The translations under genes were made by a program, and so were the position numbers. DNA of 43,553 nucleotides from the sequence record OR992644.1. The stretch is one strand, 5' to 3'. How positions within the stretch are numbered: position 1 is the first letter of the stretch; the number at the start of each line of letters is the position of its first letter. This document shows positions 1 through 43,553 of this stretch, piece by piece. This DNA is from Escherichia phage EP-B-K_E2. The notes under the pieces are model-generated. The model had not been told where the DNA came from, made no database searches, and saw only the letters and a list, made by a program, of their open reading frames with translations.

Positions 1-1
1 C

Positions 2-364
2 ACAAACGGTGAAAATCTTGGTTTCGGTTTCTGTGCCGAAGTTGGGGGGTTTATAAACTGCGAACGGTCGCACGCCCTCGGAAATCAGGTAGCTGGGTTT
101 TACGCGCTTAGCAATGGGAGTATGTGGGCGCACGCGTGTGTATCTAACAACAATATAGGCCACGGCTTCTATGCCCTAAACGGGGGCGTGGTTGAAGGTA
201 ATGGGCTTAGTACCGCAGACGCAGATAGGTCCAACGCCTACAGTAATGGCGGATGGGGTTTTTACGCAGTAAATGGTGGGATAATGCAGGCGTGGAACTC
301 ATATTCAACCAATAATAGTCAGGGCACTTACGGGACCTCAAACGGTGGGATAATGCTTCCATAG
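2..364 (+). CDS. tailspike C-terminal segment (continuation of the CDS starting at 42150, across the circular junction)
   Basis: Frame of 42150 ORF continues through the 55-bp terminal overlap into frame 2 at window start; stop at 362-364; repeated GFYAxNGG beta-helix-like motifs. Confidence 0.65.
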   Translation, partial: TNGENLGFGFCAEVGGFINCERSHALGNQVAGFYALSNGSMWAHACVSNNNIGHGFYALNGGVVEGNGLSTADADRSNAYSNGGWGFYAVNGGIMQAWNSYSTNNSQGTYGTSNGGIMLP

Positions 365-370
365 GTTGAA

Positions 371-394
371 GGCCCCAAACGGGGCCTTTTCTTT
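371..394 (+). terminator. rho-independent terminator after tailspike
   Basis: GC stem ggcccc-aaac-ggggcc followed by ttttcttt. Confidence 0.6.
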
Positions 395-596
395 ACTCTT
401 CTGATAACTTCTCAAGTACAAACGCCAGTTGCGCATTAGCGGCGTCTCTTTGCTGGCGTAGTCGTAGAACCTCCTCCTCGAGTTCCTTGATACGTTTTAT
501 TTCTCGCTTTAACTGCATAGCAAGAAGTTGCTCGCGGGCGTTAAGAGCGTCTTTTATCAATTCGTTGCAAGCGTCAATATCGAACTCATTACTCAT
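393..596 (-). CDS. hypothetical coiled-coil protein
   Basis: 67-aa ORF, heptad-like charged sequence, last gene of minus-strand operon. Confidence 0.5.
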   Translation of the reverse strand: MSNEFDIDACNELIKDALNAREQLLAMQLKREIKRIKELEEEVLRLRQQRDAANAQLAFVLEKLSEE

Positions 597-2017
597 TTCT
601 TACCTCGTCTCTTCATGTAGTTAAGCAACTCTTCCTGTACAGATTTCTTCTCGTCTGTACGCGCAGCAACAACCTCATCCAGCGTGTCTTTAGCTACGAT
701 ATGGTAGAGGAACACCGGGCGCTCGTGGCCCGCCTGTTTCTGGCGTACCGGGCCGATGCGCTCAACGACCTGCAAATAGTGCTCAAGGTTCCAGCCCTGC
801 GAAATAAACGCCAGATGGTGACCGCCGTCCTGTAAATTCAAACCATGCCCGGCTGACGCAGGATGTACGCATAGGATTTCGATTTCGCCACGGTTCCACG
901 CTTCCATCTGCTTATTACCCTTAGCGCCTTTTGCAAACGCCTGTGCCTGCGGGAAACGTTTCAGGATGCGTTCCAGTTCGTGCTTGAACTGATAAGCCAC
1001 AAGCAGCGGTGCACCCTGTAACTCCTCAACAATCGACCCCAGCGCATCCAGTTTCGTGTCGTGCACTTTCTCCCAGTCTTTGGTTGCTTCGCCGTCTGGC
1101 CCCGACACATACACGGCGCCGGATGCAATCTGGAGGCACTTCGACGTCTTCGCCGCCGCGTTAGCGGCTTCAACTTCTCCGCTCTCCAGTTCCGCGAATA
1201 ACTTCTCCTCCATATCGATGTACGCCTGACGCGCTTTCTTAGGCAGGTCGATTTCAACCGGTACAATAATCGGCGCTTCACAACCAAACCACTCGGCAGC
1301 GTCAATCGTGAGACTAATGTCTTTCATCTTCTGATGAATCTCAGTATCCGCACCCGGGCGGGCGTGATATTCACGCGCCATAGCCGACTTACCTTTCTGC
1401 ACTGAGTTAAACCAGCGGTCGGTGAATGCCGTGTACGATGAACCGAGGCGCTCTCCTGCGTCGATAAACCAGTTCTGGCCCCACAAGTCCTTGAGGCCGT
1501 TAGGTGATGGTGTACCAGTCAGGTTGATGAAACGCTTAACTTTACCGAATGCCACTTTGCTGAGCGCCTTCGCTCGCTTGCTCCCACCCGAACAGCTGCG
1601 GAAAGATTTTAGCTTCGTGCTTTCATCGGCAACGATAACCGTGAAAGGCCAGTCGTCTTTGCCGTAGTAGTCAATCAGCCATTCGATAACTTCGTAGTTA
1701 GTGCACACCACGTTAGCATCTGACTCCAGCGCCGCGATGCGGCGCTTCTCCGAACCAGTTGCATCTACGACACGCAGACAAGGGAATTGCCATTTCTCTT
1801 GTTCAGCGGGCCACGTACCGGACGCAACACGTAACGGGGCAAGGATTAACACGCGGTCCTCTTCCGTAAGCTGCCCGTTGCGGAACAGGCGGTTGAGCAC
1901 CCACATAGTGGAGGAGGTTTTACCTCCCCCCATTCCGCACCAGATATTACAGCGCGGGTGTTGCAGCATGAACGAAGTCATGAGCTTCTGGTACTCGCGC
2001 CTTTGAAACTTACTCAT
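593..2017 (-). CDS. SNF2/DEAD-like superfamily 2 DNA helicase
   Basis: Walker A GMGGGKTS, DExx-like VADES, helicase C-terminal region; 474 aa. Confidence 0.75.
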   Translation of the reverse strand: MSKFQRREYQKLMTSFMLQHPRCNIWCGMGGGKTSSTMWVLNRLFRNGQLTEEDRVLILAPLRVASGTWPAEQEKWQFPCLRVVDATGSEKRRIAALESDANVVCTNYEVIEWLIDYYGKDDWPFTVIVADESTKLKSFRSCSGGSKRAKALSKVAFGKVKRFINLTGTPSPNGLKDLWGQNWFIDAGERLGSSYTAFTDRWFNSVQKGKSAMAREYHARPGADTEIHQKMKDISLTIDAAEWFGCEAPIIVPVEIDLPKKARQAYIDMEEKLFAELESGEVEAANAAAKTSKCLQIASGAVYVSGPDGEATKDWEKVHDTKLDALGSIVEELQGAPLLVAYQFKHELERILKRFPQAQAFAKGAKGNKQMEAWNRGEIEILCVHPASAGHGLNLQDGGHHLAFISQGWNLEHYLQVVERIGPVRQKQAGHERPVFLYHIVAKDTLDEVVAARTDEKKSVQEELLNYMKRRGKK

Positions 2018-2939
2018 TTACCGCCCCCATGAATGCCTTTATAAATTCAGCGGCTACTTGCGGGACGATGGCATTGCCATAACCGCGCAATCGTCCCACT
2101 CTGGCGGGTACCCCATTAGCCAGCGGGAATGTGCCGGGTTCAACTGGCCTGAATTTTCCATCCCGGCATCCGAGCCAGTCAGTATCTGACCAGAAGCCGT
2201 GATGCGGATTGGCCGCGATATTTTCAGTCCCTGCTCCGTTGAGTAGTCCAGCCTGCTGAATGTCCTGTCCTTCCCGTCCTTGCGAATAACTGTCTCTCCG
2301 CTCCCTCTGTAATCGTTCGCGGTCGGCGTCACCCATGCCGCCATCGCAGCGGCCCATCCCAGTTTGTTCGGTTTCGTCCTGCCGTCTGTGCTGCGCATGT
2401 TCACGTCGTTTGTTATCAGTGATACCGCCGGTGTGGGCCAGTCTGTGCGCGCCGAAGAACAGCCTGTCGCGTTTGTGCGGTGCGCCGACGCTACAAGCTG
2501 GGAGTACGGCAAACCCGACGGCGTAGTCTTCTCCTTCCAGGTGAGTTTGTAAATCGCACATCCACGATTTTGCAATTGCTGGCGCAACTTGTTCCCCAAA
2601 GATGACTGGAGGACGGCACTCGCTGATGAGGTCAAGGAAGACTGGAGCGAGGTGTCTCGGGTCGAACTGTCCGAGTTGTTTTCCTGCCGCGCTAAACGGT
2701 TGGCAAGGCGGGCTTCCCGTCCAGAGAGGCGTATCTTCCGAAACTCCCGCAAGTCTGAGCGCGAGAGACCAGCCGCCGATACCAGCGAAAAAATGACACT
2801 GGGTGAACCCGTCAAGGTCTTCTGGTCTAACTTCAGTAATGCTTCTTTCATCTACAACTCCAAAAGGTATGTGGCCCTGTTTTATCAACTCGCGCAGCCA
2901 CGCGGTTGCGCCTTTATCCCACTCGTTGTAATAGTTCAT
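2010..2939 (-). CDS. DNA (cytosine-5)-methyltransferase
   Basis: Motif I FFAGIGG, motif IV GSPPCQPFSAAGK (PCQ), motif VIII RDRLFFG, C-terminal GNAIVP. Confidence 0.75.
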   Translation of the reverse strand: MNYYNEWDKGATAWLRELIKQGHIPFGVVDERSITEVRPEDLDGFTQCHFFAGIGGWSLALRLAGVSEDTPLWTGSPPCQPFSAAGKQLGQFDPRHLAPVFLDLISECRPPVIFGEQVAPAIAKSWMCDLQTHLEGEDYAVGFAVLPACSVGAPHKRDRLFFGAHRLAHTGGITDNKRREHAQHRRQDETEQTGMGRCDGGMGDADRERLQRERRDSYSQGREGQDIQQAGLLNGAGTENIAANPHHGFWSDTDWLGCRDGKFRPVEPGTFPLANGVPARVGRLRGYGNAIVPQVAAEFIKAFMGAVNE

Positions 2940-3127
2940 TTTGCCACCAAAACTAGCTCTTTACGCCCGAACGCCGTAACGTTACCGGTTACATCTTCGA
3001 TAACCAGTTTACCGTTTGACTCGACGAACACAGTATCAACGGCAACAGGCTGGCGGGTCTTAACGTTGAAAATCATGTCGCCAGGTACGATGTCACGTGC
3101 TGGCTTGCGGTCATATTCGTGTTTCAT
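2936..3127 (-). CDS. hypothetical protein
   Basis: 63-aa ORF tightly coupled to upstream genes, promoter immediately upstream. Confidence 0.45.
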   Translation of the reverse strand: MKHEYDRKPARDIVPGDMIFNVKTRQPVAVDTVFVESNGKLVIEDVTGNVTAFGRKELVLVAK

Positions 3128-3157
3128 TTCTCAATTCCTTATATTGTTGGTGTATGG

Positions 3158-3445
3158 CTAACTATAATAGTTCGCTATTAGGTCGTCAACCTGTTTAAAC
3201 GAACCAACGACAAAAACATTTGCACCGCGTTTACGCATCCGCTCATGCTCACGTAACTGGTGCGGGTCAGGCTTCGTGTTTTCGTCTTTCTTAACCTCGA
3301 CGAACCAGACGATGCCGCCGGGGAGAATTACCAGCAGGTCAGGGGCGCCGGAGCGCCCCTCGTACGAAAGTTTACGAACGAGGCCGCCAATGGCCTCGAA
3401 TTGCTCTTTTGCGTATTTCTGTACGCGGCCCTCTTTAGTCGCCAT
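3158..3445 (-). CDS. VRR-NUC domain nuclease (PD-(D/E)XK)
   Basis: GAPDLLVILPGG...VEVK motif typical of VRR-NUC. Confidence 0.7.
   Translation of the reverse strand: MATKEGRVQKYAKEQFEAIGGLVRKLSYEGRSGAPDLLVILPGGIVWFVEVKKDENTKPDPHQLREHERMRKRGANVFVVGSFKQVDDLIANYYS
3161..3189 (-). promoter_or_regulatory. sigma70-like promoter TTGACG-N17-TATAGT with AATAG-N4-CTATT dyad
   Basis: Read on minus strand; same architecture as 7070-7098 and 9383-9411. Confidence 0.6.
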
Positions 3446-3941
3446 GGTTGCAAAACTCTCCGTGCAGTTTTGCCCTAAATTCTCTCAGCGATTCGTCTGC
3501 TTCATTTAGGTTCTGGAAATACCCAATCTGGTGGCGTGTACCTTTAAAACCAACGCGGGCACACCAAGCATTATGGTGCTTACTCCAGTTAACCCCTTTC
3601 ACCCCGCTGGTGTTTGTAACTGGGGTCTTGCGGTTATGGTTCTGTTGAAATTCATCCGCAAGCCGTAGGTTACAAATCCGATTATCGTCCCGTATGCCGT
3701 TAATATGGTCTATTTGCTTAGTTGGCATCTCTCCGTACACCCACCACCACGCCAGCCTGTGTGCGCGGTAATACACCCTATTCCATCCTAACAATATGTA
3801 CCCTTTACGGTCCTTGTATGTAACAACATCTCCGGGTTTCGCGGTCTGGCATCTGTGCTTGACCCATTTAAATATCCCGGTATCTGGGTCGTATGACAGA
3901 AAATCTTTTATATCGTCACTTGGTGCTTTCATAATACACAC
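3435..3941 (-). CDS. HNH homing-type endonuclease with AP2-like DNA-binding domain
   Basis: HRLAWWWVYGEMPTKQIDHINGIRDDNRICNLRL HNH motif; C-terminal GVKGVNW...YFQNLNEA AP2-like. Confidence 0.65.
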   Translation of the reverse strand: MCIMKAPSDDIKDFLSYDPDTGIFKWVKHRCQTAKPGDVVTYKDRKGYILLGWNRVYYRAHRLAWWWVYGEMPTKQIDHINGIRDDNRICNLRLADEFQQNHNRKTPVTNTSGVKGVNWSKHHNAWCARVGFKGTRHQIGYFQNLNEADESLREFRAKLHGEFCNHGD

Positions 3942-4135
3942 CCCTCACGTTTCGTATGCTCAATACCGCAGCGCGGACAGATTCGGCAGTCTTCCTCATA
4001 AAACCAGTAAATTTTCATTCCAGCACCCACAGATAAATTGCGATGAACATACCCAATACGGCTACCATCATGCCGTATTACCCCTCGTGACAGTAGACAC
4101 CGGCGGCGAATCCCGCCAGTACCGCAATAATCAGT

Positions 4136-6316
4136 TTACTTAGCATAGCGCTTCATCTCCGCACCTTCCGCTACAAGAGGGAACCCCTCTGCCCACTCTG
4201 GTAATTCGCACATCAACCGTTCAAGCTCTGCGACATTGTATTCCGGTAAATCTGGCGTCTCGCAGATAATCTCATCGTGAACATGAAGCACAATTGGGTA
4301 GCCGTTTGCTTCGACGTTAAGCAGGGCATTAGCCAGCAAATCACGGCACAGCGCCTGAGTGCAGTTTTCCACCAGTTTACCGGAGTAGGTATACTGGAAG
4401 CCCCACTGCCTGGTTAACTGGTTTTCGCCCTGGTACTTGATGCGCACGTTAGTAGACACCTTCCCGTCTTCGTCTGTCTCTTTTGATACACTTAAACCAA
4501 CGCCCGGGTAAGACATAACGCGGCCCGACGGCAACGTCATGCGCAACCACCAGCCCGCGACTTTGTTGCCGTTGGTGTCTGTTTCTACGTTACGCGAAAA
4601 CTTAACGCCCCGCGGCCCTGCGGTGAACTCTTTACCTGGGTTGCGGATAGCCGCCATAGCTGCATCTTCAATATCTCGCCAGAAAGCTACTGTTTCCGGG
4701 TGAGACTCGCGCCACATGCGCTTGATAGCGTCACAGGTACGCCACACTTTCTTATCAAGAATATATGATGGTCGGTCATCCTTTTCACCTGGACGTGGTG
4801 GTCGCTTGGCTTCCTGAATACGCGCCCACTCATATCCACGTGCGGTAGCAGCCCAGATGTGGTCGGGGAAAGTCCCATCCATTGTTTTTGCCATATCAAC
4901 CAGGTCAAGGCCAAGGTTCTTGGCGAACTGTACGAATGCGCCGACGCCGCCCGCATAGCCAAGCCCAAGTTCGCAGGCCTTACCAATCTGGCGCAAATCT
5001 TTACGTTCTTTCTTAATGTAATCTGGGTCCATGCCGAACATCTTACCTGCGGTTACGCAGTAAATATCCAGTCCGGCGCGGAACGTATCTAGCGCGGTTT
5101 CTTCGCCTGCCAGCCACGCTAAACCACGGCCTTCGACGTTTGAGTAATCGGCGACGACAAACTTATGCCCCACTTCCGGTATGATGCAGCTACGTACCGT
5201 CGATGCCGTTAGCTTGGCTACATCAAAACGGCGGTGTGCCCGGCCTTTAAGTAACGCTGAAATGCCTTTATCCAATTCATCATCGTGATAGTACCCGCGC
5301 GCCAGGTTCTGCGGCTGGAAGCCTTTACCTGCAAACCGTAACGTACGCTTGGCCCCACCGTACTGGATGCAACCACGGCGTCGGTCGTCAGACGAGCGGC
5401 CCAACAGCAGCGGGTTATATTTCGTTGACGCGGTGGACGCGGCCCCGAGGCGCATTTCGATAATTGTGCGTGCGTCGTCCGGTAAATCATCGTCCGCCAG
5501 CAGGTCGTTAAGCGTCGACTTCTGTGCGTTGTGTATGCGGTGTGCAGGGGAGAGTTCACGAAGAATCGGCAGAAAGTCCTTACCAGTAAGCGAGCCGCCG
5601 TATTTGCGTTGGGCTTCCTCCTGTAACTGCGCTTTGTGTTTCTCCACGGCTTCAATAGCGGCTTCCGCCAGTGCAACGTCAACCTTAAACCCGCGGTCGT
5701 TGATTAACTGGTCCAGTTCCAGTACACGGTCTTCGAACTCAGAGTTACCCCAACGCGGCAGCTTATGGAAGACTTCACGCATCGCAGTGATGTCGCTCAC
5801 GGCGTACTTGATGAACAGCGCCCACTCGTCCGGGTGTGTTTCTGCGGTGTAGCGGCGGATTTTGTAATTCTTCGGTGTCGGTTTAGAGAAACGCTGAATC
5901 AGCGCCTTGCCGCGTTTATCTTTTGCATTGTCAGCAGACACGCCGAGCACTTCACACAGCGCATCAAGTGAACCCGGCAGCGCGTGACGAAACGCCCAAA
6001 TCATCGTATCAATGGTGTTGCTTACGGGAATATCAAAGCCCCAGCAGTGTTTCATGATGGGCCTATCGAAAAGTCCACCGTTGTGCCACACCATCTTAAT
6101 GCGGCTGTTTGGCTTCACCAGACGGCGCAGAGCACGGTGCAAATCTCCTGGCATGTCGCTGCCGTCAGTGCAATCCCATACACGTACTGGCTCGTCGTCA
6201 AAAGAGTATGTACAGATAAGCACTTCGGTTGACGGATGCTCGGCGTAAGCGTAAGAACCGACTTTCTTCAAATCGGCTTCGGAGAATGTTTCAAAGTCTA
6301 AGAACAGGTAACTCAT
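4136..6316 (-). CDS. family A DNA polymerase with 3'-5' exonuclease domain
   Basis: Exo motif LFLDFETFS; pol motif A DYSNVEGR, motif B RQIGKACELGLGYAGG, motif C VLHVHDEI. Confidence 0.85.
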   Translation of the reverse strand: MSYLFLDFETFSEADLKKVGSYAYAEHPSTEVLICTYSFDDEPVRVWDCTDGSDMPGDLHRALRRLVKPNSRIKMVWHNGGLFDRPIMKHCWGFDIPVSNTIDTMIWAFRHALPGSLDALCEVLGVSADNAKDKRGKALIQRFSKPTPKNYKIRRYTAETHPDEWALFIKYAVSDITAMREVFHKLPRWGNSEFEDRVLELDQLINDRGFKVDVALAEAAIEAVEKHKAQLQEEAQRKYGGSLTGKDFLPILRELSPAHRIHNAQKSTLNDLLADDDLPDDARTIIEMRLGAASTASTKYNPLLLGRSSDDRRRGCIQYGGAKRTLRFAGKGFQPQNLARGYYHDDELDKGISALLKGRAHRRFDVAKLTASTVRSCIIPEVGHKFVVADYSNVEGRGLAWLAGEETALDTFRAGLDIYCVTAGKMFGMDPDYIKKERKDLRQIGKACELGLGYAGGVGAFVQFAKNLGLDLVDMAKTMDGTFPDHIWAATARGYEWARIQEAKRPPRPGEKDDRPSYILDKKVWRTCDAIKRMWRESHPETVAFWRDIEDAAMAAIRNPGKEFTAGPRGVKFSRNVETDTNGNKVAGWWLRMTLPSGRVMSYPGVGLSVSKETDEDGKVSTNVRIKYQGENQLTRQWGFQYTYSGKLVENCTQALCRDLLANALLNVEANGYPIVLHVHDEIICETPDLPEYNVAELERLMCELPEWAEGFPLVAEGAEMKRYAK

Positions 6317-6375
6317 TATTTTCGACCCTTAGTAAAAAGGCCCAATGAAGGGCCTTAGTTAAATTGATTCAGATA

Positions 6376-7002
6376 TTAGCGACGGCGACGTTCGCGGCGC
6401 GGTGATCCATCTTCTTCGTCGTCTTCCAGGTCATCGACGCTTGCGGCGACTTTAGAGCCACCAAACGCTTTACCTTCCCCGACGTACTTAATCGCCAGCA
6501 GGTTAACACCGAGAACTTTATATTTCTGGCTGAACCAGATTTCGACGCTTACGTTAGCAACGCAGCCACTGTAAACCTGTTCGCCTTCAATCTGTTCACC
6601 GTCTACGTTGAAGTCCTGCTCTACCTGGGTCTCACCTTTTTTAGAGGTTACAATCAGTGGCTGTTTCTGTGCCTTCGCTTTGAAGTAGAAGCCTTCCGGG
6701 AAGTCTTCAAACGGATTGTCGCGCTCAGCAATGTCTTTAATCGCGCATTTATCCATGTGCTTACCTTCGCCATAGTTGGACTTCATCCACTTCTCGGCGG
6801 CGGCTGCACCTAACGCTTCTTCAACTACAGCGTAAACATTGTCGTAGAGTGCATCGATTTGGGCATGGTCAGACGGCAGGATAATAGTTGCGCTGTACTG
6901 GCCTTTAGTGATTGAACCATCATCGTTTTCACGGTCTTTTTCGCGTTCAAATACGTTAACCCATGCAGTGTTTACTTTACGCAGATTTAATTTCAGTCCC
7001 AT
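6376..7002 (-). CDS. DUF2815-like protein (possible ssDNA-binding protein)
   Basis: 208 aa, acidic C-terminal region, position between polymerase and DUF2800-like nuclease. Confidence 0.45.
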   Translation of the reverse strand: MGLKLNLRKVNTAWVNVFEREKDRENDDGSITKGQYSATIILPSDHAQIDALYDNVYAVVEEALGAAAAEKWMKSNYGEGKHMDKCAIKDIAERDNPFEDFPEGFYFKAKAQKQPLIVTSKKGETQVEQDFNVDGEQIEGEQVYSGCVANVSVEIWFSQKYKVLGVNLLAIKYVGEGKAFGGSKVAASVDDLEDDEEDGSPRRERRRR

Positions 7003-7069
7003 CTTGATTTCTCGCTTTTCAGTTTATATTTCAAAGTTTACTCCGGGAACTGCCCGGCCAGTGATTAGA

Positions 7070-7098
7070 ACTATAATAGCTAACTATTCAGGTGTCAA
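7070..7098 (-). promoter_or_regulatory. sigma70-like promoter TTGACA-N17-TATAGT with AATAG-N4-CTATT dyad
   Basis: Read on minus strand upstream of 6376-7002. Confidence 0.6.
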
Positions 7099-7129
7099 CC
7101 CTTCCAGCCAGTTATTTTCTCAACTATAG

Positions 7130-7360
7130 TTAGGTATAGTTAGGCCACTTCAAATTACGAACCCACTCAACTTCTTTGGCGTACACCAAATCCTCTAGCT
7201 CTATTTTCCTGCACTTGAACGCGGTATACGCGAAAAACGGAAGAAGCATTATGACAAGCGGCAATATTAGCGCGTGATAAGTTAAAAACGCCACAAAACC
7301 GCCAATTACTCTGAACATTTTACGAATCATTCTAAATCCTCCTCTGTTACCTGATTCCAC
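7130..7360 (-). CDS. small membrane protein
   Basis: 76 aa with hydrophobic stretch VIGGFVAFLTYHALILPLVIMLLPFFAY. Confidence 0.45.
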   Translation of the reverse strand: MESGNRGGFRMIRKMFRVIGGFVAFLTYHALILPLVIMLLPFFAYTAFKCRKIELEDLVYAKEVEWVRNLKWPNYT

Positions 7361-8583
7361 TCAGGACGTTTGTCGTCTGCCGTTGCGACACATGGTGCGC
7401 CCGGCTTACGGGTAATGAAGTCTTTCAGTTCTTCTTCCGGTATGACTTTAACAGCTTCGGTAGGCGTCATGAGCACTTCTTTAGTCAGCTTGTCGCCGTA
7501 GAGTTCTGTTACTTTCTCCGCGTCTTTCCACGCACGATTACCCGGGCGGCCTTCAACCAGTTTGTACCCTGGCACTTTCTTACCGGAATGCAACACGGCC
7601 GCCATCGCTTTCTCGACCTTATCGATGTGCTGGCGCAACAACGGCAACTTCTCATACTCGGCGACGAGTTGCTCCGGCGTTAGTTCTAGTGCAAAGTCGT
7701 CTTCAAGTTCTTCCGCCAGTACAGAATTAACCGTCTTTGTACGCGCGGCGCATTGTTCAGAGAACCTACACCACTGACAACCATCTACCGACGGCTTAAA
7801 GTCCGACGCTTTCAGGTTCTTCTTACCGCGGAAGTACGCATCTAGCGCTAACAGCGCGCGTTTCTGTGCGAACTTGGCGAACAGTTCCAGCCCTTCAACC
7901 GGGATGTCCCACTCCGACGCACCGCCAGCGTACGGCTGGAAGATAACCAGACGAACGGTTGTTATGTTATAACGTCTCTTAAGTCTGCGATAAACACCGA
8001 GAGCGTAAAGCATAAGCTGCTTGTTTTCTTTCGCTTCGACACGATGCCGCCCTGTTTTAAGGTCGCCGATAATGAGCATGTGCTCGTCGGTGTTTGTCAG
8101 TTCCTGAACGGCAACAAGGTCTGCGGTTCCGAACGTCTCAACGCCTTCATACCCCGGATGCAATACCTCAGTAAGATTTACGCGCATCTCCAGCTTAGCG
8201 AAAGTAGCCACGTCGATAATCGGTTTGCAGTAGTCGGTGTACTTGCGCACCTGCTCAATCATGTCCGCCGTAATCAGTACAGCGCCTTTCATAGGACTGA
8301 TTAGCGCCTTAATCTGGCCTTTGCCCTCATCCAGAACATAAGCACCGACTTCACGCTCTAACGGTAGCGCAGTTCCGCGAATATAAGCGTTGAGATGGAC
8401 CTCAGCTATAGTGTGGCACGCGGTCCCTGTAACGGCAGCTTTACCAGATGTGTTAGGAATATCTTTTTCACAGGCCAGTGATGCAGCACAACTCAGCCAC
8501 TTTTTAGCGCCTGACGGTGACAGTAAGGCATGTACATCATTATTGCCGCCGCGTTCTTTAAGAATCATACCCTGTTCTCCCAC
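7327..8583 (-). CDS. DUF2800-like PD-(D/E)XK nuclease (RecB/Cas4-like, Cys cluster)
   Basis: N-terminal HALLSPSGAKKW signature, C-terminal CQWCRF...C cysteine cluster. Confidence 0.6.
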   Translation of the reverse strand: MGEQGMILKERGGNNDVHALLSPSGAKKWLSCAASLACEKDIPNTSGKAAVTGTACHTIAEVHLNAYIRGTALPLEREVGAYVLDEGKGQIKALISPMKGAVLITADMIEQVRKYTDYCKPIIDVATFAKLEMRVNLTEVLHPGYEGVETFGTADLVAVQELTNTDEHMLIIGDLKTGRHRVEAKENKQLMLYALGVYRRLKRRYNITTVRLVIFQPYAGGASEWDIPVEGLELFAKFAQKRALLALDAYFRGKKNLKASDFKPSVDGCQWCRFSEQCAARTKTVNSVLAEELEDDFALELTPEQLVAEYEKLPLLRQHIDKVEKAMAAVLHSGKKVPGYKLVEGRPGNRAWKDAEKVTELYGDKLTKEVLMTPTEAVKVIPEEELKDFITRKPGAPCVATADDKRPEWNQVTEEDLE

Positions 8584-8837
8584 TGGTCAATTAAATGTCG
8601 CGTCTTGTGATGGCAATGCATAGCCCAGCCATACATCGACTCGAAGACATAAAAGTCAGGCTTGGCGAAAGTCGTACGCTTAATATGCGACACGTGGCGG
8701 CCTATGTCTTTAGGCCGTGGCACTTTGCCTAAGTACGCCATCTCTTCCATCTGGTGTGCACCGGACGGCGCGCGCAATAACCATAGCGCCTCTGTGTTAT
8801 CCCGCCTGTCAACGGCGCGGTATAGTTGGTAAATCAT
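8565..8837 (-). CDS. hypothetical protein
   Basis: 90-aa ORF in operon context. Confidence 0.4.
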   Translation of the reverse strand: MIYQLYRAVDRRDNTEALWLLRAPSGAHQMEEMAYLGKVPRPKDIGRHVSHIKRTTFAKPDFYVFESMYGWAMHCHHKTRHLIDQWENRV

Positions 8838-8880
8838 AATTCCGACCCTCAGTTAAAGCGGCCCGAAGGCCGCGGGATAG

Positions 8881-9351
8881 TTATTCTTCTTCAAAATACT
8901 TGTTCTTGATTGCTGTCAGGCGTTCCAGGTATTCGGCCAGGTCTTCGTCTTTAATCTCGGCAATCTTCATCTTCTTACCGGTGAACTCTTCCAGCAGTTC
9001 ATCGGAATCATCGCACGCGGCATCGCTAGGACCTTCGTTAATTGCGTCATCGATAGCCTGAATCTGGTCACGCAGAGACTGGTAATCGACTTCTTCTTTC
9101 TCTTCTTCCGGCTCTGGCGTCGGCTCCTCTACTTTAGCTTTACGCGGCTTGCGTTTCGGCTTCTCTTCTTCTGCAGGTTTAATGTCAACGACGTCTTCAC
9201 CTTCGACTGGGATTTCTTTTGTTGCTTCTTTCGCAACAGTGGTCTCGATTGTTGCGGTTTCAGCAACGACTACTTGTTTCACACTGTTCGCAGCAATCAG
9301 TTCATGTGCAACTACGAAACGTTCCAGTAATTTTAAGAATTGGTCTAACAT
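8881..9351 (-). CDS. hypothetical acidic protein
   Basis: 156 aa, Glu/Asp-rich, first gene downstream of promoter 9383-9411. Confidence 0.5.
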   Translation of the reverse strand: MLDQFLKLLERFVVAHELIAANSVKQVVVAETATIETTVAKEATKEIPVEGEDVVDIKPAEEEKPKRKPRKAKVEEPTPEPEEEKEEVDYQSLRDQIQAIDDAINEGPSDAACDDSDELLEEFTGKKMKIAEIKDEDLAEYLERLTAIKNKYFEEE

Positions 9352-9382
9352 TTGTTTCTCTCCTCTCGTTTGGTATGGGCTA

Positions 9383-9411
9383 ACTATAATAGCGAACTAT
9401 TCACATGTCAA
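9383..9411 (-). promoter_or_regulatory. sigma70-like promoter TTGACA-N17-TATAGT with AATAG-N4-CTATT dyad
   Basis: Read on minus strand; divergent from HTH gene at 9476. Confidence 0.6.
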
Positions 9412-9475
9412 TGGGCTTTTCTAAAATAATTAATATGGTACTATTCACATATCAACTAACTAAGGAGTAATTGAC

Positions 9476-9691
9476 ATGCAACCATCTGAACTAGGCATCC
9501 GTGTAGAACAACGCCGCAAAGAACTTGGAATCTCCCAGCGCCGTCTGGCTGTACTAACCGGCGTTTCCCAGGGTGCAATTAACCAGCTGGCCCTTGGGGT
9601 AACTCAGGATGTCCGCCCGGCAACGCTGTTTAAACTGGCGGAAGTGCTGCAAGTAGACGCCAAGTGGCTGGCGTTCGGTGAAGGGGCTTAA
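9476..9691 (+). CDS. XRE-family helix-turn-helix transcriptional regulator (Cro/CI-like)
   Basis: ISQRRLAVLTGVSQGAINQL HTH; SD taaggag 8 nt upstream; divergent from early promoter. Confidence 0.75.
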   Translation: MQPSELGIRVEQRRKELGISQRRLAVLTGVSQGAINQLALGVTQDVRPATLFKLAEVLQVDAKWLAFGEGA

Positions 9692-9708
9692 CGCCCCTTT
9701 CTTTTTAC

Positions 9709-11994
9709 CTATTCCAAATCCTCCTCTGTCACCACCAGCATTTCATTCGGTTCGTATATTGTCTTCGGTCTTAATCTGTCACCCATCTTTTCCGGTATCC
9801 GGTATGTGCCCGGCATAACTTCACCGTTAATATCACACCCAAGCATCAACTCCCCGTCTTTCAGCATCTTCTCAAGATGATGGTTGGTGATGGCGTGGTC
9901 ACCCGAGTTCGCTACTATCTGTCGTTGGGTAAAACCGCGTCCGGTGTCGTCAGACTGTTGCAGGTCTTCCAGCGCGGCGAGTATTGATTCCTTACGCCCT
10001 TCATCCTTCCCACGTTTCACAGCATTCTTTACGTTTTCTTTACCTTCCTTTGTCAGCCCTTCTTCCCGCTCCTTCTCCTCGTCAGTCTTGAACGGCTCGA
10101 ATCCCCACGGCATCAGCACAAGCGCCTTGTGCGGTTCCGGCAGGTCGAGGTTTACGATTGTGCCGTATTCCTCTGTGCTACCGAGGAACTCAACCGCACG
10201 GTACTCTTTCGGTGGTGGCGCTTCACGGAACTGTACCGACTCCAGCACCATGCCAACCGTCTTCTGTTGAGGCCCATGCTTAAATTTAGAGTGGTATACG
10301 TTTATCTGACGGTCAGTGGCGCGTTCGATTGTCAGTTCCACGTCGACGCCCGCATACAGCGCCCCACTACCGCGGGCTTTCTTTCCACCCTTCGGTGTAT
10401 GGTGGACGACGCCCACCGCGGCTTTAGTCGCATCACGTACTTCTTTCAGGATGGCGATAACTTTACCCATACCGATTGCCGTTGATGAGCTGTTCTCGTC
10501 GAACTTATCAATCGTCAGGGCCAGGGTCTGGTTAAGGGTGTCGAACGCGACCATGCCGATAGGTTCATCGCCCGCAGTTTCGCGCATTAACTTAATCAGG
10601 CTTTTAAGTTTGCCGACTTCGCCCATGTCGATGACGTGTACATAATCTTTACCCTCTGCGCCGTATTTAGCCGCGAGCGCGTCAATACGTGTACGTGTGG
10701 CTGCGCCCCCCTCACCGTCGATATAGAAGTGGTGGCAACGCTGGGTGTCAGCGCCTGCAAACCGGTATCCCGCCGCGCTAAGGTACATCATACCCAGCGT
10801 ATAGAATGATTTGTACGTGCCTGATTCCCCAACAATATCCCAGATACAATCCGACGGCATATACCCCTCAACGACGAAATCAGCCTTTACCGGTTCCGGT
10901 AACTCGTCCTCCTCTGAGTCCTCATCACCATCTTCCAGGTCGTCGAGGCTGCATGAGACATATTCACGTGCACCCCAGCCGATAGCCTCGGCGACTTCAC
11001 TGAATGGCAGCCCGGTCGCATCGCACGCGTATCTCCACACCTCTTTCGGCGACATGCCTTCGGTTGCCGTAATGTCGGTGTCGTGAATCATGGTTACGTT
11101 AGGCGCTTCGTAGCCCTCACGCGGGAAACACAGCAGGAAGTCATCCGGGCGAGGGGTCGGGTCGCTGTAGTTCTCTGCGTGTTCTGGTGTAGCTGGCATC
11201 TTAAGGCCGCGGGGCGTCATGATGCCGCCATACTCAAACGCCAGCGCCTCGAACGCGTCTGTAAACGCGGTGCGCAGTTCTTCCGGTATCTGGTAATCCG
11301 ATGCGCTGCTCACATCGTAATCCGGGATGCCTTCCAGTAACTCGTCCGGGTCAATCAGGTCGTTGCGACGCGACCAGATAACGGTAGAGCCGACCGGCGG
11401 CAGGTACATCGGCTGCGAAAGAGTGAACCCGCTGCGGTCCGCACCCATGCCTTTGAAGAAGTGCTCAAGCAATCCATGACGAACACGGATTATGTCACCA
11501 CCTTCAACCGGTCGGCCCAGGGGCATAACGACGCGAAAGCGCGGTGACTCATCGGTATGGGATGCCGTGGTATAGAGGCACATGGCCTGACGGCTGCGCT
11601 TAACCAGTCGCACCGCTTCCTGATACTCTTCCGGCGTTGTGCTGTCGAAGTCCAGATATGCCAGCGACGATTTGCTTACAGACGCGTCACAGCGATAAAA
11701 GAAGCCTTTACGCGCTTGCTTAAAGTCCCCGGTTTCCGGGTCTTTTACGGTGCTGTGTGTTGAGTCGCACGCGGCTGTGATATAGCCGGGCGCGGTCTTC
11801 GGGTTAACCCCATCACGAACAGCATCGAGCGGCCGGATTAACTCTTTCAGGTCGTCCAGTGTTGCCGTGTGTGTGGTTCTGACGTTTATATCCTTTTTCT
11901 CTGCTCGCGCGTTGCGACGAGACCACGAGTAGGATAAAATTACATCGGACATGTTGTATATTCCTTCAGCAAGTAATTTGGCCTCGGCGTTCAC
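9709..11994 (-). CDS. DNA primase / replicative helicase (primase domain plus RecA-like ATPase)
   Basis: 761 aa; Walker A-like VGESGTYKS in C-terminal half; size and position in replication module. Confidence 0.65.
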   Translation of the reverse strand: MNAEAKLLAEGIYNMSDVILSYSWSRRNARAEKKDINVRTTHTATLDDLKELIRPLDAVRDGVNPKTAPGYITAACDSTHSTVKDPETGDFKQARKGFFYRCDASVSKSSLAYLDFDSTTPEEYQEAVRLVKRSRQAMCLYTTASHTDESPRFRVVMPLGRPVEGGDIIRVRHGLLEHFFKGMGADRSGFTLSQPMYLPPVGSTVIWSRRNDLIDPDELLEGIPDYDVSSASDYQIPEELRTAFTDAFEALAFEYGGIMTPRGLKMPATPEHAENYSDPTPRPDDFLLCFPREGYEAPNVTMIHDTDITATEGMSPKEVWRYACDATGLPFSEVAEAIGWGAREYVSCSLDDLEDGDEDSEEDELPEPVKADFVVEGYMPSDCIWDIVGESGTYKSFYTLGMMYLSAAGYRFAGADTQRCHHFYIDGEGGAATRTRIDALAAKYGAEGKDYVHVIDMGEVGKLKSLIKLMRETAGDEPIGMVAFDTLNQTLALTIDKFDENSSSTAIGMGKVIAILKEVRDATKAAVGVVHHTPKGGKKARGSGALYAGVDVELTIERATDRQINVYHSKFKHGPQQKTVGMVLESVQFREAPPPKEYRAVEFLGSTEEYGTIVNLDLPEPHKALVLMPWGFEPFKTDEEKEREEGLTKEGKENVKNAVKRGKDEGRKESILAALEDLQQSDDTGRGFTQRQIVANSGDHAITNHHLEKMLKDGELMLGCDINGEVMPGTYRIPEKMGDRLRPKTIYEPNEMLVVTEEDLE

Positions 11995-12011
11995 CGCGTC
12001 GGGGCTTTCTT

Positions 12012-12245
12012 TTATTCCAGGTCCTCTAAAGTAGCGGTCATTCCGCGAACTTCAGCAACGGCACTATATTTCCCGCCAACATTTTTCACGACACCGGATT
12101 TAACCAGCACCTTCAACGACCCTTCAATAACGGCGGAACTATAGTACTTAAAATAACTACGGCGCAAGTCCATAACGCTGCACGACCCTTTTTTACGTGT
12201 TAATGAGACGACCGCCGTAAATACGCGTGACTGGAACTCAGTCAT
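12012..12245 (-). CDS. hypothetical protein (possible winged-helix)
   Basis: 77-aa ORF coupled to 12242-12445. Confidence 0.4.
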   Translation of the reverse strand: MTEFQSRVFTAVVSLTRKKGSCSVMDLRRSYFKYYSSAVIEGSLKVLVKSGVVKNVGGKYSAVAEVRGMTATLEDLE

Positions 12246-12445
12246 TTCACGTTCTCCTTAATCCACGCTTCCACTTTCTCCCGGTCAAACGTACCTGGCT
12301 GCCGGCGGCCCATAATGCGAATACAACAATCCGGGAACTTCCCGCTCTTTAACCAGTTATTCAGCGTGCGACGAGTAACCCCGATACGCTCAGCTACTTC
12401 ATTCTGCGTCATTCTCAACCCCTCATTATCAGTTAACGGAACCAA
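12242..12445 (-). CDS. small HTH DNA-binding protein (AlpA/excisionase-like fold)
   Basis: MTQNEVAERIGVTRRTLNNWLKSGKFP HTH; first gene of minus-strand arm. Confidence 0.6.
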   Translation of the reverse strand: MVPLTDNEGLRMTQNEVAERIGVTRRTLNNWLKSGKFPDCCIRIMGRRQPGTFDREKVEAWIKENVK

Positions 12446-12843
12446 GTATACATTGCGAATAATGGGAAATCAAACATAATCGCACCTATTGACATTATGA
12501 AAATCTTCGTTTAAGGTGCTTCTATATCTTAGTTACTTTGATTCCTGTTCACCTTGTAAGAATGTTTAACCCGTGCGTCAAGCAAAGGGTTAAACACAGG
12601 CTTACTGAACACGAGAATTATCGTAACTTTCCTTCCTAAGTATCTCCGGTTGCCCTGGGCAAGCTCTATTCTCACCGGCAGCATATCTCTTAAGTATCTG
12701 ATTTTCTTAATGTGCCGTAGATTCGCAACCGTAAAAATGTAACGATTATCGGGCAGGCTTAAGGCCTGCCCTTTAGTTACCAAGTAATAAGAATAAAGGC
12801 ACAACCTTCCCTAAAGAATCACAACGGCAACGTAACTATTCTC

Positions 12844-12872
12844 TTGCACACCCCAACATAATAGGTTACTAT
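12844..12872 (+). promoter_or_regulatory. sigma70-like promoter TTGCAC-N17-TACTAT with AATAG-N4-CTATT dyad
   Basis: Nearly identical 35-bp element to 25844-25872 and 35034-35062 (opposite strand). Confidence 0.6.
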
Positions 12873-12907
12873 TCACTTATCGAAACGAGACAGAGGAGCG
12901 AGGGGTT

Positions 12908-13093
12908 ATGTTTAAGAAGGGTCAGTTGGTTAAAGTAAACGATTACGGTTATTACGGTGCTATCGAACGAATTTCAAATAAGGTTAACGGGATGTACTAC
13001 ATCCGTACACCTAACCAGCGTTTCGGTAAGTGGTGCTTCGGGGACGAGATAAAACTCATCGGCAACAATTTTAAATTCAAAGGGGTGAAGTGA
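12908..13093 (+). CDS. hypothetical protein
   Basis: 61 aa, SD gaggagcgagggg upstream. Confidence 0.45.
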   Translation: MFKKGQLVKVNDYGYYGAIERISNKVNGMYYIRTPNQRFGKWCFGDEIKLIGNNFKFKGVK

Positions 13094-13389
13094 TGGAAGA
13101 ATTACCTCAATGCGAACGCCAGTTCATTAGCGGGTTTATCCCAGTAAATAATTTCAACATTTCTGATTTACTGGAACTAAGAGAAAATGGTGCTTTGTGG
13201 GTATGTAACGCCCGGGATGTAACAAAGGCCCGGGTATGGAATTTTAGCCGGCTGCGTCGCCCTAATAAGTCAGGGGCTGGCGCCGTGACAATGGATTTGT
13301 TACAGCGCAAAGGTAAGCTGTTTATACGAACGGCATCGAATCATGATGCTCGTGCCGACGACTCTGAGGGAGGTTGCCGTGTTAAGTAA
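13090..13389 (+). CDS. hypothetical protein
   Basis: 99 aa, ATGA overlap with previous gene. Confidence 0.45.
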   Translation: MMEELPQCERQFISGFIPVNNFNISDLLELRENGALWVCNARDVTKARVWNFSRLRRPNKSGAGAVTMDLLQRKGKLFIRTASNHDARADDSEGGCRVK

Positions 13390-13422
13390 TATTTTAACCG
13401 TTTATGTGGTGCGGGGGTTGGT

Positions 13423-13566
13423 ATGAGAGAAGCATTTGAACGGTGGGCCATCGTCGAGGGTTTGCCGATTAACAAGGGTTCGAAGAAAGAGTACCTTAAC
13501 GTTAAGACGCGTCTCGCGTGGCGGGCGTGGAAAGCTGGTGTGCAAGCTGTGATGAATACGAGGTGA
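13423..13566 (+). CDS. hypothetical small protein (47 aa, not in ORF track)
   Basis: ATG with gggggttgg SD-like upstream; fills gap between flanking genes. Confidence 0.3.
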   Translation: MREAFERWAIVEGLPINKGSKKEYLNVKTRLAWRAWKAGVQAVMNTR

Positions 13567-13569
13567 GAT

Positions 13570-13749
13570 ATGAGTAAGTGGGTTGAGTGCAGTGAGCAGA
13601 TGCCTAAATATGGGGAGTATGTCATTGTCTATGTCCGCGCCGGGTACTGCTATATAGCAAGATACAACGGTGACTTTGTCTGTGATGAATATGTTAAGTG
13701 TGCCGGGGTGACCCACTGGATGTCGTTACCCGAGCCGCCGGAAGTGTGA
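13570..13749 (+). CDS. DUF551-like small protein (59 aa, not in ORF track)
   Basis: MSKWVECSEQMP...HWMSLPEPP pattern typical of DUF551; SD aggtgag. Confidence 0.4.
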   Translation: MSKWVECSEQMPKYGEYVIVYVRAGYCYIARYNGDFVCDEYVKCAGVTHWMSLPEPPEV

Positions 13750-13782
13750 TGTTCAATAGTTTGGGATTTTACTGAGTGACTT

Positions 13783-13820
13783 ACGCTGCTACACAGCAGC
13801 GTATCATTTTTCTCATTTTT
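13783..13820 (+). terminator. rho-independent terminator
   Basis: Stem acgctgct/agcagcgt, loop acac, followed by T-rich run. Confidence 0.55.
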
Positions 13821-13873
13821 GTTCTATTTCACCAAATGCAACAATCGAAGCGACTATTGCAGGAGATGCAACA

Positions 13874-14047
13874 ATGATTACTAAAGAACAGGCTGAACGA
13901 CTAATCGCGTTAATCGACACAATGATGGATGTAAAAACCGATTTAGCACCGGCAACAGAGGAATCCGCTACCTGGTCGCTTGAAGAAAGAGAAGCAGAAG
14001 CGGAACGGGGTTTACTGGCGTTCATCGATTCAATAACACACCAATAA
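13874..14047 (+). CDS. hypothetical small protein (57 aa, not in ORF track)
   Basis: SD aggaga 7 nt upstream of ATG. Confidence 0.35.
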   Translation: MITKEQAERLIALIDTMMDVKTDLAPATEESATWSLEEREAEAERGLLAFIDSITHQ

Positions 14048-14054
14048 AATTTAC

Positions 14055-14083
14055 TTGCACACTGGGATAGAATAGACTACTAT
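14055..14083 (+). promoter_or_regulatory. sigma70-like promoter TTGCAC-N17-TACTAT with AATAG-N4-CTATT dyad
   Basis: Upstream of 14114 gene. Confidence 0.6.
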
Positions 14084-14113
14084 TCATTTACACAGACGAT
14101 AGGAGAGACAGAG

Positions 14114-14332
14114 ATGTTCCTGGAATGCAAATCCTACGATGGTTACTGGGCGCTGGCTAAAAACGACCTGTACCACATCAAAGAAGACAGCGACGAGAGT
14201 CGATGCTACATAATAGACGACAACGGCACTGAACTTGACGTCTATTACACCGGGTATGGTCGATGGGCGTTATCCGCAGACGATGCCTTTGTGTTTGAAG
14301 AATATAACGGGGAGGAACCGGATGATGAGTAA
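14114..14332 (+). CDS. hypothetical acidic protein
   Basis: 72 aa, SD aggagag upstream. Confidence 0.5.
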   Translation: MFLECKSYDGYWALAKNDLYHIKEDSDESRCYIIDDNGTELDVYYTGYGRWALSADDAFVFEEYNGEEPDDE

Positions 14333-15035
14333 CAAAAACGAAGTATTCGAGTACCTGATTAACCAACTACGGCAGCAGTTACAAGTCGTAGATGTAATGG
14401 GTGAAATCGAACGGTGGAGTATTGACCGTAGTATTGCCGGACGAGGTAACTATACCGACGAGGAAAACGCCATAATTGATGCTTACATCGGCCTGGAGCA
14501 CAACCCGTACAAGCAACAGTGCGAAGACCTGGCGCGTGAGGTGCAGTCACTTAAGAATCAGTTACGTGATGCGTCGGCGCAGATTAAGGAGTTGCAGGAA
14601 GACAACATTGAGAAATCCAGGCACATATCACATCTGGCGGGGCAATCGTCGGCGTATTGCAATGACGCTTTTCGCCTTCAAGCGCAAGTTGATGACCTGG
14701 TAAAACGGCTGGCTAAGGCCACTGGTGACGAGTCTGCGCAGATTAAGGAGTTGACGCTCGCGCTAGATAGTTTAGATAACGAGGTTATGTGTCTTCGTTC
14801 GATCGTTGACCTGGACCCTAAAGGCGCGATTGGGTACATCCGGCGGGCAAATAGTGCAATGACTGACACCATGCGCCGCCAATACCTTAGCAAAGCACTT
14901 GAGGAACTCGGATGTAAGGATTCGCCAGAACAATCCGGTTGCCATAAAGATGACGTGCAGGAATGCAAGCACGATTGGTACTTTTACGATAAAGGTGCTT
15001 CGATGATGTGCAAGAAATGTGGGTTAAAGAAATGA
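14322..15035 (+). CDS. hypothetical coiled-coil protein with C-terminal Cys cluster
   Basis: Start moved to ATG with SD ggagg; internal repeat SAQIKEL x2; C-terminal CxxxxxxC...CxxC. Confidence 0.5.
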   Translation: MMSNKNEVFEYLINQLRQQLQVVDVMGEIERWSIDRSIAGRGNYTDEENAIIDAYIGLEHNPYKQQCEDLAREVQSLKNQLRDASAQIKELQEDNIEKSRHISHLAGQSSAYCNDAFRLQAQVDDLVKRLAKATGDESAQIKELTLALDSLDNEVMCLRSIVDLDPKGAIGYIRRANSAMTDTMRRQYLSKALEELGCKDSPEQSGCHKDDVQECKHDWYFYDKGASMMCKKCGLKK

Positions 15036-15235
15036 CCAGCATCTTATTTATATGGGTGCTGTCCGCAGGCCAGATGCAACTGACGGCATCAGAAACGTTT
15101 TACTCGATGGAGGCGTGCCAGTCAGCGGCACGCGCCGCGGAGAACGCGCACTTTCTGTTTCAGGGTGACAAGCCCAACGATTCAGAGGTACGCGCTATCT
15201 GCTCACCTAAGCGACTTGGCAAACAGGAGAAGTGA
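15032..15235 (+). CDS. small protein with N-terminal hydrophobic (signal-like) segment
   Basis: ATGA overlap; MTSILFIWVLSAGQ hydrophobic N-terminus. Confidence 0.4.
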   Translation: MTSILFIWVLSAGQMQLTASETFYSMEACQSAARAAENAHFLFQGDKPNDSEVRAICSPKRLGKQEK

Positions 15236-15237
15236 TT

Positions 15238-15378
15238 ATGGTGCAGAGATACGATTTAGTAGGGGATATGGGCGGTAACTGCAACCTGAATGAAGCGCGA
15301 ATGGAAAAATCTGATGACGGGATATATGTTTACTATCGCGAGCAAATTAATAACGCAGGCTTAAAGGTGAAGAAATGA
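15238..15378 (+). CDS. hypothetical small protein (46 aa, not in ORF track)
   Basis: SD aggaga upstream of ATG. Confidence 0.3.
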   Translation: MVQRYDLVGDMGGNCNLNEARMEKSDDGIYVYYREQINNAGLKVKK

Positions 15379-15459
15379 TTATCCAGTTAAACGACATTAT
15401 GAAAGCAGACATCATTCAGCTTGAAGATTACGGTATGCAACTCGCGGAGATTGAGGAAC

Positions 15460-15753
15460 ATGAGTCTCGCAACTGACATCCTGAAACGAAGCGGCCTTGC
15501 GCCGCTGTCGCCGAGAGTTAAAACACAGATATACAAGCGTCGGGGTAACGCGCTGTACCCAGAGATTCAGGCCAGGCGCAAAGCTATCCGCGCCTGTGGA
15601 TTCCAGAACGGGAAGGCCGTGAATCTCGGTGAGTTCAAGACAAAGGAACGTGCCGCTATTGCTAATCGGTTATTTAATTACTGGAAATCGCTGGGATACG
15701 ATGATATTCCGACGAAACCACAGAGACGACAATACATCTGGAGACATAAATAA
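15460..15753 (+). CDS. hypothetical basic protein
   Basis: ORF-track ORF 15421-15753 trimmed to first ATG. Confidence 0.45.
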   Translation: MSLATDILKRSGLAPLSPRVKTQIYKRRGNALYPEIQARRKAIRACGFQNGKAVNLGEFKTKERAAIANRLFNYWKSLGYDDIPTKPQRRQYIWRHK

Positions 15754-15783
15754 ACTGTTATTAGGATAATTCTTACCCGTGGT

Positions 15784-15823
15784 ATCCTCCAGTTACTGCA
15801 TACTTAATACGCACCTGGAGGAT
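15784..15823 (+). promoter_or_regulatory. RNA hairpin sequestering the holin Shine-Dalgarno
   Basis: Perfect 9-bp inverted repeat atcctccag / ctggaggat; right arm contains GGAGG 7 nt before TTG start at 15829. Confidence 0.5.
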
Positions 15824-15828
15824 TCACC

Positions 15829-16137
15829 TTGGATAAATTTACTGAAACAGTGACAGGCTGGCTTCTGGCCGCCGCACTAGCCGGCGGGGTCATCGGGCTA
15901 CGACAACATAAGTCCGTTATTTCTGGCCCCATCGACGGCTTCTGCTTTATCGCAACTGGCTTTACTTGCGCCGTATTTGGTGCACCTCTCGCAGCGCAAT
16001 GGTTCGGCATTACTGGGGAGCGTGAAATTGCTGGCCTGGGATTCATCATTGCCATTCTCTGGATGCCTATCTATTCCCGCCTCTCCGGTATCGTCGCCGG
16101 AGAATACATCTCACGTCGAGGAGGCCCGGATGAATGA
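15829..16137 (+). CDS. putative holin (three predicted TM segments, TTG start)
   Basis: Three hydrophobic segments, charged C-terminus, directly upstream of endolysin. Confidence 0.55.
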   Translation: MDKFTETVTGWLLAAALAGGVIGLRQHKSVISGPIDGFCFIATGFTCAVFGAPLAAQWFGITGEREIAGLGFIIAILWMPIYSRLSGIVAGEYISRRGGPDE

Positions 16138-16402
16138 GCTATTCTGGTTCGGCGGTATGCTGGCAATCGGGGGCACATCGCTGTTTAACGTGTACCATCC
16201 CAGTGTGGATGACGGATTATTCGGGCGTGTACTCTATATCCTGACTGCTATTGTCTGCGCTGCCGGGTGTATCCACCTGTTACAAGGCAGCATGTCACCA
16301 ACGCTGCCTGAGACATTAATCACATTAGTTGCGCTGCGTCAGATTCGTCAGGCGTGGCTGTCATACGGAGGACATAAGCGTGTCTCGAAATATTTCAGAT
16401 AA
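16130..16402 (+). CDS. small membrane protein (second holin or antiholin-like)
   Basis: 90 aa, two hydrophobic segments, overlaps holin and endolysin. Confidence 0.4.
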   Translation: MNELFWFGGMLAIGGTSLFNVYHPSVDDGLFGRVLYILTAIVCAAGCIHLLQGSMSPTLPETLITLVALRQIRQAWLSYGGHKRVSKYFR

Positions 16403-16868
16403 TGGGTTGCATTTTACTGCTGCGTTTGAGGGATTCCGCGGAACTGCGTATCGCGCGACACCGAATGAGAAGTACCTGACTATAGGCTACGGTCACTACG
16501 GGCCAGACGTAACACCAGGTAAGACCATCACACCGGGACAGGGCCTCCTGTTACTGAATCGTGATATGGCTAAGGCCGTAGCTGCGGTTGATGCAGCAGC
16601 ACACCATTCACTGACACAGGCACAGTTCGACGCTGTGTGTGACCTGGTCTATAACGCAGGTGCGGGCGTGATTTCGGCTACTATCGGAACCGGTAAGGCG
16701 CTGCGTTCTGGCGATATTGCGACGCTGCGTGCCAAGCTGGCGCTGTTCATCAACCAGAACGGCAAACCGTTACTTGGCCTGCGCCGCCGTACCGCAGGTC
16801 GTCTGGCGCTGTTCGATGGTAAACCGTGGCAGGAGGCGGAGGCTATCGGGCGCGCGGTGAAAGGTTGA
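16380..16868 (+). CDS. endolysin, phage lysozyme (GH24-like)
   Basis: GLHFTAAFEGFRGTAYRATPNEKYLTIGYGH lysozyme signature; GTG start with SD ggagg. Confidence 0.75.
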   Translation: MSRNISDNGLHFTAAFEGFRGTAYRATPNEKYLTIGYGHYGPDVTPGKTITPGQGLLLLNRDMAKAVAAVDAAAHHSLTQAQFDAVCDLVYNAGAGVISATIGTGKALRSGDIATLRAKLALFINQNGKPLLGLRRRTAGRLALFDGKPWQEAEAIGRAVKG

Positions 16869-16934
16869 CACCTGATACCAATCCGACGATACTTAAATCA
16901 CCTCCTGTTCCATCCCTCTACTCTCCAGTTTTAT

Positions 16935-16964
16935 CCCGGCCCTGACCCAGCCGGGATTTTTTTT
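16935..16964 (+). terminator. rho-independent terminator after lysis genes
   Basis: cccggc-cctgaccca-gccggg stem followed by 8 T. Confidence 0.7.
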
Positions 16965-16986
16965 ATCTATTTTCTGCAATGACTAG

Positions 16987-17015
16987 TTGACTATTATCTA
17001 TGACCCTATTATATT
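16987..17015 (+). promoter_or_regulatory. sigma70-like promoter TTGACT-N17-TATATT
   Basis: Upstream of small-gene block beginning 17049; contains CTATT repeats. Confidence 0.55.
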
Positions 17016-17048
17016 TACTCCATCGACAACGAGAACGGAGTAGGGAAG

Positions 17049-17261
17049 ATGAAATTATATTTAGTAGAAGCCGGCTGGTGTGATTACGACCAATACGATT
17101 CTTTTGTGGTGTGGGCTAAGTCGCCAGAAGAAGCCTTGTGTCTGGTTCGCGCTAAGGACGACCCAATAACCATGAATAACTTCGACGATAACGTAAAAGT
17201 TACCGAAATCAAGAGACCAAAAGAAAGCGGTATCGTACTTGGCTCATTCAACGCGGGGTAA
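17049..17261 (+). CDS. hypothetical protein
   Basis: 70 aa, SD ggagtaggg. Confidence 0.45.
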   Translation: MKLYLVEAGWCDYDQYDSFVVWAKSPEEALCLVRAKDDPITMNNFDDNVKVTEIKRPKESGIVLGSFNAG

Positions 17262-17267
17262 GCAGAA

Positions 17268-17417
17268 ATGAAAATCACAGATATTGAAGCATTCGAAGAC
17301 GCACAACTGATGGCACGTATTGCCGTTAGTAACCTGGGTGGAAGCATTCCCGCGGATTCGTTCTGGGCAGCGGCGATGCAGGCACTTAAAGCAGCTTATG
17401 CAGGAGACAAGAAATGA
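17268..17417 (+). CDS. hypothetical small protein (49 aa, not in ORF track)
   Basis: MKITDIEAFEDAQL...KAAYAGDKK; truncated paralog at 17608. Confidence 0.35.
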   Translation: MKITDIEAFEDAQLMARIAVSNLGGSIPADSFWAAAMQALKAAYAGDKK

Positions 17418-17611
17418 AGCGTTACCAGAAGAAAACGGTAGAGAAGTTCATGGCATACCTTAATGAGATGGGTCTCTCTGTTTACGGGCCGAGTATGACG
17501 CCGGATGGGGAAGAAACGGGCGCACTAATGGATTATGACGTGGACACGATATTGGCCCGCCGTAAATATATCACTAAAGGCAATTTACGTAAGTTTGAGG
17601 GTTACGAATGA
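17414..17611 (+). CDS. hypothetical protein
   Basis: 65 aa, ATGA overlap. Confidence 0.45.
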   Translation: MKRYQKKTVEKFMAYLNEMGLSVYGPSMTPDGEETGALMDYDVDTILARRKYITKGNLRKFEGYE

Positions 17612-17679
17612 AAACCACAGATACCGAAGCATTCAAAAACGAGCAACTGAAAGCAGCCTATGCAGGAGAGAAGAAATGA
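17608..17679 (+). pseudogene. internally deleted copy of the 17268-17417 gene (23 codons)
   Basis: MKTTDTEAFKNEQLKAAYAGEKK matches N- and C-termini of 17268 product. Confidence 0.3.
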
Positions 17680-17837
17680 GCGAAAAAGAGCAAATAACCC
17701 ACCCACCATTACGTATAGGCCGTAAAGTCAGTCACACACCGTTCCCGACACGAGAGGAACTGATGAAACGCAACAGTTTTCCGGGGCCGGACAAGGACAA
17801 GTATATCAATCGCATGTGGGGAGAGCGTAAAGAATGA
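17676..17837 (+). CDS. hypothetical small protein (53 aa)
   Basis: ATGA overlap with preceding ORF. Confidence 0.35.
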   Translation: MSEKEQITHPPLRIGRKVSHTPFPTREELMKRNSFPGPDKDKYINRMWGERKE

Positions 17838-18070
17838 CTGACCGAGAATATGAAAAGATGATGGTAGAGGCCGCCGACGGCGGCGTAGACATCGGGCACG
17901 TGATGCGCGTCCTGAATACTAAAATTGCGGTAGCGGAGCAAATGGTAGAGTCGCTTTATGAGACTCGCCGTGAGCTGATTAACCGCTTCAACCTAAATAA
18001 GGGGCGCACTATTTCTGACGATTTCGATGGGGATTACCGAAATGGCGATTTTTATGAGGGAGCCGAATAA
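17834..18070 (+). CDS. hypothetical protein
   Basis: 78 aa, overlapping stop/start. Confidence 0.45.
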   Translation: MTDREYEKMMVEAADGGVDIGHVMRVLNTKIAVAEQMVESLYETRRELINRFNLNKGRTISDDFDGDYRNGDFYEGAE

Positions 18071-18375
18071 TGCCTAAAATCACAATAGCATCGCTCGAGC
18101 GCCGTATTCTGGTGCTTGAGTCAGAGAAACAGACGTTAGGCGGGCAACTGTCGATTAACGGTGAGTTTCAACTGGAGGCGTTTAAGCAGTTACTGGCTAT
18201 TAAGACGCAAGAACCGAACGTGTACGCTGGGTTGTTCGTAGGTGAGAGTGGCTCGTCACAGGCCTACTACACCACGGCAAACGGGGCCTTAAAGAATGGG
18301 GCCTTAAAGAACGGGGCCGACGTAATAATCCCGCTGTATGACAATGTAGTCGGACCAGAAGATGAAAGCGCCTGA
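18070..18375 (+). CDS. hypothetical protein (EFQLEAF motif family)
   Basis: 101 aa; shares NxEFQLEA[FY]xxLLA motif with 18910 product; NGALKNGALKNGA repeat. Confidence 0.45.
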   Translation: MPKITIASLERRILVLESEKQTLGGQLSINGEFQLEAFKQLLAIKTQEPNVYAGLFVGESGSSQAYYTTANGALKNGALKNGADVIIPLYDNVVGPEDESA

Positions 18376-18544
18376 ACCGGTAGTAATTGATGGCGTCCTG
18401 TGGAAACCTTACTCGGTTAACCACATCGACGCCGATGGGAAGAAGTTCAGCTTCTACATTTTTGCAATTAGCCGTGAGCACGCCGCTTGTGTGGTAGACG
18501 ATATACGAGAAACGGCGTGGCTTGGTGATGAGATAGTGGGGTGA
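18362..18544 (+). CDS. hypothetical protein
   Basis: 60 aa in tightly packed operon. Confidence 0.4.
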   Translation: MKAPEPVVIDGVLWKPYSVNHIDADGKKFSFYIFAISREHAACVVDDIRETAWLGDEIVG

Positions 18545-18732
18545 ATATGTTCAGTGACATCAACGCAGCAATAGAAGAAGCAATCTGGCGTCGTTACAAC
18601 GGTGAGCAACAGCGGCACTTCTGCCTGGTGCAACGCGGTAACATGGTTGCCGTAGTGCAGGACCGCGATAACAAATATCCGAATGCGATGTGGACAACGA
18701 GAGGGTTTAAAAATGCTAGTAAGAATCGATAA
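18541..18732 (+). CDS. hypothetical protein
   Basis: 63 aa. Confidence 0.4.
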   Translation: MNMFSDINAAIEEAIWRRYNGEQQRHFCLVQRGNMVAVVQDRDNKYPNAMWTTRGFKNASKNR

Positions 18733-18913
18733 GCTGGAACCGGGTATGAAAGTGGTATCTAAGAATGGGACACGCACAATAACCGGACTTAAAAGCATGA
18801 AGCAGATGCCGAATGGCCGTGTAGTGTACGCGTGGTTTGCTACGAAGTCGCACCCACGACATGCGAGAACCATAGTAGGATGTGGAGATGTCGTGATTGA
18901 GGTGGTGGAATGA
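18713..18913 (+). CDS. hypothetical protein
   Basis: ORF-track ORF trimmed to ATG at 18713. Confidence 0.4.
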   Translation: MLVRIDKLEPGMKVVSKNGTRTITGLKSMKQMPNGRVVYAWFATKSHPRHARTIVGCGDVVIEVVE

Positions 18914-19131
18914 GCAGAGTAGGTAAAGAGACATTGCGCCAACAGATAGACCGCCTGGCGTCTAAAGGTAGCCCAGAGTTAGGGCTTGGCATGACACTGA
19001 ACGAAGAGTTCCAGTTAGAGGCATATCGGATGTTACTGGCAAAACTTAGCACGTGCCGAAACTGTAACCATGAAACAACAGTAGAGGATATCGAATACAA
19101 TCAATGTGGTTTTTGCGGGTGTGATTTATGA
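18910..19131 (+). CDS. hypothetical protein with C-terminal zinc-ribbon-like Cys cluster (EFQLEAY motif family)
   Basis: CRNCNHE...CGFCGC; N-terminal motif paralogous to 18070 product. Confidence 0.45.
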   Translation: MSRVGKETLRQQIDRLASKGSPELGLGMTLNEEFQLEAYRMLLAKLSTCRNCNHETTVEDIEYNQCGFCGCDL

Positions 19132-19364
19132 TTACCAGCATTCCGAATCTGATTAAAGAATACGGCACGATGGCTGAGACATGCCGACAAACCGGCATCA
19201 ACGAAATGACGATTGCGAAGTACAGCAAAGACGTGAATTGTGAGCGCCATGTAATTTATAACAACCGTCTTATGACGCATGTTAAGACAAGCCCGGTGTT
19301 ATTCACGCGCCGGGGTATCACTAAAACCGAGCAACGTATTGCTAAAGAGGAGAGTGGGGAATGA
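19128..19364 (+). CDS. hypothetical protein, possible HTH
   Basis: MAETCRQTGINEMTIAKYS resembles an HTH. Confidence 0.4.
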   Translation: MITSIPNLIKEYGTMAETCRQTGINEMTIAKYSKDVNCERHVIYNNRLMTHVKTSPVLFTRRGITKTEQRIAKEESGE

Positions 19365-19540
19365 TTATCTTAGAATTACTTAGCAACATCGGTTACGTGG
19401 TGTTTTGGTTCGCGTTTTTAATGGCTTTCTGGACTAAGCCAGAAACATTTACCAACCTACCAAGATACATCTGGTGGCCTATGTTTTTCGGGCTAGTGGC
19501 GTCTGGTGTCGCGGACGCCATGTTGAGATTCTTAAAATGA
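19361..19540 (+). CDS. small membrane protein (59 aa, not in ORF track)
   Basis: Two hydrophobic segments; ATGA overlaps both sides. Confidence 0.35.
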   Translation: MIILELLSNIGYVVFWFAFLMAFWTKPETFTNLPRYIWWPMFFGLVASGVADAMLRFLK

Positions 19541-19638
19541 AACTGTTAATCATCCCTAACTCATGGGCGATTGCCGTAGCTAACGACCATTACGGCGGCG
19601 ATGGTAAAAGAGCACCACGACACAGCCTATACAACTGA
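19537..19638 (+). CDS. hypothetical small ORF (33 aa)
   Basis: ATGA-coupled to previous gene, ends just before terminator. Confidence 0.25.
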   Translation: MKLLIIPNSWAIAVANDHYGGDGKRAPRHSLYN

Positions 19639-19642
19639 TGCA

Positions 19643-19665
19643 AGCCCTCTACGGAGGGCTTTTCT
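19643..19665 (+). terminator. rho-independent terminator
   Basis: agccctc-tacg-gagggct followed by tttt. Confidence 0.6.
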
Positions 19666-19759
19666 GTACATCCAGCCCAATCCCCTTATATAATCCCTTT
19701 AGACGCGTAGGGCGCGTCTGGTGCGCTCTGATGGTCAGACGCATATGCAAGGGGATTCT

Positions 19760-20269
19760 ATGAAGCTGAAACTCAAGCAGCCATCGCCAGAGGTGGTGCA
19801 AGCTGCGCATGAAGAAGCTGTTAGCGCAAACCGTCGCCGTAAACGACCGCGCGGTAAACAGAGCCTTTATCAATCATCCCGTAATTCCGCTGCGCTGTGG
19901 GACCCGGACTATTGCGACGAATTGATTCGTTTCTTCGACCGCACGTCGTGGGAGCTTGTGCCTACGTCCAAAGGTGACGAACGCCCGCTGATTCAGGATA
20001 AACCGCCATCACTGGCACGCTTCGCCTTACACATCGGCGTCACTATCCCGATTATTAAGCTGTGGCTGCGCGAGATTCCCGCATTTGCAGAAGCCTGGGA
20101 GACGGCGCAGGCGCTGGAAGAGGCGTATTTCACTGAGACTGGCGCCGCGGGCATCTCCGCGACGTTCGCTGCCGCTAAGCTGGGGCTGAATAAGAAAGAT
20201 GAGCCTGAGAACGATAGCAGCACATCGCAGAACATCACAGTAGTGATAAAGAAAGATACTGGAGAGTAG
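19760..20269 (+). CDS. terminase small subunit
   Basis: Position immediately upstream of large terminase, basic N-terminus, size about 170 aa; SD aagggga. Confidence 0.55.
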   Translation: MKLKLKQPSPEVVQAAHEEAVSANRRRKRPRGKQSLYQSSRNSAALWDPDYCDELIRFFDRTSWELVPTSKGDERPLIQDKPPSLARFALHIGVTIPIIKLWLREIPAFAEAWETAQALEEAYFTETGAAGISATFAAAKLGLNKKDEPENDSSTSQNITVVIKKDTGE

Positions 20270-20327
20270 TAGACGGGCTAGATAAACGATGCTAGTATCA
20301 ACCCATCCATTGAAGTGGGTTGATACT

Positions 20328-21125
20328 ATGAATTACGAAAAGATATACGAAAGCTTTATATCTCGTTGCAGGTCGCTGCCACACCGGGGCTACGCCGAAA
20401 GACACCACATACTGCCGCGGTCCTTAGGCGGGGATGACTCCCCCGAGAATCTTATTGATTTATCCGCAAGAGAACATTTCTTCGCGCATCTCCTTCTGGC
20501 AAAAATCCACGGCGGCAACATGTGGGCCGCTCTGGCATACATGTCAAGAGGCGGCACTAAGTCAAGCAAACTACATAAATGCACATCCCGTCAGTATGAG
20601 TTTATAAAGCGTAAAGACGCTGAATGGCGTAGCTTGGCGTACCGTGGGGATAAAAACCCGTTCTACGGGAAAACGCATTCACCACAAGCCCTGGCGAAAA
20701 TGCGCAAACCTAGAGTCAATAAAGAGAGACTTTTTGGGCGGGCGGTGCCGGGTGTCGGGGCTATCATATCGTTTGTGCAGACATATAGACCCCGTGCGGT
20801 AGAAATAGATACTACGGTTAGAGACCGAATTGATAGTTGGTTCGCGGTGGACGAAGAACTGCGGCAGCTTAATGTATTCCTCGCCCGTAGCCAAGGGCAG
20901 AAAGCGCTCAATCGAGACCACCACGGCGAAAAGAACCCAAACTACGGCAATGGGAAAGCCATATCCGGCGAAAAGAACCCGATGTTCGGTAAGAAACACA
21001 GCGAAAGCACCAGGGCTAAAATTGCGGAGAAAATGAAACGCACTATGGTGTGCCCGCACTGCGGCAAAGAATCTAACATAGCAAACGCACATAGGTGGCA
21101 CTTTGACAACTGCAAACACAAATGA
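20328..21125 (+). CDS. HNH homing-type endonuclease with NUMOD3-like repeats
   Basis: HHILPRSLGGDDSPENLIDLSAREH HNH motif; repeated KNPxYGK motifs. Confidence 0.7.
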   Translation: MNYEKIYESFISRCRSLPHRGYAERHHILPRSLGGDDSPENLIDLSAREHFFAHLLLAKIHGGNMWAALAYMSRGGTKSSKLHKCTSRQYEFIKRKDAEWRSLAYRGDKNPFYGKTHSPQALAKMRKPRVNKERLFGRAVPGVGAIISFVQTYRPRAVEIDTTVRDRIDSWFAVDEELRQLNVFLARSQGQKALNRDHHGEKNPNYGNGKAISGEKNPMFGKKHSESTRAKIAEKMKRTMVCPHCGKESNIANAHRWHFDNCKHK

Positions 21126-22359
21126 GAAAGAGATGTTGCTTCTCCCGCACCAATACGAACTATTGGCTGATACCACGACAAAGATAATCGGGCTGTGTTC
21201 CGGATTCGGGGGCGGTAAAACGTACAGCGCCGCGCGTAAAGCGGTGCATCTGGCTCTTCTTAACCCAGGTGTAGACGGAATAATAACAGAGCCGACGTTT
21301 CCTCTGTTAGTGCAGGTTATGTTTCCAGAACTTATGGCGGCGCTGGACTTCTTCGGCGTCAAATACAAGTTCAACAAGGTTGAGTCTATTTTTTATTGCG
21401 ACATAAACGGGCAAACAACCCGTATTATTTGCGGAAGTATGGAGAACTATCAGCGACTTATCGGGATAAACGCCGCGTGGTGCGTGTGCGACGAGTTTGA
21501 TACCGCTAAGCAAGAAACCGCTTATGCCGCGTACATGAAGCTGCTAGGCCGCCTTCGTAGGGGTAATGTGCGCCAGTTGGTGATAGTGTCTACCCCTGAG
21601 GGTTTCAGGGCGATGTACCAGATATTCGTAACCGAAGCCGATGCCAGCAAACGGCTAATACGTGCGAAGACAACCGATAACTACCACTTACCAGCGGACT
21701 ACGTAGAGTCAATGCGCAGCCAGTACCCTGAGCAACTCATAAACGCCTATCTGAATGGCGAGTTCGTAAACCTTACATCTGGAGTTGTATATTATGGCTA
21801 TCAACGAGGTAAATGCGAATCCAACGAAACTATTAAACCGGGTGAACCTCTATACATTGGGCAGGATTTTAACGTCGGCAAAATGGCGTCGTGCGTTTAT
21901 GTAAAACGCGGTGCTGATTTTCATGCGGTAGCCGAGTTGGTCGACCTTTTTGATACCCCTGATGTAGTTCGCGTTATCAAGGAGCGGTGGGCCGGGCATC
22001 ACATAATTATGTACCCAGACGCCAGTGGTCGTAATCGTAAAAGCAACTCCGCTTCCACATCTGACATAGCTATCCTGGAGCAAGCAGGATTTGAGATTAG
22101 AGCTAAATCAAAAAATCCACCTGTGAAAGACCGTGTCGCCGCGAGTAACGCCGCGTTTGAAAAAGGTAGAGTCTTTATTAACTCGAAGGCTTGCCCTGCA
22201 ACGGCGCGAGGATTAGAGCAGCAAGCCTATGATAAAAACGGTGAGCCAGAGAAAAACGGCGTAATCGACCATATGGTTGACGCAGCTACATACTTGATCG
22301 CTTACGAGATGCCAGTAGCTAAACCTGTCATTAATATACCGGTTACTTTCGCGCTATAA
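21103..22359 (+). CDS. terminase large subunit
   Basis: Walker A-like GFGGGKTYSA, 418 aa, followed by portal. Confidence 0.8.
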   Translation: MTTANTNEKEMLLLPHQYELLADTTTKIIGLCSGFGGGKTYSAARKAVHLALLNPGVDGIITEPTFPLLVQVMFPELMAALDFFGVKYKFNKVESIFYCDINGQTTRIICGSMENYQRLIGINAAWCVCDEFDTAKQETAYAAYMKLLGRLRRGNVRQLVIVSTPEGFRAMYQIFVTEADASKRLIRAKTTDNYHLPADYVESMRSQYPEQLINAYLNGEFVNLTSGVVYYGYQRGKCESNETIKPGEPLYIGQDFNVGKMASCVYVKRGADFHAVAELVDLFDTPDVVRVIKERWAGHHIIMYPDASGRNRKSNSASTSDIAILEQAGFEIRAKSKNPPVKDRVAASNAAFEKGRVFINSKACPATARGLEQQAYDKNGEPEKNGVIDHMVDAATYLIAYEMPVAKPVINIPVTFAL

Positions 22360-22507
22360 CGTATGTGTGTTAGCATTTAAAAAGCTGCTTAATTGCGGCT
22401 TTTGTTGTTGGTGATATTTCTTACTGCGACCATCGTGTGATACCCTGTCCACACTAGGTGGGCTAATTCTTGCGCCCCGCTACAGCAAACACGAGGGCCA
22501 ACTAACA

Positions 22508-23983
22508 ATGTTAACTATGAACGGTCAGAATCAGGGTGTTAAGACAAAACACCGGGAATGGCTGCATCACTTTAGTAAATGGCAGAAGGTCCGCCACGCT
22601 CTGGAAGGCGACCTTATCCGCTATCTTCGCAACGTCGGGAAGAACGAACCTGACCCAACGTACGCGGCCCAACGGCAAGAAGAATATGAGAACGGTGCTA
22701 TCTGCTACAACTTCACCAAGCGTACTCTGGCGGGAATGGTCGGTTCAGTGATGCGCAAAGACCCTGAGCAGATTATTCCGCCTGAACTGGAATACCTGTT
22801 ACGCAATGCTGATGGTTCTGGTGTTGGCCTGTGGCAGCACGCGCAGGACACGCTGATGGAGATTGACTCAGTAGGCCGTGGTGGGTTGCTGGTTGATGCC
22901 CCAGAGACAGCTGCGGCAACGGCGGCAGAGCAGAACGCAGGATTATTAAACCCGGTCATCGCATTCTACACCGCGGAGAACATCATCAACTGGCGACTGA
23001 CCCGCATCGGTTCCGTTAACCGCGTGACTATGGTCGTGTTGCGGGAGGTATGGGAATACTCGGAACCGGGCGCAGAGTTCGAAACAAAGTTCGGGGAGCA
23101 ATACCGAGTCCTTGACCTGATTGACGGTCGCTACCGCCAGCGCATTTACCGCTTCGATGCCGAAGGTGGCGCACAGGATGAAGTAATCGAAATATTCCCG
23201 GAACTAGGCGAACAGTTGCGCGGAAAAATCCCGTTCACGTTCATTGGCGCAAGCAACAACGATGCGACCATCGACGATGCGCCTTTGCTGCCGTTGGCTG
23301 AGCTTAATATCGGGCATTTCCGCAACAGTGCAGACAATGAGGAGTCCAGCTTCGTTGTAGGCCAGCCCACGCTGTTCATCGCCCCTGGTGAGAACATGAG
23401 CATGGAGCAGTGGAAAGAAGCCAACCCGCACGGCGTGCGCATGGGGTCGCGCTCGGGCCATAACATCGGTTACGGCGGCAATGCGTTTCTGGTTCAGGCG
23501 GGAGAGAACAACCTCGCCAAACAGAACATGCTGGATAAAGAGAATCAGGCCATCCAGATTGGCGCGCAGCTTATCACCCCGACGCAGCAAATCACCGCGG
23601 AATCGGCCCGTCTGCAACGTGGAGCGGATACGTCTGTTATGGCGACAATTGCCCGTAACGTAAGCATGGCGTACACCGATGCGTTGCGCTGGGTGGCGGC
23701 GATGCTAGGGTTGCGCGAAGACACAGAGATTGAATTCAAGCTGAATATGGAGTTCTTCCTGCAACCGATGACCGCCCAGGACCGTGCTCAGTGGATGGCC
23801 GATATTAACGCGGGCCTGTTACCGGCTACTGCCTACTACGCGGCATTGCGCAAGGCTGGGGTGACTGACTGGACCGACGAGGACATTCAGAACGCTATCG
23901 AGGATGCACCTCTGCCGTTGGTTACACAGACTACCGGGGAGATTCCGTCTACAGCGCAGCAGGATGAAGAGGCGAAGCAATGA
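22508..23983 (+). CDS. portal protein
   Basis: 491 aa, position between large terminase and head morphogenesis gene. Confidence 0.7.
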   Translation: MLTMNGQNQGVKTKHREWLHHFSKWQKVRHALEGDLIRYLRNVGKNEPDPTYAAQRQEEYENGAICYNFTKRTLAGMVGSVMRKDPEQIIPPELEYLLRNADGSGVGLWQHAQDTLMEIDSVGRGGLLVDAPETAAATAAEQNAGLLNPVIAFYTAENIINWRLTRIGSVNRVTMVVLREVWEYSEPGAEFETKFGEQYRVLDLIDGRYRQRIYRFDAEGGAQDEVIEIFPELGEQLRGKIPFTFIGASNNDATIDDAPLLPLAELNIGHFRNSADNEESSFVVGQPTLFIAPGENMSMEQWKEANPHGVRMGSRSGHNIGYGGNAFLVQAGENNLAKQNMLDKENQAIQIGAQLITPTQQITAESARLQRGADTSVMATIARNVSMAYTDALRWVAAMLGLREDTEIEFKLNMEFFLQPMTAQDRAQWMADINAGLLPATAYYAALRKAGVTDWTDEDIQNAIEDAPLPLVTQTTGEIPSTAQQDEEAKQ

Positions 23984-25035
23984 GCCAGCTATCACAGATG
24001 ATTATCAGCCATCAAATATGGCTACAGAGACTCGGAACGCAAACAGCGTCGCTGTCCATCCCCTTCGTCAATAAGATGCGGGCTGAGGTGCGCGACGCGG
24101 TGCTTAAGTTCGGTGACGACGCGCGAACAGTGAAGAAGCTGAATAAAATGCTGGCAAGCCTGGATGGCGTGCTGGACGACGTCACCGGAGACTGGAAGAG
24201 CACGATAGAGAAGAGCCTGCGCGAGATTGCCGACTACGAGAATAAGTGGTTTATCCATACGTTGGAGGCCAACACGAAGCCGAAAACGTTCATTACTGGA
24301 CCTACGGCAGAAGAACTGTGGTCGCGTATCAAGTTCGCACCACTGGCGCTGGGTAACGCACCTGTTGGCGTTATGGACCTGATGTCCGGTTGGGCGCAGA
24401 CTGAGCGTAACCGCCTTGTGCGTGGCGTACAGACCGGCTTTGTGCAGGGACAGACAACCCGCCAGATTGTCTCTGCCGTTGCGGGCCCTGGCGGCCTGGC
24501 TGATATCTCTGAGCGCAACGTAATGACGGTAGTCCGAACAGCAGTGAGCCACGTATCGAACACGGCGCGAGATTCTGTGTACGTCAGCAACAGCGATATT
24601 GTGCGCAAATATCAGTGGGTATCTACGCTCGACAGCCGCACTTCGACTGTATGTAAGTCGCGCGACGGCCAGAAATATGACGTAGGTAGAGGGCCTATGC
24701 CCCCCGCACACCCAAACTGTCGCAGTACCACTATCCCAGTAATCGAAGATGACTTCCTGGACTTTCTCGACGAGGGGGCTAAGCGGGCGGCTAAGGGTGC
24801 AGACGGGGGTACTCAGGTAAGCGCAGACACCACCTATTACGAGTTCCTGAAACAACAACCGGCGTGGTTTCAGGACCAGGCGCTCGGCCCGGTGCGCGGT
24901 AAGATTTTCCGTAACAGCGGTATATCGCCGGAAGAGTTTCGCGTAATATCTGTAGATGGTTTCGGGAATCCGCTCACGCTTAAGCAGATGGCGGAACTCG
25001 ATAAACGTGTTGCCGATTATCTGAAAGGGGAATAA
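23980..25035 (+). CDS. head morphogenesis / minor capsid protein (SPP1 gp7 / Mu F-like)
   Basis: 351 aa directly after portal with overlapping stop/start. Confidence 0.6.
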   Translation: MSQLSQMIISHQIWLQRLGTQTASLSIPFVNKMRAEVRDAVLKFGDDARTVKKLNKMLASLDGVLDDVTGDWKSTIEKSLREIADYENKWFIHTLEANTKPKTFITGPTAEELWSRIKFAPLALGNAPVGVMDLMSGWAQTERNRLVRGVQTGFVQGQTTRQIVSAVAGPGGLADISERNVMTVVRTAVSHVSNTARDSVYVSNSDIVRKYQWVSTLDSRTSTVCKSRDGQKYDVGRGPMPPAHPNCRSTTIPVIEDDFLDFLDEGAKRAAKGADGGTQVSADTTYYEFLKQQPAWFQDQALGPVRGKIFRNSGISPEEFRVISVDGFGNPLTLKQMAELDKRVADYLKGE

Positions 25036-25496
25036 TGATGGGCTTTTTCAAAGTAACTGATGTGCCGTCGCGTCGCGTAGTCCAGTACGCCCGTGTGTCT
25101 GGCTCCGGCGAGAACGTGGTATTTATTGAGGACGAAAGTGTACTTGGTACACCTGTAGACGACATGCCGTTTGCCGATAAAACAGGCATTGCGCTGCCAG
25201 CGGCGGGTATGCTTTACGAGATTCCGTATCTGGCTGATGCGGGTGATGTGTATTTCTCTGTGCAACCGAAAGACGCTGAACTTGCGGACGGCAGCGCAAA
25301 TATCACTGTCGAAGTTAAGGCGGGCAAAGCTCCGTATTCACTTACCTGGTACAAGGACGGTAAGGAAGTGGTGAACGCCCCCGAGGAGGCTATGTCTCTG
25401 AGGGTTAACGCGGTCGGTGAATACTTCGTTAAAGTCGCCGATGCCGACGGCGTAGAGGCGGTAAGCAAAGCGGCGAAGGTTACTAAGCCAGAATGA
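25035..25496 (+). CDS. Ig-like domain protein (possible capsid decoration)
   Basis: C-terminal YSLTWYKDGKEV Ig-like strand motif shared with 29159 product. Confidence 0.45.
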   Translation: MMGFFKVTDVPSRRVVQYARVSGSGENVVFIEDESVLGTPVDDMPFADKTGIALPAAGMLYEIPYLADAGDVYFSVQPKDAELADGSANITVEVKAGKAPYSLTWYKDGKEVVNAPEEAMSLRVNAVGEYFVKVADADGVEAVSKAAKVTKPE

Positions 25497-25500
25497 TAGA

Positions 25501-25529
25501 AGGCCCTGAAAGGGCCTTATTTTTTTTTA
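25501..25529 (+). terminator. rho-independent terminator
   Basis: aggccct-gaa-agggcct followed by 9 T. Confidence 0.7.
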
Positions 25530-25808
25530 TACAAATACGAATCCATCGCTGGTAGAGGTGTATCGGGTGGCGCCGTTTTTCGTTTCAGGCCAACAGATAT
25601 ATGAGCGACCATGATACTCTATCCACCAAAGTTCTACATCGGCACCTTCATTAGGTCGCGTCAACCACCCGTGGTGCAGCCAATACTTGCGCCCTATTTT
25701 AAATATGCCTTCTTCGCCTGAAGGCCTGCAACAGGCGACGCACTCTACTTGAATACCATCAACCTGCACACATGTCATATGTAAATTACTGTTTGAGTAT
25801 TTAGCCAT
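25527..25808 (-). CDS. reverse-oriented orphan gene, Cys-rich hypothetical protein
   Basis: 93-aa ORF with own promoter (25844-25872) and SD aaggaa; opposite to flanking structural genes. Confidence 0.55.
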   Translation of the reverse strand: MAKYSNSNLHMTCVQVDGIQVECVACCRPSGEEGIFKIGRKYWLHHGWLTRPNEGADVELWWIEYHGRSYICWPETKNGATRYTSTSDGFVFV

Positions 25809-25843
25809 TTCTAAATTCCTTATCTCTCGTTTCGATGTAATGA

Positions 25844-25872
25844 ATAGTACCCTATTATGCTGGTGTGTGCAA
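25844..25872 (-). promoter_or_regulatory. sigma70-like promoter TTGCAC-N17-TACTAT with dyad (minus strand)
   Basis: Near-identical to 12844-12872 element. Confidence 0.6.
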
Positions 25873-25926
25873 ACTATTTATTTACATATTCCAGTTATTC
25901 CGCTCAATTGTAAATGTTGGAATAAA

Positions 25927-25967
25927 CTATTCGAATAGTTGACTTTTCACTAAAAATGTGATAAGCT
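25927..25967 (+). promoter_or_regulatory. palindrome CTATTCGAATAG abutting a TTGACT -35 and extended -10-like TGaTAAGCT
   Basis: Perfect 12-bp palindrome at 25927-25938; promoter-like spacing 17. Confidence 0.45.
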
Positions 25968-26143
25968 CCACCTGAGCTTGTGAAGTATGAACAAGCGACC
26001 GCGGCGCGGGCAGGTAACGGAGCGGGACGTAAGTCATGAGTGTAGTTACGCTGACGCGTTCGGAAGGGCCATACTCTATTGCTTGTGTAAAAAGTAACTG
26101 GTTTACTGAGATTACGCCGTTTCTATGTTTAAATGATAAGGAC

Positions 26144-26171
26144 TAGCGCCCCGCTTTAAGGCGGGGCTTTA
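26144..26171 (+). promoter_or_regulatory. GC-rich hairpin in leader upstream of spanin genes (possible attenuator)
   Basis: gccccgc-tttaag-gcggggc followed by tttactt. Confidence 0.4.
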
Positions 26172-26191
26172 CTTATCGAGAAAGGAGAAAC

Positions 26192-26578
26192 ATGAATCTT
26201 AAAGCAACTGTCGTAGCAGGAGCATGTTTCATCATCCTGGCTTACGCGCACGGCATCTACCAGTATCGCAGCGGCTGGAACGAAGGCCGGGTGAATCTCG
26301 TTTCGCAGCAACATCAGAAAGCACAGGCGGAGCTAGCGAAGAAAACACAACGGCAGCAGCAGGATGAATCAAAGGCCGCAGCCGCCGACAACGAAGGCAA
26401 GACGAAATCAGAGGTGATTACCCGTGAAGTCGTTAAGTACATTAAAACGCCTGGCCGCAGCGTGTGCACTTTCGACGATGCTCGCGTCCTGCTCAAGTCC
26501 CGCGCCGTCGCCAACGCCAATTCCATCCCCGGATACGACAATGATGCAGCCTCCGTGCAAACTGGCGGCGCCAAGTAG
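26192..26578 (+). CDS. i-spanin (Rz-like)
   Basis: N-terminal TM helix, Gln/Ala/Lys-rich periplasmic region, overlapping lipoprotein gene in +1 frame. Confidence 0.6.
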   Translation: MNLKATVVAGACFIILAYAHGIYQYRSGWNEGRVNLVSQQHQKAQAELAKKTQRQQQDESKAAAADNEGKTKSEVITREVVKYIKTPGRSVCTFDDARVLLKSRAVANANSIPGYDNDAASVQTGGAK

Positions 26579-26690
26579 CGACGCCGACGAGGATTTGGCT
26601 ATCGACGTTCAGAACGCCGAATGTGCACGGCAACTGAGACTGAAAGTGTTCATGCTGCAGGACTGGGTACGGAATGTGATGGCGGAATAA
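26424..26690 (+). CDS. o-spanin (Rz1-like outer-membrane lipoprotein), GTG start
   Basis: Signal peptide with lipobox LASC, Pro-rich mature region, overlapped architecture with i-spanin. Confidence 0.6.
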   Translation: MKSLSTLKRLAAACALSTMLASCSSPAPSPTPIPSPDTTMMQPPCKLAAPSSDADEDLAIDVQNAECARQLRLKVFMLQDWVRNVMAE

Positions 26691-26691
26691 G

Positions 26692-26715
26692 AAAAGCCCC
26701 TTATGGGGCTTTGTT
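26692..26715. terminator. bidirectional rho-independent terminator
   Basis: aagcccc-ttat-ggggctt flanked by A-run upstream and T-rich downstream. Confidence 0.55.
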
Positions 26716-26718
26716 GCG

Positions 26719-26883
26719 TTAAAAGTTTCCGTATACAAAATTACGTTTTCTGGTTCTCAATGGGACCCATGCAGGTATGTTATCATTGTGGACGAAATGT
26801 TCCTCATAGAAGAAAACCTTTTTGGTATTGCTGGACCAATGGTCCATTTTTAAAATTCTTCTTGCTTTTGCGTTTCTGGTCAT
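26719..26883 (-). CDS. reverse-oriented small ORF (54 aa, not in ORF track)
   Basis: Strong SD acaggaggg 7 nt upstream of ATG; convergent with spanins; shares bidirectional terminator. Confidence 0.4.
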   Translation of the reverse strand: MTRNAKARRILKMDHWSSNTKKVFFYEEHFVHNDNIPAWVPLRTRKRNFVYGNF

Positions 26884-26910
26884 TCTTATGCCCTCCTGTT
26901 TAAGTTACCT

Positions 26911-26932
26911 CCTATAATAGCACCCTATTATA
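26911..26932. promoter_or_regulatory. AATAG-N4-CTATT dyad element with TATAAT/TATTAT boxes (strand ambiguous)
   Basis: ctataatagcaccctattatat matches the dyad family at 25844 and 35034. Confidence 0.45.
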
Positions 26933-27033
26933 TTGGTGTCTATAGGGGTGGTTGCCTTCTGATGTGGAATAATTTATTCTTGACATGTAAATCCGGGTGG
27001 CCCGGGTTCCAACGTCCAGGGGACATACTGACT

Positions 27034-27735
27034 ATGAATCTTTTTTTACGCTATCCGTTCCAGGAAGAAGCTGGGGCAGAAGATAAAGCGGGTGGCGGTG
27101 ATGCACCGAAAATGTTCACCGCTGAAGAAGTTCAGGCGCTGATTGAGAAAGAAGTCGCCGGGCTTAAGGCCAATCAGGAAGCGTTGCTCGCGGAGAAGAA
27201 AGAAGCCGCTCGCAAAGCAAAAGAGGCCGAAGAAGAACGGCAGCGCGCCCACCAGGAGGCGTTAAAAGCCGCCGGTAAGATGGACGAGTTCGAAAAGACG
27301 ATTCGTAGCCAGTATGACCCGGTGTTAGCCGAGAAAGATGGTCGCATCTCCAAAATGGCAGAGCGCATCCTCGGCAGCGAACGTAAAGCGGTGTTAGGCT
27401 CTTTCGCGGGCGACTTTATCACCCCTGAAGCAGTAGACATTCTTGCACCGTTCGTTAAGACTGAGTTCGAAGGTGACGATGTGGTTACTAAGTTTGTCGG
27501 CGCAGACGGCAACGTAATCACGACTGACCCGGAACAGTTCCGCAAATACCTACGTGAACACAAAGCGTTTTCGCATTTGATTAAAGCAAATGCAGCTTCC
27601 GGCGGCGGGGCTTCCGGTGGCAAAGGCGGCGGGGCCGCACCAGCGTTTAAAGACATGAGTGAAGCGGAGCGTTTAGCTCTGTACAAATCGAACCCTGCCG
27701 AATTTGAACGGCAACTTAAAGCCCTGAGGAAATAA
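27034..27735 (+). CDS. scaffolding protein
   Basis: Ala/Glu/Lys-rich coiled coil, immediately upstream of major capsid gene. Confidence 0.6.
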   Translation: MNLFLRYPFQEEAGAEDKAGGGDAPKMFTAEEVQALIEKEVAGLKANQEALLAEKKEAARKAKEAEEERQRAHQEALKAAGKMDEFEKTIRSQYDPVLAEKDGRISKMAERILGSERKAVLGSFAGDFITPEAVDILAPFVKTEFEGDDVVTKFVGADGNVITTDPEQFRKYLREHKAFSHLIKANAASGGGASGGKGGGAAPAFKDMSEAERLALYKSNPAEFERQLKALRK

Positions 27736-27737
27736 TA

Positions 27738-28787
27738 ATGGCAATTACCACTATCGGCGATATCGTAACTGGCAACATCCCGGTCCTGGCGTCTTATATG
27801 ACCGAGGACCCGGTAGAAAAAACCGCGTTCTTCCAGTCCGGTATTCTGACCCCGACTCCGTACGCTGCCGAGATCGCTCGCGGCCCGTCCAACATCGCCA
27901 ACATTCCTTTCTGGAAAGCGATTGATACTTCTATTGAGCCTAACTACTCGAACGATGTGTATCAGGATATCGCTACCCCACGTAATGTGCAGACCGGCGA
28001 GATGATGGCCCGCGTTGCCTACCTGAACGAAGGCTTTGGCCAGGCAGACCTGACGGTTGAACTGACCAGTCAGAATCCGCTGCAATCCGTGGCTTCTCGC
28101 TTGGATAACTTCTGGCAGCGCCAGGCACAACGCCGTCTGATTGCTACCGCTCTCGGTCTGTACAATGACAACGTAGCCGCTACCGATGCTTACCACGAGC
28201 AGAACGACATGGTTATCGACGTGTCCGCTACTCTGGGCTTCGACGCAGGCGCATTCATCGACGCTACCCAGACTATGGGTGACGCCCTGATGGGCAACGG
28301 TGGTGAAGTGCTGGGCGCCATCGCGATGCACAGCTTCGTTTATGCGCAGGCACGTAAGCAGCAGCTTATTGACTTCATTAAAGACGCTGACAACGACACC
28401 CTGTTCGCCACCTACCAGGGTTATCGTGTGATTGTTGACGACAGCATGACCGTAGTCGGTACTGGCGGTGGCCGTAAGTTCATCTCTATCATCTTCGGTA
28501 ACGGCGCTATCGGTTACGGCGAGGGCAACCCGTCCAACCCGCTGGAATATGAACGCGAACCGTCTCGCGGTAACGGTGGTGGCGTCGAAACCCTGTGGAC
28601 TCGTAAGACCTGGCTGCTGCACCCACTGGGCTACAGCTTCACCAGCGCAGTAATCACCGGTAACGGCACCGAGACTGTCGCACGTTCTGCTTCCTGGCAG
28701 GACCTGGCGAACGCCTCCAACTGGAACCGTGTGGTTGATCGTAAGCACGTACCTATTGCCTTCCTGGTAACTGGTGTCGGTGCTTAA
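27738..28787 (+). CDS. major capsid protein
   Basis: 349 aa after scaffold gene, followed by strong terminator. Confidence 0.7.
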   Translation: MAITTIGDIVTGNIPVLASYMTEDPVEKTAFFQSGILTPTPYAAEIARGPSNIANIPFWKAIDTSIEPNYSNDVYQDIATPRNVQTGEMMARVAYLNEGFGQADLTVELTSQNPLQSVASRLDNFWQRQAQRRLIATALGLYNDNVAATDAYHEQNDMVIDVSATLGFDAGAFIDATQTMGDALMGNGGEVLGAIAMHSFVYAQARKQQLIDFIKDADNDTLFATYQGYRVIVDDSMTVVGTGGGRKFISIIFGNGAIGYGEGNPSNPLEYEREPSRGNGGGVETLWTRKTWLLHPLGYSFTSAVITGNGTETVARSASWQDLANASNWNRVVDRKHVPIAFLVTGVGA

Positions 28788-28803
28788 GGTTAAGCTATAA
28801 TCG

Positions 28804-28830
28804 AGAGGGACTTCGGTCCCTCTTTTCATT
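28804..28830 (+). terminator. rho-independent terminator with UUCG tetraloop
   Basis: agagggac-ttcg-gtccctct followed by tttcatt. Confidence 0.7.
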
Positions 28831-28846
28831 TACTAAGAGGTAAATT

Positions 28847-29146
28847 ATGGTTAAGACCGGAAAAGGCTTACCGCGCAGCCTTCAGAATGTCGATTTCGGC
28901 GACTTTGATATCCCTGTCACGCCTGCTACTACCAGCGTGGTTGGTGGGGTTAAAAAGTCAGCTACTGTAGCCGCACCAGCGGCCATTACCGCTGGCGAAG
29001 GAGCGCAGTCTGCTGATGCTCCAACTAAGACAGAGTTCGATGCCCTTGTAGCAGAGTACAACAGACTCCGAACTGATGTTACCGCGCTGCGCACTACCGT
29101 AGCAAATCTGTTGACTGCGCTTAAAAACGCAGGAACCGTAAGCTAA
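28847..29146 (+). CDS. hypothetical structural protein
   Basis: 99 aa, SD taagaggtaa upstream. Confidence 0.5.
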   Translation: MVKTGKGLPRSLQNVDFGDFDIPVTPATTSVVGGVKKSATVAAPAAITAGEGAQSADAPTKTEFDALVAEYNRLRTDVTALRTTVANLLTALKNAGTVS

Positions 29147-29158
29147 AGGAGCTTAAAA

Positions 29159-29509
29159 ATGGTTGATGTAATCAAACGTCGTATTACCGGTGTTTCTGAT
29201 GATTCTCCTGCCGATGGTCAGGTTGAAATCGATATGGCAAATATCTCGCCGGCATCTTTTTCTACCGCGCTGAACGCTACCACAGCAGTTACAGCCGGGC
29301 AGACTATGACACTGACCGTAGTTGTTACTGGTGGTCTGGGGCCGTATTCCTACCAGTGGTACAAAGATAACAACGCCATCGCCGGGGCTACCGCAGCTAC
29401 CTACGCTAAAGCGTCAACCACTACCGCAGATTCTGGTACGTATAAAGTGGTTGTTCACGATGTGTATGGTAATATTATCTCCAGCAGCACTGTAGCGACT
29501 GTATCTTAA
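29159..29509 (+). CDS. Ig-like domain protein (possible decoration protein)
   Basis: YSYQWYKDNNAIAG...GTYKVVVHD Ig-like motif. Confidence 0.5.
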   Translation: MVDVIKRRITGVSDDSPADGQVEIDMANISPASFSTALNATTAVTAGQTMTLTVVVTGGLGPYSYQWYKDNNAIAGATAATYAKASTTTADSGTYKVVVHDVYGNIISSSTVATVS

Positions 29510-29545
29510 TATGGCGGCCCTTCGGGGCCGTAATAAGGAAAGACC

Positions 29546-29725
29546 ATGGCAGATAATTACGTAATCCGCGAAAAGTACACCCACGTTGATGTTGTTGACG
29601 GTCAGGTGATGCCGGTCCGCGGTGTTGTAGAGGCGGATGAACTGGTTACAACCCAACCGGACAACGAAGAAGCGCACAACAACGGCGGTGGTGCTAAGCG
29701 TCGTCGCCGTAAGTCAGAGGAATAA
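29546..29725 (+). CDS. hypothetical small protein (59 aa, not in ORF track)
   Basis: SD aaggaaag upstream; basic C-terminus. Confidence 0.35.
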   Translation: MADNYVIREKYTHVDVVDGQVMPVRGVVEADELVTTQPDNEEAHNNGGGAKRRRRKSEE

Positions 29726-29728
29726 TTT

Positions 29729-30241
29729 ATGCCGCTAATCGTGGAAACTGGGGTGATCGTCCCGAATGCCGACAGTTACGTTAGTCTGGCTGACGCCCGC
29801 GCGTTAGCGGCTAATTATGGCCTGGAGCTGCCGGAAGACGATACTGCCGCCGAAGTTGCCTTACGCAACGGTGCTACTTATGTTGGGCTGGCAGAACCGC
29901 AGATGTGTGGCCGTCGCGTATCCGCTGAACAGTCTCTGGCGTTCCCCCGCACTGGCGTTACGTTGAATGGTTTCCTCGTAGCTAACAATGCCATTCCGAA
30001 ACAGGTAATTCTTGCGCAGGTAATCGCCTCTGCTACATATGGCGCGGGTACTGAGGTTCGTGCTAACTCTGACGGTCGCTCTGTGCAGACTGAGCGTGTA
30101 GAAGGAGCGGTAACGGTGACGTACTTCAACAACGGCAGCAGTGGCGCCACGACTGCGATTACCGCCGCTGACGACGCCTTACGCCCGTTACTGTGCGGTG
30201 GTCTTAACAATGGCTTCTCGTTTAACGTGTACCGGGGTTAA
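29729..30241 (+). CDS. putative head-tail connector/adaptor protein
   Basis: Position after capsid genes; 170 aa. Confidence 0.4.
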   Translation: MPLIVETGVIVPNADSYVSLADARALAANYGLELPEDDTAAEVALRNGATYVGLAEPQMCGRRVSAEQSLAFPRTGVTLNGFLVANNAIPKQVILAQVIASATYGAGTEVRANSDGRSVQTERVEGAVTVTYFNNGSSGATTAITAADDALRPLLCGGLNNGFSFNVYRG

Positions 30242-30243
30242 AA

Positions 30244-30858
30244 ATGGCGAAGACTAAAACAGAGATATTTACGCTAATCGGTTCAGAGCTACCCGATAAC
30301 ACGAACGGACTTATCACACCAGCGAAGTTACGCGGGGTGTTAACACAGATGGCGGACTCACCTATCTACGCCACTCCCGGTGTTAAAGAGGTTGAAGTTC
30401 TCCGCGCGGTGTCGGCTGACGCCCAAGCGCCTACCGCGGTAGATACGGCATTGCAGTTATCGTTTGGCTCCGCTCAGGGAAGTGCATCCGACCCAGTAAT
30501 GATTAATGCTGCGGGGCTGGTTACGTTCAACACTGCGGGTAACTACGCCGTTCGCATCAAGTTACAAGCGGGTCGCACAGGCGCTAGTGGGACCTCTATC
30601 CTTTTATCGCGCATTCTGGTTAATGGCGCACAATACGGCTCGCCCGCTGCCACAAAACTGGTAAGCGCGGACACCACAATTCCTATTGAGTCCCGCGTTG
30701 TTATTAACCCAACCGCAGGACAGACGTTTGCCGTTCAGATTATGCGGGATAGCGCCGGGAGTAACTTCGGTGGCGTATACCCTCAAGCGGCTACCGTAAC
30801 CGCATGGGGGACCGCACCATCCGCGCTACTGGTTATTTCGAGACTGGAGGCCGCGTAA
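30244..30858 (+). CDS. hypothetical structural protein
   Basis: 204 aa in head-tail joining region. Confidence 0.45.
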   Translation: MAKTKTEIFTLIGSELPDNTNGLITPAKLRGVLTQMADSPIYATPGVKEVEVLRAVSADAQAPTAVDTALQLSFGSAQGSASDPVMINAAGLVTFNTAGNYAVRIKLQAGRTGASGTSILLSRILVNGAQYGSPAATKLVSADTTIPIESRVVINPTAGQTFAVQIMRDSAGSNFGGVYPQAATVTAWGTAPSALLVISRLEAA

Positions 30859-31217
30859 TGGGCACCGCTTTCAGTAGACGTATGCAAGGTGTGGGCACGC
30901 GCCTGCTAACCAAATTCGGCAGCACGGTATCCCTGGTTCGCGCTGGCTCTAAAGTATGGGACGAAGTCCTCGGGGAATACGTCTGGTCCGCCGACGAAGT
31001 GTTGCCGTTGAAGGCTGTTCCGGTTCCGGTAAACGCTGGACTGGTGAACGGTACGACGATTCAGGCGGGAGACATGATTGTTAAAGCGGATTGCAGTGTC
31101 GTACCAAAAATGGAAGACAAGGTGCAATTCGGCGGCGAGCAATGGTCTGTCGTAGCTATCGAGAAGAAGATGGTTAACGACGATGTCGTGGCATACTTTA
31201 TTCAGGTGCGCAAATGA
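30858..31217 (+). CDS. putative head closure / neck protein
   Basis: ORF trimmed to ATG with SD ggagg; position. Confidence 0.4.
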   Translation: MGTAFSRRMQGVGTRLLTKFGSTVSLVRAGSKVWDEVLGEYVWSADEVLPLKAVPVPVNAGLVNGTTIQAGDMIVKADCSVVPKMEDKVQFGGEQWSVVAIEKKMVNDDVVAYFIQVRK

Positions 31218-31612
31218 CACCATTTGAACAGTCTATTCAGAATTTTATAAAGAAGGCCAAAAAGAACCCTGAACTGGTGGTTCGCCAGGTCACGATTAAA
31301 TTATATTCTCAGATTATAATGGCAAGTCCCGTTGACACGGGTAGATTCAGGATGAATTGGCAGGTCAGTAATAACAAGCCAGCAACGGGTGTTTTAATAG
31401 CAGACGATCCTTCCGGGAGCAGAGCTATAGGTCGGATGACAAATTACGTTATATCATCTCCTGAGTGGGAAAATTTCTGTTTTACAAATAATTTGCCATA
31501 TGCGGAAAGGTTAGAATATGGGTACTCACAACAAGCACCTCAAGGCATGGTCCGTGTGACTGTCGCCAGATTTCAACGTCTACTCAACGAAGCTGCGGCG
31601 AGGGCAGATTGA
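31214..31612 (+). CDS. HK97 gp10-like tail/neck component
   Basis: SPVDTGRFRMNW motif resembling HK97 gp10 family. Confidence 0.45.
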   Translation: MTPFEQSIQNFIKKAKKNPELVVRQVTIKLYSQIIMASPVDTGRFRMNWQVSNNKPATGVLIADDPSGSRAIGRMTNYVISSPEWENFCFTNNLPYAERLEYGYSQQAPQGMVRVTVARFQRLLNEAAARAD

Positions 31613-32025
31613 TGGGCTATTTCGAGGACTTAACAAAAGCGTTCGATGTGCCGCTGGTAGCCTTCGGAACCGCCAACGGCATCAAGGTTGCGCTTGAAAA
31701 CATCGACGCGCCGACGTCAACAGATACGCCGTATCTGGCTAGTTACATGTTGCTGGCGGATACGGAACAGGCGGATTTGTTCTTCACAGAACAACGCTCT
31801 GGTATTTATCAGGTTGACATTAACTACGCATCGGTGAAAGGTAGCGCGCCAATCAATAAAATGGCAGACTTACTTAACACGGCGTTTAAAGCAGGTAAGT
31901 CATTTTCACGTAACGACATCTGCGCCGAGGTTCAATCGGTTAGCCTGGGGCCGCTGATTGTAGAAAACGGATGGGCCAAACGGCCATTGTCAATTAACTT
32001 TATTGCATTCACCAAGAGGCTGTGA
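31609..32025 (+). CDS. putative tail terminator/completion protein
   Basis: Position immediately upstream of major tail protein. Confidence 0.4.
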   Translation: MMGYFEDLTKAFDVPLVAFGTANGIKVALENIDAPTSTDTPYLASYMLLADTEQADLFFTEQRSGIYQVDINYASVKGSAPINKMADLLNTAFKAGKSFSRNDICAEVQSVSLGPLIVENGWAKRPLSINFIAFTKRL

Positions 32026-33194
32026 ATATGGCTACAACTCCTTTTAAGGGCGCGAATACCGCGCAATTCTATGTGGCGGAAACTACCCCGGGCGTAACAC
32101 CTACTAACCCGGTCTGGTCGCCGTTGCGTAACACCGGCGGTGTCCCCGCTGTAACCCGCGATGCGCTGACTTCTAACGAACTGGACGGCAGCCGAGAAAC
32201 CACATCCATTCGCACCGGTAACAAACAGGTAAGCGGGGAGTATGCCATCGAACTTAGCTCACGTAGCCAGGATGATTTCCTTGCGGGTGCTATGACTTCT
32301 ACGTGGCAGGATGGGGTAGAGATTACGGGTGCCAAAATTACGGTCGCCCCAGCAGGTAAAACATTCACCCGCGCTGCCGGTAGCTTCATTACTGACGGTG
32401 TAGAAGTTGGCGACCTGATTGCGTTCACCGACTTAACCGGCGACAACGCAAAACCGTTTATCGTGACCGCGGTTTCTGCTCTTGTAGTTACGGGTTCGGG
32501 CATTCAGCACACGCTGACCGCAGAGACTGTAACCACCAACGCTAAAACTGGCGATAAACTGGAAACCAGCAACACATGTAAGACGTTCTCCATCCTGACA
32601 TGGTTCAAAGGCCAGTGCGGAAACCCGGACGCGTACATGTTGACCAAAGGCGTGGAAATCTCTGGCTTCACCATTGAACAGGCGGTGAACGCAATGGTAA
32701 CTGGCAGCTTCCCGTTCATCGGCCTGAGCCAGGAGATTCTTACCGCACCGCCGTCTGGCTCTAATTTCTCTCAGGTGACGTTCACCGATGAGCCGTTCTC
32801 TTCTGTAGATGTGTCTGTGCTCGACGGTTCTACACCGTTGCGTTGCGACACACTTACCATCACCAACGACAACGGCGCTTCCGCACAGTTTGAACTAGGG
32901 AACAGTAGCGTTGCATTCGTGGAACGTGGCCGCGCGGCTAACACCTTCTCTATCTCCGGCAAGCTGTACGACATGGCGATGATTCAGAAGTTTATCAACG
33001 AACAGCAGGTGGAGATTAACTCTATTCTGGCGGGGGTAAACGGGGCTATGTCTTTCAGTTTGAAACGTGCCGAACTTACGGCGGTTACACCAGAGATTGG
33101 CGGGCCTGAGTCAATCACTCAGTCTATTGAAGGCCAGGCTACGGGCAACCAGTACCAGTCGTCTATTGTTATCCAGCGTATCACCTACGCATAA
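32022..33194 (+). CDS. major tail protein
   Basis: 390 aa, upstream of chaperone and tape measure, followed by strong terminator. Confidence 0.55.
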   Translation: MNMATTPFKGANTAQFYVAETTPGVTPTNPVWSPLRNTGGVPAVTRDALTSNELDGSRETTSIRTGNKQVSGEYAIELSSRSQDDFLAGAMTSTWQDGVEITGAKITVAPAGKTFTRAAGSFITDGVEVGDLIAFTDLTGDNAKPFIVTAVSALVVTGSGIQHTLTAETVTTNAKTGDKLETSNTCKTFSILTWFKGQCGNPDAYMLTKGVEISGFTIEQAVNAMVTGSFPFIGLSQEILTAPPSGSNFSQVTFTDEPFSSVDVSVLDGSTPLRCDTLTITNDNGASAQFELGNSSVAFVERGRAANTFSISGKLYDMAMIQKFINEQQVEINSILAGVNGAMSFSLKRAELTAVTPEIGGPESITQSIEGQATGNQYQSSIVIQRITYA

Positions 33195-33195
33195 A

Positions 33196-33226
33196 ACTAA
33201 GGCCCCTTTCGGGGCCTTTTTTTTCT
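33196..33226. terminator. bidirectional rho-independent terminator
   Basis: aaggcccc-tttc-ggggcctt with A-run upstream and 8 T downstream. Confidence 0.7.
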
Positions 33227-33456
33227 TACTCGTCAATATTGCTTCGATACTCCCGTAACTTCTCCAGACTTTCAATTGCTTCCGCTAAGTCTGTTCCGGT
33301 GTCCTTGTGCCCGCGCAAGCCCATACACAATAGCTTCTTCAATGCATGCTGTAACGCCGGGTCGCGGATGTCGAAGGCGCGTAGCACATCATAAACGTCT
33401 ACTGTCATAGTGCTGCCGTGAGTGTTTGTCATGGTGCGGTTGTATTTATTTGTCAC
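33226..33456 (-). CDS. DUF3310-like small protein
   Basis: DVYDVLRAF...ALKKLLCMGLRGHKD...LAEAIESLEKL resembles DUF3310 signature. Confidence 0.45.
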   Translation of the reverse strand: MTNKYNRTMTNTHGSTMTVDVYDVLRAFDIRDPALQHALKKLLCMGLRGHKDTGTDLAEAIESLEKLREYRSNIDE

Positions 33457-33642
33457 TGTTAACTCTCTTAAATCGGGCTATGCCTGACTCGTTAATGTTG
33501 CCTATTTCAAAGAAGCTGCGATATTTAGGCTAATACATTCTTACGTCGCCATTCTCTAGGGTTATTCCTTCATATACAGCACCTACTTAGAACCCATTTT
33601 TCTCTGCGTACGGACTCACATCGGTGCATTCATACATGTCTC

Positions 33643-34773
33643 TCATCCCAGCATCTCCGGTGAAATAGTTAAACGTGCAACCTCGCCATATTCGGCGCTA
33701 TAAGTAATTACATTTGCACTACGGCCCGACATCCACCCTCCGCGGGAAGCATATGCATCTTTCGCCGCCAGGGTTCGGTGCTGCTCGACAATCATGTTAC
33801 GGCTTTCTACGATTTTCTGATGGTGCAGGTGGCCTACGTGGGCGTAGCTGTACTCGCTTTCGCCAAACGCTTTGCGGAACTTAGCTATCATAATTGGTTC
33901 GACCACCTCAAACCGACATTTATGGCCATGTGTAAAGAACAGAGTCGTTTTGCCGTGTTGTACCATCTTGTACACATCCGGCGACGTATCGACGAACACA
34001 CGAGGCTCATTGTCGTACAGCGTACTGAACATCTCAGCCAGCCAAATCATTCCGCTTTCGTCGTGGTTCCCTTGCACTATAAGCAAACGAACATTTCTAT
34101 GCTTAACAAGTGCCATATCTACAACACGGCGTACCATACGAATCATGTAGCGGACCAGTTTCTGATAGCGCGTGTCAGCGTCAAGGACATGACCACTAGT
34201 TGGCGTAACGGCATCCAGGCTATCGAAGTGCGCGAAGTCGCCTAGCAGGTTAATAACTCCAGTTCCTGCATCCGGTGCTTTCTGAAACGCCGCGTCGAAC
34301 CAGCGGGAGAACAGGTCTTCCGCAATCTTCATGTCCCAGTCGTCGCCGCTCTCGTCGGCCCAGGCCAGCATACCGAGATGAAAATCAGATACCGTGTAAA
34401 GATTGAGTAGCTTGTCGTCGCGTTTGGCGCGTGCTGCTTTAACAGGGGCGACTGGCGTAATCTCTGATTTCATTCCTTCGATTACGGCTTTCATCAACTC
34501 GACCTGACGTTCGGCATCGGTGTCTGTCTTAACCCATTGCAACTTAGTGTTGCCGAACTCGTCCACCAGTGACGACGTTCCTTTAATCTTGTAGCCGTCT
34601 GGTACTAGATGGCTAACGTCACGCCCGTGGCCTACGCCTTTTTTCGCCAGCTTCGCTTTACGGATACGAATAACGCGGTCTGAGATGCCGTATTTACGGG
34701 CGATATCTATATTCTTCATCCCGGCGTTCAATTCTTCCTGTAACTGTTCGTCGGTTATTTTCTTCTGGGCCAT
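33643..34773 (-). CDS. HTH domain fused to calcineurin-like metallophosphoesterase
   Basis: N-terminal HTH IDIARKYGISDRVIRIRKAKL; motifs SDFHLG, GDFAHFD, VQGNHDE, THGH, VGHLHH; start set to ATG with SD gaggaag. Confidence 0.7.
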   Translation of the reverse strand: MAQKKITDEQLQEELNAGMKNIDIARKYGISDRVIRIRKAKLAKKGVGHGRDVSHLVPDGYKIKGTSSLVDEFGNTKLQWVKTDTDAERQVELMKAVIEGMKSEITPVAPVKAARAKRDDKLLNLYTVSDFHLGMLAWADESGDDWDMKIAEDLFSRWFDAAFQKAPDAGTGVINLLGDFAHFDSLDAVTPTSGHVLDADTRYQKLVRYMIRMVRRVVDMALVKHRNVRLLIVQGNHDESGMIWLAEMFSTLYDNEPRVFVDTSPDVYKMVQHGKTTLFFTHGHKCRFEVVEPIMIAKFRKAFGESEYSYAHVGHLHHQKIVESRNMIVEQHRTLAAKDAYASRGGWMSGRSANVITYSAEYGEVARLTISPEMLG

Positions 34774-34811
34774 GCTTACTTCCTCGTGTTTAGGATTTGT
34801 CTTATAGTAGC

Positions 34812-35003
34812 CTACTTCTCTTTCACGTTCGAGTTGCAAGCCCAGATTAAAATAAATACCCACGGCAGCAGAACCCAGCCAAGAAACAGATTAGCCATGA
34901 ATATCGCCAACTTCGCTTTATGGTTACGGAAGTACGCAACCAGGAAAGGCGCGAAATAAGCGAGCAGTGCAAACAGAATTAAGGAAACTGGTAAACTGGA
35001 CAT
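34812..35003 (-). CDS. small membrane protein (alternative start 35018)
   Basis: Two hydrophobic helices; SD aagggg 6 nt before second ATG; directly downstream of promoter 35034-35062. Confidence 0.5.
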   Translation of the reverse strand: MSSLPVSLILFALLAYFAPFLVAYFRNHKAKLAIFMANLFLGWVLLPWVFILIWACNSNVKEK

Positions 35004-35033
35004 TTTAAACCCCTTCATTGTTGGTGTAAGTGA

Positions 35034-35062
35034 ATAGTACCCTATTATATTGGGGTACGCAA
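35034..35062 (-). promoter_or_regulatory. sigma70-like promoter TTGCGT-N17-TACTAT with dyad (minus strand)
   Basis: Near-identical to 12844-12872 and 25844-25872 elements. Confidence 0.6.
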
Positions 35063-35169
35063 GTAATGTGATAGAATAATTTTGCGCCTAGTGTCGCACA
35101 CGAAAAGCGGGTGGTTCCCGTCTGGCGCATTTCCCTTAACCTGTAACCTCTTAACCAAAGGATTAAAGA

Positions 35170-35586
35170 ATGAAACTTTCTGATTTTTATTTCGAAGAGA
35201 AAGCACTGGTAGGCAAGAAGATGCCGATTCTCCTGCCAAATGGTGAAGACTCAGGGGAATGGCTTAATGTTGTAAATCCGGATGCGGATGCCGCCGTTAA
35301 AGCGGGGCGTGCTTTCATTATCGCGTACCGTCGCGGACTGGCGCGTTTCGAAGAACTGGAAAAAACCGCTAAAGCCTCCGGCGACTATACAGAATACAAC
35401 CTGGCGGTTAACGAACTGGCGGAAGACCTCAACCGGCAACTTGCGGCAGAAGTCGTAAACGGCTGGAGCTTTGACGAGCCTTTCTCTAAGGAAGCGTTTA
35501 ACAAGTTGCTCGACCAGTTCAAGGCATTAGGCACACAGGTAGCCGCGTTCCATAACGCTGAGCGCAAAGCATTACAGGAAAAGTAG
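35170..35586 (+). CDS. tail assembly chaperone (G-like)
   Basis: 138 aa immediately upstream of tape measure with overlapping downstream frame. Confidence 0.6.
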   Translation: MKLSDFYFEEKALVGKKMPILLPNGEDSGEWLNVVNPDADAAVKAGRAFIIAYRRGLARFEELEKTAKASGDYTEYNLAVNELAEDLNRQLAAEVVNGWSFDEPFSKEAFNKLLDQFKALGTQVAAFHNAERKALQEK

Positions 35587-35618
35587 ACGCGCTGTACAGG
35601 TTCGCCACCTACGAGTTT

Positions 35619-35951
35619 GTGGATAAGCATAAAATCAGAGAGTTTGATTCTATAGCTGACGGACACGAGCAGGCGCTTATCGCGATGGGTGTAATCGATA
35701 AGAAAAAACGTGCAGCGCGACGGGGTGGGCCGGAATGTCCGCCCCTTTTTATATCCACCTTTGAGACGTATTGCGACATTAAGTTTACGCGACACGTGCG
35801 CGAGGACGCTGTAGTATTGTTTGCAAGAGAATCCGTTACGTGGCAAGACCTGAAAGCCTATCTCGACGTTACGAAAAAACAGCTTAGCCTGTTCGAGATA
35901 GACATTATCATGGGCTTAGAAGCAATCTTTGAAGGTAGAAACCATGGCTGA
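35619..35951 (+). CDS. tail assembly chaperone extension (T-like), probably expressed by -1 frameshift; frame open from 35562
   Basis: No SD before GTG; frame-0 ORF overlaps end of 35170 gene around GGAAAAG at 35577-35583. Confidence 0.45.
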   Translation: MDKHKIREFDSIADGHEQALIAMGVIDKKKRAARRGGPECPPLFISTFETYCDIKFTRHVREDAVVLFARESVTWQDLKAYLDVTKKQLSLFEIDIIMGLEAIFEGRNHG

Positions 35952-38217
35952 TATCGCTAGCTTGATAGTACGAGTATCCGCAACCGGCGTCGATAAAGTC
36001 ACATCACAACTGAACGGGCTTACTAAAGCCGCAGGCGCTGCGGCTGCCGCCGTTGTCAGCCTGGAAACCGCTAAGCAGGTGTTCAGTGCGCTGGTGGACT
36101 CCCAGCGAAACTTCGATAAGCTGAACTCCGGCCTAATCACAATGACCGGGAGTGCTGAGAACGCGGCTAAGGCTTTCAGCGTCCTGCAACAGTTCGCAAA
36201 AGAAACCCCGTATGGCCTCAATCAGGCGGTCGAGGGCTTCACTAAACTTGTAGCTCTTGGTCTTAACCCCAGCAAAGAGGCGTTAATCTCCTACGGCAAC
36301 ACCGCCGCTGCGATGGGCAAAGACCTTAATCAGATGATTGAGGCTGTGGCGGACGCCAGTACATTTGAGTTTGAGCGACTGAAAGAGTTTGGTATCAAGT
36401 CGTCACAGCAGGCGGATACAGTGTCGTTCACGTTCCGCGGTGTTACCACCACGGTTAAGAAGAACTCCGAAGAGATTCAGAAATACCTTCTGAATATTGG
36501 TAACACTGATTTCGCCGGAGCGATGGAAACGCGTTCGAAAACCCTTGACGGGCAGTTATCCAGCCTCGCGGACTCCTTTGACGGCCTTGTACTTGCGGTG
36601 GCGCAATCAGGTTTCGGCGACGCCGTAGGTGAGCAAGCTGCGAGGGCGGAAGATGCTATCACGGCGCTTACTGATGCCATCGCGTCTAATGAGATAGCAG
36701 CCACGCTCCAGGATTGGGTAACACTGTTCAATGAATCGTTCAAGTTTATCTCTGATGCCTTGAACGACCTGGCATACGATACCGAGGACAAATCCGTGGA
36801 TATGTCCGACTCGCTGGGGGGTATACCGGACGCTATCCGTGAGTGGTTGCCCGACATTCAGCAGACATTCCACGAGGTTATTGCGTGGTTCCAGCGCATT
36901 GACGATTATGCCGTAGCGTTAGGCCAGACCCTTGCCGACGTGTTTGACCCGAGCAAAACGGCGGCGCTTACATTTAAAAACCTTACCGCAGAGGCTGATG
37001 CCGCATACGATGCCAGCATAAAACGGGCGGAGGCCGAGTCGCAGGCCATTACCAACAGGTCTAAGCAGCGTAAGAAAGAAATTGAGGAACAACGCAAGCA
37101 GTATGATGAGCGCAAGAAGCAAGAGATTGACTTAGCCAGCCTTGTTAATAAAAAGGGCGGAACTGGTGGAACGGGGGAAACCGACGATAAAGCAGCAAAA
37201 GCCGCCGCCAAGAAAGCAGAGCAATTGCGCAAACAGGCGCAAGATTACCTCGACACTTTGGCCCGTCAGAACAACGACGAGTTAAAAGCTATTGACGCGC
37301 AGGAACAGCAGAAACTGGCTAAAGCGAAAGAGTTCTACAGCCAGGGCGCACTGTCACTGAAAGAATACGAACAAGCTAAAACAGCTATCGTCCTCGAAGC
37401 CGGACAAAAACGGCAAGATGAACTGGATAAACGCCAGAAAGAAGCCCTGGAAAAGCAGCAGAAAGGCGACGACTTCATGGCTCAGATTATGGGCCAGAAC
37501 GCTACTGAGCTTGAGCTTCTCGACATCCAGGAACAGCAGAAACTGGCGGTAGCGGATAAGTACCGCGAGCAGGGTTTGATTAGCGAGAAGCAGTATCAGG
37601 CCGCGCTTAACGCCATCAACGAGCAATACGCCACCAAGCGTGCTGATGCAACGGCAACGGCCTTTGGTAACATGGCCTCAAACATCGGGTCTGCGTTGGG
37701 TGAGGCTTCTGGCGCGTACAAGGCATTCGCTATCGTACAGGCCACCATAGCCACGTACACCGCGGCTATCGAGGCGTACAAGTCCACGGCGGCTATCCCC
37801 ATAGTCGGCCCGTTCCTGGCCCCTGTAGCCGCTGCCGCTGCCGTTGGTGCAGGTATGGCTCAGGTTTCCGCTATCAGGTCAGCACGTGAACAAGGTGGTC
37901 AGTTATCCGCGGGGCAGGCTTCTACTATAGCAGAACGCGGAAAACCAGAAGTTATCATGCCTGCCGGGGCATCGCGTGTGCGCACCGCACAGCAGATGAA
38001 AGAAATTATGGGCCAAAACGGGTCTTCTTCCGGCCCGTCCAATGTTACTATCGTAAACAACACGAGTTCTCAAATCGGCAACGTATCCACCGAGCAAGAT
38101 GATGAAGGCCGTTTGCGTATCATCATCGAGGAGCAAGTGGCAGCCTCTTTGCAGAACAGCAACAGTAAGATTAGCAAGGCCCGCAAGGCCACAAGAAATG
38201 CGCCGGGGTTTAAATAA
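35944..38217 (+). CDS. tail tape measure protein
   Basis: 758 aa, Ala/Gln-rich coiled coil, internal repeats, position. Confidence 0.8.
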   Translation: MADIASLIVRVSATGVDKVTSQLNGLTKAAGAAAAAVVSLETAKQVFSALVDSQRNFDKLNSGLITMTGSAENAAKAFSVLQQFAKETPYGLNQAVEGFTKLVALGLNPSKEALISYGNTAAAMGKDLNQMIEAVADASTFEFERLKEFGIKSSQQADTVSFTFRGVTTTVKKNSEEIQKYLLNIGNTDFAGAMETRSKTLDGQLSSLADSFDGLVLAVAQSGFGDAVGEQAARAEDAITALTDAIASNEIAATLQDWVTLFNESFKFISDALNDLAYDTEDKSVDMSDSLGGIPDAIREWLPDIQQTFHEVIAWFQRIDDYAVALGQTLADVFDPSKTAALTFKNLTAEADAAYDASIKRAEAESQAITNRSKQRKKEIEEQRKQYDERKKQEIDLASLVNKKGGTGGTGETDDKAAKAAAKKAEQLRKQAQDYLDTLARQNNDELKAIDAQEQQKLAKAKEFYSQGALSLKEYEQAKTAIVLEAGQKRQDELDKRQKEALEKQQKGDDFMAQIMGQNATELELLDIQEQQKLAVADKYREQGLISEKQYQAALNAINEQYATKRADATATAFGNMASNIGSALGEASGAYKAFAIVQATIATYTAAIEAYKSTAAIPIVGPFLAPVAAAAAVGAGMAQVSAIRSAREQGGQLSAGQASTIAERGKPEVIMPAGASRVRTAQQMKEIMGQNGSSSGPSNVTIVNNTSSQIGNVSTEQDDEGRLRIIIEEQVAASLQNSNSKISKARKATRNAPGFK
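37300..37547 (+). repeat. in-frame direct repeat inside tape measure gene
   Basis: Exact 20-mer caggaacagcagaaactggc at 37300 and 37528 (228 bp apart); protein repeat IDAQEQQKLA / LDIQEQQKLA. Confidence 0.7.
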
Positions 38218-38717
38218 TGAGCGACTTATATTTCCCACGTAGCCTTAAGCCGGTGGTATCGAAAGGCTACTCAATGACCAGACGCAACAACGTCTGGAGT
38301 GTCGATTTAGCAGGTGGTGGTGTGCGCCAGGGCCGTGACACGTATTACGACGTGTTCCCGATAAGCGTAACCCTGATTACATCGGCACTAGGGCGGCAGG
38401 CGTTTCTGTCGTTCCTTGAGAAAGTCGATGGCGGTGCGTCAAGTTTCTGGATGGCGCACGACTTCGGCATGGGCATCGAGGATTACCAGGTAACAATCAC
38501 GTCCACCATCGCGGAGTCAACCGAAGACGGCATTAACTGGACAATTACCTTCACGGCAACCGCCGAGAAATCACCGTTCCAGGATGAAGATAACCAGTGC
38601 CTTGTTAACAATCTACCAGATTTGTATGGTTGCTATGGCGACGGGCTGGGATGTTTCCTTAAAGCCTACGGAACCGCGCAATCAACGTTTCCACGAATTT
38701 GGGACCCGATGCAATGA
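38217..38717 (+). CDS. minor tail protein (distal tail, lambda M-like position)
   Basis: 166 aa immediately after tape measure. Confidence 0.45.
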   Translation: MSDLYFPRSLKPVVSKGYSMTRRNNVWSVDLAGGGVRQGRDTYYDVFPISVTLITSALGRQAFLSFLEKVDGGASSFWMAHDFGMGIEDYQVTITSTIAESTEDGINWTITFTATAEKSPFQDEDNQCLVNNLPDLYGCYGDGLGCFLKAYGTAQSTFPRIWDPMQ

Positions 38718-39229
38718 GTCAGGAATCAGTAGAAGCAGCCTATCGCCGTAAGCTGGCCTCAAATCCCGACGGCGAGATGGACTACATCACGTTGCAAATC
38801 AGCCACCCGTTACTATCGAAGACGTACTATCTTGTGCGCGGGCTACAGGAACTTACGGCAACACTGGAGACGGGTGAAACTATAACCTTCGAACCCACCC
38901 CGATGGAAGCGTCGGGGGCCTCTAACAACAGCGATATGGACCAGACGACGACGTTTACTTTACCGGATATTCTCAACCAACTGGACGATGAGATGGATAA
39001 AATCCCGATGAGTAACACCGAGTTGCCGAAATTCGTCTTCCGCCGTTACGTCAGCACCGACCTGTCTTATCCCGCTGATGGCCCGGTCGTGTACGAGTTG
39101 CAGGCCATCAACCAGGAAAAGGGCGAGTTCTCCGCGGATGTCGGTACACCTATGCTGAACCAACGAAGCACTGGTATACTGATGACACCTAAAGAGATAC
39201 CGTTATTACGCGGGCTGTTGACCACATGA
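38714..39229 (+). CDS. minor tail protein (lambda L-like position)
   Basis: ORF trimmed to ATG 38714; position. Confidence 0.45.
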   Translation: MSQESVEAAYRRKLASNPDGEMDYITLQISHPLLSKTYYLVRGLQELTATLETGETITFEPTPMEASGASNNSDMDQTTTFTLPDILNQLDDEMDKIPMSNTELPKFVFRRYVSTDLSYPADGPVVYELQAINQEKGEFSADVGTPMLNQRSTGILMTPKEIPLLRGLLTT

Positions 39230-39591
39230 ATATTAACGACTACACGGGCATACCGTACGACTTTCGTAAACGTAATTGCTGGCATCACGTGCGCATTGTC
39301 CGCGCGGATGCCGGGTTAGAGACGCCAGCGTTCGACGTCACAAGCCCAACGGCAATTAATGAAGCGTTCGACGAAGGCCACCGCAACACGAAGGGGCTTA
39401 CGAAAATTGATAAGCCTGAAAACTTCTGTGCGGTGCTTATGGGGTATCGCCGTGGGGGTCGCATCGTGTGGCACGCAGGAGTTTACTTCAATGGTATGGT
39501 GAGTCATTGCGAGCTTGCGTCCCGTCAGGTACGGCTTGACAGGCTGGCGGACCTCAGAGACACGTACACGGAGATTGAATTTTGGCGATAA
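39226..39591 (+). CDS. NlpC/P60-family tail protein (lambda K-like position)
   Basis: Candidate catalytic Cys in RNCWHHV and His in VWHAGVY. Confidence 0.5.
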   Translation: MNINDYTGIPYDFRKRNCWHHVRIVRADAGLETPAFDVTSPTAINEAFDEGHRNTKGLTKIDKPENFCAVLMGYRRGGRIVWHAGVYFNGMVSHCELASRQVRLDRLADLRDTYTEIEFWR

Positions 39592-42137
39592 TCCTGCACT
39601 ACACGCGAAACGCTGAAGGCGCTTTCGACCGTACAAAACACGTCGGGATGCCGATGGAGTTTGTCGTTAACCGTATCCCGGACGGCGTGCCGGTGCGCGT
39701 CTATCTCGGTGAGATTGGTGATGATACCGACGTAACTGACGACTTCGACGCGCTTAAAGATGAAGACGCTGTGTACCACATTATTGAGGGCGCTGGTGGT
39801 GGGATAGGTAACGCTATTGGGAAGGTATTCGGCTTTATCCTTAAGCCAATCGCTAAGTTGTTCGGGCTTAACACCGCGGCTAACGCTAATTATTCAGCAA
39901 CCAACAATCAGACAACGTCACCGAACAACAGCCTTACCGACCGCTCCAACAAGCCGCGACCTTACGAGCGCTCTTATGACATATGCGGTACTGTGCAGAC
40001 AATCCCTAATGACCTGATGCAGACGTATAAGGCGTTCAACTCAACTGGTGCTTTGCTGGAGTATTCATACTACGACGCCGGGCGCGGGCATCTGCATATC
40101 GAAGCGGATGGTGTCACAGAAGGTGATACCCAGATTAGCGGTATTACCGGCTCCTCTGTTGCTGTGTACGCCCCATACACTTCACCAAACAACACAACTA
40201 CACCGCAGTTACAGATCGGCGACGTTATAAACCAAAAATTATACATTACTTTTATGAACGATGATGTTGACGGTGTTGTGCTTAAGGCACCTAACGATTT
40301 AGGCGTAGTTTTTGACGGTGAAACGGCATTCGTATCCGTCTCGGGCAACACCGGCACCCTAACCGAAACTTCGTCGGCGGTAGATTTCAGTGAAGACATA
40401 TCCGTAGGTGACATCGTAGTTTGCAGCCCTATGTGGACGACAAACGACGTGTCTCTTACTGGTCATTACCGGGTTTTAGACGTATCAGAAAACACGGTTA
40501 CTCTAAATATTACAGGGCGCGAATCCGACTGGAACGCCGCCGTAGGGTATGCCATTCGGGGGAACGACGCAGAGAACTCTATGCGCCCGCAGGACACATA
40601 CAACAAGTCGCTAACCGACTGGTACTACATCACCAGAGGAAGTGTTGACCGTGTCCTGGCTAACTTCGCCGGCGCTAATGGTATGTACCGCTACAACGGC
40701 AGCTATAGCACTGCAAGCGCCACGATAGAGCTGCAATTTCAAGCGGTAAACGAACAAAGACAGCCGATTGGCGATATTTACACGACACGGGTTGTAGTAA
40801 CTGGTCGCAACACCGATTACACTGGAACAAGCGCCTACGGCTACCTTCCAATGGCAAGCAGGGTCCGCGTAAGAGCTAGACGGGTTAGCAACTCTGATAA
40901 AGATTTCGACGGTACGGTAAGTGACGAGATAACGTTCATCAACCTGTACGGGCAGTCTCTGGATACAACCCCCCACTACGGTAACAGAACTACGGTACAT
41001 TGCGCCCGTAAACAGACCCCGCGAGCCGCCAGTATCGACAACCCGGAACTGCGCATGATTGCAACCGAGATGTGTTACAAATACCTCGGTAATGGTGTAT
41101 TCGATACGGTAATGACTCCGAACACGCAGGCGGTGCAGTCACTAATCAGACTGGCTCGGGACCCTGCGGTTGGCAATCTGGAACTGACAACGGCAAACAT
41201 GGACAAGTTACTTGCTGTGCAGGAAGAGATTGAGTCCTATTTCGGAAGTGAATTAGCGGGTCAGTTCTGTTACACGTTCGACGACTACGACACCACGATG
41301 CAGGACATCGTTCAGACTATAGCTGAAGCCGTGTTCTGTACCGCGTACCGTAAAGGCGCGGATATTATGCTGAGATTCGACCGTCCTGTTGCTGGGCCTG
41401 AAATGGTGTTCACCCACCGCAGTAAGACGACCGGTACAGAGAAATGGTCCCGCACGTTCAACGATTCGACAACCTACGATAGTCTGTCGTTCTCGTACAT
41501 CGACCCGGATACTAACGTACAGGAAACGATTTATATCCCGGAAGAACTCGGAGCAAACACCGAGGAGTACGAATCTAAGGGCGTGCGCAACTATCAGCAA
41601 GCGTACTGGCTGGCGTGGCGTCGCTATCAGCGCAACGCGTTAAGTAAAGTTGTCGTAGAGTTCGAAGCCACCGAAGAAGGCGCTCTCGCTACTCCCGGCG
41701 GCGTAATCAGCGTGGTTAAAGGCTCGCGTATCGCGCCGCAGGATGGCTATGTTGTTGCCGTTAATGGGCTTACACTTACACTATCCCAGCCTGTTACGTT
41801 TACTCCTGGCGATGACCACTCCATCATTCTTAAGAAGCGCGATGGCTCGGTGCAGAGTATCTCTGTTATCAAAGGAAGCCACGACCGAGAAGTGATTATG
41901 CTCTCCGCACCTGAGGAGGCAATTTACACAGGGAATAGCGCACTAAAAACTGAGTTTTCATTCGGCAACGAAGCAAGGCATAATGCCCAGAAGATAGTTG
42001 TTTCTTCAATCGACCCGGGCGACGACCGCACGGTCAAGATTACGGGTTACAACTATGACGACGGATTCTACAAATACGACGGCGTCGCACCTTTAGGTCG
42101 CGGTTTCTCCGACGGATTCAGCAATGGTTTTAATTAA
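39582..42137 (+). CDS. tail tip / central fiber protein (lambda J-like host specificity protein)
   Basis: 851 aa, last large tail gene before tailspike. Confidence 0.6.
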   Translation: MAIILHYTRNAEGAFDRTKHVGMPMEFVVNRIPDGVPVRVYLGEIGDDTDVTDDFDALKDEDAVYHIIEGAGGGIGNAIGKVFGFILKPIAKLFGLNTAANANYSATNNQTTSPNNSLTDRSNKPRPYERSYDICGTVQTIPNDLMQTYKAFNSTGALLEYSYYDAGRGHLHIEADGVTEGDTQISGITGSSVAVYAPYTSPNNTTTPQLQIGDVINQKLYITFMNDDVDGVVLKAPNDLGVVFDGETAFVSVSGNTGTLTETSSAVDFSEDISVGDIVVCSPMWTTNDVSLTGHYRVLDVSENTVTLNITGRESDWNAAVGYAIRGNDAENSMRPQDTYNKSLTDWYYITRGSVDRVLANFAGANGMYRYNGSYSTASATIELQFQAVNEQRQPIGDIYTTRVVVTGRNTDYTGTSAYGYLPMASRVRVRARRVSNSDKDFDGTVSDEITFINLYGQSLDTTPHYGNRTTVHCARKQTPRAASIDNPELRMIATEMCYKYLGNGVFDTVMTPNTQAVQSLIRLARDPAVGNLELTTANMDKLLAVQEEIESYFGSELAGQFCYTFDDYDTTMQDIVQTIAEAVFCTAYRKGADIMLRFDRPVAGPEMVFTHRSKTTGTEKWSRTFNDSTTYDSLSFSYIDPDTNVQETIYIPEELGANTEEYESKGVRNYQQAYWLAWRRYQRNALSKVVVEFEATEEGALATPGGVISVVKGSRIAPQDGYVVAVNGLTLTLSQPVTFTPGDDHSIILKKRDGSVQSISVIKGSHDREVIMLSAPEEAIYTGNSALKTEFSFGNEARHNAQKIVVSSIDPGDDRTVKITGYNYDDGFYKYDGVAPLGRGFSDGFSNGFN

Positions 42138-42149
42138 AGAGGACTCTAT

Positions 42150-43553
42150 ATGTCAAGCGGATGCGGTGACGTTTTAAGCCTGGCGGATTTACAGATTGCG
42201 AAGAAGCACCAGCTTTTCGAGGCTGAGGTTATCACAGGCAAATCAGGCGGCGTATCAACTGGTACTGATATTGATCACGCAACCAACGCTGTTACTGGGC
42301 AAGTGCAGAAAACAATGCCAGCCATTTTGAGAGATGTAGGATTTGAACCGGCGGCGTTCGATTTTTACACTGGAGGTACTCTTAGCGTGACTGACCGTAA
42401 TAAGGCGGTGTTATGGCCTTTAGGTTCTGGCGGAGATGGTGCGTGGTATAATTGGGAGGGCGCTTTGCCGAAAGTGGTCCCCGCTGCGTCTACTCCTGCT
42501 ACCACCGGGGGCATCGCCGCTGGTGCGTGGAAGCTAACTATGGACCCTACATTACGCAGTGACCTGACTAATGTGGAGTCAGACCTGGCCGAACTTAATT
42601 CCGATTTTGAAGCGTATAAGACATCACTGGCATCTGCAAACAGTGGCCTCCTGGTTGATGATAGCAACATAAAAGTCCAGGGCGACTTTAACAACACCGT
42701 AATCCGCACTCAGCACTCAAAAAATAATGACACACCAACCGTAAAAGATTTTGGTGCAATAGGCGACGGCGTAACCGACGATACTGCGGCACTCCATGCC
42801 GCGTTTGCCTCCGGTGTGTACTATTTCCCTCACGGCTTATATAAGACTACTACCGCATCGACGATATCACAGTTAGCCAAATCCGACGGCCCGGGTGTGA
42901 TAACGTTTAACGGGGTTAACTTCCCTGCGTCGCGCACGGTTGATAATGCTGTGTATCTTGTGTCGGTTCCTGAAATGTTCCCTACTATCCAGGCGGCCCT
43001 TGACTTCTTCAGTTTTAAACGTGCAGCTAATAACGCGTGGTTTCGCATTCAGGTCGATAATGGGGTGTACCAGGTTAAAAACATTCGTTCCAGGGTAAAA
43101 GACTGGCACGCCTTGCAAATTATAGGTAATGAGTCAAACCCTCTGGACTGTCAATTACAAGTAGACACTACTGACAACGGGTGTGGTTTTATTTTTGAAG
43201 ATGGGTTTGGGGCCGCGGTTATAAACGGCTTCCATATTTTCGGTGTAGGAGGATGGTCATCTAAGGGTGTATGGGCTAATCAAAGTTACGGAGCCGCTAT
43301 TCGTGTTATAGGGTCAGGTTCTAAGGTATCAACAGGAACCGCCATTCGTACGGAAAGAATATATTACGGATTCCAGGCGTTGTACGGCGGCACTATCAAC
43401 TGTCAGGGGACTACCGCCGTTCAGGCAGGGGACTGCGGATACCATGCATATGCTGCGACGATTAATGCTTACGGATGCACCGCACAGGACTGTGCGCACA
43501 CAAACGGTGAAAATCTTGGTTTCGGTTTCTGTGCCGAAGTTGGGGGGTTTATA
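42150..43553 (+). CDS. tailspike with pectate-lyase-like beta-helix (N-terminal part; continues at 2-364)
   Basis: SD aaagagga; KDFGAIGDGVTDDTAALHAAFASG pectate-lyase-type motif; no stop before window end; total 571 codons if circular. Confidence 0.7.
   Translation, partial: MSSGCGDVLSLADLQIAKKHQLFEAEVITGKSGGVSTGTDIDHATNAVTGQVQKTMPAILRDVGFEPAAFDFYTGGTLSVTDRNKAVLWPLGSGGDGAWYNWEGALPKVVPAASTPATTGGIAAGAWKLTMDPTLRSDLTNVESDLAELNSDFEAYKTSLASANSGLLVDDSNIKVQGDFNNTVIRTQHSKNNDTPTVKDFGAIGDGVTDDTAALHAAFASGVYYFPHGLYKTTTASTISQLAKSDGPGVITFNGVNFPASRTVDNAVYLVSVPEMFPTIQAALDFFSFKRAANNAWFRIQVDNGVYQVKNIRSRVKDWHALQIIGNESNPLDCQLQVDTTDNGCGFIFEDGFGAAVINGFHIFGVGGWSSKGVWANQSYGAAIRVIGSGSKVSTGTAIRTERIYYGFQALYGGTINCQGTTAVQAGDCGYHAYAATINAYGCTAQDCAHTNGENLGFGFCAEVGGFI
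43499..43553. repeat. 55-bp terminal redundancy identical to 1-55
   Basis: Exact identity; lies inside tailspike coding frame, consistent with circular-contig overlap. Confidence 0.9.

What the first reader, a model, noticed from the sequence alone, without database searches (positions are those of the whole stretch)
26692..26935. Unannotated reverse-strand small gene convergent with the spanins
On the minus strand a 54-codon ORF (26719-26883, MTRNAKARRILKMDHWSSNTKKVFFYEEHFVHNDNIPAWVPLRTRKRNFVYGNF) is preceded by a near-consensus SD (acaggaggg, 7-nt spacing) and by a dyad element of the same family (26911-26932). It ends at a hairpin with A-run upstream and T-run downstream (26692-26715) that can terminate both strands. 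It is below the length cutoff of the ORF track, and the plus-strand ORF 26703-26903 in the track looks spurious by comparison (no SD, odd composition).
Basis: seen in the sequence. Interest (0 to 1): 0.5.

Follow-up and report, generated by a model that had tools for sequence, protein, structure and literature searches.

The report
Phage-borne Sra-like ribosome protein gene cassette
The small reverse-strand ORF is a real, selectively conserved gene for a 54-residue basic protein whose first half is homologous to Sra, a bacterial protein that binds the small ribosomal subunit in stationary phase, and it sits in a self-contained, swappable gene cassette of a Kagunavirus-like phage.

Summary
ORF 26719-26883 (-), its SD (7-nt spacing), dyad 26913-26932 and hairpin 26693-26712 are all present.

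The ORF is a real gene. The frame is intact in every homologue down to 37% identity. dN is 0.2-0.3 while synonymous sites are saturated. The rival 66-aa plus-strand frame gives dN/dS of 1.7-4.3.

The gene lies in a ~260-bp low-GC insertion that the closest Kagunaviruses lack. The insertion is a moron cassette: an extended -10 sigma70-type promoter built around the phage's own dyad, then SD, ORF and intrinsic terminator. The same cassette (93-95% identical) occupies a different intergenic slot in other Kagunavirus-like contigs. In Shemara and PhiSTP2 the window's slot keeps the same promoter, 5' UTR and terminator but holds other ORFs.

Residues 1-29 are homologous to Sra (RpsV/S22): NCBIfam NF007473 E 2e-7, and hhalign 96.7%, E 4e-10. 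A phage-only profile also recovers a chromosomal Sra. The window protein scores below both curated cutoffs, and its aromatic, basic C-terminal half is unlike Sra's.

Relatives occur only in enterobacterial phages and prophages. I found no paper describing a phage-borne Sra.

Inferred, not shown: it is made early and docks on host 30S subunits.

The parts
26719..26883 (-). CDS (stop included) for a 54-aa, pI 10.7, net +7 phage-type Sra-like protein. Residues 1-29 form the Sra-homologous module. Residues 30-54 form a phage-specific aromatic and basic module (W39, P41, T44, Y51, G52 invariant across the closest seven homologues; W39 and T44 across all thirteen).
26891..26899 (-). Shine-Dalgarno ACAGGAGGG, 7 nt before the ATG. 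It lies within a 5' UTR (GGTAACTTAAACAGGAG) shared with cassettes carrying other ORFs.
26914..26942 (-). Sigma70-type promoter: -35 TAGACA (26942-26937), 17-nt spacer, TG-extended -10 TATTAT (26919-26914). Predicted transcription start near 26907.
   Evidence: 10 of 12 matches, TG present; same layout at the two other D5 copies
26913..26932 (.). Perfect dyad TATAATAG-CACC-CTATTATA spanning the spacer and -10. It belongs to the genome-wide AATAG-N4-CTATT promoter/operator family (8 copies). A DNA-level operator role is inferred.
26693..26712 (-). Intrinsic terminator hairpin (8-bp stem, 4-nt loop) followed by UUUUCUUAUU on the minus strand. It begins 3 nt after the o-spanin stop. It is weak as a plus-strand terminator.
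26691..26950 (.). Inserted segment of about 260 bp that is absent at this site from the closest Kagunaviruses. GC is 0.38-0.39 against 0.53-0.58 in the flanks, and the AT skew is inverted. The last ~9 codons of the o-spanin (from about 26663) are also of the Shemara/PhiSTP2 type.
26703..26903 (+). 66-aa plus-strand ORF: spurious, an antisense shadow of the real gene.
   Evidence: dN/dS 1.7-4.3 in this frame; no family hit

Best explanation
The minus-strand ORF 26719-26883 is a functional accessory gene carried in a self-contained moron cassette, consisting of a promoter with the phage's dyad, an SD, the ORF and a terminator. The cassette is plugged, antisense to the late operon, into a conserved accessory-gene socket between the o-spanin and scaffold genes.

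Its product is a 54-aa, strongly basic peptide. Residues 1-29 descend from the same ancestor as the conserved N-terminal half of Sra (RpsV, 'S22'), the enterobacterial protein that binds the 30S subunit tightly and accumulates in stationary phase. The C-terminal 25 residues form a distinct, conserved module found only in the phage and prophage forms.

Most likely mechanism (inferred):
1. Host RNA polymerase transcribes a roughly 215-nt monocistronic mRNA early in infection, from an early-type promoter.
2. The peptide docks on host 30S subunits at the Sra site through its N-terminal module.
3. The extra C-terminal module changes affinity or outcome. It could displace or mimic Sra, so that ribosomes of slow-growing or stationary hosts stay protected and usable for phage translation.

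Shown here: gene reality, cassette mobility, and homology to Sra. Inferred: early expression, 30S binding, and the physiological effect.
For: Gene reality:
- The frame is intact in all homologues.
- In the sense frame dN is 0.20-0.31 with dS saturated against DNA that is 34% diverged. The other frames give 0.8-4.3, apart from the codon-complement frame, which is broken by stops.

Cassette:
- It is an insertion relative to the closest relatives.
- It has low GC and an inverted AT skew.
- It has a promoter and a terminator.
- The unit from promoter to terminator is 93-95% identical to one in another slot of L012-L018, with unrelated flanks.
- Shemara and PhiSTP2 have the same socket ends with different ORFs.

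Sra homology:
- NF007473 matches the window protein at E 2e-7, 31.4 bits, residues 1-30.
- All 14 other phage-type relatives scanned match the same model, and five of them pass the 35-bit cutoff.
- hhalign of phage-type against bacterial Sra profiles gives 96.7%, E 4e-10, columns 1-29.
- A phage-only profile searched against 1.8 billion proteins recovers chromosomal Sra P0014.
- Net charge (+7) and pI match those of E. coli Sra.

Early-type expression:
- The promoter architecture is shared with the minus-strand early region.
- Homologues lie in early or middle operons: after primase/helicase in Cornellvirus-like contigs, and at the distal end of the early-left operon next to xis/int in lambdoid prophages.

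Sra biology: it binds 30S tightly and rises in stationary phase and in persister cells (PMC10502375, PMC9959377, 10.1101/2020.09.04.282723).
Against: - The window protein is below the curated cutoffs of both Sra models (31.4 against 35 bits; 14.8 against 25 bits).
- Pairwise BLASTP against E. coli Sra finds nothing.
- Only 29 residues align, and about half of Sra's invariant N-terminal residues are replaced.
- The C-terminal half is unrelated to Sra's.
- Neither Sra's binding site nor its molecular function is known, and no Sra chain is in the PDB. The proposed docking therefore cannot be modelled.
- AF2 gives a low-confidence model (pLDDT 50).
- There are no expression data. The promoter and terminator are consensus matches only; one such promoter is expected by chance in the scanned 1.2 kb.
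Confidence: 0.6

Rival explanations
1. It is a real small basic protein with an Sra-derived N-terminus, but it does not act on ribosomes. It could be a nucleic-acid-binding regulator, an anti-defence factor, or an inhibitor of some other host protein.
For: Only 29 residues are shared with Sra, and the C-terminal module is novel. The neighbouring sockets with the same promoter type carry unrelated host-interaction cargo, such as a superinfection-immunity protein. Sra's own function is unknown (PMC10502375).
Against: The conserved part of the phage family is exactly the most conserved part of Sra. Charge and size are retained. No other family gives any significant hit.
Confidence: 0.22
2. It is a decaying passenger: a captured fragment of host sra with no current function, kept only because the cassette is small.
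For: The gene is sporadic. It is absent from all 50,697 deposited phage genomes except Sa179lw, and the closest relatives lack the insert.
Against: There is strong purifying selection over saturated synonymous divergence. The frame, SD and start codon are intact everywhere. The C-terminal motif is conserved across lytic and temperate phages. The same gene has been acquired independently at three or more genomic positions.
Confidence: 0.05
3. The functional product is an RNA, for example an antisense or small RNA made from the promoter-terminator unit, or the unit is a transcriptional insulator for the late operon. On this view the ORF is incidental.
For: The transcription unit is short, compact and antisense to the late operon, with a strong hairpin.
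Against: Substitutions are concentrated at synonymous sites of one frame, which an RNA gene would not produce. Rfam gives no relevant hit. In Cornellvirus-like phages and prophages the ORF sits co-directionally inside operons, with start/stop overlap to its neighbours.
Confidence: 0.03
4. The plus-strand 66-aa ORF 26703-26903 is the real gene.
For: It is longer and passed the ORF-length cutoff.
Against: dN/dS is 1.7-4.3 in its frame. It has no SD, an odd Cys/Phe/Trp-rich composition, and no homologues or family hits.
Confidence: 0.01

Closest known systems
Sra (RpsV, 'ribosomal protein S22'; Pfam PF08136, NCBIfam NF007473) of Enterobacteriaceae
   Same: The N-terminal 29 residues are homologous (M-x-x-N-x-x-A-R-x-[IL]-L-x-[LM]-x-H-x-x-S-N-x-x-K). 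The protein is similarly small, has net charge +7 and a pI of about 10.7-11.
   Different: It is 54 aa rather than 45. The C-terminal half is replaced by an aromatic-rich module (9 F/W/Y against 0). It has H-W and S-N-T where Sra has H/Y-K and S-N-Q. It is below the curated family cutoffs. It is encoded in a phage cassette behind a sigma70-type promoter, not at the chromosomal bdm-sra locus with stationary-phase control.
[quoted passage not shown]
   Same: It has the same two-module architecture, with the same invariant H-W, S-N-T and W-x-x-x-R-T motifs. It is phage-borne and sits in an early operon.
   Different: It is only 38-43% identical to the window protein. It sits co-directionally at the end of the early-left operon next to xis/int, not in an antisense moron of a virulent siphophage.
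Virus-encoded ribosomal proteins and hibernation factor HPF (bS21, bL12, HPF; Mizuno et al. 2019, PMC6375957)
   Same: The concept is the same: a phage carries a homologue of a loosely bound or exchangeable host ribosome-associated protein, under purifying selection.
   Different: Sra/S22 is not among the 14 ribosomal proteins plus HPF reported there. Those viral copies are near full-length homologues, whereas this one keeps only half of the host protein.
Phage morons, as defined for lambdoid phages such as HK97 and lambda (own knowledge: Juhala, Hendrix and colleagues)
   Same: It is an autonomous promoter-gene-terminator unit, inserted between two genes of an operon, absent from close relatives, and of deviant base composition.
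   Different: Here the promoter, 5' UTR and terminator form a conserved 'socket' shared across Guernseyvirinae genera, within which ORFs are exchanged. The promoter is of the phage's own dyad-bearing family rather than foreign.

Membership tests
Sra (NCBIfam NF007473 equivalog / Pfam PF08136) | Score at or above the curated family cutoff | tested here: not met
   Window protein: 31.4 bits against a cutoff of 35 (E 2e-7), and 14.8 bits against 25. The relatives P0002, P0004, P0011, P0012 and P0015 pass NF007473.
Sra (NCBIfam NF007473 equivalog / Pfam PF08136) | Homology of the conserved N-terminal region to bacterial Sra | tested here: met
   hhalign gives 96.7% probability, E 4e-10, columns 1-29. 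A phage-only profile retrieves chromosomal Sra P0014 at E 1.7e-4 in 1.8 billion proteins.
Sra (NCBIfam NF007473 equivalog / Pfam PF08136) | Residues invariant in bacterial Sra (M1 S3 R5 Q6 A7 L11 G12 S18 N19 Q20 K22, then G38 R39) | tested here: inconclusive
   The window protein keeps M1, A7, L11, S18, N19 and K22 (6 of 11 N-terminal positions) and replaces S3, R5, Q6, G12 and Q20. The GRKR tail is not alignable, although an RTRKR string exists.
Sra (NCBIfam NF007473 equivalog / Pfam PF08136) | Length of about 45 aa with a hydrophilic, non-aromatic C-terminal tail | tested here: not met
   The protein is 54 aa, with 7 aromatic residues in the C-terminal half. The C-terminal halves do not align.
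Sra (NCBIfam NF007473 equivalog / Pfam PF08136) | Chromosomal gene induced in stationary phase (RpoS/ppGpp) | tested here: not met
   It is encoded in a phage cassette with a sigma70-type extended -10 promoter. The E. coli sra locus is maeA-sra-bdm. The actual regulation cannot be tested here.
Sra (NCBIfam NF007473 equivalog / Pfam PF08136) | Tight binding to the 30S ribosomal subunit | not testable with these tools
   No Sra chain is in the PDB. The AF2 model has pLDDT 50. This needs biochemistry.
Phage moron | Present between two genes that are adjacent in close relatives | tested here: met
   The top 30 megablast hits all align in two pieces that skip the segment (84% coverage); two of them, phiWAO78-1 and GZMU_E2010 (96% identical flanks), were aligned and lack about 260 bp there.
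Phage moron | Own promoter and terminator flanking the gene | tested here: met
   A 10/12 TG-extended promoter and an 8-bp-stem terminator are found on the minus strand. These are consensus matches only; transcription was not measured.
Phage moron | Base composition different from the surrounding genome | tested here: met
   GC is 0.38-0.39 against 0.53-0.58.
Phage moron | Expressed independently of the surrounding operon | not testable with these tools
   This requires transcript mapping.
Ribosomal protein eL39 (PF00832 / NF002316) | Significant match to the family profile | tested here: not met
   Only a motif-level resemblance exists (IPAWVPLRT against IPQWIRLRT). E is 0.014-0.26 in Pfam, 0.011-0.074 in NCBIfam, and 4.7 against PDB eL39.

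The most novel reading that the evidence does not exclude
Enterobacterial phages and prophages maintain a two-module, long form of Sra as a ribosome-targeting takeover factor, and the host's Sra and this phage family are in evolutionary exchange. Sra was recently proposed to be a young, 'likely de novo' Enterobacteriaceae gene that tends to lose its C-terminus (10.1101/2025.11.04.686544, which never mentions phages). It could instead be a domesticated, truncated phage gene. Alternatively, phages may repeatedly capture and re-arm it in order to infect dormant cells with hibernating ribosomes.
Probability: 0.15. Interest if true: 0.8.

Novelty: new variant of a known kind. Interest (0 to 1): 0.55.

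Why it matters
Sra is among the most abundant proteins of non-growing E. coli, yet its binding site and function are still unknown. A phage-maintained relative implies that the Sra site on the 30S subunit is worth targeting during infection. This relative is under purifying selection, has been acquired repeatedly, and keeps exactly Sra's conserved N-terminal half while adding a new C-terminal module.

It offers a natural variant for mapping that site and for testing what Sra does. It also bears on where this 'young' hibernation factor came from.

Separately, the conserved unit of promoter, 5' UTR and terminator, with exchangeable ORFs, shows how virulent Guernseyvirinae shuffle accessory genes. 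That is relevant when such phages are chosen for therapy.

Tried and rejected
- Pairwise BLASTP of the window peptide against E. coli Sra gave no alignment. The sequences are too short and too compositionally biased, so profile methods were needed.
- PHROGs gave no family.
- PDB sequence searches with the peptide, with the Sa179lw relative and with E. coli Sra gave nothing useful. The myosin light-chain hits at E 0.47 were dismissed as chance.
- The AF2 model was too poor (pLDDT 50) to justify a fold search, so none was run.
- The eL39 resemblance of the C-terminal motif was followed up and is not significant.
- Rfam found no RNA family in the cassette.
- The cassette DNA has no match in 5,426 complete E. 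coli genomes. The prophage-type gene is also not present there as near-identical DNA; only its flanks match.
The distribution in reference bacterial genomes was therefore not surveyed.
- P0010, a 247-aa repetitive protein from the profile search, was dismissed as a low-complexity artefact.
- The low dN/dS in antisense frame f1 is the known codon-complement artefact, and that frame is interrupted by stops.

Full report
**1. Observation**

The window is a Kagunavirus-like siphophage of the Guernseyvirinae, with 95-96% DNA identity to many Escherichia phages over the flanking genes.

- The 54-codon minus-strand ORF is at 26719-26883, with the quoted translation.
- The SD ACAGGAGGG lies 7 nt upstream of the ATG.
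- There is a perfect 8+8 bp dyad at 26913-26932.
- There is an 8-bp-stem hairpin at 26693-26712, beginning 3 nt after the o-spanin stop.
- The hairpin is a convincing intrinsic terminator for the minus strand only (UUUUCUUAUU tail). On the plus strand the tail is UUUGUUGCG and the scan did not call it.

**2. It is a real gene and the plus-strand ORF is not**

Word-indexed and exhaustive protein searches found a small family.

- Six clusters at 37-93% identity came from the word-indexed searches.
- About ten representatives came from a search of 1.8 billion proteins.
- 34 IMG/VR viral contigs also carry a relative.

The minus-strand frame is intact in every one.

Against homologous DNA that differs at 34% of positions (L004, L010), the sense frame has dN of 0.20-0.31 with synonymous sites saturated. 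The frame of the 66-aa plus-strand ORF gives dN/dS of 1.7-4.3. The only other frame with a low ratio is the codon-complement frame, which is interrupted by stops.

Rfam finds nothing relevant in the region. The exact peptide is not in a collection of 15 billion predicted proteins, and its 90% cluster has no names, so it is indeed unannotated.

**3. The gene sits in a mobile cassette**

*The insertion*

- All 30 listed best matches to window 26000-27800 align in two pieces that skip about 264 bases.
- Alignment with two of the closest Kagunaviruses shows that 26691-26950 is an insertion just after the o-spanin stop.
- The insert has GC of 0.38-0.39 against 0.53-0.58 in the flanks, and an inverted AT skew.

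*The promoter*

- On the minus strand the insert carries TAGACA-N17-TG-n-TATTAT, a 10/12 match.
- The dyad spans the spacer and the -10 hexamer.
- The same layout occurs at 25841-25872 and 35031-35062.
- The dyad core AATAG-N4-CTATT occurs 8 times in the window against 0.03 expected. Five copies lie between 3 and 14 kb, four of them (3166, 7075, 9388, 12860) within the D2/D3 promoter-like repeats of the minus-strand early region.
- The cassette therefore uses the phage's own promoter and operator type.

*Mobility*

- The unit from promoter through SD and ORF to terminator is 93-95% identical to a unit in other Kagunavirus-like contigs (L012-L018). There it lies in a different slot, between the 153-aa gene and the i-spanin, with unrelated flanks.
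- In the window that other slot keeps the same upstream framework but holds a 93-aa ORF.
- Conversely, the window's slot in Shemara (Cornellvirus) and PhiSTP2 has the same promoter, the same 5' UTR and SD (GGTAACTTAAACAGGAG) and the same terminator, but encloses unrelated 105-aa and 169-aa ORFs.
- These are conserved expression sockets in which the cargo is exchanged.

**4. What the protein is**

*Matches to Sra models*

- NCBIfam's Sra equivalog model NF007473 matches residues 1-30 at E 2e-7 (31.4 bits; cutoff 35).
- It also matches all 14 other phage-type relatives scanned (20.9-41 bits), and five of them pass the cutoff.
- Pfam PF08136 matches the same residues, below threshold.

*Independent tests*

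- A profile of 13 phage-type sequences aligns to a profile of 15 chromosomal Sra proteins with 96.7% probability, E 4e-10, over columns 1-29 of both.
- A profile built only from phage members retrieves P0014, a 41-aa gene on a 579-kb chromosomal contig that passes both Sra models.

*The C-terminal half*

- The C-terminal halves do not align.
- The phage form has a conserved module (W39 and T44 invariant; WVPLRTRKRNFxYG in close relatives) with 7 aromatic residues, where E. coli Sra has none.
- Net charge (+7) and pI (10.7 against 11.0) are the same.
- AF2 predicts only two short N-terminal helices, at low confidence, as expected for a peptide that would fold on a partner.

*Membership*

The window protein fails the curated cutoffs. 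It has a different C-terminus, a different length and a different genomic setting. I therefore call it Sra-like, homologous in the N-terminal module, and not an Sra orthologue.

**5. Distribution**

All long-form members I could place are in phages or prophages of enterobacteria.

- Cornellvirus/Jerseyvirus-like contigs carry it co-directionally after primase/helicase, with its own TTGACA-N17-TAATAT promoter and a TAATG overlap with the next gene.
- Buchananvirus Sa179lw carries it inside a run of small genes whose starts and stops overlap.
- Lambdoid prophages carry it between DUF4222 and excisionase/integrase, at the end of the early-left operon.
- Kagunaviruses carry it in two different antisense sockets.

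It is absent from all other deposited phage genomes. Early or middle operon placement is the common denominator.

**6. Mechanism**

The literature describes Sra as a 45-aa basic protein that binds the 30S subunit tightly. It rises in stationary phase and in persister cells, and may act together with RMF. Its site and function are unknown (PMC10502375; PMC9959377; 10.1101/2020.09.04.282723).

I infer that the phage peptide is made early from its sigma70-type promoter. It would dock on 30S through the Sra-like module, and use the added C-terminal module to alter affinity or outcome. The direction of the effect cannot be decided from sequence: it could protect ribosomes, block hibernation, or bias translation. 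Late plus-strand transcription through the cassette would be antisense to the gene and could switch it off (inference).

**7. Comparison with what is known, and novelty**

- Phage-encoded homologues of exchangeable ribosome-associated proteins are known, for example bS21, bL12 and HPF (PMC6375957). That census does not list Sra/S22.
- The recent evolutionary study that calls Sra a likely de novo Enterobacteriaceae gene never mentions phages.
[quoted passage not shown] The sequence link is therefore latent in databases, but I found no description of it.
- I rate this a new variant of a known kind. The gene call and the homology are solid, and the functional claim is untested.

Noticed in passing
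window 25500-25872: A second antisense cassette lies in the slot between the 153-aa gene and the i-spanin. It has a D5-type dyad promoter (25841-25872), a 93-aa Cys-rich ORF (25527-25808, minus strand) with no Pfam hit, and a bidirectional terminator hairpin (25500-25525). In L012-L018 this slot holds the Sra-like gene instead.
   Followed up: partly
window 33643-35062: The third D5-type promoter (35031-35062) drives a minus-strand 68-aa superinfection-immunity protein (34812-35018; PF14373, 48 bits, above cutoff). It is followed by a 406-aa protein with sub-threshold calcineurin-like phosphoesterase matches (33643-34863; PF12850 25.4 bits vs cutoff 27).
   Followed up: partly
window 3166, 7075, 9388, 12860, 14071, 25843, 26916, 35033: The dyad core AATAG-N4-CTATT occurs 8 times against 0.03 expected. 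Seven copies fall in repeat families that read as -35/-10 promoter-like sites on the minus strand; 14071 was not examined. It looks like a common operator for an unidentified phage regulator.
   Followed up: partly
window 26740-26781 (residues 35-48 of the peptide): The C-terminal motif IPAWVPLRT resembles the rRNA-contacting IPQWIRLRT of ribosomal protein eL39, and one JGI record even names a relative 'ribosomal protein L39E'. The resemblance is statistically insignificant (E 0.014-4.7). It may be convergence on an RNA-binding motif.
   Followed up: yes
window 1-55 and 43499-43553: There is an exact 55-bp direct repeat at the two ends of the window. This is consistent with an assembly overlap of a circularly permuted or complete genome.
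   Followed up: no
window 26832-26846 (+): A plus-strand terminator-like hairpin (TGGACCAATGGTCCA followed by TTTTTAAAAT) lies inside the antisense of the Sra-like ORF. It could attenuate late-operon read-through across the cassette.
   Followed up: no
L013 3656-5515 and 5620-5949; L017 1970-2491; L012 1559-2098: Related Kagunavirus-like contigs show further variable features around the same module. There is an intein-containing Mu_F-like head morphogenesis gene (PF14890). There are also extra antisense ORFs (109, 173 and 179 aa, no Pfam hit) between portal and Mu_F and between o-spanin and scaffold. This suggests several accessory-gene sockets.
   Followed up: partly
L018 about 225-275: The terminator of the Sra-like cassette is tandemly duplicated in this contig (AACGCGGCAAGGCCCCTT repeated).
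   Followed up: no

What the first reader, a model, noticed from the sequence alone, without database searches (positions are those of the whole stretch)
33196..35062. Reverse-oriented accessory cassette in the tail module: membrane protein + HTH-metallophosphoesterase + DUF3310-like protein
Between the major tail gene and the tail assembly chaperone sits a three-gene minus-strand unit with its own promoter (35034-35062, TTGCGT-N17-TACTAT) and a bidirectional terminator (33196-33226). Its central gene fuses an N-terminal HTH to a complete calcineurin-like metallophosphoesterase motif set (DxH, GDxxD, GNHD/E, H, GHxH read from the translation). Upstream is a 63-aa two-helix membrane protein and downstream a DUF3310-like protein. 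The promoter is of the same class as the first early plus-strand promoter, so the cassette is probably expressed early, independently of the surrounding late genes. This is the layout expected of a moron carrying a host-directed function such as superinfection exclusion, nucleotide-signal degradation (anti-defence) or a phosphatase acting on host proteins. I cannot assign the function from sequence alone.
Basis: partly seen in the sequence, partly recalled or inferred. Interest (0 to 1): 0.75.

Follow-up and report, generated by a model that had tools for sequence, protein, structure and literature searches.

The report
Early immunity-plus-nuclease cassette in tail module
A backwards-facing gene block inside the tail genes of this Kagunavirus phage really exists, but it is a conserved, already-annotated feature of the whole phage subfamily: a T4-Imm-type superinfection-immunity membrane protein plus a DNA-binding metallophosphoesterase of the widespread, biochemically untested phage T1 gp16 family, most likely a DNA nuclease.

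Summary
The window is a Kagunavirus (Guernseyvirinae), about 90% identical in DNA to K1G, ZCEC5 and DUEC01. The minus-strand unit between the tail-tube gene and the tail assembly chaperone is real.

**What was confirmed**
- The 63-aa membrane protein is a Pfam Imm_superinfect member.
- The 376-aa protein has a winged-HTH N-terminus and a complete, invariant metallophosphoesterase site (AlphaFold pLDDT 92; best solved-structure match Mre11).
- The promoter is one of four copies of a 29-nt motif in the window (0.13 expected). Its hexamers are invariant in the Kagunavirus and Jerseyvirus relatives compared.

**What was not confirmed**
- "DUF3310-like" for the 76-aa protein: no Pfam hit, and hhalign probability 7%.
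- A fourth ORF between the phosphoesterase and the 76-aa gene is a pseudogene with two in-frame stops.

**Is it a moron?** Imm and the phosphoesterase were found in every Guernseyvirinae relative inspected. Only the 3' end of the unit varies.

**The phosphoesterase**
- It is the phage T1 gp16 family, found in 2,039 phage records, elsewhere inside DNA-replication and nucleotide-metabolism modules.
- It is often followed directly by a PNKP-type phosphatase and a dNMP kinase.
- Its GDFxH motif matches Mre11 and Pseudomonas nuclease MPE.
- The most likely function is an early DNA-directed nuclease or phosphodiesterase. This is untested.

Interest is modest.

The parts
35034..35062 (-). Promoter-like 29-mer TTGCGTACCCCAATATAATAGGGTACTAT (-35 TTGCGT, 17-nt spacer, -10 TACTAT) driving the cassette
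   Evidence: One of 4 copies of TTGC-N19-TAYTAT in the window against 0.13 expected. Both hexamers are invariant in Kagunavirus and Jerseyvirus relatives. Promoter function is inferred, not shown.
34812..35003 (-). imm: 63-aa two-TM superinfection immunity protein (alternative start at 35018 gives 68 aa)
   Evidence: Pfam PF14373 Imm_superinfect, E 9.3e-13, 48.3 bits against cut-off 27.9. phrog_1039 'immunity to superinfection', E 4.7e-23. Two hydrophobic segments. A Shine-Dalgarno GAAGGGG lies 6 nt before the ATG at 35003.
33643..34773 (-). 376-aa winged-HTH metallophosphoesterase, phage T1 gp16 family (wHTH about aa 1-85, helix 87-104, MPE core 119-376)
   Evidence: phrog_704, E 1.3e-166. 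45% identical to T1 gp16. The metal-ligand motifs are invariant, with H315 conserved in at least 90%. AlphaFold pLDDT 92.4. Foldseek top matches are Mre11, Rv0805 and PolD DP1. dN/dS is about 0.03.
33446..33646 (-). Pseudogene of a 66-codon ORF that is intact in DUEC01 and ORH_001; in-frame TAA at 33587-33589 and TAG at 33530-33532
   Evidence: Alignment with relatives and translation. The intact ORF has no family match.
33226..33456 (-). 76-aa conserved small protein (GTG start), beta-hairpin plus three helices, function unknown; not DUF3310 by any test run
   Evidence: phrog_2452 C-terminal region, E 8.6e-37. Found in 773 phage records. dN/dS 0.02-0.03. AlphaFold pLDDT 87 with no solved-structure match. 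No Pfam hit. hhalign against DUF3310 gives 7%.
33199..33218 (.). Shared G+C-rich hairpin terminator (AAGGCCCC-loop-GGGGCCTT) ending both the tail-tube gene and the cassette
   Evidence: Found on both strands. Conserved at the cassette end in relatives. The T-run is strong on the + strand only.
35081..35145 (+). Adjacent element, not part of the cassette proper: int-alpA-like structured RNA between the cassette promoter and the tail assembly chaperone gene
   Evidence: Rfam RF02996, 33.1 bits (gathering score 35.8) in the window and 34.2-36.6 in relatives. Compensatory changes between Kagunavirus and Jerseyvirus copies.

Best explanation
The region is an early, self-contained leftward transcription unit that is a fixed feature of Guernseyvirinae phages.

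**Expression (inferred).** Host RNA polymerase starts at a conserved sigma-70-type promoter, one of four copies of the phage's 29-nt promoter motif. It transcribes imm, then the phosphoesterase, then (in this phage) a dead 66-codon ORF and a 76-aa gene. It stops at the hairpin shared with the tail-tube gene.

**Imm (by analogy only).** Imm is a two-helix inner-membrane protein of the T4 Imm family. It most likely protects the infected cell against DNA entry from superinfecting phages.

**The 376-aa protein.** It belongs to the phage T1 gp16 family: a winged helix-turn-helix DNA-binding head fused to a binuclear (probably Mn2+) metallophosphoesterase. Its catalytic site is of the Mre11/SbcD/PdeM nuclease type (DxHLG, GDFxH, GNHD, H, GHxH). 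I propose that it is a DNA-directed phosphodiesterase or nuclease that works without a Rad50-like partner. It would act early on DNA, either breaking down host DNA to feed nucleotide salvage or processing DNA ends and single-stranded regions during phage replication and recombination.

**Link to neighbouring genes.** In about half of Kagunaviruses, and in Webervirus and Bonnellvirus, the next genes are a PNKP-type 3'-phosphatase plus either a dNMP kinase or a dATP/dGTP pyrophosphohydrolase-like protein. That would fit clean-up of 3'-phosphate ends and recycling of the released nucleotides.

**Shown:** gene structure, family memberships, fold, invariant site, conservation, gene neighbourhoods, promoter-motif enrichment.

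**Inferred:** early timing, nuclease activity, substrate, Imm function.
For: **Cassette anatomy and promoter or terminator:**

**Imm:** Pfam above threshold and a PHROG match; two TM segments.

**MPE fold and site**
- pLDDT 92.
- Foldseek against the PDB: top hit Mre11 (4o43, E 3.4e-8), also MjMre11 and PolD DP1 exonuclease.
- Invariant ligands.
- In a profile search against PDB sequences, the only MPE-domain matches are DNA nucleases: P. putida 'Nuclease MPE' 6nvo/6nvp and T. maritima Mre11/SbcD. Their E-values (0.14-0.7) are not significant.
- In those weak alignments the family's motif II, LGDFLH, is the same as that of P. putida MPE.
- The aligned histidines, His81 and His113 of P. putida MPE, are essential for DNA cleavage but not for bis-pNPP hydrolysis (PMC7826289). 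They correspond to the invariant H182 and H237 here.

**wHTH:**

**Context**
- T1 gp16 lies between dam and the lysis genes, downstream of helicase and VRR-NUC-type genes.
- Webervirus Shelby: MPE, then PNKP phosphatase, then dNMP kinase.
- Bonnellvirus altidsur: pol, exonuclease, endonuclease VII, MPE, a small ORF, PNKP phosphatase, dGTP_diPhyd.
- Kagunavirus: 8 of 14 IMG/VR loci and 54 GenBank records carry the PNKP phosphatase overlapping the MPE stop codon.

**Selection:** strong purifying selection.

**Precedent:** a mycobacteriophage MPE expressed early damages host DNA and silences defence genes (PMC12287305). This is a superfamily-level analogy only.
Against: - No member of the T1 gp16 family has been assayed, as far as the searchable literature shows.
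- Pfam Metallophos and Metallophos_2 scores fall just below the gathering thresholds.
- Sequence matches to nucleases are individually non-significant (E 0.14-0.7).
- The fold search equally returns the cyclic-nucleotide phosphodiesterase Rv0805 in second place.
- Kagunaviruses already encode an exonuclease, an endonuclease VII and a resolvase in their replication module, so an additional nuclease is not obviously needed.
- The PNKP phosphatase and dNMP kinase neighbours are absent from this window and from most of the 37 homologue clusters examined.
- No transcript data exist for the promoter.
- Imm function has been shown only for T4.
Confidence: 0.45

Rival explanations
1. The phosphoesterase is a nucleic-acid end-healing enzyme (2',3'-cyclic phosphodiesterase or 3'-phosphatase). 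It would work with PNKP-type phosphatase and kinase partners to repair tRNA or DNA cut by host defence nucleases, by analogy with the metallophosphoesterase domain of bacterial Pnkp (my recollection of that enzyme's domain layout, not checked here).
For: The gene is repeatedly placed directly next to HAD_PNKP phosphatase genes in three phage lineages. The HAD protein matches the PNKP phosphatase domain PF25109, E 8.7e-20.
Against: The P-loop partner is of the dNMP-kinase type (phrog_139), not a polynucleotide kinase. No ligase was seen in any neighbourhood. The partners are absent from this window. Motif II is GDFxH, not the GDxVDRG that I recall for lambda-phosphatase/Pnkp-type enzymes.
Confidence: 0.15
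2. The phosphoesterase is an anti-defence enzyme that destroys cyclic nucleotide or oligonucleotide immune signals (CBASS, Pycsar, Thoeris or type III CRISPR). It would be expressed early together with Imm as a host-takeover pair.
For: The cyclic-nucleotide phosphodiesterase Rv0805 is the second-best structural match. The promoter is of the early class. The gene is co-transcribed with a superinfection-immunity gene.
Against: A DNA-binding wHTH domain is conserved across the family. The motif II histidine is of the nuclease type. Elsewhere the gene sits in replication and nucleotide modules. There is no PADLOC match. BASEL Kagunaviruses show no unusual resistance to the defence systems tested (bioRxiv 10.1101/2024.09.12.612763).
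Confidence: 0.12
3. The phosphoesterase is a Ser/Thr/Tyr protein phosphatase like lambda NinI, acting on host or phage phosphoproteins. Some Jerseyvirus genomes annotate it this way.
For: The S134 genome record calls it a putative serine/threonine phosphatase with similarity to lambda phosphatase. In one lambdoid-like contig the homologue sits directly upstream of an antiterminator Q gene, which I recall is where ninI lies in lambda.
Against: The PPP-type signatures that I recall (GDxVDRG, GNHE) are absent: the family has GDFxH and GNHD. Lambda phosphatase is not among the 50 best structural matches. No PPP family appears in the Pfam or NCBIfam hits.
Confidence: 0.05
4. The cassette has a tail-assembly or virion role, which would explain its fixed position inside the tail module.
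For: Its position between the tail-tube and chaperone genes is fixed in all Guernseyvirinae relatives inspected.
Against: It has opposite orientation, its own early-class promoter and its own terminator. The same phosphoesterase family lies in non-structural modules in T1, Webervirus, Dhillonvirus and Bonnellvirus. None of the products has a structural-protein family match.
Confidence: 0.02

Closest known systems
Phage T1 gp16 / PHROG 704 ('DNA repair exonuclease', 'phosphoesterase' in GenBank annotations)
   Same: Full-length homologue: 45% identity over 376 aa, with the same wHTH plus MPE architecture and the same invariant residues. The family is present in 2,039 phage records and 4,740 clusters at 50% identity.
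   Different: In T1, Webervirus, Dhillonvirus and Bonnellvirus the gene lies in the replication, nucleotide or lysis-proximal region. In Guernseyvirinae it is paired with imm and inverted inside the tail module. I found no biochemical or genetic characterisation of any member.
Mre11/SbcD and Pseudomonas putida nuclease MPE (PdeM)
   Same: Binuclear metallophosphoesterase fold. DxH(L/I)G motif I. Motif II with a histidine three residues after the bridging Asp (GDFLH in both PdeM and this family). GNHD general-acid histidine.
   Different: No Rad50/SbcC partner gene in or next to the cassette. No Lhr/ligase operon. TIGR04123 scores 9.6 bits against a cut-off of 150. There is an extra N-terminal wHTH and a linker helix. 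Sequence identity is 10-14%.
T4 Imm (Pfam PF14373 Imm_superinfect)
   Same: Small two-TM protein that passes the family's curated threshold, encoded by a virulent phage.
   Different: A siphovirus of a different family. No experimental evidence exists for which incoming phages, if any, are excluded. Two allelic forms that differ in the first TM helix occur among Kagunaviruses.
Mycobacteriophage A10ZJ24 Gp48 metallophosphoesterase (PMC12287305)
   Same: An early-expressed phage MPE with all five motifs. It has phosphodiesterase activity, damages host genomic DNA and thereby counters defence. This is the kind of role proposed here.
   Different: Homology beyond the superfamily level was not tested here. 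Different host phylum and genomic context.
Moron (lambdoid-phage sense: autonomous promoter-gene-terminator unit inserted in a late operon)
   Same: Own promoter and terminator, opposite strand, located between late genes.
   Different: Found in all relatives inspected rather than in a few. Composition is not deviant. Only the genes downstream of the phosphoesterase are exchanged between relatives.

Membership tests
Calcineurin-like metallophosphoesterase superfamily | Five motifs carrying the metal ligands (DxH, GDxx[DH], GNH[DE], H, GHxH) | tested here: met
   D130, H132, G178, D179, N236, H237, H282, G314 and H317 are invariant in 51 sequences that are 31-50% identical to the query. H315 is conserved in at least 90%, and is invariant in the 9-sequence alignment.
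Calcineurin-like metallophosphoesterase superfamily | Beta-sandwich phosphoesterase fold | tested here: met
   AlphaFold model with pLDDT 92.4. 110 PDB matches at E<=1e-3; all 50 matches listed are metallophosphoesterase-fold proteins.
Calcineurin-like metallophosphoesterase superfamily | Pfam Metallophos or Metallophos_2 score above the gathering threshold | tested here: not met
   25.4 bits against 27 (PF12850) and 19.7 against 21.5 (PF00149). This is a near miss: some close homologues carry a precomputed PF12850 hit.
Calcineurin-like metallophosphoesterase superfamily | Metal-dependent phosphoester hydrolysis | not testable with these tools
   Needs an enzyme assay.
Mre11/SbcD nucleases | Nuclease-type motif II histidine (GDxxH) | tested here: met
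   H182 is invariant. It aligns with GDLLH of T. maritima Mre11 and GDFLH of P. putida MPE (alignments at non-significant E-values).
Mre11/SbcD nucleases | Adjacent Rad50/SbcC-type ATPase partner | tested here: not met
   There is no such gene in the cassette or its flanks. The only hint in the window is a weak SbcC-like match (E 7e-4) in an unrelated ORF at 14235-15035.
Mre11/SbcD nucleases | C-terminal capping domain and homodimer | tested here: inconclusive
   The protein ends about 60 residues after motif V, with strands that look like part of the core. Oligomeric state was not modelled.
PdeM / ligase-associated nuclease MPE (TIGR04123) | Family HMM above cut-off, and the Lhr-MPE-Exo-ligase operon | tested here: not met
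   9.6 bits against a cut-off of 150. No helicase or ligase neighbours.
Imm_superinfect (PF14373, T4 Imm family) | Family HMM above the gathering threshold | tested here: met
   48.3 bits against 27.9, E 9.3e-13. phrog_1039, E 4.7e-23.
Imm_superinfect (PF14373, T4 Imm family) | Small protein with two transmembrane helices | tested here: met
   Mean Kyte-Doolittle hydropathy (15-residue windows) above 1.7 over about residues 1-24 and 31-57, with the basic loop RNHKAK between them.
Imm_superinfect (PF14373, T4 Imm family) | Blocks DNA entry of superinfecting phage | not testable with these tools
   Needs expression and challenge experiments.
DUF3310 (PF11753) | Match to the family HMM or profile | tested here: not met
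   No hit for the 76-aa protein or for 17 other alignment members at E<=10. jackhmmer seeded with two true DUF3310 proteins (validated) does not retrieve it. hhalign gives probability 7% over 31 columns.
Moron | Own promoter and terminator within a late operon | tested here: met
   These are sequence evidence only.
Moron | Sporadic presence among close relatives, or deviant composition | tested here: not met
   The cassette is present in 417 records. The phosphoesterase is in 373 Salmonella records against 372 Salmonella records matching the genome half. GC is 0.46-0.53 against 0.50-0.55 in the flanks.
int-alpA RNA (Rfam RF02996), adjacent element | Covariance-model score at or above the gathering score | tested here: inconclusive
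   The window scores 33.1 against 35.8. Relatives score 36.6, 36.6, 35.8 and 34.2. The structure is supported by compensatory changes.

The most novel reading that the evidence does not exclude
The wHTH-metallophosphoesterase of the T1 gp16 family could be a stand-alone, Rad50-independent DNA nuclease. Thousands of virulent phages (Drexlerviridae, Dhillonvirus, Guernseyvirinae, some Autographiviridae, and Vibrio, Rhodobacter and Campylobacter phages) would deploy it early to cripple host DNA, and with it host defence expression, while feeding nucleotide salvage. In Guernseyvirinae it would have been captured, together with imm, into an early 'host takeover' island inside the tail operon. Rightward tail expression would then restart through an int-alpA-type RNA leader.
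Probability: 0.15. Interest if true: 0.6.

Novelty: new member of a known kind. Interest (0 to 1): 0.3.

Why it matters
For this window, little changes. The cassette is an annotated, conserved feature of a well-sampled phage subfamily, and its genes fall into known families.

The wider point is that the phosphoesterase belongs to one of the larger phage enzyme families with no experimental function: 2,039 GenBank phage records, including the classic phage T1 and many therapeutic Klebsiella, Salmonella and E. coli phages. The evidence here narrows the hypothesis to a DNA-directed, Mre11/PdeM-type nuclease. That evidence is the invariant nuclease-type histidine, the DNA-binding head, and the recurrent coupling to a PNKP-type phosphatase and nucleotide enzymes.

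The hypothesis can be tested directly in available model phages (T1, and BASEL Bas74 and its relatives).

Tried and rejected
- **Locus search:** The search for related loci with the 51-sequence alignment failed because no stretch was conserved enough. It worked with a 9-sequence alignment.
- **Sequence searches with the phosphoesterase:** single-sequence phmmer against the PDB gave only a weak FixJ HTH match. NCBIfam gave nothing significant. PADLOC gave no match for any cassette protein. BFVD returned only unnamed or generically named phage homologues.
- **The 76-aa protein:** Pfam on 18 members, a PDB profile search, AlphaFold plus Foldseek and hhalign or jackhmmer against DUF3310 were all negative. 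I considered whether it is a detached C-terminal domain of a PNKP phosphatase or dNMP-kinase fusion, because it matches the C-terminal third of phrog_2452. I dropped this because the kinases belong to phrog_139 and show no similarity to it.
- **Literature:** searches for functional, essentiality or escape-mutant data on this family or on Guernseyvirinae found nothing usable. Phage seszw, used in the genome-reduction study, is a Skatevirus and not a relative.
- **Neighbour census:** a crude census of neighbouring genes over 36 distant homologue clusters showed no universal partner.
- **Alternative promoter:** I considered ATCACA-N17-TATAAT (35044-35072, the scanner's best hit).
Full report
**Identity of the window**

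The window is a Kagunavirus (subfamily Guernseyvirinae). Its right half matches Escherichia phages ZCEC5, fEg-Eco19, ST20, K1G, DUEC01 and Bas74 at about 90% nucleotide identity. The 2.3-kb region of the finding matches 417 phage records, mostly Salmonella Jerseyviruses and Escherichia Kagunaviruses. Its phosphoesterase is 100% identical in protein to the one in the partial record for Escherichia phage EP-M-A.

A fully annotated relative, Bas74, shows the genome plan:
- a T7-like replication module on one strand: helicase-primase, exonuclease, gp2.5-like SSB, DNA polymerase, endonuclease VII, resolvase, methyltransferase and helicase;
- small early genes, lysis genes and structural genes on the other strand;
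- two short reversed islands inside the structural genes.

**Checking the observation**

The ORFs are as described.
- The membrane protein most plausibly starts at the ATG at 35003, giving 63 aa. That start has a GAAGGGG Shine-Dalgarno six bases upstream, and it corresponds to the start used in relatives.
- The protein has two hydrophobic segments separated by RNHKAK.
- The central gene is 376 aa, starting from the ATG at 34773, which is preceded by GAGGAAG.
- The hairpin at 33199-33218 is detected on both strands. It has a long T-run for the tail-tube transcript and a weaker one for the cassette transcript.

- The pattern TTGC-N19-TAYTAT occurs four times in the window against 0.13 expected, and none of 100 shuffles reached 4.
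- The four copies share an extended 29-nt consensus. Each lies upstream of an ORF in the matching orientation: 12844 + and 14055 + at the head of the plus-strand early region, 25844 - and 35034 -.
- In an alignment of five Kagunavirus and two Jerseyvirus intergenic regions, both hexamers are invariant or conservatively changed (TTGCAT, TATTAT) while the spacer diverges.

So the statement that the promoter is of the same class as the early plus-strand promoter holds. That it works as a promoter, and works early, remains an inference.

**Two corrections to the observation**

First, the stretch between the phosphoesterase gene and the 76-aa gene is not empty. It aligns with a 66-codon ORF that is intact in DUEC01 and ORH_001. 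In this window it carries two single-base nonsense changes: CAA to TAA at 33587-33589 and TCG to TAG at 33530-33532.

Second, 'DUF3310-like' could not be substantiated.
- Neither the 76-aa protein nor any of 17 other alignment members hits PF11753, even at E<=10.
- jackhmmer seeded with genuine DUF3310 proteins from related loci (validated) does not recover it.
- hhalign gives 7% probability over 31 columns.
- The AlphaFold model (pLDDT 87; a beta-hairpin plus three helices) has no significant match among solved structures.
- One GenBank record (Henuyfy11N) labels the gene DUF3310, which may be where that idea comes from.

The gene itself is real. Its dN/dS is 0.02-0.03, and homologues occur in 773 phage records.

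**The membrane protein**

It passes the curated threshold of Pfam Imm_superinfect (48.3 bits against 27.9; E 9.3e-13) and matches phrog_1039, 'immunity to superinfection'. Many relatives annotate it this way.

Two allelic forms that differ in the first helix occur among Kagunaviruses. dN/dS between the two types is about 0.2.

**The phosphoesterase**

*Family size.* It matches phrog_704 over its full length (E 1.3e-166). It has 4,740 homologous clusters at 50% identity in the 1.8-billion-protein library, most of them 370-420 aa long.

*Active site.*
- In 51 homologues that are 31-50% identical to the query, D130, H132, G178, D179, N236, H237, H282, G314 and H317 are invariant.
- H315, H182 and D184 are conserved in at least 90% of them, and are invariant in the 9-sequence alignment.

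*Structure.* The AlphaFold model is confident (pLDDT 92.4). It shows three helices (8-44) and a beta-hairpin (61-85), then a long helix, then the phosphoesterase core (119-376).

*N-terminal domain.* A profile of the N-terminal 115 residues matches HTH and winged-HTH regulators in the PDB over residues 7-50: AF2008, LrpA, SsrB and FixJ, at E 0.002-0.08. This agrees with weak GerE and FixJ hits and with NCBI's own name for homologues, 'winged helix-turn-helix domain-containing protein'.

*Fold search.* Foldseek against the PDB ranks T. maritima Mre11 first (E 3.4e-8), followed by Rv0805, PolD DP1 exonuclease, M. jannaschii Mre11, purple acid phosphatases, YfcE and GpdQ. The fold is therefore certain, but the subfamily is not decided by fold alone.

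*Which kind of phosphoesterase.*
- With a profile of the 51 sequences, the only phosphoesterase-domain matches among PDB sequences are DNA nucleases: P. putida 'Nuclease MPE' (6nvo/6nvp) and T. maritima Mre11/SbcD.
- Their E-values are not significant (0.14-0.7).
- The alignments place the family's DlHlG on ADVHIG and SDWHLG. They place its LGDFLH on LGDFLH of P. putida MPE and GDLLH of Mre11.
- Counting residues in those alignments, the aligned histidines are His81 and His113 of P. putida MPE.
- Ghosh et al. showed that these two histidines are essential for DNA cleavage but dispensable for bis-pNPP hydrolysis (PMC7826289).
- They correspond to H182 and H237 here.
- From my own knowledge of the superfamily, protein phosphatases carry GDxVDRG and GNHE, and class III cyclic-nucleotide phosphodiesterases lack the motif II histidine. 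That is an inference, not a test.

**Genomic context of the family**

By tblastn the family is present in 2,039 phage records: Escherichia 559, Klebsiella 468, Salmonella 373, Vibrio 254, and others.
- **Phage T1.** The homologue is gp16 (45% identical). It lies after the helicase, dam and small genes and before the lysis genes.
- **Webervirus Shelby.** The gene follows helicase, VRR-NUC and dam. It is followed directly by a PNKP-type HAD phosphatase and a dNMP kinase.
- **Bonnellvirus altidsur (a podovirus).** The order is DNA polymerase, exonuclease, endonuclease VII, phosphoesterase, a 74-aa ORF, PNKP-type phosphatase, and a dATP/dGTP-diphosphohydrolase-domain protein.
- **Dhillonvirus GeorgBuechner.** The gene lies after the lysis genes at the genome end.
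- **Distant loci.** Among 80 IMG/VR loci, which fall into 37 clusters at 75% identity, there is no universal partner. True DUF3310 genes, a PF18909 gene, DUF1064, an Rv2179c-like exoribonuclease and an antiterminator Q occur nearby in various lineages.

**Variation within Guernseyvirinae**

imm and the phosphoesterase are constant. What follows the phosphoesterase varies:
- nothing but the 76-aa gene, with overlapping stop and start codons (Henuyfy11N and Bas74);
- the 66-codon ORF (DUEC01 and ORH_001);
- an HNH endonuclease, plus an Ant/Rha-type protein after the 76-aa gene (Jerseyviruses S134 and wast);
- a PNKP-type phosphatase plus the 76-aa gene (K-01);
- a PNKP-type phosphatase plus a dNMP kinase, with no 76-aa gene (8 of 14 IMG/VR Kagunavirus/Jerseyvirus loci).

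54 GenBank records hold a phosphatase at least 80% identical to the K-01 one. In the annotated records listed, it overlaps the phosphoesterase gene.

The unit therefore has a fixed core and an exchangeable 3' slot. This window has the reduced version with a decayed slot gene.

**Is it a moron?**

It has the anatomy of one. It does not have the distribution or the composition of one:
- it is found in all relatives inspected;
- its GC content is like that of its flanks;
- its genes are under purifying selection: dN/dS is about 0.03 for the phosphoesterase and the 76-aa gene, and 0.02 for imm within an allele type.

**Most likely mechanism and rivals**

I commit to an early transcription unit with two functions. 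The first is Imm-type exclusion of superinfecting DNA. The second is a wHTH-tethered, Mre11/PdeM-type DNA phosphodiesterase or nuclease that acts in DNA metabolism, either in host-DNA breakdown and nucleotide salvage or in processing of single-stranded regions and ends.

The recurrent downstream PNKP-type 3'-phosphatase fits an enzyme that, like P. putida MPE, can leave 3'-phosphate ends (title of PMC7826289). The dNMP kinase and the NTP pyrophosphohydrolase-like partners fit nucleotide recycling.

A mycobacteriophage phosphoesterase with an early, host-DNA-damaging, counter-defence role is a functional precedent (PMC12287305).

Confidence is 0.45, because no member of the family has been assayed and the links to nucleases are motif-level. 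The rivals are end-healing (0.15), degradation of signalling nucleotides (0.12), protein phosphatase (0.05) and a structural role (0.02).

**Adjacent element worth recording**

Between the cassette promoter and the chaperone gene, on the plus strand, lies a highly conserved element at 35081-35145. It scores 33.1 bits against Rfam int-alpA RNA, whose gathering score is 35.8 (E 2e-4). In four relatives it scores 34.2-36.6 bits, which is at or above the gathering score in three of them.

An alignment of 19 distinct copies supports an outer stem and two hairpins. There are compensatory changes between Kagunavirus and Jerseyvirus copies: GUGU...ACAC against CGGU...ACCG, and GCGCC...GGCGC against GCGUC...GACGC.

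The element is preceded by a position-conserved TGnTA extended -10-like sequence (TGATAGAAT, 35069-35077). It is followed by three TAACC repeats just before the chaperone's ribosome-binding site.

Because the tail-tube terminator and the reversed cassette interrupt rightward transcription, this element may be the leader of a restarted tail operon. The phage also encodes an excisionase/AlpA-like HTH_17 protein at 12245-12412 on the minus strand. Any link between that protein and the RNA element is speculation.

**Verdict**

The object is an ordinary, conserved and already-annotated feature of Guernseyvirinae.

What remains open is the phosphoesterase family. It is large, it includes T1 gp16, and I found no experimental study of it in the searchable literature. 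The analysis here makes a DNA-nuclease hypothesis specific enough to test.

Noticed in passing
window 35081-35145 (+), with flanks 35069-35077 and 35137-35156: A conserved structured element matches Rfam int-alpA RNA: 33.1 bits in the window (gathering score 35.8) and 34.2-36.6 in relatives. Compensatory base changes between Kagunavirus and Jerseyvirus copies support it. It is preceded by a conserved extended -10-like TGATAGAAT and followed by three TAACC repeats just upstream of the tail assembly chaperone start. It may be the leader of a restarted tail operon.
   Followed up: partly
window 33446-33646 (-): A 66-codon ORF that is intact in relatives (DUEC01, ORH_001) carries two in-frame stops here: TAA at 33587-33589 and TAG at 33530-33532. 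Otherwise its protein sequence is nearly unchanged, differing at one or two residues from DUEC01. It looks like a recent pseudogene in the variable slot downstream of the phosphoesterase.
   Followed up: yes
window 25500-25872 (-): There is a second reversed island inside the head module with the same design. It has a copy of the 29-nt promoter motif (25844-25872), a single 93-aa ORF (25527-25808) with no Pfam, PHROG or PADLOC match, and a G+C-rich hairpin with an A/T run directly after it.
   Followed up: partly
window 12844-12872 (+), 14055-14083 (+), 25844-25872 (-), 35034-35062 (-): There are four copies of an extended 29-nt promoter-like consensus, roughly TTGCACACCCCAAYATAATAGGGTACTAT, against 0.13 expected by chance. 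Each lies upstream of an ORF in the matching orientation.
   Followed up: partly
window 33199-33218 compared with L001, L003, L004: The stem of the shared terminator hairpin is identical in relatives, but the 4-nt loop is inverted. On the cassette strand it reads GAAA in the window and ORH_001, and TTTC in DUEC01, K-01 and Henuyfy11N. This coincides with the presence or absence of a small extra ORF next to it.
   Followed up: no
window 12245-12412 (-): A small HTH_17 (excisionase/MerR-like) protein, annotated 'excisionase and transcriptional regulator' in Bas74, is encoded in the early region of this virulent phage. It is of interest because int-alpA RNAs are named for lying near alpA-type genes.
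   Followed up: partly
L003 2090-2578 (K-01); L012 7128-8170; L006 5161-6230 (Shelby); L010 4306-5386 (altidsur): A PNKP-type HAD phosphatase, followed by a dNMP kinase or a dATP/dGTP-diphosphohydrolase-domain protein, sits directly downstream of the phosphoesterase homologue in three unrelated phage groups. The same holds in 8 of 14 IMG/VR Kagunavirus/Jerseyvirus loci, and 54 GenBank records carry the Kagunavirus-type phosphatase. This window lacks these genes.
   Followed up: yes
L036 and L037 (IMG/VR contigs), around 5600-7500: In a lambdoid-like contig the phosphoesterase homologue lies immediately upstream of an antiterminator Q gene, with a DUF3310 gene immediately before it. As I recall, this is the position that the NinI phosphatase occupies in lambda.
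   Followed up: no

What the first reader, a model, noticed from the sequence alone, without database searches (positions are those of the whole stretch)
35562..35619. Probable programmed -1 frameshift in the tail assembly chaperone
The ORF 35170-35586 (frame 1) is followed by an ORF in frame 0 that is open from 35562 and has no SD before its first possible start (GTG 35619). The 25-nt overlap contains GGAAAAG (35577-35583), where a lysyl-tRNA can slip from AAG to AAA. This matches the conserved G/GT chaperone arrangement upstream of tape measure genes. The heptamer is not canonical X-XXY-YYZ, so the exact slip site is uncertain.
Basis: partly seen in the sequence, partly recalled or inferred. 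Interest (0 to 1): 0.4.

Follow-up and report, generated by a model that had tools for sequence, protein, structure and literature searches.

The report
Tail-chaperone frameshift with long-range RNA helix
This is the usual programmed -1 ribosomal frameshift that phages use to make a short and a long tail-assembly chaperone, already annotated in sister phages, but its signal is unusual: a four-base slip site right before the stop codon, followed by a conserved RNA helix that pairs with sequence more than 100 bases downstream.

Summary
The window is a Kagunavirus (K1G-like) siphophage. ORF G (35170-35586, 138 aa) is overlapped by a -1 ORF open from 35562 to 35951, which ends inside the tape-measure gene start. 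RefSeq already annotates it as a joined CDS in phage K1G.

Comparison of 89 related loci (down to 45% aa identity) refines the signal.
- Only A_AAG plus an immediately following stop codon is invariant.
- The preceding codon varies (GAA, GCA, GTA, AAA, GGA), so the conserved unit is a single tRNA-Lys slip (AAG to AAA), not the heptamer.
- The product is ...LQEK|VDALY..., 260 aa.

There is also an apparently undescribed feature. The sequence starting 4-5 nt after AAG (window 35588-35597) pairs with a distal segment. In Kaguna- and Jerseyvirus this lies about 120 nt downstream (window 35710-35719). In Cornellvirus-like lineages it lies about 190 nt downstream. All 74 distinct sequences have one of the two helices. 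Both show compensatory changes and G·U pairs, and RNAalifold predicts this helix alone. It is the likely frameshift stimulator. Nothing is experimentally tested. A terminator-like hairpin (35722-35745) sits just 3' of the helix.

The parts
35158..35162 (+). Shine-Dalgarno-like AAGGA, 7 nt before the G start codon
   Evidence: Read from the sequence.
35170..35586 (+). Gene G: short tail assembly chaperone, 138 aa, zero-frame product
   Evidence: ORF list and translation. Pfam Phage_TAC_4 at 25.3 bits (cut-off 21.1) and phrog_15027 positions 1-138, E 2.7e-71. The length is 138 codons in 88 of 89 loci.
35577..35583 (+). Only its last four bases, A_AAG (35580-35583), are conserved; this is the slip site, where tRNA-Lys moves from AAG 35581-35583 to AAA 35580-35582.
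   Evidence: Codon 137 is NNA in 65/65 sequences (GAA 45, GCA 13, GTA 4, AAA 2, GGA 1). Codon 138 is AAG in 65/65, while other Lys columns mix AAA and AAG. Across 89 loci: GAA 63, GCA 18, GTA 5, AAA 2, GGA 1.
35584..35586 (+). G stop codon TAG, immediately 3' of the slip codon. It fills three of the 4-5 spacer bases between slip site and helix.
   Evidence: A stop (TAG 62, TAA 26, TGA 1) directly follows AAG in 89/89 loci. The overlapping -1 codon 139 is GTA in 64 and GTG in 1 of 65 sequences.
35583..35951 (+). The -1 frame extension (T part, 122 aa plus stop). Fused to G after K138 it gives GT, 260 aa: ...ALQEK|VDALYRF...
   Evidence: Translation. Pfam Phage_TAC_18 at 64.1 bits. phrog_15027 positions 139-259, E 5.5e-69. 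Residues F145, A146, W148 and F150 are conserved with free synonymous variation, upstream of any possible start codon.
35588..35597 (+). 5' arm (CGCGCUGUAC) of the long-range helix. It starts 4 nt after AAG; the invariant core GCGYUG starts at 35589.
   Evidence: Inverted repeat I2 and RNAduplex -20.0 kcal/mol. Ala141 is GCG in 65/65 and Leu142 is CUG 56 / UUG 9, whereas other invariant Ala and Leu columns use 4-6 codons. Covariation; alifold.
35710..35719 (+). 3' arm (GUGCAGCGCG) of the long-range helix, 112 nt downstream of the 5' arm. It lies in the poorly conserved linker of the T part (residues R181-R184).
   Evidence: In the 36-sequence type A alignment, 86.4% of cells are paired, against 18-51% when the partner is slid by 1-3 columns. 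Pair 16:139 is CG in 22 and UA in 14 sequences with no breaks. This is the only helix RNAalifold predicts. It closes the MFE fold of 35584-35725 (-43.2 kcal/mol, z -2.16).
35722..35754 (+). Terminator-like element: a 9-bp GC-rich hairpin (35722-35745) followed by UUUUUAUAU (35746-35754), 2 nt after the 3' arm. It encodes GGPECPPLFI. Whether it belongs to the frameshift signal is uncertain.
   Evidence: Terminator scan. Hairpin energy is -16.5 kcal/mol here and -19 to -21 in other Kagunavirus. Similar hairpins with a U tract occur in several other lineages but not in Jerseyvirus or Cornellvirus. Covariation support is moderate only.
35944..38217 (+). Tape measure protein gene (757 aa). Its ATG overlaps the end of the T frame by 8 nt.
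   Evidence: phrog_1538 tail length tape measure protein, E 9.8e-195; Pfam TMP_3 at 39 bits, just below its cut-off of 41.

Best explanation
The site is the G/GT tail-assembly-chaperone recoding site of a Kagunavirus.

Most ribosomes translate G (35170-35586) and terminate at TAG 35584, giving the 138-aa chaperone. A minority shift -1 at A_AAG (35580-35583). The single E. coli tRNA-Lys leaves AAG and re-pairs with AAA, the next codon read is GUA (35583-35585), and translation continues to 35951. This gives the 260-aa fusion GT (...LQEK-VDALY...). The T domain is inferred to link chaperone-coated tape measure protein to the tail tube protein, as in phage lambda.

The conserved signal has three parts:
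1. The tetranucleotide A_AAG. The codon before it need not re-pair.
2. A zero-frame stop codon placed directly after it.
3. An RNA helix whose 5' arm begins 4-5 nt after AAG (35588-35597) and whose 3' arm lies 112 nt further on (35710-35719).

With GAA in the P site and AAG in the A site, the first base pair sits at +11, at the ribosome's mRNA entrance. There it should resist translocation and promote the slip (inferred). The stop in the spacer makes unshifted ribosomes terminate before they run through the structured region, so the helix can persist or re-form. It may also give a second chance for a P-site slip while the stop waits for release factor. Both points are inferred.

What is shown: the anatomy, the homology, conservation, synonymous-site constraint and covariation. 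What is inferred: the frameshift efficiency, the stimulatory role of the helix and the role of the stop.
For: Frames, overlap and absence of a start or SD.

Identity of both halves as tail assembly chaperone, with a contiguous match across the junction.

Prior annotation as a joined CDS in K1G RefSeq (ORF22B), fKuEco01 and Shemara.

The -1 arrangement is conserved in 490 records down to 45% identity.

A_AAG + stop is present in 89/89 loci, while the preceding codon is GAA, GCA, GTA, AAA or GGA and the stop is TAG, TAA or TGA.

Synonymous sites are saturated elsewhere but frozen at NNA-AAG, GUA, GCG and YUG.

Long-range helix:
- The best duplex partner of the 16 nt after the stop lies at one of two aligned positions in all 74 distinct sequences.
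- Type B: 14 bp, 93.8% of cells paired against 21-53% in slid controls, 0/500 shuffles as high.
- Type A (includes the window): 86.4% against 18-51%, with CG/UA, AU/UA and CG/GC exchanges.
- G·U pairs are tolerated, which points to sense-strand RNA rather than DNA.
- RNAalifold predicts only this helix in both alignments.
- Codon-shuffle null: window z -3.1 (p about 0.01); type B z -3 to -6.

Literature: A_AA.G is the most shift-prone tetramer in E. coli. It reaches 5.6% with a pseudoknot 5 nt downstream and is near background without a stimulator (PMC4066793). Tetramer sites A_CGA_AAG and G_CGA_AAG are known natural cases (PMC5009743).
Against: - There is no experimental evidence for the fusion protein or for any effect of the helix in this phage group. 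No paper on it was found.
- Type A helices are only 8-10 bp. In 5 of 10 type A representatives (L004, L028, L029, L068, L069) they are not significantly better than codon-shuffled controls (p 0.06-0.16). In the window, 3.4% of arbitrary 16-mers find an equally good partner.
- When 300 nt or more of downstream context is folded, alternative structures beat the helix in the window by 1.6-3.5 kcal/mol.
- The core GCGCUG:CAGCGC never varies within type B. The number of independent compensatory events is limited and the sequences are related.
- The 4-5 nt spacer is at the short end of the usual 5-9 nt range.
- From my own knowledge, lambda G/GT frameshifts at about 3-4% without a known structure, so a stimulator is not obligatory for this class.
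Confidence: 0.72

Rival explanations
1. Classical tandem slippage on the heptamer G_GAA_AAG. Both the P-site tRNA-Glu (GAA to GGA) and the A-site tRNA-Lys (AAG to AAA) re-pair, with no need for any RNA structure, as in lambda G_GGA_AAG.
For: The heptamer is present at 35577-35583. G_GAA_AAG is the commonest variant, 63 of 89 loci. True canonical heptamers occur in a few relatives: A_AAA_AAG in L074 and L076, G_GGA_AAG in L018. From my own knowledge, lambda works without a known stimulator.
Against: In 23 of 89 loci the first codon is GCA or GVA-type (GCA 18, GTA 5), preceded by G, C or A, which cannot re-pair in the -1 frame. Yet the arrangement and A_AAG are kept. GAA to GGA re-pairing needs a mismatch at the middle position. 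This reading does not explain the frozen synonymous sites at GCG and YUG or the conserved complementary distal segment. Tetramers alone are near background in E. coli.
Confidence: 0.12
2. A 'shifty stop' is the main driver. After normal translocation, AAG sits in the P site and the poorly decoded TAG in the empty A site. The pause lets peptidyl-tRNA-Lys slip back to AAA. The long-range helix is irrelevant to recoding.
For: A stop directly follows AAG in 89/89 loci, although its identity changes (TAG, TAA, TGA) and G keeps 138 codons. Val139 is GTA or GTG only, which maintains the stop. Stop-stimulated slippage is an established concept ('shifty stops', Weiss 1987, cited in PMC5009743).
Against: This does not explain why the 5' arm of a conserved helix always begins 4-5 nt after AAG while its 3' partner has moved between two places. 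Known shifty-stop cases are mostly +1. The two mechanisms are not exclusive and give the same protein.
Confidence: 0.2
3. The downstream ORF is a separate gene made by independent initiation or termination-reinitiation (for example at CTG 35592 or GTG 35619), as several GenBank records annotate it.
For: Bas74 and SETP13 annotate a second 'tail assembly chaperone' CDS starting at the Leu142 codon. In Jerseyvirus that codon is TTG, and AGGA lies 12 nt upstream. In one lineage (L008) the junction reads A AAG TGA, which contains a GTG that overlaps the stop.
Against: That codon is CTG in 56 of 65 sequences. The AGGA is absent from the GCA and GTA lineages. Codon 151 (GTG here) is GTC, GTA, GTT, ATA or ATC elsewhere. 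Residues 145-150 upstream of it are conserved as protein with synonymous variation. The -1 phase and the exact junction are kept in 490 records. Fused profiles match contiguously.
Confidence: 0.03
4. The long-range helix is real but serves another purpose. It could protect the rarely translated T region from RNases or Rho, or act together with the adjacent terminator-like hairpin in transcription attenuation that lowers expression of the tape measure and distal tail genes relative to G.
For: A 9-bp GC-rich hairpin plus U tract lies 2 nt after the 3' arm. The T region is crossed only by shifted ribosomes, so it is largely ribosome-free (inference).
Against: The constant feature is the position of the 5' arm relative to the slip site (4-5 nt), while the 3' arm sits at +121-134 or +192-207. 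That is what a frameshift stimulator predicts, and a stability or terminator element does not. Jerseyvirus and Cornellvirus keep the helix but lack the terminator-like element.
Confidence: 0.12
5. The shift arises from transcriptional slippage by RNA polymerase on the A run, or is a sequencing or assembly artefact.
For: An A4 run lies at the junction.
Against: Four A's are far shorter than known slippage tracts (own knowledge). The same -1 phase occurs in hundreds of independently sequenced genomes. The one single-frame record, SS3e, is explained by indels elsewhere in G, and its junction is unchanged.
Confidence: 0.01

Closest known systems
Phage lambda gpG/gpGT tail assembly chaperone frameshift (conserved across dsDNA tailed phages; Levin 1993, Xu 2004/2013, as summarised in PMC5009743)
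   Same: There are two overlapping ORFs directly upstream of the tape measure gene. A -1 slip occurs on ...A_AAG by tRNA-Lys near the end of G. The short product is about 140 aa and the fusion carries a T domain. Neither is expected in virions, and the frameshift efficiency is presumably low.
   Different: Lambda uses a full heptamer (G_GGA_AAG) a few codons before the G stop and has no known RNA stimulator (own knowledge). Here only the tetramer is conserved, the stop is immediately adjacent, and a conserved long-range helix follows. The G gene here is separated from the tail tube gene by a divergently transcribed exonuclease / superinfection-immunity module.
Tetranucleotide/hexanucleotide A_AAG sites: IS1222 G_CGA_AAG, Bacillus subtilis cdd A_CGA_AAG, and the IS3-context A_AA.G reporter of Sharma et al. 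2014
   Same: A single tRNA-Lys re-pairs from AAG to AAA with a non-re-pairing upstream codon. The slip depends on a 3' structure about 5 nt downstream (5.6% with the IS3 pseudoknot, near background without).
   Different: Those stimulators are local pseudoknots or stem-loops. Here the helix closes a 112-nt loop (about 180 nt in other lineages), and the spacer is a stop codon.
Phage T7 gene 10A/10B -1 frameshift
   Same: This is a phage structural-gene frameshift whose efficiency depends on sequence more than 200 nt 3' of the shift site (PMC5009743).
   Different: The T7 distal element lies in the transcription terminator and its mode of action is unexplained. No direct pairing with the region next to the slip site is established. 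The T7 slip site is the heptamer G_GUU_UUC.
Long-distance base pairing in plant RNA virus -1 PRF (BYDV, RCNMV, PEMV RNA2)
   Same: A distal segment pairs with the region just 3' of the slip site and is needed for stimulation.
   Different: In those viruses a local stem-loop bulge kisses a loop kilobases away in a eukaryotic system. Here a plain helix is formed over 0.1-0.2 kb inside the coding sequence of a bacterial virus.
E. coli dnaX A_AAA_AAG
   Same: The same tRNA-Lys slips from AAG to AAA, with a 3' stem-loop a few nt downstream.
   Different: dnaX has a full heptamer, an upstream SD-like stimulator and a local hairpin, and the shifted frame terminates at once. No conserved upstream SD-like element is present here.

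Membership tests
Phage tail assembly chaperone G/GT programmed frameshift (lambda-type) | Two overlapping ORFs immediately upstream of the tape measure gene, the second lacking its own start/SD | tested here: met
   G is 35170-35586; the -1 ORF is 35562-35951; the TMP ATG is at 35944. There is no ATG, GTG or TTG before 35619 and no SD.
Phage tail assembly chaperone G/GT programmed frameshift (lambda-type) | Both halves homologous to tail assembly chaperone families | tested here: met
   Pfam Phage_TAC_4 (25.3 bits, above cut-off) on residues 63-126 and Phage_TAC_18 (64.1 bits) on 171-255. phrog_15027 matches across the junction.
Phage tail assembly chaperone G/GT programmed frameshift (lambda-type) | Frame relation and slippery site conserved among relatives | tested here: met
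   The -1 relation holds in 490 records. A_AAG + stop is present in 89/89 loci.
Phage tail assembly chaperone G/GT programmed frameshift (lambda-type) | Gene lies between the major tail (tube) gene and the tape measure gene | tested here: inconclusive
   The tube gene (32022-33194, Pfam Phage_tube_2) is upstream, but a divergent module on the minus strand (exonuclease 33643-34863, immunity 34812-35018) intervenes.
Phage tail assembly chaperone G/GT programmed frameshift (lambda-type) | A fusion protein is actually made at a low, fixed ratio to G and is needed for tail assembly | not testable with these tools
   This needs proteomics and genetics. No publication was found for this phage group.
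Canonical X_XXY_YYZ heptanucleotide -1 slip sites | Both P- and A-site tRNAs can re-pair in the -1 frame | tested here: not met
   The window has G_GAA_AAG, where GAA to GGA needs a middle-position mismatch. Relatives have N_GCA_AAG or G_GTA_AAG. Only 3 loci have a true heptamer.
Z_ZZN tetranucleotide -1 slip sites (A_AAG class) | A_AAG read by a single tRNA-Lys, with the upstream codon free to vary | tested here: met
   Codon 138 is AAG in 65/65 and the third base of codon 137 is A in 65/65, with five different codon-137 identities. That the host has a single tRNA-Lys (UUU) is established knowledge.
Z_ZZN tetranucleotide -1 slip sites (A_AAG class) | A 3' RNA structure a few nt downstream is required for useful efficiency | tested here: inconclusive
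   A conserved, covarying helix starts 4-5 nt downstream. Its effect on frameshifting was not and cannot be measured here.
Rfam-curated frameshift elements | Match to a curated covariance model | tested here: not met
   cmscan of 35100-36100 at E up to 10 gives only chance-level hits far below gathering scores.

The most novel reading that the evidence does not exclude
The recoding signal may be a composite device not described for phage chaperone genes. It would consist of a minimal A_AAG slip site, a stop codon used as spacer, and a long-range helix that closes the first 110-180 nt of the T coding region. The 3' arm of that helix has jumped between two positions during evolution, and the Klebsiella VLCpiS11a-like lineage carries both.

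In Kagunavirus the helix abuts a strong intrinsic-terminator-like hairpin. Only ribosomes that have shifted frame translate through that hairpin. Frameshifting could therefore be coupled to transcriptional read-through and so set the G : GT : tape-measure stoichiometry from one signal.
Probability: 0.12. Interest if true: 0.7.

Novelty: new variant of a known kind. Interest (0 to 1): 0.4.

Why it matters
The frameshift itself is routine, and confirming it mainly helps annotation. GenBank records of this phage subfamily are inconsistent: some have a joined CDS, some two 'chaperones', some two hypothetical proteins, and one genome announcement says there is no canonical slippery sequence.

The comparative result gives a simple rule for the whole Guernseyvirinae-like group: shift -1 on A_AAG at the last codon of G.

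Of more general interest, it offers a natural, evolutionarily validated case of tetranucleotide -1 frameshifting in an enterobacterial phage whose likely stimulator is a long-range helix. Current predictors scan only 50-100 nt downstream and would miss it. It also suggests why a stop codon may be placed inside the spacer. The signal is compact and easy to test in E. coli reporters.

Tried and rejected
1. **Local hairpin or pseudoknot just 3' of the slip site.** Single-sequence MFE folds of 23 lineages and RNAalifold on 26 sequences below 90% identity gave no shared local structure.
2. **Upstream SD-like stimulator.** The AGGA overlapping the site is absent from the GCA and GTA lineages, and nothing is conserved 10-14 nt upstream.
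3. **Naturally fused single-frame relative.** SS3e appeared as one tblastn piece, but this is due to indels inside G in an old record; its junction is identical.
4. **Known RNA family.** Rfam gave only chance hits.
5. **Same design in more distant chaperones.** Serratia phage Tlacuache has C_CGA_AAG four codons before its stop and no adjacent long-range helix. Pseudomonas phage AAT-1 has no A_AAG at all. The design is therefore clade-specific.
6. **Helix stability in larger folding contexts.** It holds up to 220 nt, but alternative folds out-compete it at 300 nt or more in the window, so thermodynamics alone does not prove it.
7. **Literature.** No paper on the frameshift signal of Kagunavirus or Jerseyvirus, or on long-range stimulators in tail chaperone genes, was found in the searchable library.
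Full report
**What the window is.** Megablast of 34900-38300 finds 119 phage records, 92-97% identical, almost all Escherichia phages of the genus Kagunavirus (K1G, K1ind1-3, ZCEC5, EP-M-A). The local gene order is as follows:
- tail tube gene 32022-33194 (Pfam Phage_tube_2);
- a divergently transcribed module (DNA repair exonuclease 33643-34863, superinfection immunity 34812-35018);
- the ORF in question, 35170-35586;
- the overlapping -1 ORF, open to 35951;
- the tape measure gene, 35944-38217 (phrog_1538, E 9.8e-195);
- distal tail genes.

**Check of the observation.**
- G ends ...CAG GAA AAG TAG (35575-35586).
- The -1 frame has TGA at 35559-35561 and is open from 35562 to TGA 35949-35951.
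- GGAAAAG is at 35577-35583.
- The first conventional start codon in the -1 frame is GTG 35619, with no SD-like sequence before it.
- A slip of tRNA-Lys from AAG (35581-35583) to AAA (35580-35582) makes GUA (35583) the next codon. The result is a 260-aa fusion, ...ALQEK|VDALYRF....

**Is it a tail-chaperone frameshift?** Yes, as far as computation can tell.
- The G part matches Pfam Phage_TAC_4 and the -1 part Phage_TAC_18.
- The PHROG family phrog_15027 ('tail assembly chaperone', 259 positions) matches G at 1-138 and the -1 part at 139-259. The database family therefore consists of fusions joined exactly at K138|V139.
- tblastn of the fusion against 50,697 phage records gives 490 records covering at least 80% of the query. 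The sampled records show the match as two pieces spanning 776-779 nt, which is 259-260 codons minus one base. Identities go down to about 45% and include Jerseyvirus, Cornellvirus, and Serratia and Klebsiella phages.
- The one apparent single-frame record (SS3e) has indels elsewhere in G and an unchanged junction.
- RefSeq K1G (ORF22A/ORF22B), fKuEco01 and Shemara already annotate a two-piece joined CDS here. Other records list two separate genes or hypothetical proteins. One genome announcement for a related phage states that there is 'no canonical slippery sequence' (PMC6776780).

The finding as given is therefore correct and already known in annotation, though annotation is inconsistent and no experimental paper was found.

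**What exactly is the slip site?** I collected the junction from 89 loci: the window, 10 GenBank records and 78 IMG/VR contigs.
- G has 138 codons in 88 of them and always ends NNA AAG followed at once by a stop.
- The penultimate codon is GAA (63), GCA (18), GTA (5), AAA (2) or GGA (1).
- The stop is TAG (62), TAA (26) or TGA (1).
- In a codon alignment of 65 sequences below 97% identity, invariant Leu, Ala and Gly columns elsewhere use four to six synonymous codons, so synonymous sites are saturated.
- Even so, the third base of codon 137 is A in 65/65, Lys138 is AAG in 65/65 (other Lys columns mix AAA and AAG), and Val139 in the -1 frame is GTA 64 / GTG 1.

The conserved unit is thus A_AAG + stop. 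GCA and GTA cannot re-pair in the -1 frame, so tandem heptamer slippage is not the conserved mechanism. The site belongs to the Z_ZZN tetramer class. In E. coli, A_AA.G is the most efficient member of that class (PMC4066793), and natural examples are A_CGA_AAG in B. subtilis cdd and G_CGA_AAG in IS1222 (PMC5009743). A few relatives have drifted into canonical heptamers: A_AAA_AAG in L074 and L076, and the lambda-type G_GGA_AAG in L018.

**A stimulator.** Sharma et al. found tetramers to be near background without a 3' structure and up to 5.6% with a pseudoknot 5 nt downstream, so I looked for one.

No local hairpin is shared. However, two further codons are frozen at the nucleotide level: Ala141 is GCG in 65/65 and Leu142 is CUG or UUG in 65/65. 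Searching for partners of the 16 nt that follow the stop gave a 10-14 bp duplex in every one of 26 representatives below 90% identity. In all 74 distinct sequences the best partner lies at one of two aligned positions.

| | Type A | Type B |
|---|---|---|
| Sequences | 36 | 38 |
| Lineages | Kagunavirus (including the window), Jerseyvirus, several uncultured | Cornellvirus, Serratia Otaku, Klebsiella VLCpiS11a, E. coli Bas73-like |
| Position of 3' arm after the stop | +121 to +134 | +192 to +207 |
| Region encoding the 3' arm | variable linker of T | KF(I/L)QR motif |

In the window the helix is CGCGCUGUAC (35588-35597) with GUGCAGCGCG (35710-35719). It has 10 bp including one G·U, an RNAduplex energy of -20.0 kcal/mol, and 112 nt between the arms.

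Examples of compensatory change:
- GCGCUG:CAGCGC (Kagunavirus) against GCGUUG:CAACGC (Jerseyvirus). Here a synonymous Leu change is matched by an Ala-to-Thr change in the linker.
- UAUGAAUU:AAUUCAUA against UUGAAAU:AUUUCAA (L030) against GCAUAAAUU:AAUUUAUGC (L074). Here the amino acids change on both arms.

Rare codons AUA (Ile) and CUA (Leu) dominate the position that pairs with UAU.

Formal counts:

| | Type B | Type A |
|---|---|---|
| Pairs tested | 14 | 11 |
| Cells paired | 93.8% | 86.4% |
| Cells paired, 3' partner slid 1-3 columns | 21-53% | 18-51% |
| Pairs with changes on both sides | 4 | 5 |
| Shuffles reaching the observed covariation score | 0/500 | 0/500 |

In type A, pair 16:139 is CG in 22 and UA in 14 sequences with no breaks. 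G·U pairs are frequent, which is compatible with sense-strand RNA but not with a DNA palindrome. RNAalifold, given no hint, predicts this helix and nothing else in both alignments. Against codon-shuffled downstream sequence the window helix has z = -3.1 (p about 0.01) and type B helices have z = -3 to -6.

**Caveats on the helix.**
- Type A helices are short. In five of ten type A representatives they are not individually significant.
- 3.4% of arbitrary 16-mers in the window find an equally stable partner.
- The helix closes the MFE fold for contexts up to 220 nt. With 300 nt or more, alternative folds are 1.6-3.5 kcal/mol better in the window.

The case rests on conservation and covariation, not on thermodynamics.

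**Mechanism proposed.** With GAA in the P site (+1 = 35578) and AAG in the A site, the first base pair (35588) is at +11. The invariant core starts at +12. This is the position of the mRNA entrance, where 3' stimulators are thought to act (the exact numbering is from my own knowledge). The spacer of 4-5 nt equals that of the IS3 construct that gave 5.6% on A_AA.G.

I therefore infer a classical structure-stimulated -1 shift that relies on re-pairing of the single tRNA-Lys.

The stop codon occupies the spacer. I offer two inferences for its strict conservation, neither tested:
- Unshifted ribosomes terminate before they traverse the 110-180 nt closed by the helix. A slow-folding long-range structure is then not erased by every ribosome.
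- A ribosome that translocated normally pauses with AAG in the P site and a stop in the A site, which gives a second opportunity to slip.

Both routes give the same protein. The constant feature across lineages is the distance between slip site and 5' arm, while the 3' arm has relocated. That argues for a role in recoding rather than in mRNA stability.

**Rivals.**
- Independent initiation of T is very unlikely. The annotated 'start' is CTG in most lineages, the GTG at 35619 is not conserved, and residues 145-150 are under protein-level selection upstream of it.
- Transcriptional slippage on A4 and sequencing artefact are excluded by the conservation.
- A pure shifty-stop mechanism and a non-recoding role for the helix cannot be excluded without experiments.

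**Comparison with known systems.** Functionally this is a member of the lambda G/GT class. It differs from lambda in three ways: a tetramer rather than a heptamer, a stop adjacent to the slip site, and a conserved RNA structure.
- The slip-site class matches IS1222, cdd and IS3.
- A distal requirement recalls T7 gene 10 (more than 200 nt, mechanism unexplained) and the long-distance pairings of BYDV and RCNMV. Those differ in architecture.
- Rfam has no matching family.
- The PRFect predictor inspects only 50 and 100 nt downstream and would not see this helix.
- More distant chaperone genes (Tlacuache, AAT-1) do not share the design.

**Verdict.** The frameshift is ordinary and already annotated in sister genomes. 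The refined signal (A_AAG + stop + covarying long-range helix with two alternative 3' arms) appears to be undescribed. It is a new variant of a known kind, of moderate interest to recoding and phage-annotation specialists. Everything about efficiency and stimulation remains to be measured.

Noticed in passing
window 35722-35754: An intrinsic-terminator-like element lies inside the T coding region, 2 nt after the 3' arm of the long-range helix. It is a 9-bp GC-rich hairpin (GGGGUGGGC-CGGAAU-GUCCGCCCC, -16.5 kcal/mol) followed by UUUUUAUAU, and it encodes GGPECPPLFI. Similar hairpins with a U tract and differing flanking pairs (GAG..CUC, GACG..CGUU, AAAG..CUUU) occur in several other lineages but not in Jerseyvirus or Cornellvirus. 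Covariation support is only moderate: 68.6% of cells paired, and the slide +3 control scores as high. It could attenuate transcription into the tape measure gene, or it could be a by-product of the GPECP motif.
   Followed up: partly
L008, L032, L042-L047 (Klebsiella phage VLCpiS11a-like), +116..125 and +192..207 after the G stop: This lineage carries both possible 3' partners for the post-stop arm: CGCGCAGCGC at the type A-like position and AAUUCAUACAGCGC at the type B position. It may be an intermediate in the relocation of the 3' arm, or a case of alternative pairing.
   Followed up: partly
window 35807-35813: A near copy of the 5' arm (CGCUGUA) lies about 220 nt after the stop. In folds with 300 nt or more of context it competes for the 3' arm at 35713-35719. 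Whether it is conserved was not examined.
   Followed up: no
L011 (Salmonella phage SS3e, AY730274.2) 401-1177: This record has at least two frame-breaking indels inside the G gene relative to other Jerseyvirus genomes. G is therefore annotated as fragments, and tblastn sees G and T in one frame. These are probably sequencing errors in an old record.
   Followed up: yes
L004 (OR594180.1, Escherichia phage vB_EcoM_SHAK7693): The GenBank taxonomy line places this phage in Autographiviridae/Kayfunavirus, and its name says 'EcoM'. Its tail chaperone and tape measure region is Jerseyvirus-like siphophage sequence, so the record is probably misclassified.
   Followed up: no
L092 (Serratia phage Tlacuache) about 1714-1720: The distant chaperone homologue has C_CGA_AAG four codons before its stop, with a 122-codon -1 ORF running to the tape measure gene. 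This is the IS1222/cdd-type hexanucleotide. The frameshift is not annotated in the record, where all genes are 'hypothetical'.
   Followed up: partly
L002 (Bas74, PQ850627.1) 4818-6218 versus window 38217-38717: In Bas74 the gene after the tape measure is annotated as 1401 nt, whereas the window and K1G have a 501-nt gene there. This looks like an insertion or fusion in the distal tail module of an otherwise 92% identical phage.
   Followed up: no
window 35050-35078: A possible extended -10 promoter (TGATAGAAT, with a weak -35 TTGGGG) for the chaperone/tape-measure operon lies in the divergent intergenic region. It is below the threshold of the consensus scan, which found promoter-like sites only on the minus strand there.
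   Followed up: no
L012 (IMGVR_UViG_3300045988_017057, 43552 bp): This IMG/VR contig has almost exactly the window's length (43553 bp) and 98% identity in the chaperone. It may be the same phage as the window or a very close relative.
   Followed up: no

What the first reader, a model, noticed from the sequence alone, without database searches (positions are those of the whole stretch)
37300..37547. In-frame tandem duplication inside the tape measure gene
An exact 20-mer repeats 228 bp (76 codons) apart and the encoded segments are similar (IDAQEQQKLAKAKEFYSQGALSLKEYEQA versus LDIQEQQKLAVADKYREQGLISEKQYQAA). Such duplications change tail length in units and mark recent tape measure evolution.
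Basis: seen in the sequence. Interest (0 to 1): 0.25.

Follow-up and report, generated by a model that had tools for sequence, protein, structure and literature searches.

The report
Old tandem duplication in tape measure
The tape measure gene of this K1G-like (Kagunavirus) E. coli phage does contain two adjacent copies of a 76-amino-acid helical unit, but the duplication is ancient and fixed in all relatives, so it is an ordinary conserved feature and not recent tail-length evolution.

Summary
An exact 20-mer, CAGGAACAGCAGAAACTGGC, lies at 37300-37319 and 37528-37547, 228 bp apart and in frame, inside the 757-aa tape measure gene (35944-38217, +).

The similarity goes well beyond the 20-mer. 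Residues 423-492 align without gaps to 499-568, scoring 123 against a shuffle maximum of 62-64. BLASTP gives 42% identity over 59 aa (E 6e-11). This is a true head-to-tail duplication of a 76-aa unit. Each unit is predicted as helix, a 5-residue QG(A/L)(L/I)S turn, then helix, and contains a sub-threshold SHOCT-like motif.

The "recent" reading fails on four counts:
- The two units are 47% identical in DNA, which is what random back-translation of the two peptides gives.
- Unit 1 resembles unit 1 of other phages (52%) far more than unit 2 (26%).
- All 54 two-unit relatives examined as loci, Kagunavirus, Jerseyvirus and environmental viral contigs, keep exactly two units 76 aa apart, 15 aa before a conserved LGE motif.
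- No relative with three units, and none shortened by one 76-aa unit, was found.

The 20-mer encodes the conserved peptide QEQQKL(A) in preferred codons. K1G itself breaks it with a synonymous AAG.

Side finding: breaks in similarity between tape measure variants (mosaic junctions) cluster at the unit borders and at the end of the first 20-mer.

The parts
35944..38217 (+). Tape measure protein (TMP) gene, 757 aa. The ATG at 35944 is taken as the start; the mechanical ORF starts at a TTG at 35929.
   Evidence: phrog_1538 'tail length tape measure protein', E 9.8e-195, full length. PF20155 TMP_3 on residues 51-218 scores 39 bits against a cut-off of 41. The gene is 90-95% identical in DNA to Kagunavirus TMP genes, and the start matches the K1G annotation.
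37210..37437 (+). Repeat unit 1 (aa 423-498, 76 aa)
   Evidence: Ungapped self-alignment at offset 76, BLASTP, and a unit HMM hit at E 1e-26 to 1e-41.
37438..37665 (+). Repeat unit 2 (aa 499-574, 76 aa), directly abutting unit 1
   Evidence: It is followed 15 aa after the 69-aa unit core by the conserved LGE motif (aa 585) in every two-unit relative.
37300..37319 (+). Exact 20-mer, copy 1: codons for Q453-E-Q-Q-K-L plus GC of Ala459
   Evidence: The sharp mosaic junction in L058-L060 falls at 37317, at the 3' end of this 20-mer.
37528..37547 (+). Exact 20-mer, copy 2: codons for Q529-E-Q-Q-K-L plus GC of Ala535
   Evidence: K1G, L020 and L032 carry AAG here, which reduces the exact match to 14 nt.
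37342..37356 (+). Predicted helix-breaking turn QGALS (aa 467-471) in unit 1
   Evidence: AlphaFold2 model of aa 419-599: non-helical at model residues 49-53, with local pLDDT about 80.
37570..37584 (+). Predicted helix-breaking turn QGLIS (aa 543-547) in unit 2
   Evidence: AlphaFold2 model: non-helical at model residues 125-129.
37312..37386 (+). SHOCT-like motif of unit 1 (aa 457-481)
   Evidence: PF09851 SHOCT, E 0.0028 for the unit alone and 1.3e-4 for both units together; 22.1 bits against a cut-off of 27. The unit profile retrieves bona fide multi-SHOCT proteins.
37549..37620 (+). SHOCT-like motif of unit 2 (aa 536-559)
   Evidence: PF20612 SHOCT_2, E 0.0082, below threshold. It aligns in register with the unit 1 motif.
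37720..37875 (+). Hydrophobic Ala/Gly/Ile-rich segment of the TMP (about aa 593-644), directly downstream of the repeats
   Evidence: Read from the translation. It is conserved in all relatives of the C-terminal module.
35170..35951 (+). Two tail assembly chaperone ORFs upstream of the TMP (35170-35586 and 35619-35951). The second is in the -1 frame relative to the first.
   Evidence: PF08748 Phage_TAC_4 and PF23812 Phage_TAC_18. K1G annotates a joined chaperone CDS here.

Best explanation
The window is a complete K1G-like phage genome (Kagunavirus, Guernseyvirinae). Its tape measure protein carries two adjacent copies of a 76-residue unit, aa 423-498 and 499-574.

Each unit consists of a long helix, a conserved QEQQKL-type stretch, a five-residue QG(A/L)(L/I)S turn and a second helix. 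The central part resembles a SHOCT motif.

The two copies arose from one old in-frame tandem duplication, or an equivalent unequal recombination between alleles. That event predates the divergence of Kagunavirus, Jerseyvirus and their environmental relatives. Since then the number of units (two), their spacing (exactly 76 aa) and their distance to the C-terminal LGE/hydrophobic module (15 aa) have been held constant. This is the behaviour expected of a protein whose length sets the tail length.

The exact 20-mer is not a remnant of the duplicated DNA. It is the most conserved peptide of the unit, QEQQKL(A), written in both copies with the preferred codons CAG GAA CAG CAG AAA CTG.

Shown: the repeat, its extent, its age relative to the phage radiation, and the fixed register. 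Inferred: that each unit adds about 11 nm of ruler (76 x 0.15 nm, roughly three tube rings), and that the fixed register reflects selection on tail length.
For: - Real repeat: score 123 against a shuffle max of 62-64; 42% identity over 59 aa, E 6e-11.
- TMP identity.
- Age: DNA identity 47.4%, against 46.0 +/- 1.8% expected from the peptides alone, with third positions 31/76 identical. Mean identities are u1-u1 52%, u2-u2 42%, u1-u2 26%.
- Fixation: two units in all 11 two-unit phage TMPs including the window, 757-779 aa, and in all 43 two-unit IMG/VR loci, always 76 aa apart. The gap from the 69-aa core of unit 2 to LGE is 15 aa in 49 of 49 two-unit proteins.
- Wider distribution: a unit profile searched against 1.84 billion representatives gave 214 hits. 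Among the best 150, proteins of at least 500 aa carry one unit (67), two units (26, of which 15 have exactly 76-aa spacing) or three units (1).
- 20-mer: K1G has AAG in copy 2. Relatives use GAG, CAA, CTT and TTA at these codons. Only 10 of 43 two-unit IMG/VR loci carry both 20-mers.
- Structure: helix-turn-helix per unit, mean pLDDT 70.9 with unit cores about 80.
Against: - Given the phage's overall codon usage, six identical codons for the shared peptide have P about 0.015. The 20-mer is therefore somewhat more than a neutral expectation, and a small gene-conversion patch or local codon conservation cannot be excluded.
- The direction of change is not settled. Single-unit relatives have a fixed 51-aa spacer that shows no similarity to the unit (hhalign probability 0.9%). 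They could be ancestral or could have lost or replaced a unit.
- No usable tail-length measurements were found, so the link to tail length rests on general TMP knowledge.
- The structure model is a monomer of moderate confidence, whereas the real TMP is an oligomer inside the tube.
Confidence: 0.85

Rival explanations
1. Recent in-frame duplication: the 228-bp segment was copied recently, the 20-mer is surviving identical DNA, and the event is an ongoing change of tail length.
For: An exact 20-mer at a spacing that is a multiple of three. A 20-nt in-register run is expected in only about 1.4% of random back-translations.
Against: - Outside the 20-mer the units are at random-level DNA identity: 47% observed against 46% expected, with third positions 41% identical.
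- Protein identity is only 36-42%.
- Units group by position, not by phage.
- The two-unit architecture is present in relatives down to 46% identity.
- No length polymorphism of +/-76 aa was found.
Confidence: 0.02
2. The two units were not duplicated in place. They were brought together by recombination between two different tape measure alleles that each carried one unit, so the tandem arrangement is a mosaic product.
For: - The TMP is strongly mosaic. DNA identity to Bas72, EcoPhCCP1 and 17 IMG/VR loci jumps from about 50% to about 90% at 37410-37456, which is the u1/u2 border at 37438.
- Single-unit TMPs are the more common state among representatives, 67 against 26.
Against: - The exact 76-aa register and the similarity over the whole 70 aa, including the non-SHOCT first helix, are equally expected from a simple tandem duplication.
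- At this depth the two routes cannot be told apart.
- Either way the event is old.
Confidence: 0.1
3. The identical 20-mers are maintained at the DNA level, by short-patch gene conversion between the units or because the conserved patch serves as a joint for homologous recombination among TMP alleles.
For: - The same codon string CAGGAACAGCAGAAACTG recurs in u1 or u2 of distant relatives such as L050 and L058.
- The junction between window-like and foreign sequence in L058-L060 falls at 37317, at the end of the first 20-mer.
- P about 0.015 for identical codons.
Against: - Synonymous variants (AAG, GAG, CAA, CTT, TTA) occur freely in relatives, including K1G at 98% protein identity.
- All six codons are the phage's most used ones.
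- The three loci with the junction at 37317 probably share a single event.
Confidence: 0.1

Closest known systems
Internal repeats of tape measure proteins (Belcaid, Bergeron and Poisson 2011, PMC3271669: variable numbers of an 11-aa unit; tail length follows TMP length in lambda, Katsura and Hendrix 1984, as cited in PMC13585406)
   Same: An in-frame tandem repeat inside a TMP, in the helical part of the protein, with a spacing that preserves the reading frame. In principle it adds a fixed increment of ruler.
   Different: - The unit is 76 aa, not 11, and Tandem Repeats Finder sees no short-period array.
- There are only two copies.
- Copy number does not vary among relatives.
- The copies are old and diverged rather than a recently expanding array.
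TMPs of Guernseyvirinae phages (K1G, K1ind1-3, ZCEC5, Jersey-like Salmonella phages; phrog_1538)
   Same: The same gene, the same length class (757-779 aa), and the same two-unit architecture with an identical 76-aa spacing.
   Different: Only allele-level differences. The window combines a K1G-type N-terminal half and unit 1 with a unit 2 and C-terminus that other lineages (Bas72, EcoPhCCP1) join to different N-terminal halves.
SHOCT domain (Pfam PF09851, and SHOCT_2 PF20612)
   Same: The central ~28 residues of each unit (L..L..F...G.IS..EY..AK..I) match the SHOCT profile. The unit profile retrieves proteins with 2-6 significant SHOCT matches, total scores 62-167 bits.
   Different: - Scores for the window are below the Pfam cut-off: 22 bits against 27.
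- The motif is internal to a long helical ruler protein, not a short C-terminal domain.
- It is embedded in a larger 76-aa unit with an extra N-terminal helix.

Membership tests
Phage tail length tape measure protein | Sequence membership in a curated TMP family | tested here: met
   phrog_1538, E 9.8e-195 over residues 1-751. PF20155 TMP_3 scores 39 bits, just under its 41-bit cut-off.
Phage tail length tape measure protein | Gene position: directly after the two tail assembly chaperone ORFs and before the distal tail / tail tip genes | tested here: met
   Phage_TAC_4 and Phage_TAC_18 ORFs lie at 35170-35951. DUF1833 and Phage-tail_3 ORFs lie downstream. The order is the same in the annotated relatives.
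Phage tail length tape measure protein | Protein length proportional to tail length | not testable with these tools
   The published tail measurements found for relatives are mutually inconsistent: 28 nm for Golestan and 203 nm for LPSent1. No mutants are available.
Recent tandem duplication | High DNA identity between the copies, above what the shared peptide sequence alone gives | tested here: not met
   47.4% observed against 46.0 +/- 1.8% expected. Only the 20-mer stands out.
Recent tandem duplication | Copy number differs among close relatives, or paralogous copies are closer to each other than to their orthologues | tested here: not met
   All 54 two-unit relatives have two copies 76 aa apart. 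Mean identities are u1-u1 52%, u2-u2 42%, u1-u2 26%.
Short-period TMP repeat arrays (11-aa units of Belcaid et al. 2011) | Array of many 11-aa units with variable copy number | tested here: not met
   Tandem Repeats Finder reports only two trivial rows in the gene. The repeat period here is 76 aa with two copies.
SHOCT domain (PF09851) | Score at or above the Pfam gathering threshold | tested here: not met
   22.1 bits against 27 for both units together. 4 of 15 units from the family reach E <= 0.01, best 1e-5. Some relatives carry a precomputed PF09851 hit.
SHOCT domain (PF09851) | Reciprocal similarity: the unit profile finds accepted SHOCT proteins | tested here: met
   Profile positions 28-62 match multi-SHOCT proteins P0080, P0084, P0090, P0104 and P0110, which score 62-167 bits on PF09851.
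SHOCT domain (PF09851) | Short domain at the C-terminus of the protein | tested here: not met
   The motifs lie at aa 457-481 and 536-559 of a 757-aa protein.

The most novel reading that the evidence does not exclude
The 76-aa unit may be a fixed-length exchangeable cassette. Breaks in similarity between TMP alleles cluster at the start of unit 1 (37181-37244), at the end of the first QEQQKL 20-mer (37317), at the u1/u2 border (37410-37456, 19 sequences with two different N-terminal types) and within or near the end of unit 2 (37575-37650). On this reading the conserved patches of the repeat act as recurrent recombination joints that let phages shuffle halves of the ruler without changing its length. 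The two 20-mers would also be a ready substrate for a 228-bp in-frame deletion or triplication that would shift tail length by about three tube rings.
Probability: 0.3. Interest if true: 0.35.

Novelty: new member of a known kind. Interest (0 to 1): 0.15.

Why it matters
It matters little beyond annotation. It records that Guernseyvirinae tape measures contain an old, rigidly spaced pair of 76-aa SHOCT-like helical units just upstream of the hydrophobic C-terminal module, and it corrects the idea that the 20-mer signals recent change.

There is modest wider value in two respects:
- The strict conservation of register (76 aa between units, 15 aa to the LGE motif, about 172 aa to the end) across very divergent sequences illustrates length constraint on a molecular ruler.
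- The clustering of mosaic junctions at unit borders gives a concrete, testable case of how ruler genes can recombine without changing length.

Tried and rejected
- Gapped Smith-Waterman self-alignment drifted along the near-diagonal and was uninformative. It was replaced by ungapped diagonal scoring.
- Tandem Repeats Finder found no array covering the repeat. This is expected at 47% DNA identity.
- A third, degenerate unit upstream was looked for. Diagonals at offsets 81 and 114 score 41, the shuffle mean, and the iterated unit HMM finds only two units. Rejected.
- The 51-aa spacer of single-unit TMPs was tested as a decayed unit. hhalign gives probability 0.9%. There is no support, so the direction of change (gain versus loss) stays open.
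- The PDB sequence search with the unit profile gave only a chance-level GnsA hit, E 0.057. Foldseek of the model against the PDB gave nothing with E <= 0.001, only generic helical matches.
- Tail lengths in the literature were not usable. The JSSK01 and ZCEC5 papers give no length. Golestan (28 nm) and LPSent1 (203 nm) are mutually inconsistent. From memory, not verified here, Jersey-like phages have tails of roughly 116-120 nm, which would fit 757-779 aa at 0.15 nm each.
- A search for papers linking SHOCT and tape measure proteins returned only three papers, each holding the two terms once or twice; none was read.

Full report
**1. The observation**

The sequence CAGGAACAGCAGAAACTGGC occurs at 37300-37319 and again at 37528-37547. 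Apart from the 55-nt overlap between the two ends of the contig, it is the only exact 20-mer repeat in the 43,553-nt window.

The copies are 228 nt apart and lie in the frame of a 757-aa ORF. This ORF runs from the ATG at 35944 to 38217; the mechanical ORF list starts it at a TTG at 35929.

**2. The gene and the genome**

- It matches phrog_1538 at E 9.8e-195 over its full length.
- It has a near-threshold TMP_3 domain at the N-terminus.
- Two tail assembly chaperone ORFs lie directly upstream, and DUF1833 and tail-tip genes lie downstream.

The gene is 90-95% identical in DNA to the TMP genes of Kagunavirus phages (K1G, K1ind1-3, ZCEC5, EP-M-A). All of these align over the same 2289 nt, and the gene is annotated as tape measure in K1G. 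The window is therefore a complete K1G-like siphovirus genome.

**3. Extent of the repeat**

The repeat finder extends the DNA match to 47 nt at 74% identity. At protein level the diagonal at offset 76 gives an ungapped alignment of residues 423-492 with 499-568. Its BLOSUM62 score is 123. Shuffles of the whole protein give mean 41, sd 5, max 62. Shuffles of only the charged region 361-600 give a max of 64. BLASTP of the two halves gives 25/59 identities, E 6e-11, with no gaps.

So 70 of the 76 residues of the period are alignable. This is a head-to-tail duplication of a 76-aa unit:
- u1 is aa 423-498, nt 37210-37437.
- u2 is aa 499-574, nt 37438-37665.

No third copy exists. Other diagonals score at the shuffle mean, and an iterated unit HMM finds two units only.

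**4. Age of the duplication**

The two 228-nt units are 47.4% identical, with 31 of 76 third positions identical. Back-translating the two peptides at random with the phage's codon usage gives 46.0 +/- 1.8%. No DNA signal is left beyond the shared amino acids.

Units were collected from 23 TMPs and aligned without gaps. Mean identities are 52% among u1 copies, 42% among u2 copies, and 26% between u1 and u2. The duplication therefore predates the divergence of these phages.

All 11 two-unit phage TMPs, including the window's, have exactly two units. The others are K1G, EcoPhCCP1, LM02P1, VSe101, Bas72, BUCT789, STP03, AG11, VLCpiS11a and ER7. Their lengths are 757-779 aa. The same holds for all 43 two-unit loci from IMG/VR, always with a start-to-start spacing of 76 aa.

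In 49 of 49 two-unit proteins the 69-aa core of u2 ends exactly 15 aa before a conserved LGE motif. Where the C-terminus is present, that motif lies about 172 aa from the end of the protein. No relative differs by +/-76 aa.

**5. The 20-mer**

It encodes Q-E-Q-Q-K-L plus the first two bases of Ala. This is the best conserved peptide of the unit; QEQQKL also occurs in single-unit relatives such as P0039 and L058. All six codons are the phage's most used synonymous codons.

Identical codons at all six positions have P about 0.015 under overall codon usage. An in-register run of at least 20 nt appears in 1.4% of simulations. That is unusual but not extreme.

The identity is not stable in evolution:
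- K1G (98% protein identity) has AAG in copy 2, leaving a 14-nt match.
- Other relatives use GAG, CAA, CTT and TTA.
- Only 10 of the 43 two-unit IMG/VR loci carry both 20-mers.

The 20-mer is best read as a conserved peptide written in preferred codons. A short conversion patch cannot be excluded.

**6. What the unit is**

An AlphaFold2 model of aa 419-599, built with 12 homologous segments, has mean pLDDT 70.9, with about 80 in the unit cores. It is all-helical, with breaks at QGALS (aa 467-471) and QGLIS (aa 543-547). Each unit is therefore helix, turn, helix.

The central part of the unit matches the SHOCT profile below threshold. PF09851 gives E 1.3e-4 and 22 bits against a cut-off of 27 for both units, and SHOCT_2 gives E 0.008 on u2. 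4 of 15 family units reach E <= 0.01.

In the reverse direction, a profile of 15 units was searched against 1.84 billion representative proteins and gave 214 hits. Short or multi-hit proteins that match only profile positions 28-62 are true multi-SHOCT proteins, scoring 62-167 bits on PF09851.

Among the best 150 hits, proteins of at least 500 aa carry one full unit (67), two (26, of which 15 have exactly 76-aa spacing) or three (1). Those checked carry different N-terminal TMP domains: TMP_2 and PhageMin_Tail.

No solved structure is related by sequence or by fold.

**7. Relation to single-unit tape measures**

The single-unit forms are Shewanella phage 3/49 (682 aa), Aeromonas phage phiA005 (669 aa) and a group of 571-584-aa metagenomic TMPs. 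In nearly all of those in which the LGE motif could be located (phiA005 was not among them), the unit is followed by a fixed 51-aa stretch before the LGE motif. In the two-unit form the corresponding stretch is 91 aa (7 + 69 + 15). The difference is therefore 40 aa, not 76.

The spacer shows no similarity to the unit (hhalign probability 0.9%). Whether one unit is ancestral or a second unit was lost or replaced cannot be decided here.

**8. Mosaicism (side finding)**

Identity to the window changes abruptly along the gene.
- EcoPhCCP1 is 42% identical in u1 but 96% in u2, and Bas72 is 50% and then 94%.
- VSe101 is 46% identical in u2 and then 84% downstream.

Change-point analysis of 56 relatives places the breaks in a few clusters:
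- 37181-37244, the start of u1
- 37317, the 3' end of the first 20-mer, in L058-L060
- 37410-37456, the u1/u2 border at 37438, in 19 sequences with two different N-terminal types
- 37575-37650, within or near the end of u2
- outside the repeats, near 36527-36552 and 38022-38092

L058-L060 are close relatives that keep u1 but replace u2 and the hydrophobic region with unrelated sequence, giving an 807-808-aa TMP. Many of these junctions are inherited rather than independent, so the clustering is suggestive only.

**9. Mechanism and verdict**

By the established rule that TMP length sets tail length, one 76-aa unit would contribute about 11 nm, roughly three tube rings. The rule comes from lambda, Katsura and Hendrix 1984, as cited in PMC13585406; repeat units in TMPs are treated in PMC3271669. 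Applying it here is an inference. Tail measurements found for relatives were unusable.

The data show:
- A real in-frame tandem duplication exists.
- It is old and fixed.
- Its register is under strong constraint.

The structural interpretation is right. The claim of recency is wrong, and the tail-length consequence is untested.

This is an ordinary, previously undescribed detail of a known kind of feature. Interest is low.

Noticed in passing
window 1-55 and 43499-43553: The first 55 nt of the window are repeated exactly at its end. This is most likely the overlap of a circularly assembled contig, giving a unique genome length of 43,498 bp, rather than a biological terminal repeat.
   Followed up: no
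window 25841-25858 and 35031-35048: An exact 18-mer, TGAATAGTACCCTATTAT, occurs twice. The second copy lies in the gap between a minus-strand ORF and the chaperone gene. The flanks share GG.GT..GCAA just downstream, but the wider context does not align. It may be a repeated promoter or regulatory site.
   Followed up: partly
window 14577-14594 and 14736-14753: Another exact 18-mer, GCGCAGATTAAGGAGTTG, is repeated 159 nt (53 codons) apart. It could be a second in-frame internal repeat in another gene.
   Followed up: no
window 35170-35951: The two chaperone ORFs are arranged as in a G/GT pair. The second ORF (35619-35951) is in the -1 frame relative to the first, and the first ends ...CAG GAA AAG TAG with an A-rich run (35575-35586). 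K1G annotates a joined chaperone CDS. This suggests a programmed frameshift.
   Followed up: partly
window 37486-37501 and 38005-38020: A 16-nt segment, ATTATGGGCCAGAACG, is repeated at 15/16 identity. It encodes IMGQN both in the first helix of unit 2 and in the C-terminal region (aa 515-519 and 688-692). It is probably chance; the unit HMM gives only E 4 there.
   Followed up: partly
window 36527-38092 (TMP gene); loci L002, L005, L021-L038, L058-L060: The TMP gene is a patchwork. The N-terminal half, unit 1, unit 2 with the hydrophobic module, and the last ~60 codons each have different closest relatives, with sharp junctions at 36527-36552, 37317, 37410-37456 and 38022-38092.
   Followed up: yes
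L058, L059, L060 (IMG/VR contigs of 34-44 kb): These close relatives have a TMP of 807-808 aa that keeps the window-type N-terminus and unit 1. Unit 2 and the hydrophobic segment are replaced by unrelated sequence about 50 aa longer. In L058 and L059 the C-terminus returns to window-like sequence.
   Followed up: partly

What the first reader, a model, noticed from the sequence alone, without database searches (positions are those of the whole stretch)
43499..43553. Terminal 55-bp redundancy shows the contig is a circularised genome with tailspike spanning the junction
Bases 1-55 equal 43499-43553 exactly, and the tailspike reading frame is continuous across the junction (42150 to end, then 2-364). 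The window is therefore a full genome of about 43,498 bp opened arbitrarily inside a gene. The true physical ends are not defined by this window.
Basis: seen in the sequence. Interest (0 to 1): 0.35.

Follow-up and report, generated by a model that had tools for sequence, protein, structure and literature searches.

The report
Assembler overlap on circular phage contig
The identical 55 bases at both ends of this sequence are a leftover of how the assembler writes out a circle, so the window is one complete 43,498-bp Kagunavirus phage genome cut open inside its tailspike gene; this is ordinary.

Summary
Bases 1-55 equal 43499-43553 exactly. This is the only prefix/suffix overlap, and the 55-mer occurs nowhere else in the window. 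Removing one copy gives a 43,498-bp unit and restores a 570-aa tailspike ORF (42150-43553 joined to 56-364). Reading the two ends literally one after the other hits a stop after 3 codons.

Three independent assemblies carry this gene uninterrupted and internal to the contig. Two of them read through the junction with a single copy of the 55-mer: GenBank OR992643.1 (655/655) and a Logan contig of 43,892 bp (654/655). The third holds a 568-aa, 61%-identical homologue in the same gene order.

The whole circle is collinear with the complete Kagunavirus ZCEC5, which is opened elsewhere. [quoted passage not shown]

Relatives on both sides of this terminase package by the headful (pac) mechanism. Virion DNA is therefore most likely linear, terminally redundant and circularly permuted, with no fixed end at position 1.

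The repeat is an artefact of representation, not biology, so interest is low. Side notes: a homing endonuclease lies between the terminase genes, the large-terminase allele is atypical for the genus, and the tailspike receptor-binding domain is rare.

The parts
1..55 (+). Left copy of the 55-bp end overlap. It is redundant with 43499-43553 and encodes tailspike residues 451-468 from base 2.
43499..43553 (+). Right copy of the 55-bp end overlap.
42150..43553 (+). Tailspike gene, 5' part (aa 1-468): N-terminal anchor (Tail_spike_N) and most of the pectate-lyase-like domain.
56..364 (+). Tailspike gene, 3' part (aa 469-570 plus stop at 362-364).
   Evidence: Homologues P0001 (570 aa, 99%) and P0002 (568 aa, 61%) are collinear to the C terminus.
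368..399 (+). Intrinsic-terminator-like hairpin (9-bp stem, 6 GC pairs) and T-rich tail just after the tailspike stop. This is the real boundary between the rightward structural genes and the leftward replication genes.
   Evidence: strand switch seen.
39582..42137 (+). J-like central tail protein (851 aa), immediately upstream of the tailspike as in relatives.
593..2017 (-). SNF2-type DNA helicase (474 aa). It is the larger of the convergent genes downstream of the tailspike, as in relatives.
19721..20269 (+). Small terminase subunit (182 aa). Many related records are conventionally opened here, and a pac site is most plausibly in or near this gene (inference).
21103..22359 (+). Large terminase subunit (418 aa; Terminase_6N/6C). 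It decides the packaging mode.

Best explanation
The 55-bp terminal redundancy is not part of the phage genome. It is the k-length overlap that a de Bruijn-graph assembler (SPAdes or metaSPAdes, largest k = 55) leaves at both ends when it writes a circular path as a linear contig, starting at an arbitrary node. Here that node fell inside the tailspike gene.

Trimming one copy gives the complete 43,498-bp genome of a Kagunavirus (Guernseyvirinae), the same species as Escherichia phage EP-M-A.

The reads closed into a circle because the virion DNA population has no unique ends. The phage most likely packages concatemers by the headful (pac) mechanism, producing linear, terminally redundant, circularly permuted molecules.

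Shown here: exact identity of the ends, a single copy in independent assemblies, restoration of the ORF, and whole-circle collinearity. Inferred: which assembler was used, and the headful packaging mode.
For: Exact 55/55 identity of the ends, with no other copy in the window.

Literal concatenation gives HKR-stop and would truncate the tailspike at 471 aa. A single-copy join gives 570 aa.

OR992643.1 (EP-M-A, 24,264 bp) equals window 33643..43498 followed by 1..14408 without gaps, with 121 substitutions. It is therefore a different sequence that crosses the junction. Junction +-300 bp is 655/655 in OR992643.1 and 654/655 in Logan ERR2367670_86, whereas the two-copy version needs gaps. A single HSP of 9.1 kb at 92% crosses the junction in the Logan contig.

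The tailspike is a single internal gene of 570 or 568 aa, flanked by the J-like tail protein and the reverse-strand SNF2 helicase, in two Logan contigs. Bas74 and ZCEC5 have the same order with longer tailspikes.

Thirteen homologues align without a gap through residues 451-468. This stretch holds invariant L456, G457, G459 and E463. The AlphaFold model has pLDDT 91-98 across the junction residues.

The whole circle is collinear with ZCEC5: window 593-16406 matches ZCEC5 26610-42869, and window 16413-42405 matches ZCEC5 31-24305. Each record is continuous where the other is opened.

Packaging in relatives:
- Shashou: PhageTerm predicts pac, and the contig ends were closed by PCR (PMC6776780).
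- fBC-Eco01: no obvious termini found (PMC9825357).
- K1G/K1H: the TerL clade groups with headful packagers (PMC5582158).
- Jerseyvirus K47: PhageTerm headful call, circular-like restriction pattern and a broad PFGE band (PMC10783031).
- Dhillonvirus Opt-212: headful (PMC9022532).
Against: No reads, assembly graph or assembler log are available, so the assembler and its k value are inferred from the number 55 alone.

The window's TerL is an atypical allele. It is only about 50% identical (aa) to the usual Kagunavirus/Jerseyvirus TerL and 58% to Dhillonvirus TerL, so transferring 'headful' from relatives is an inference. No solved-structure relative was found by sequence.

An assembler would also collapse a genuine short terminal repeat into a circle. 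Read-through in other assemblies therefore proves a single-copy circular map, not the absence of fixed ends.
Confidence: 0.95

Rival explanations
1. The 55 bp is a genuine short direct terminal repeat of a linear virion genome with fixed ends at window position 1 (T7-style packaging). The tailspike gene would then be split in the virion and become whole only after circularisation or concatemer formation.
For: Identical ends are formally what a DTR looks like. Assemblers collapse DTRs, so read-through in other contigs does not exclude it.
Against: The ends lie inside a coding sequence, in the most conserved motif of the tailspike C-terminal domain.

The repeat length equals a standard assembler k.

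TerL belongs to the family whose members, on both phylogenetic sides, are headful packagers. Kagunavirus fBC-Eco01 showed no termini.

The short DTRs reported for the podoviruses in PMC5582158 are 165-289 bp.
Confidence: 0.02
2. The genome really contains two tandem copies of the 55-mer, so the literal end-to-start concatenation is the true sequence.
For: None beyond the presence of the two copies in the window.
Against: 55 is not a multiple of 3, and the literal join reads HKR-stop, cutting off the last 99 residues. Two near-identical genomes have one copy. Homologues of 570 and 568 aa match the single-copy product end to end.
Confidence: 0.005
3. False circularisation: the 55-mer is a repeat present twice in a larger genome, and the contig is an incomplete or chimeric segment bounded by it.
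For: Assemblers can break contigs at repeats.
Against: The unit is collinear with the complete ZCEC5 genome all round the circle, with similar size (43,498 against 43,372 bp). It has a full set of packaging, head, tail, lysis and replication genes. The join recreates a gene and a gene order seen in independent contigs.
Confidence: 0.01

Closest known systems
k-mer overlap at the ends of circular contigs from SPAdes-type de Bruijn assemblers (the 'DTR' signal used to call complete circular viral contigs)
   Same: The prefix and suffix are exactly identical, the length is 55 (a SPAdes k value, from my own knowledge), the break point is arbitrary and falls inside a gene, and other assemblies of the same genome have one copy.
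   Different: Nothing observed differs. The assembler itself could not be verified.
Headful (pac) packaging phages with circularly permuted, terminally redundant DNA, as reported for Guernseyvirinae (Jerseyvirus K47, Kagunavirus Shashou) and Dhillonvirus
   Same: Circular assembly, TerL of the same family (Terminase_6N/6C), and the same gene order and genome size as these phages.
   Different: The TerL allele here is only 50-58% identical (aa) to those with packaging data. A homing endonuclease gene sits between terS and terL. Packaging was not measured for this phage.
Escherichia phage EP-M-A (OR992643.1, partial genome) and Escherichia phage ZCEC5 (Kagunavirus)
   Same: EP-M-A shares 24,143 of 24,264 positions without gaps, including the whole tailspike. 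ZCEC5 gives 79% aligned fraction at 89% identity with full synteny.
   Different: EP-M-A is deposited as only 24 kb; the window supplies the whole circle. There is a mosaic patch in the tape-measure gene. ZCEC5 has a different tailspike receptor-binding domain and the standard TerL with no homing endonuclease.
Short exact direct terminal repeats of T7-like phages
   Same: Identical sequence at both ends of a linear record.
   Different: In the podoviruses of PMC5582158 these repeats are 165-289 bp. In T7-like phages they are non-coding and go with a different terminase clade (my own knowledge). Here the repeat is 55 bp inside a conserved coding motif, and the terminase belongs to a headful clade.

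Membership tests
Assembler k-mer overlap of a circular contig | Prefix and suffix are exactly identical and bounded by the contig ends | tested here: met
   55/55 identical; the only overlap length found.
Assembler k-mer overlap of a circular contig | Overlap length equals a k used by the assembler | tested here: inconclusive
   55 is a SPAdes/metaSPAdes k value (own knowledge), and PMC12509680 describes ~55-bp repeats left by SPAdes on circles. The assembler and parameters used for this window are unknown.
Assembler k-mer overlap of a circular contig | The true sequence has a single copy; trimming one copy gives a continuous, sensible sequence | tested here: met
   Single copy in OR992643.1 and in Logan ERR2367670_86. 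The ORF is restored to 570 aa. Thirteen homologues are gap-free across the join.
Assembler k-mer overlap of a circular contig | The contig is a closed path in the assembly graph, with reads spanning the junction | not testable with these tools
   No reads or graph are available.
Headful (pac) packaging, circularly permuted genome | Large terminase related to terminases of phages with demonstrated headful packaging | tested here: met
   TerL aligns over at least 94% of its length with Jerseyvirus and Kagunavirus TerL (about 50% aa identity) and Dhillonvirus TerL (58%). Members of these groups were shown or predicted to be headful packagers.
Headful (pac) packaging, circularly permuted genome | No fixed virion ends; a pac fragment or permuted read starts | not testable with these tools
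   Needs raw reads or virion DNA.
Genuine short direct terminal repeat (fixed ends) | The repeat lies at non-coding genome ends, and the genes are whole in the linear molecule | tested here: not met
   The repeat encodes tailspike aa 451-468, and the gene is split by the opening.
Genuine short direct terminal repeat (fixed ends) | Terminase of a DTR-type clade | tested here: not met
   The nearest TerL relatives are headful packagers. In PMC5582158 the K1G/K1H siphovirus clade is separate from the short-DTR clade.
Genus Kagunavirus (Guernseyvirinae) | About 70% or more nucleotide similarity over the genome to genus members (ICTV genus criterion, own knowledge) and shared gene order | tested here: met
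   ZCEC5: aligned fraction 0.788 x 89.25% identity = 70.3%, with full synteny, which is right at the threshold. There is 99.5% identity to EP-M-A, which GenBank files under Kagunavirus.
Phage tailspike (beta-helix depolymerase type) | N-terminal tail-attachment domain plus a right-handed beta-helix carbohydrate-binding or carbohydrate-cleaving domain, encoded after the J-like tail protein | tested here: met
   Pfam Tail_spike_N (E 8e-13) and Pect-lyase_RHGA_epim. PHROG tail spike families. Residues 200-570 are strand-rich with pLDDT above 90. The best fold matches are CBA120 TSP3, AlgE4 and other beta-helix enzymes and tailspikes, though TM-scores are low at 0.15-0.30. The locus is as described for Kagunavirus in PMC11990801. 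Enzymatic activity was not tested.

The most novel reading that the evidence does not exclude
The 55 bp could be a true, unusually short direct terminal repeat. The virion DNA would then begin and end inside the tailspike gene, and the gene could be expressed only from circularised or concatemeric DNA after infection. The atypical TerL allele and the adjacent homing endonuclease leave a sliver of room for a packaging mode that differs from the rest of the genus.
Probability: 0.01. Interest if true: 0.5.

Novelty: not a real feature. Interest (0 to 1): 0.04.

Why it matters
The main value is in handling the sequence correctly. One copy of the 55-mer should be trimmed before annotation, the tailspike should be annotated as one 570-aa gene across the origin, and the record is better re-opened at the small terminase gene (window 19721).

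The 'direct terminal repeat' must not be read as a packaging signal or as physical genome ends.

The window also supplies the complete genome for a phage species that is so far deposited only as a 24-kb partial record (EP-M-A). No new biology follows from the repeat itself.

Tried and rejected
Exact searches for the 55-mer, and for a 105-bp junction-spanning string, found nothing in viral contigs. The 55-mer alone also found nothing in metagenome contigs, so those collections gave no extra junction evidence.

I reached the same goal through the search for homologous proteins and look-ups of P0001 and P0002.

A phmmer search of TerL against PDB sequences gave no hit at E <= 0.01, so the packaging class could not be assigned from a solved structure.

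Foldseek of the tailspike model gave only low TM-scores (0.15-0.30). These were partly degraded by the low-confidence N-terminal 190 residues. It names the fold class but no close structural relative.

I considered and rejected a real tandem duplication (frameshift and stop), false circularisation at an internal repeat, and a longer imperfect terminal repeat (the overlap is bounded by the contig ends, so it cannot extend).

Full report
**Observation.** The first 55 and last 55 bases of the window are identical (CACAAACGGTGAAAATCTTGGTTTCGGTTTCTGTGCCGAAGTTGGGGGGTTTATA). 55 is the only length at which prefix equals suffix. Even with 3 mismatches allowed, on both strands, the 55-mer occurs only at 1-55 and 43499-43553, and none appeared in 100 shuffles.

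**The gene across the junction.** An ORF starts at ATG 42150 and runs to the last base of the window on an exact codon boundary (468 codons; one search shows ...DCAHTNGENLGFGFCAEVGGFI).
- If the window's first base is read directly after its last, the frame gives HKR-stop. A literal two-copy sequence would therefore truncate the protein.
- If one copy of the 55-mer is dropped, the frame continues at base 56 (NCERSHALG...) to a stop at 362-364, giving a 570-aa protein.
- The protein carries Pfam Tail_spike_N and a pectate-lyase-like domain. It matches PHROG tail spike families from its first residue.
- An AlphaFold model built on 13 homologues is strand-rich with pLDDT above 90 from residue 200 to 570, including 91-98 over the junction residues.
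- Its best, though weak, fold matches are phage tailspikes and beta-helix carbohydrate enzymes.
- A strong terminator-like hairpin follows the stop at 368-389. This is where the rightward structural genes meet the leftward replication genes. The natural boundary is therefore about 310 bp beyond the contig's opening, not at it.

**Independent sequences across the junction.**
- GenBank OR992643.1 (Escherichia phage EP-M-A, partial genome, 24,264 bp, Kagunavirus) equals, on its reverse strand, window 33643..43498 followed directly by 1..14408. There are no gaps and 121 substitutions, so it is a distinct sequence that crosses the junction with one copy of the 55-mer.
- A protein search found a 570-aa, 99%-identical protein (P0001) and a 568-aa, 61%-identical protein (P0002), plus further full-length relatives.
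- Both proteins are single genes internal to Logan contigs (43,892 bp and 21,929 bp). Each is flanked upstream by the J-like tail protein and downstream by a reverse-strand 474-aa SNF2 helicase. This is exactly the gene order obtained by joining the window's ends (39582-42137 J-like; 593-2017 helicase).
- The 655 bp centred on the single-copy junction match OR992643.1 at 655/655 and the Logan contig at 654/655 without gaps. The two-copy version aligns only with gaps, at about 90%. One 9.1-kb HSP at 92% crosses the junction.
- In an alignment of 13 homologues, the residues encoded by the 55-mer (451-468) are gap-free and contain four of the 22 invariant columns: L456, G457, G459 and E463.

**Completeness and identity.** The window is a Kagunavirus (Guernseyvirinae). 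Hundreds of Escherichia and Salmonella phages of this subfamily match it.
- Against the complete ZCEC5 genome (43,372 bp), the 43,498-bp unit aligns as window 593-16406 to ZCEC5 26610-42869 and window 16413-42405 to ZCEC5 31-24305. The aligned fraction is 0.79 and mean identity is 89%.
- Each record is thus continuous where the other is opened. The only large unaligned arc is the tailspike receptor-binding domain, which is the usual variable cassette.
- The same holds for Bas73, whose last base aligns to window 19720, and for Bas74, which starts at the small terminase gene.
- The window is therefore one complete genome, written as a circular permutation.

**Why 55, and what the ends are.** 55 is a SPAdes/metaSPAdes k value (my own knowledge). 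[quoted passage not shown] Another paper used a 55-bp end overlap as proof that a contig was circular (PMC8851603). The assembler used for this window is not known, so this step is inference.

Reads close into a circle when virion DNA lacks unique ends. The evidence from relatives is as follows:
- Kagunavirus Shashou: PhageTerm predicts pac packaging, and the contig ends were closed by PCR (PMC6776780). Its forward closing primer matches window 42141-42163 exactly.
- fBC-Eco01: no obvious termini (PMC9825357).
- K1G/K1H-type terminases cluster with headful packagers, apart from the short-DTR clade (PMC5582158).
- Jerseyvirus K47: PhageTerm headful call, a circular-like restriction pattern and a broad PFGE band (PMC10783031).
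- Dhillonvirus Opt-212: headful (PMC9022532).

The window's large terminase (21103-22359; Terminase_6N/6C) is 50% identical to the usual Guernseyvirinae TerL and 58% to Dhillonvirus TerL over at least 94% of its length. It therefore sits inside this headful family, although its own packaging has not been measured.

**Rivals.**
- A genuine 55-bp DTR with fixed ends at position 1 cannot be excluded from sequence alone, because assemblers collapse DTRs. It would, however, place the virion ends inside the most conserved coding motif of the tailspike, be shorter than the 165-289 bp DTRs reported in PMC5582158, and contradict the terminase family. I give it about 2%.
- A real tandem duplication is refuted by the frameshift and stop and by the single-copy relatives.
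- False circularisation at an internal repeat is refuted by the whole-circle collinearity and matching size.

**Verdict.** The repeat is an artefact of how a circular assembly is written, not a feature of the phage. Its practical consequences are to trim 55 bp, annotate the tailspike across the origin, and re-open the record at terS. Interest is low.

**Side observations.**
1. An HNH/NUMOD3 homing endonuclease gene (20289-21125) lies between terS and terL, as in Jerseyvirus LSPA1. It is absent at the same site in Salmonella phage PK1, whose TerL is 99.8% identical. The standard Kagunavirus arrangement has terS and terL overlapping. The terS gene is the standard Kagunavirus allele, but terL is a cross-genus allele.
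2. About 100 of the 121 differences from EP-M-A are clustered in the tape-measure gene at 36.9-38.05 kb, which indicates a recombination patch.
3. The tailspike receptor-binding domain is rare. Among 50,697 phage records, only EP-M-A and a 26%-identical Pseudomonas phage protein match it.

Noticed in passing
window 19721-22359: A free-standing HNH/NUMOD3 homing endonuclease gene (20289-21125) lies between the small (19721-20269) and large (21103-22359) terminase genes. terS is the standard Kagunavirus allele (94-95% nt). TerL is only about 50% identical (aa) to the usual Kagunavirus/Jerseyvirus TerL and 58% to Dhillonvirus TerL, but at least 99% to a handful of Jerseyviruses. LSPA1 has the same endonuclease at this site, and PK1 lacks it. 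This looks like a mobile endonuclease, with possible co-conversion of the neighbouring terL allele across genera.
   Followed up: partly
window 36880-38050: About 100 of the 121 substitutions between the window and EP-M-A (OR992643.1) cluster in roughly 1.2 kb of the tape-measure gene, mostly at third-codon spacing. The remaining 23 kb is nearly identical. This is a recombination (mosaic) patch between otherwise near-clonal phages.
   Followed up: no
window 42700-43553 and 56-361 (tailspike aa ~190-570): The receptor-binding domain is rare. Among 50,697 phage records, only EP-M-A (100%) and a Pseudomonas phage tail fibre (26%) match it. In the large protein collection the nearest full-length relatives are 61% and 40% identical. 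A 47%-identical 'pectate lyase superfamily protein' is found in Komagataeibacter europaeus. The C-terminal part is built of repeats of the form G-F/Y-Y-A-x-N/S-G-G. The target glycan is unknown.
   Followed up: partly
window 368-399: A strong terminator-like hairpin (GAAGGCCCC-AAAC-GGGGCCTTT plus a T-rich tail) lies at the point where the tailspike (+) and the helicase operon (-) converge. It may act as a bidirectional terminator.
   Followed up: no
window 27174-28829 (- strand): A 551-aa ATG-initiated ORF runs antisense to the 257-aa ORF at 26962-27735 and the 349-aa ORF at 27738-28787; the latter corresponds to the major capsid gene of ZCEC5 (for the correspondence). It is unusually long for a shadow ORF at 51% GC. 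ZCEC5 has no annotated counterpart. It is probably non-coding, but this was not examined.
   Followed up: no
window 33643-34863 (- strand): A reverse-strand 406-aa ORF is embedded in the rightward tail-gene block. In the related Logan contig the equivalent gene has a faint metallophosphatase hit and is followed by a small Imm_superinfect-family gene. ZCEC5 has the same reverse-strand island, gp30-33. It is a moron-like insert conserved in the genus.
   Followed up: no
window 42141-42163: The forward primer used to close the SPAdes contig of Kagunavirus Shashou by PCR (PMC6776780) matches this window exactly, at the tailspike start codon region. It could be reused for a junction PCR here.
   Followed up: yes
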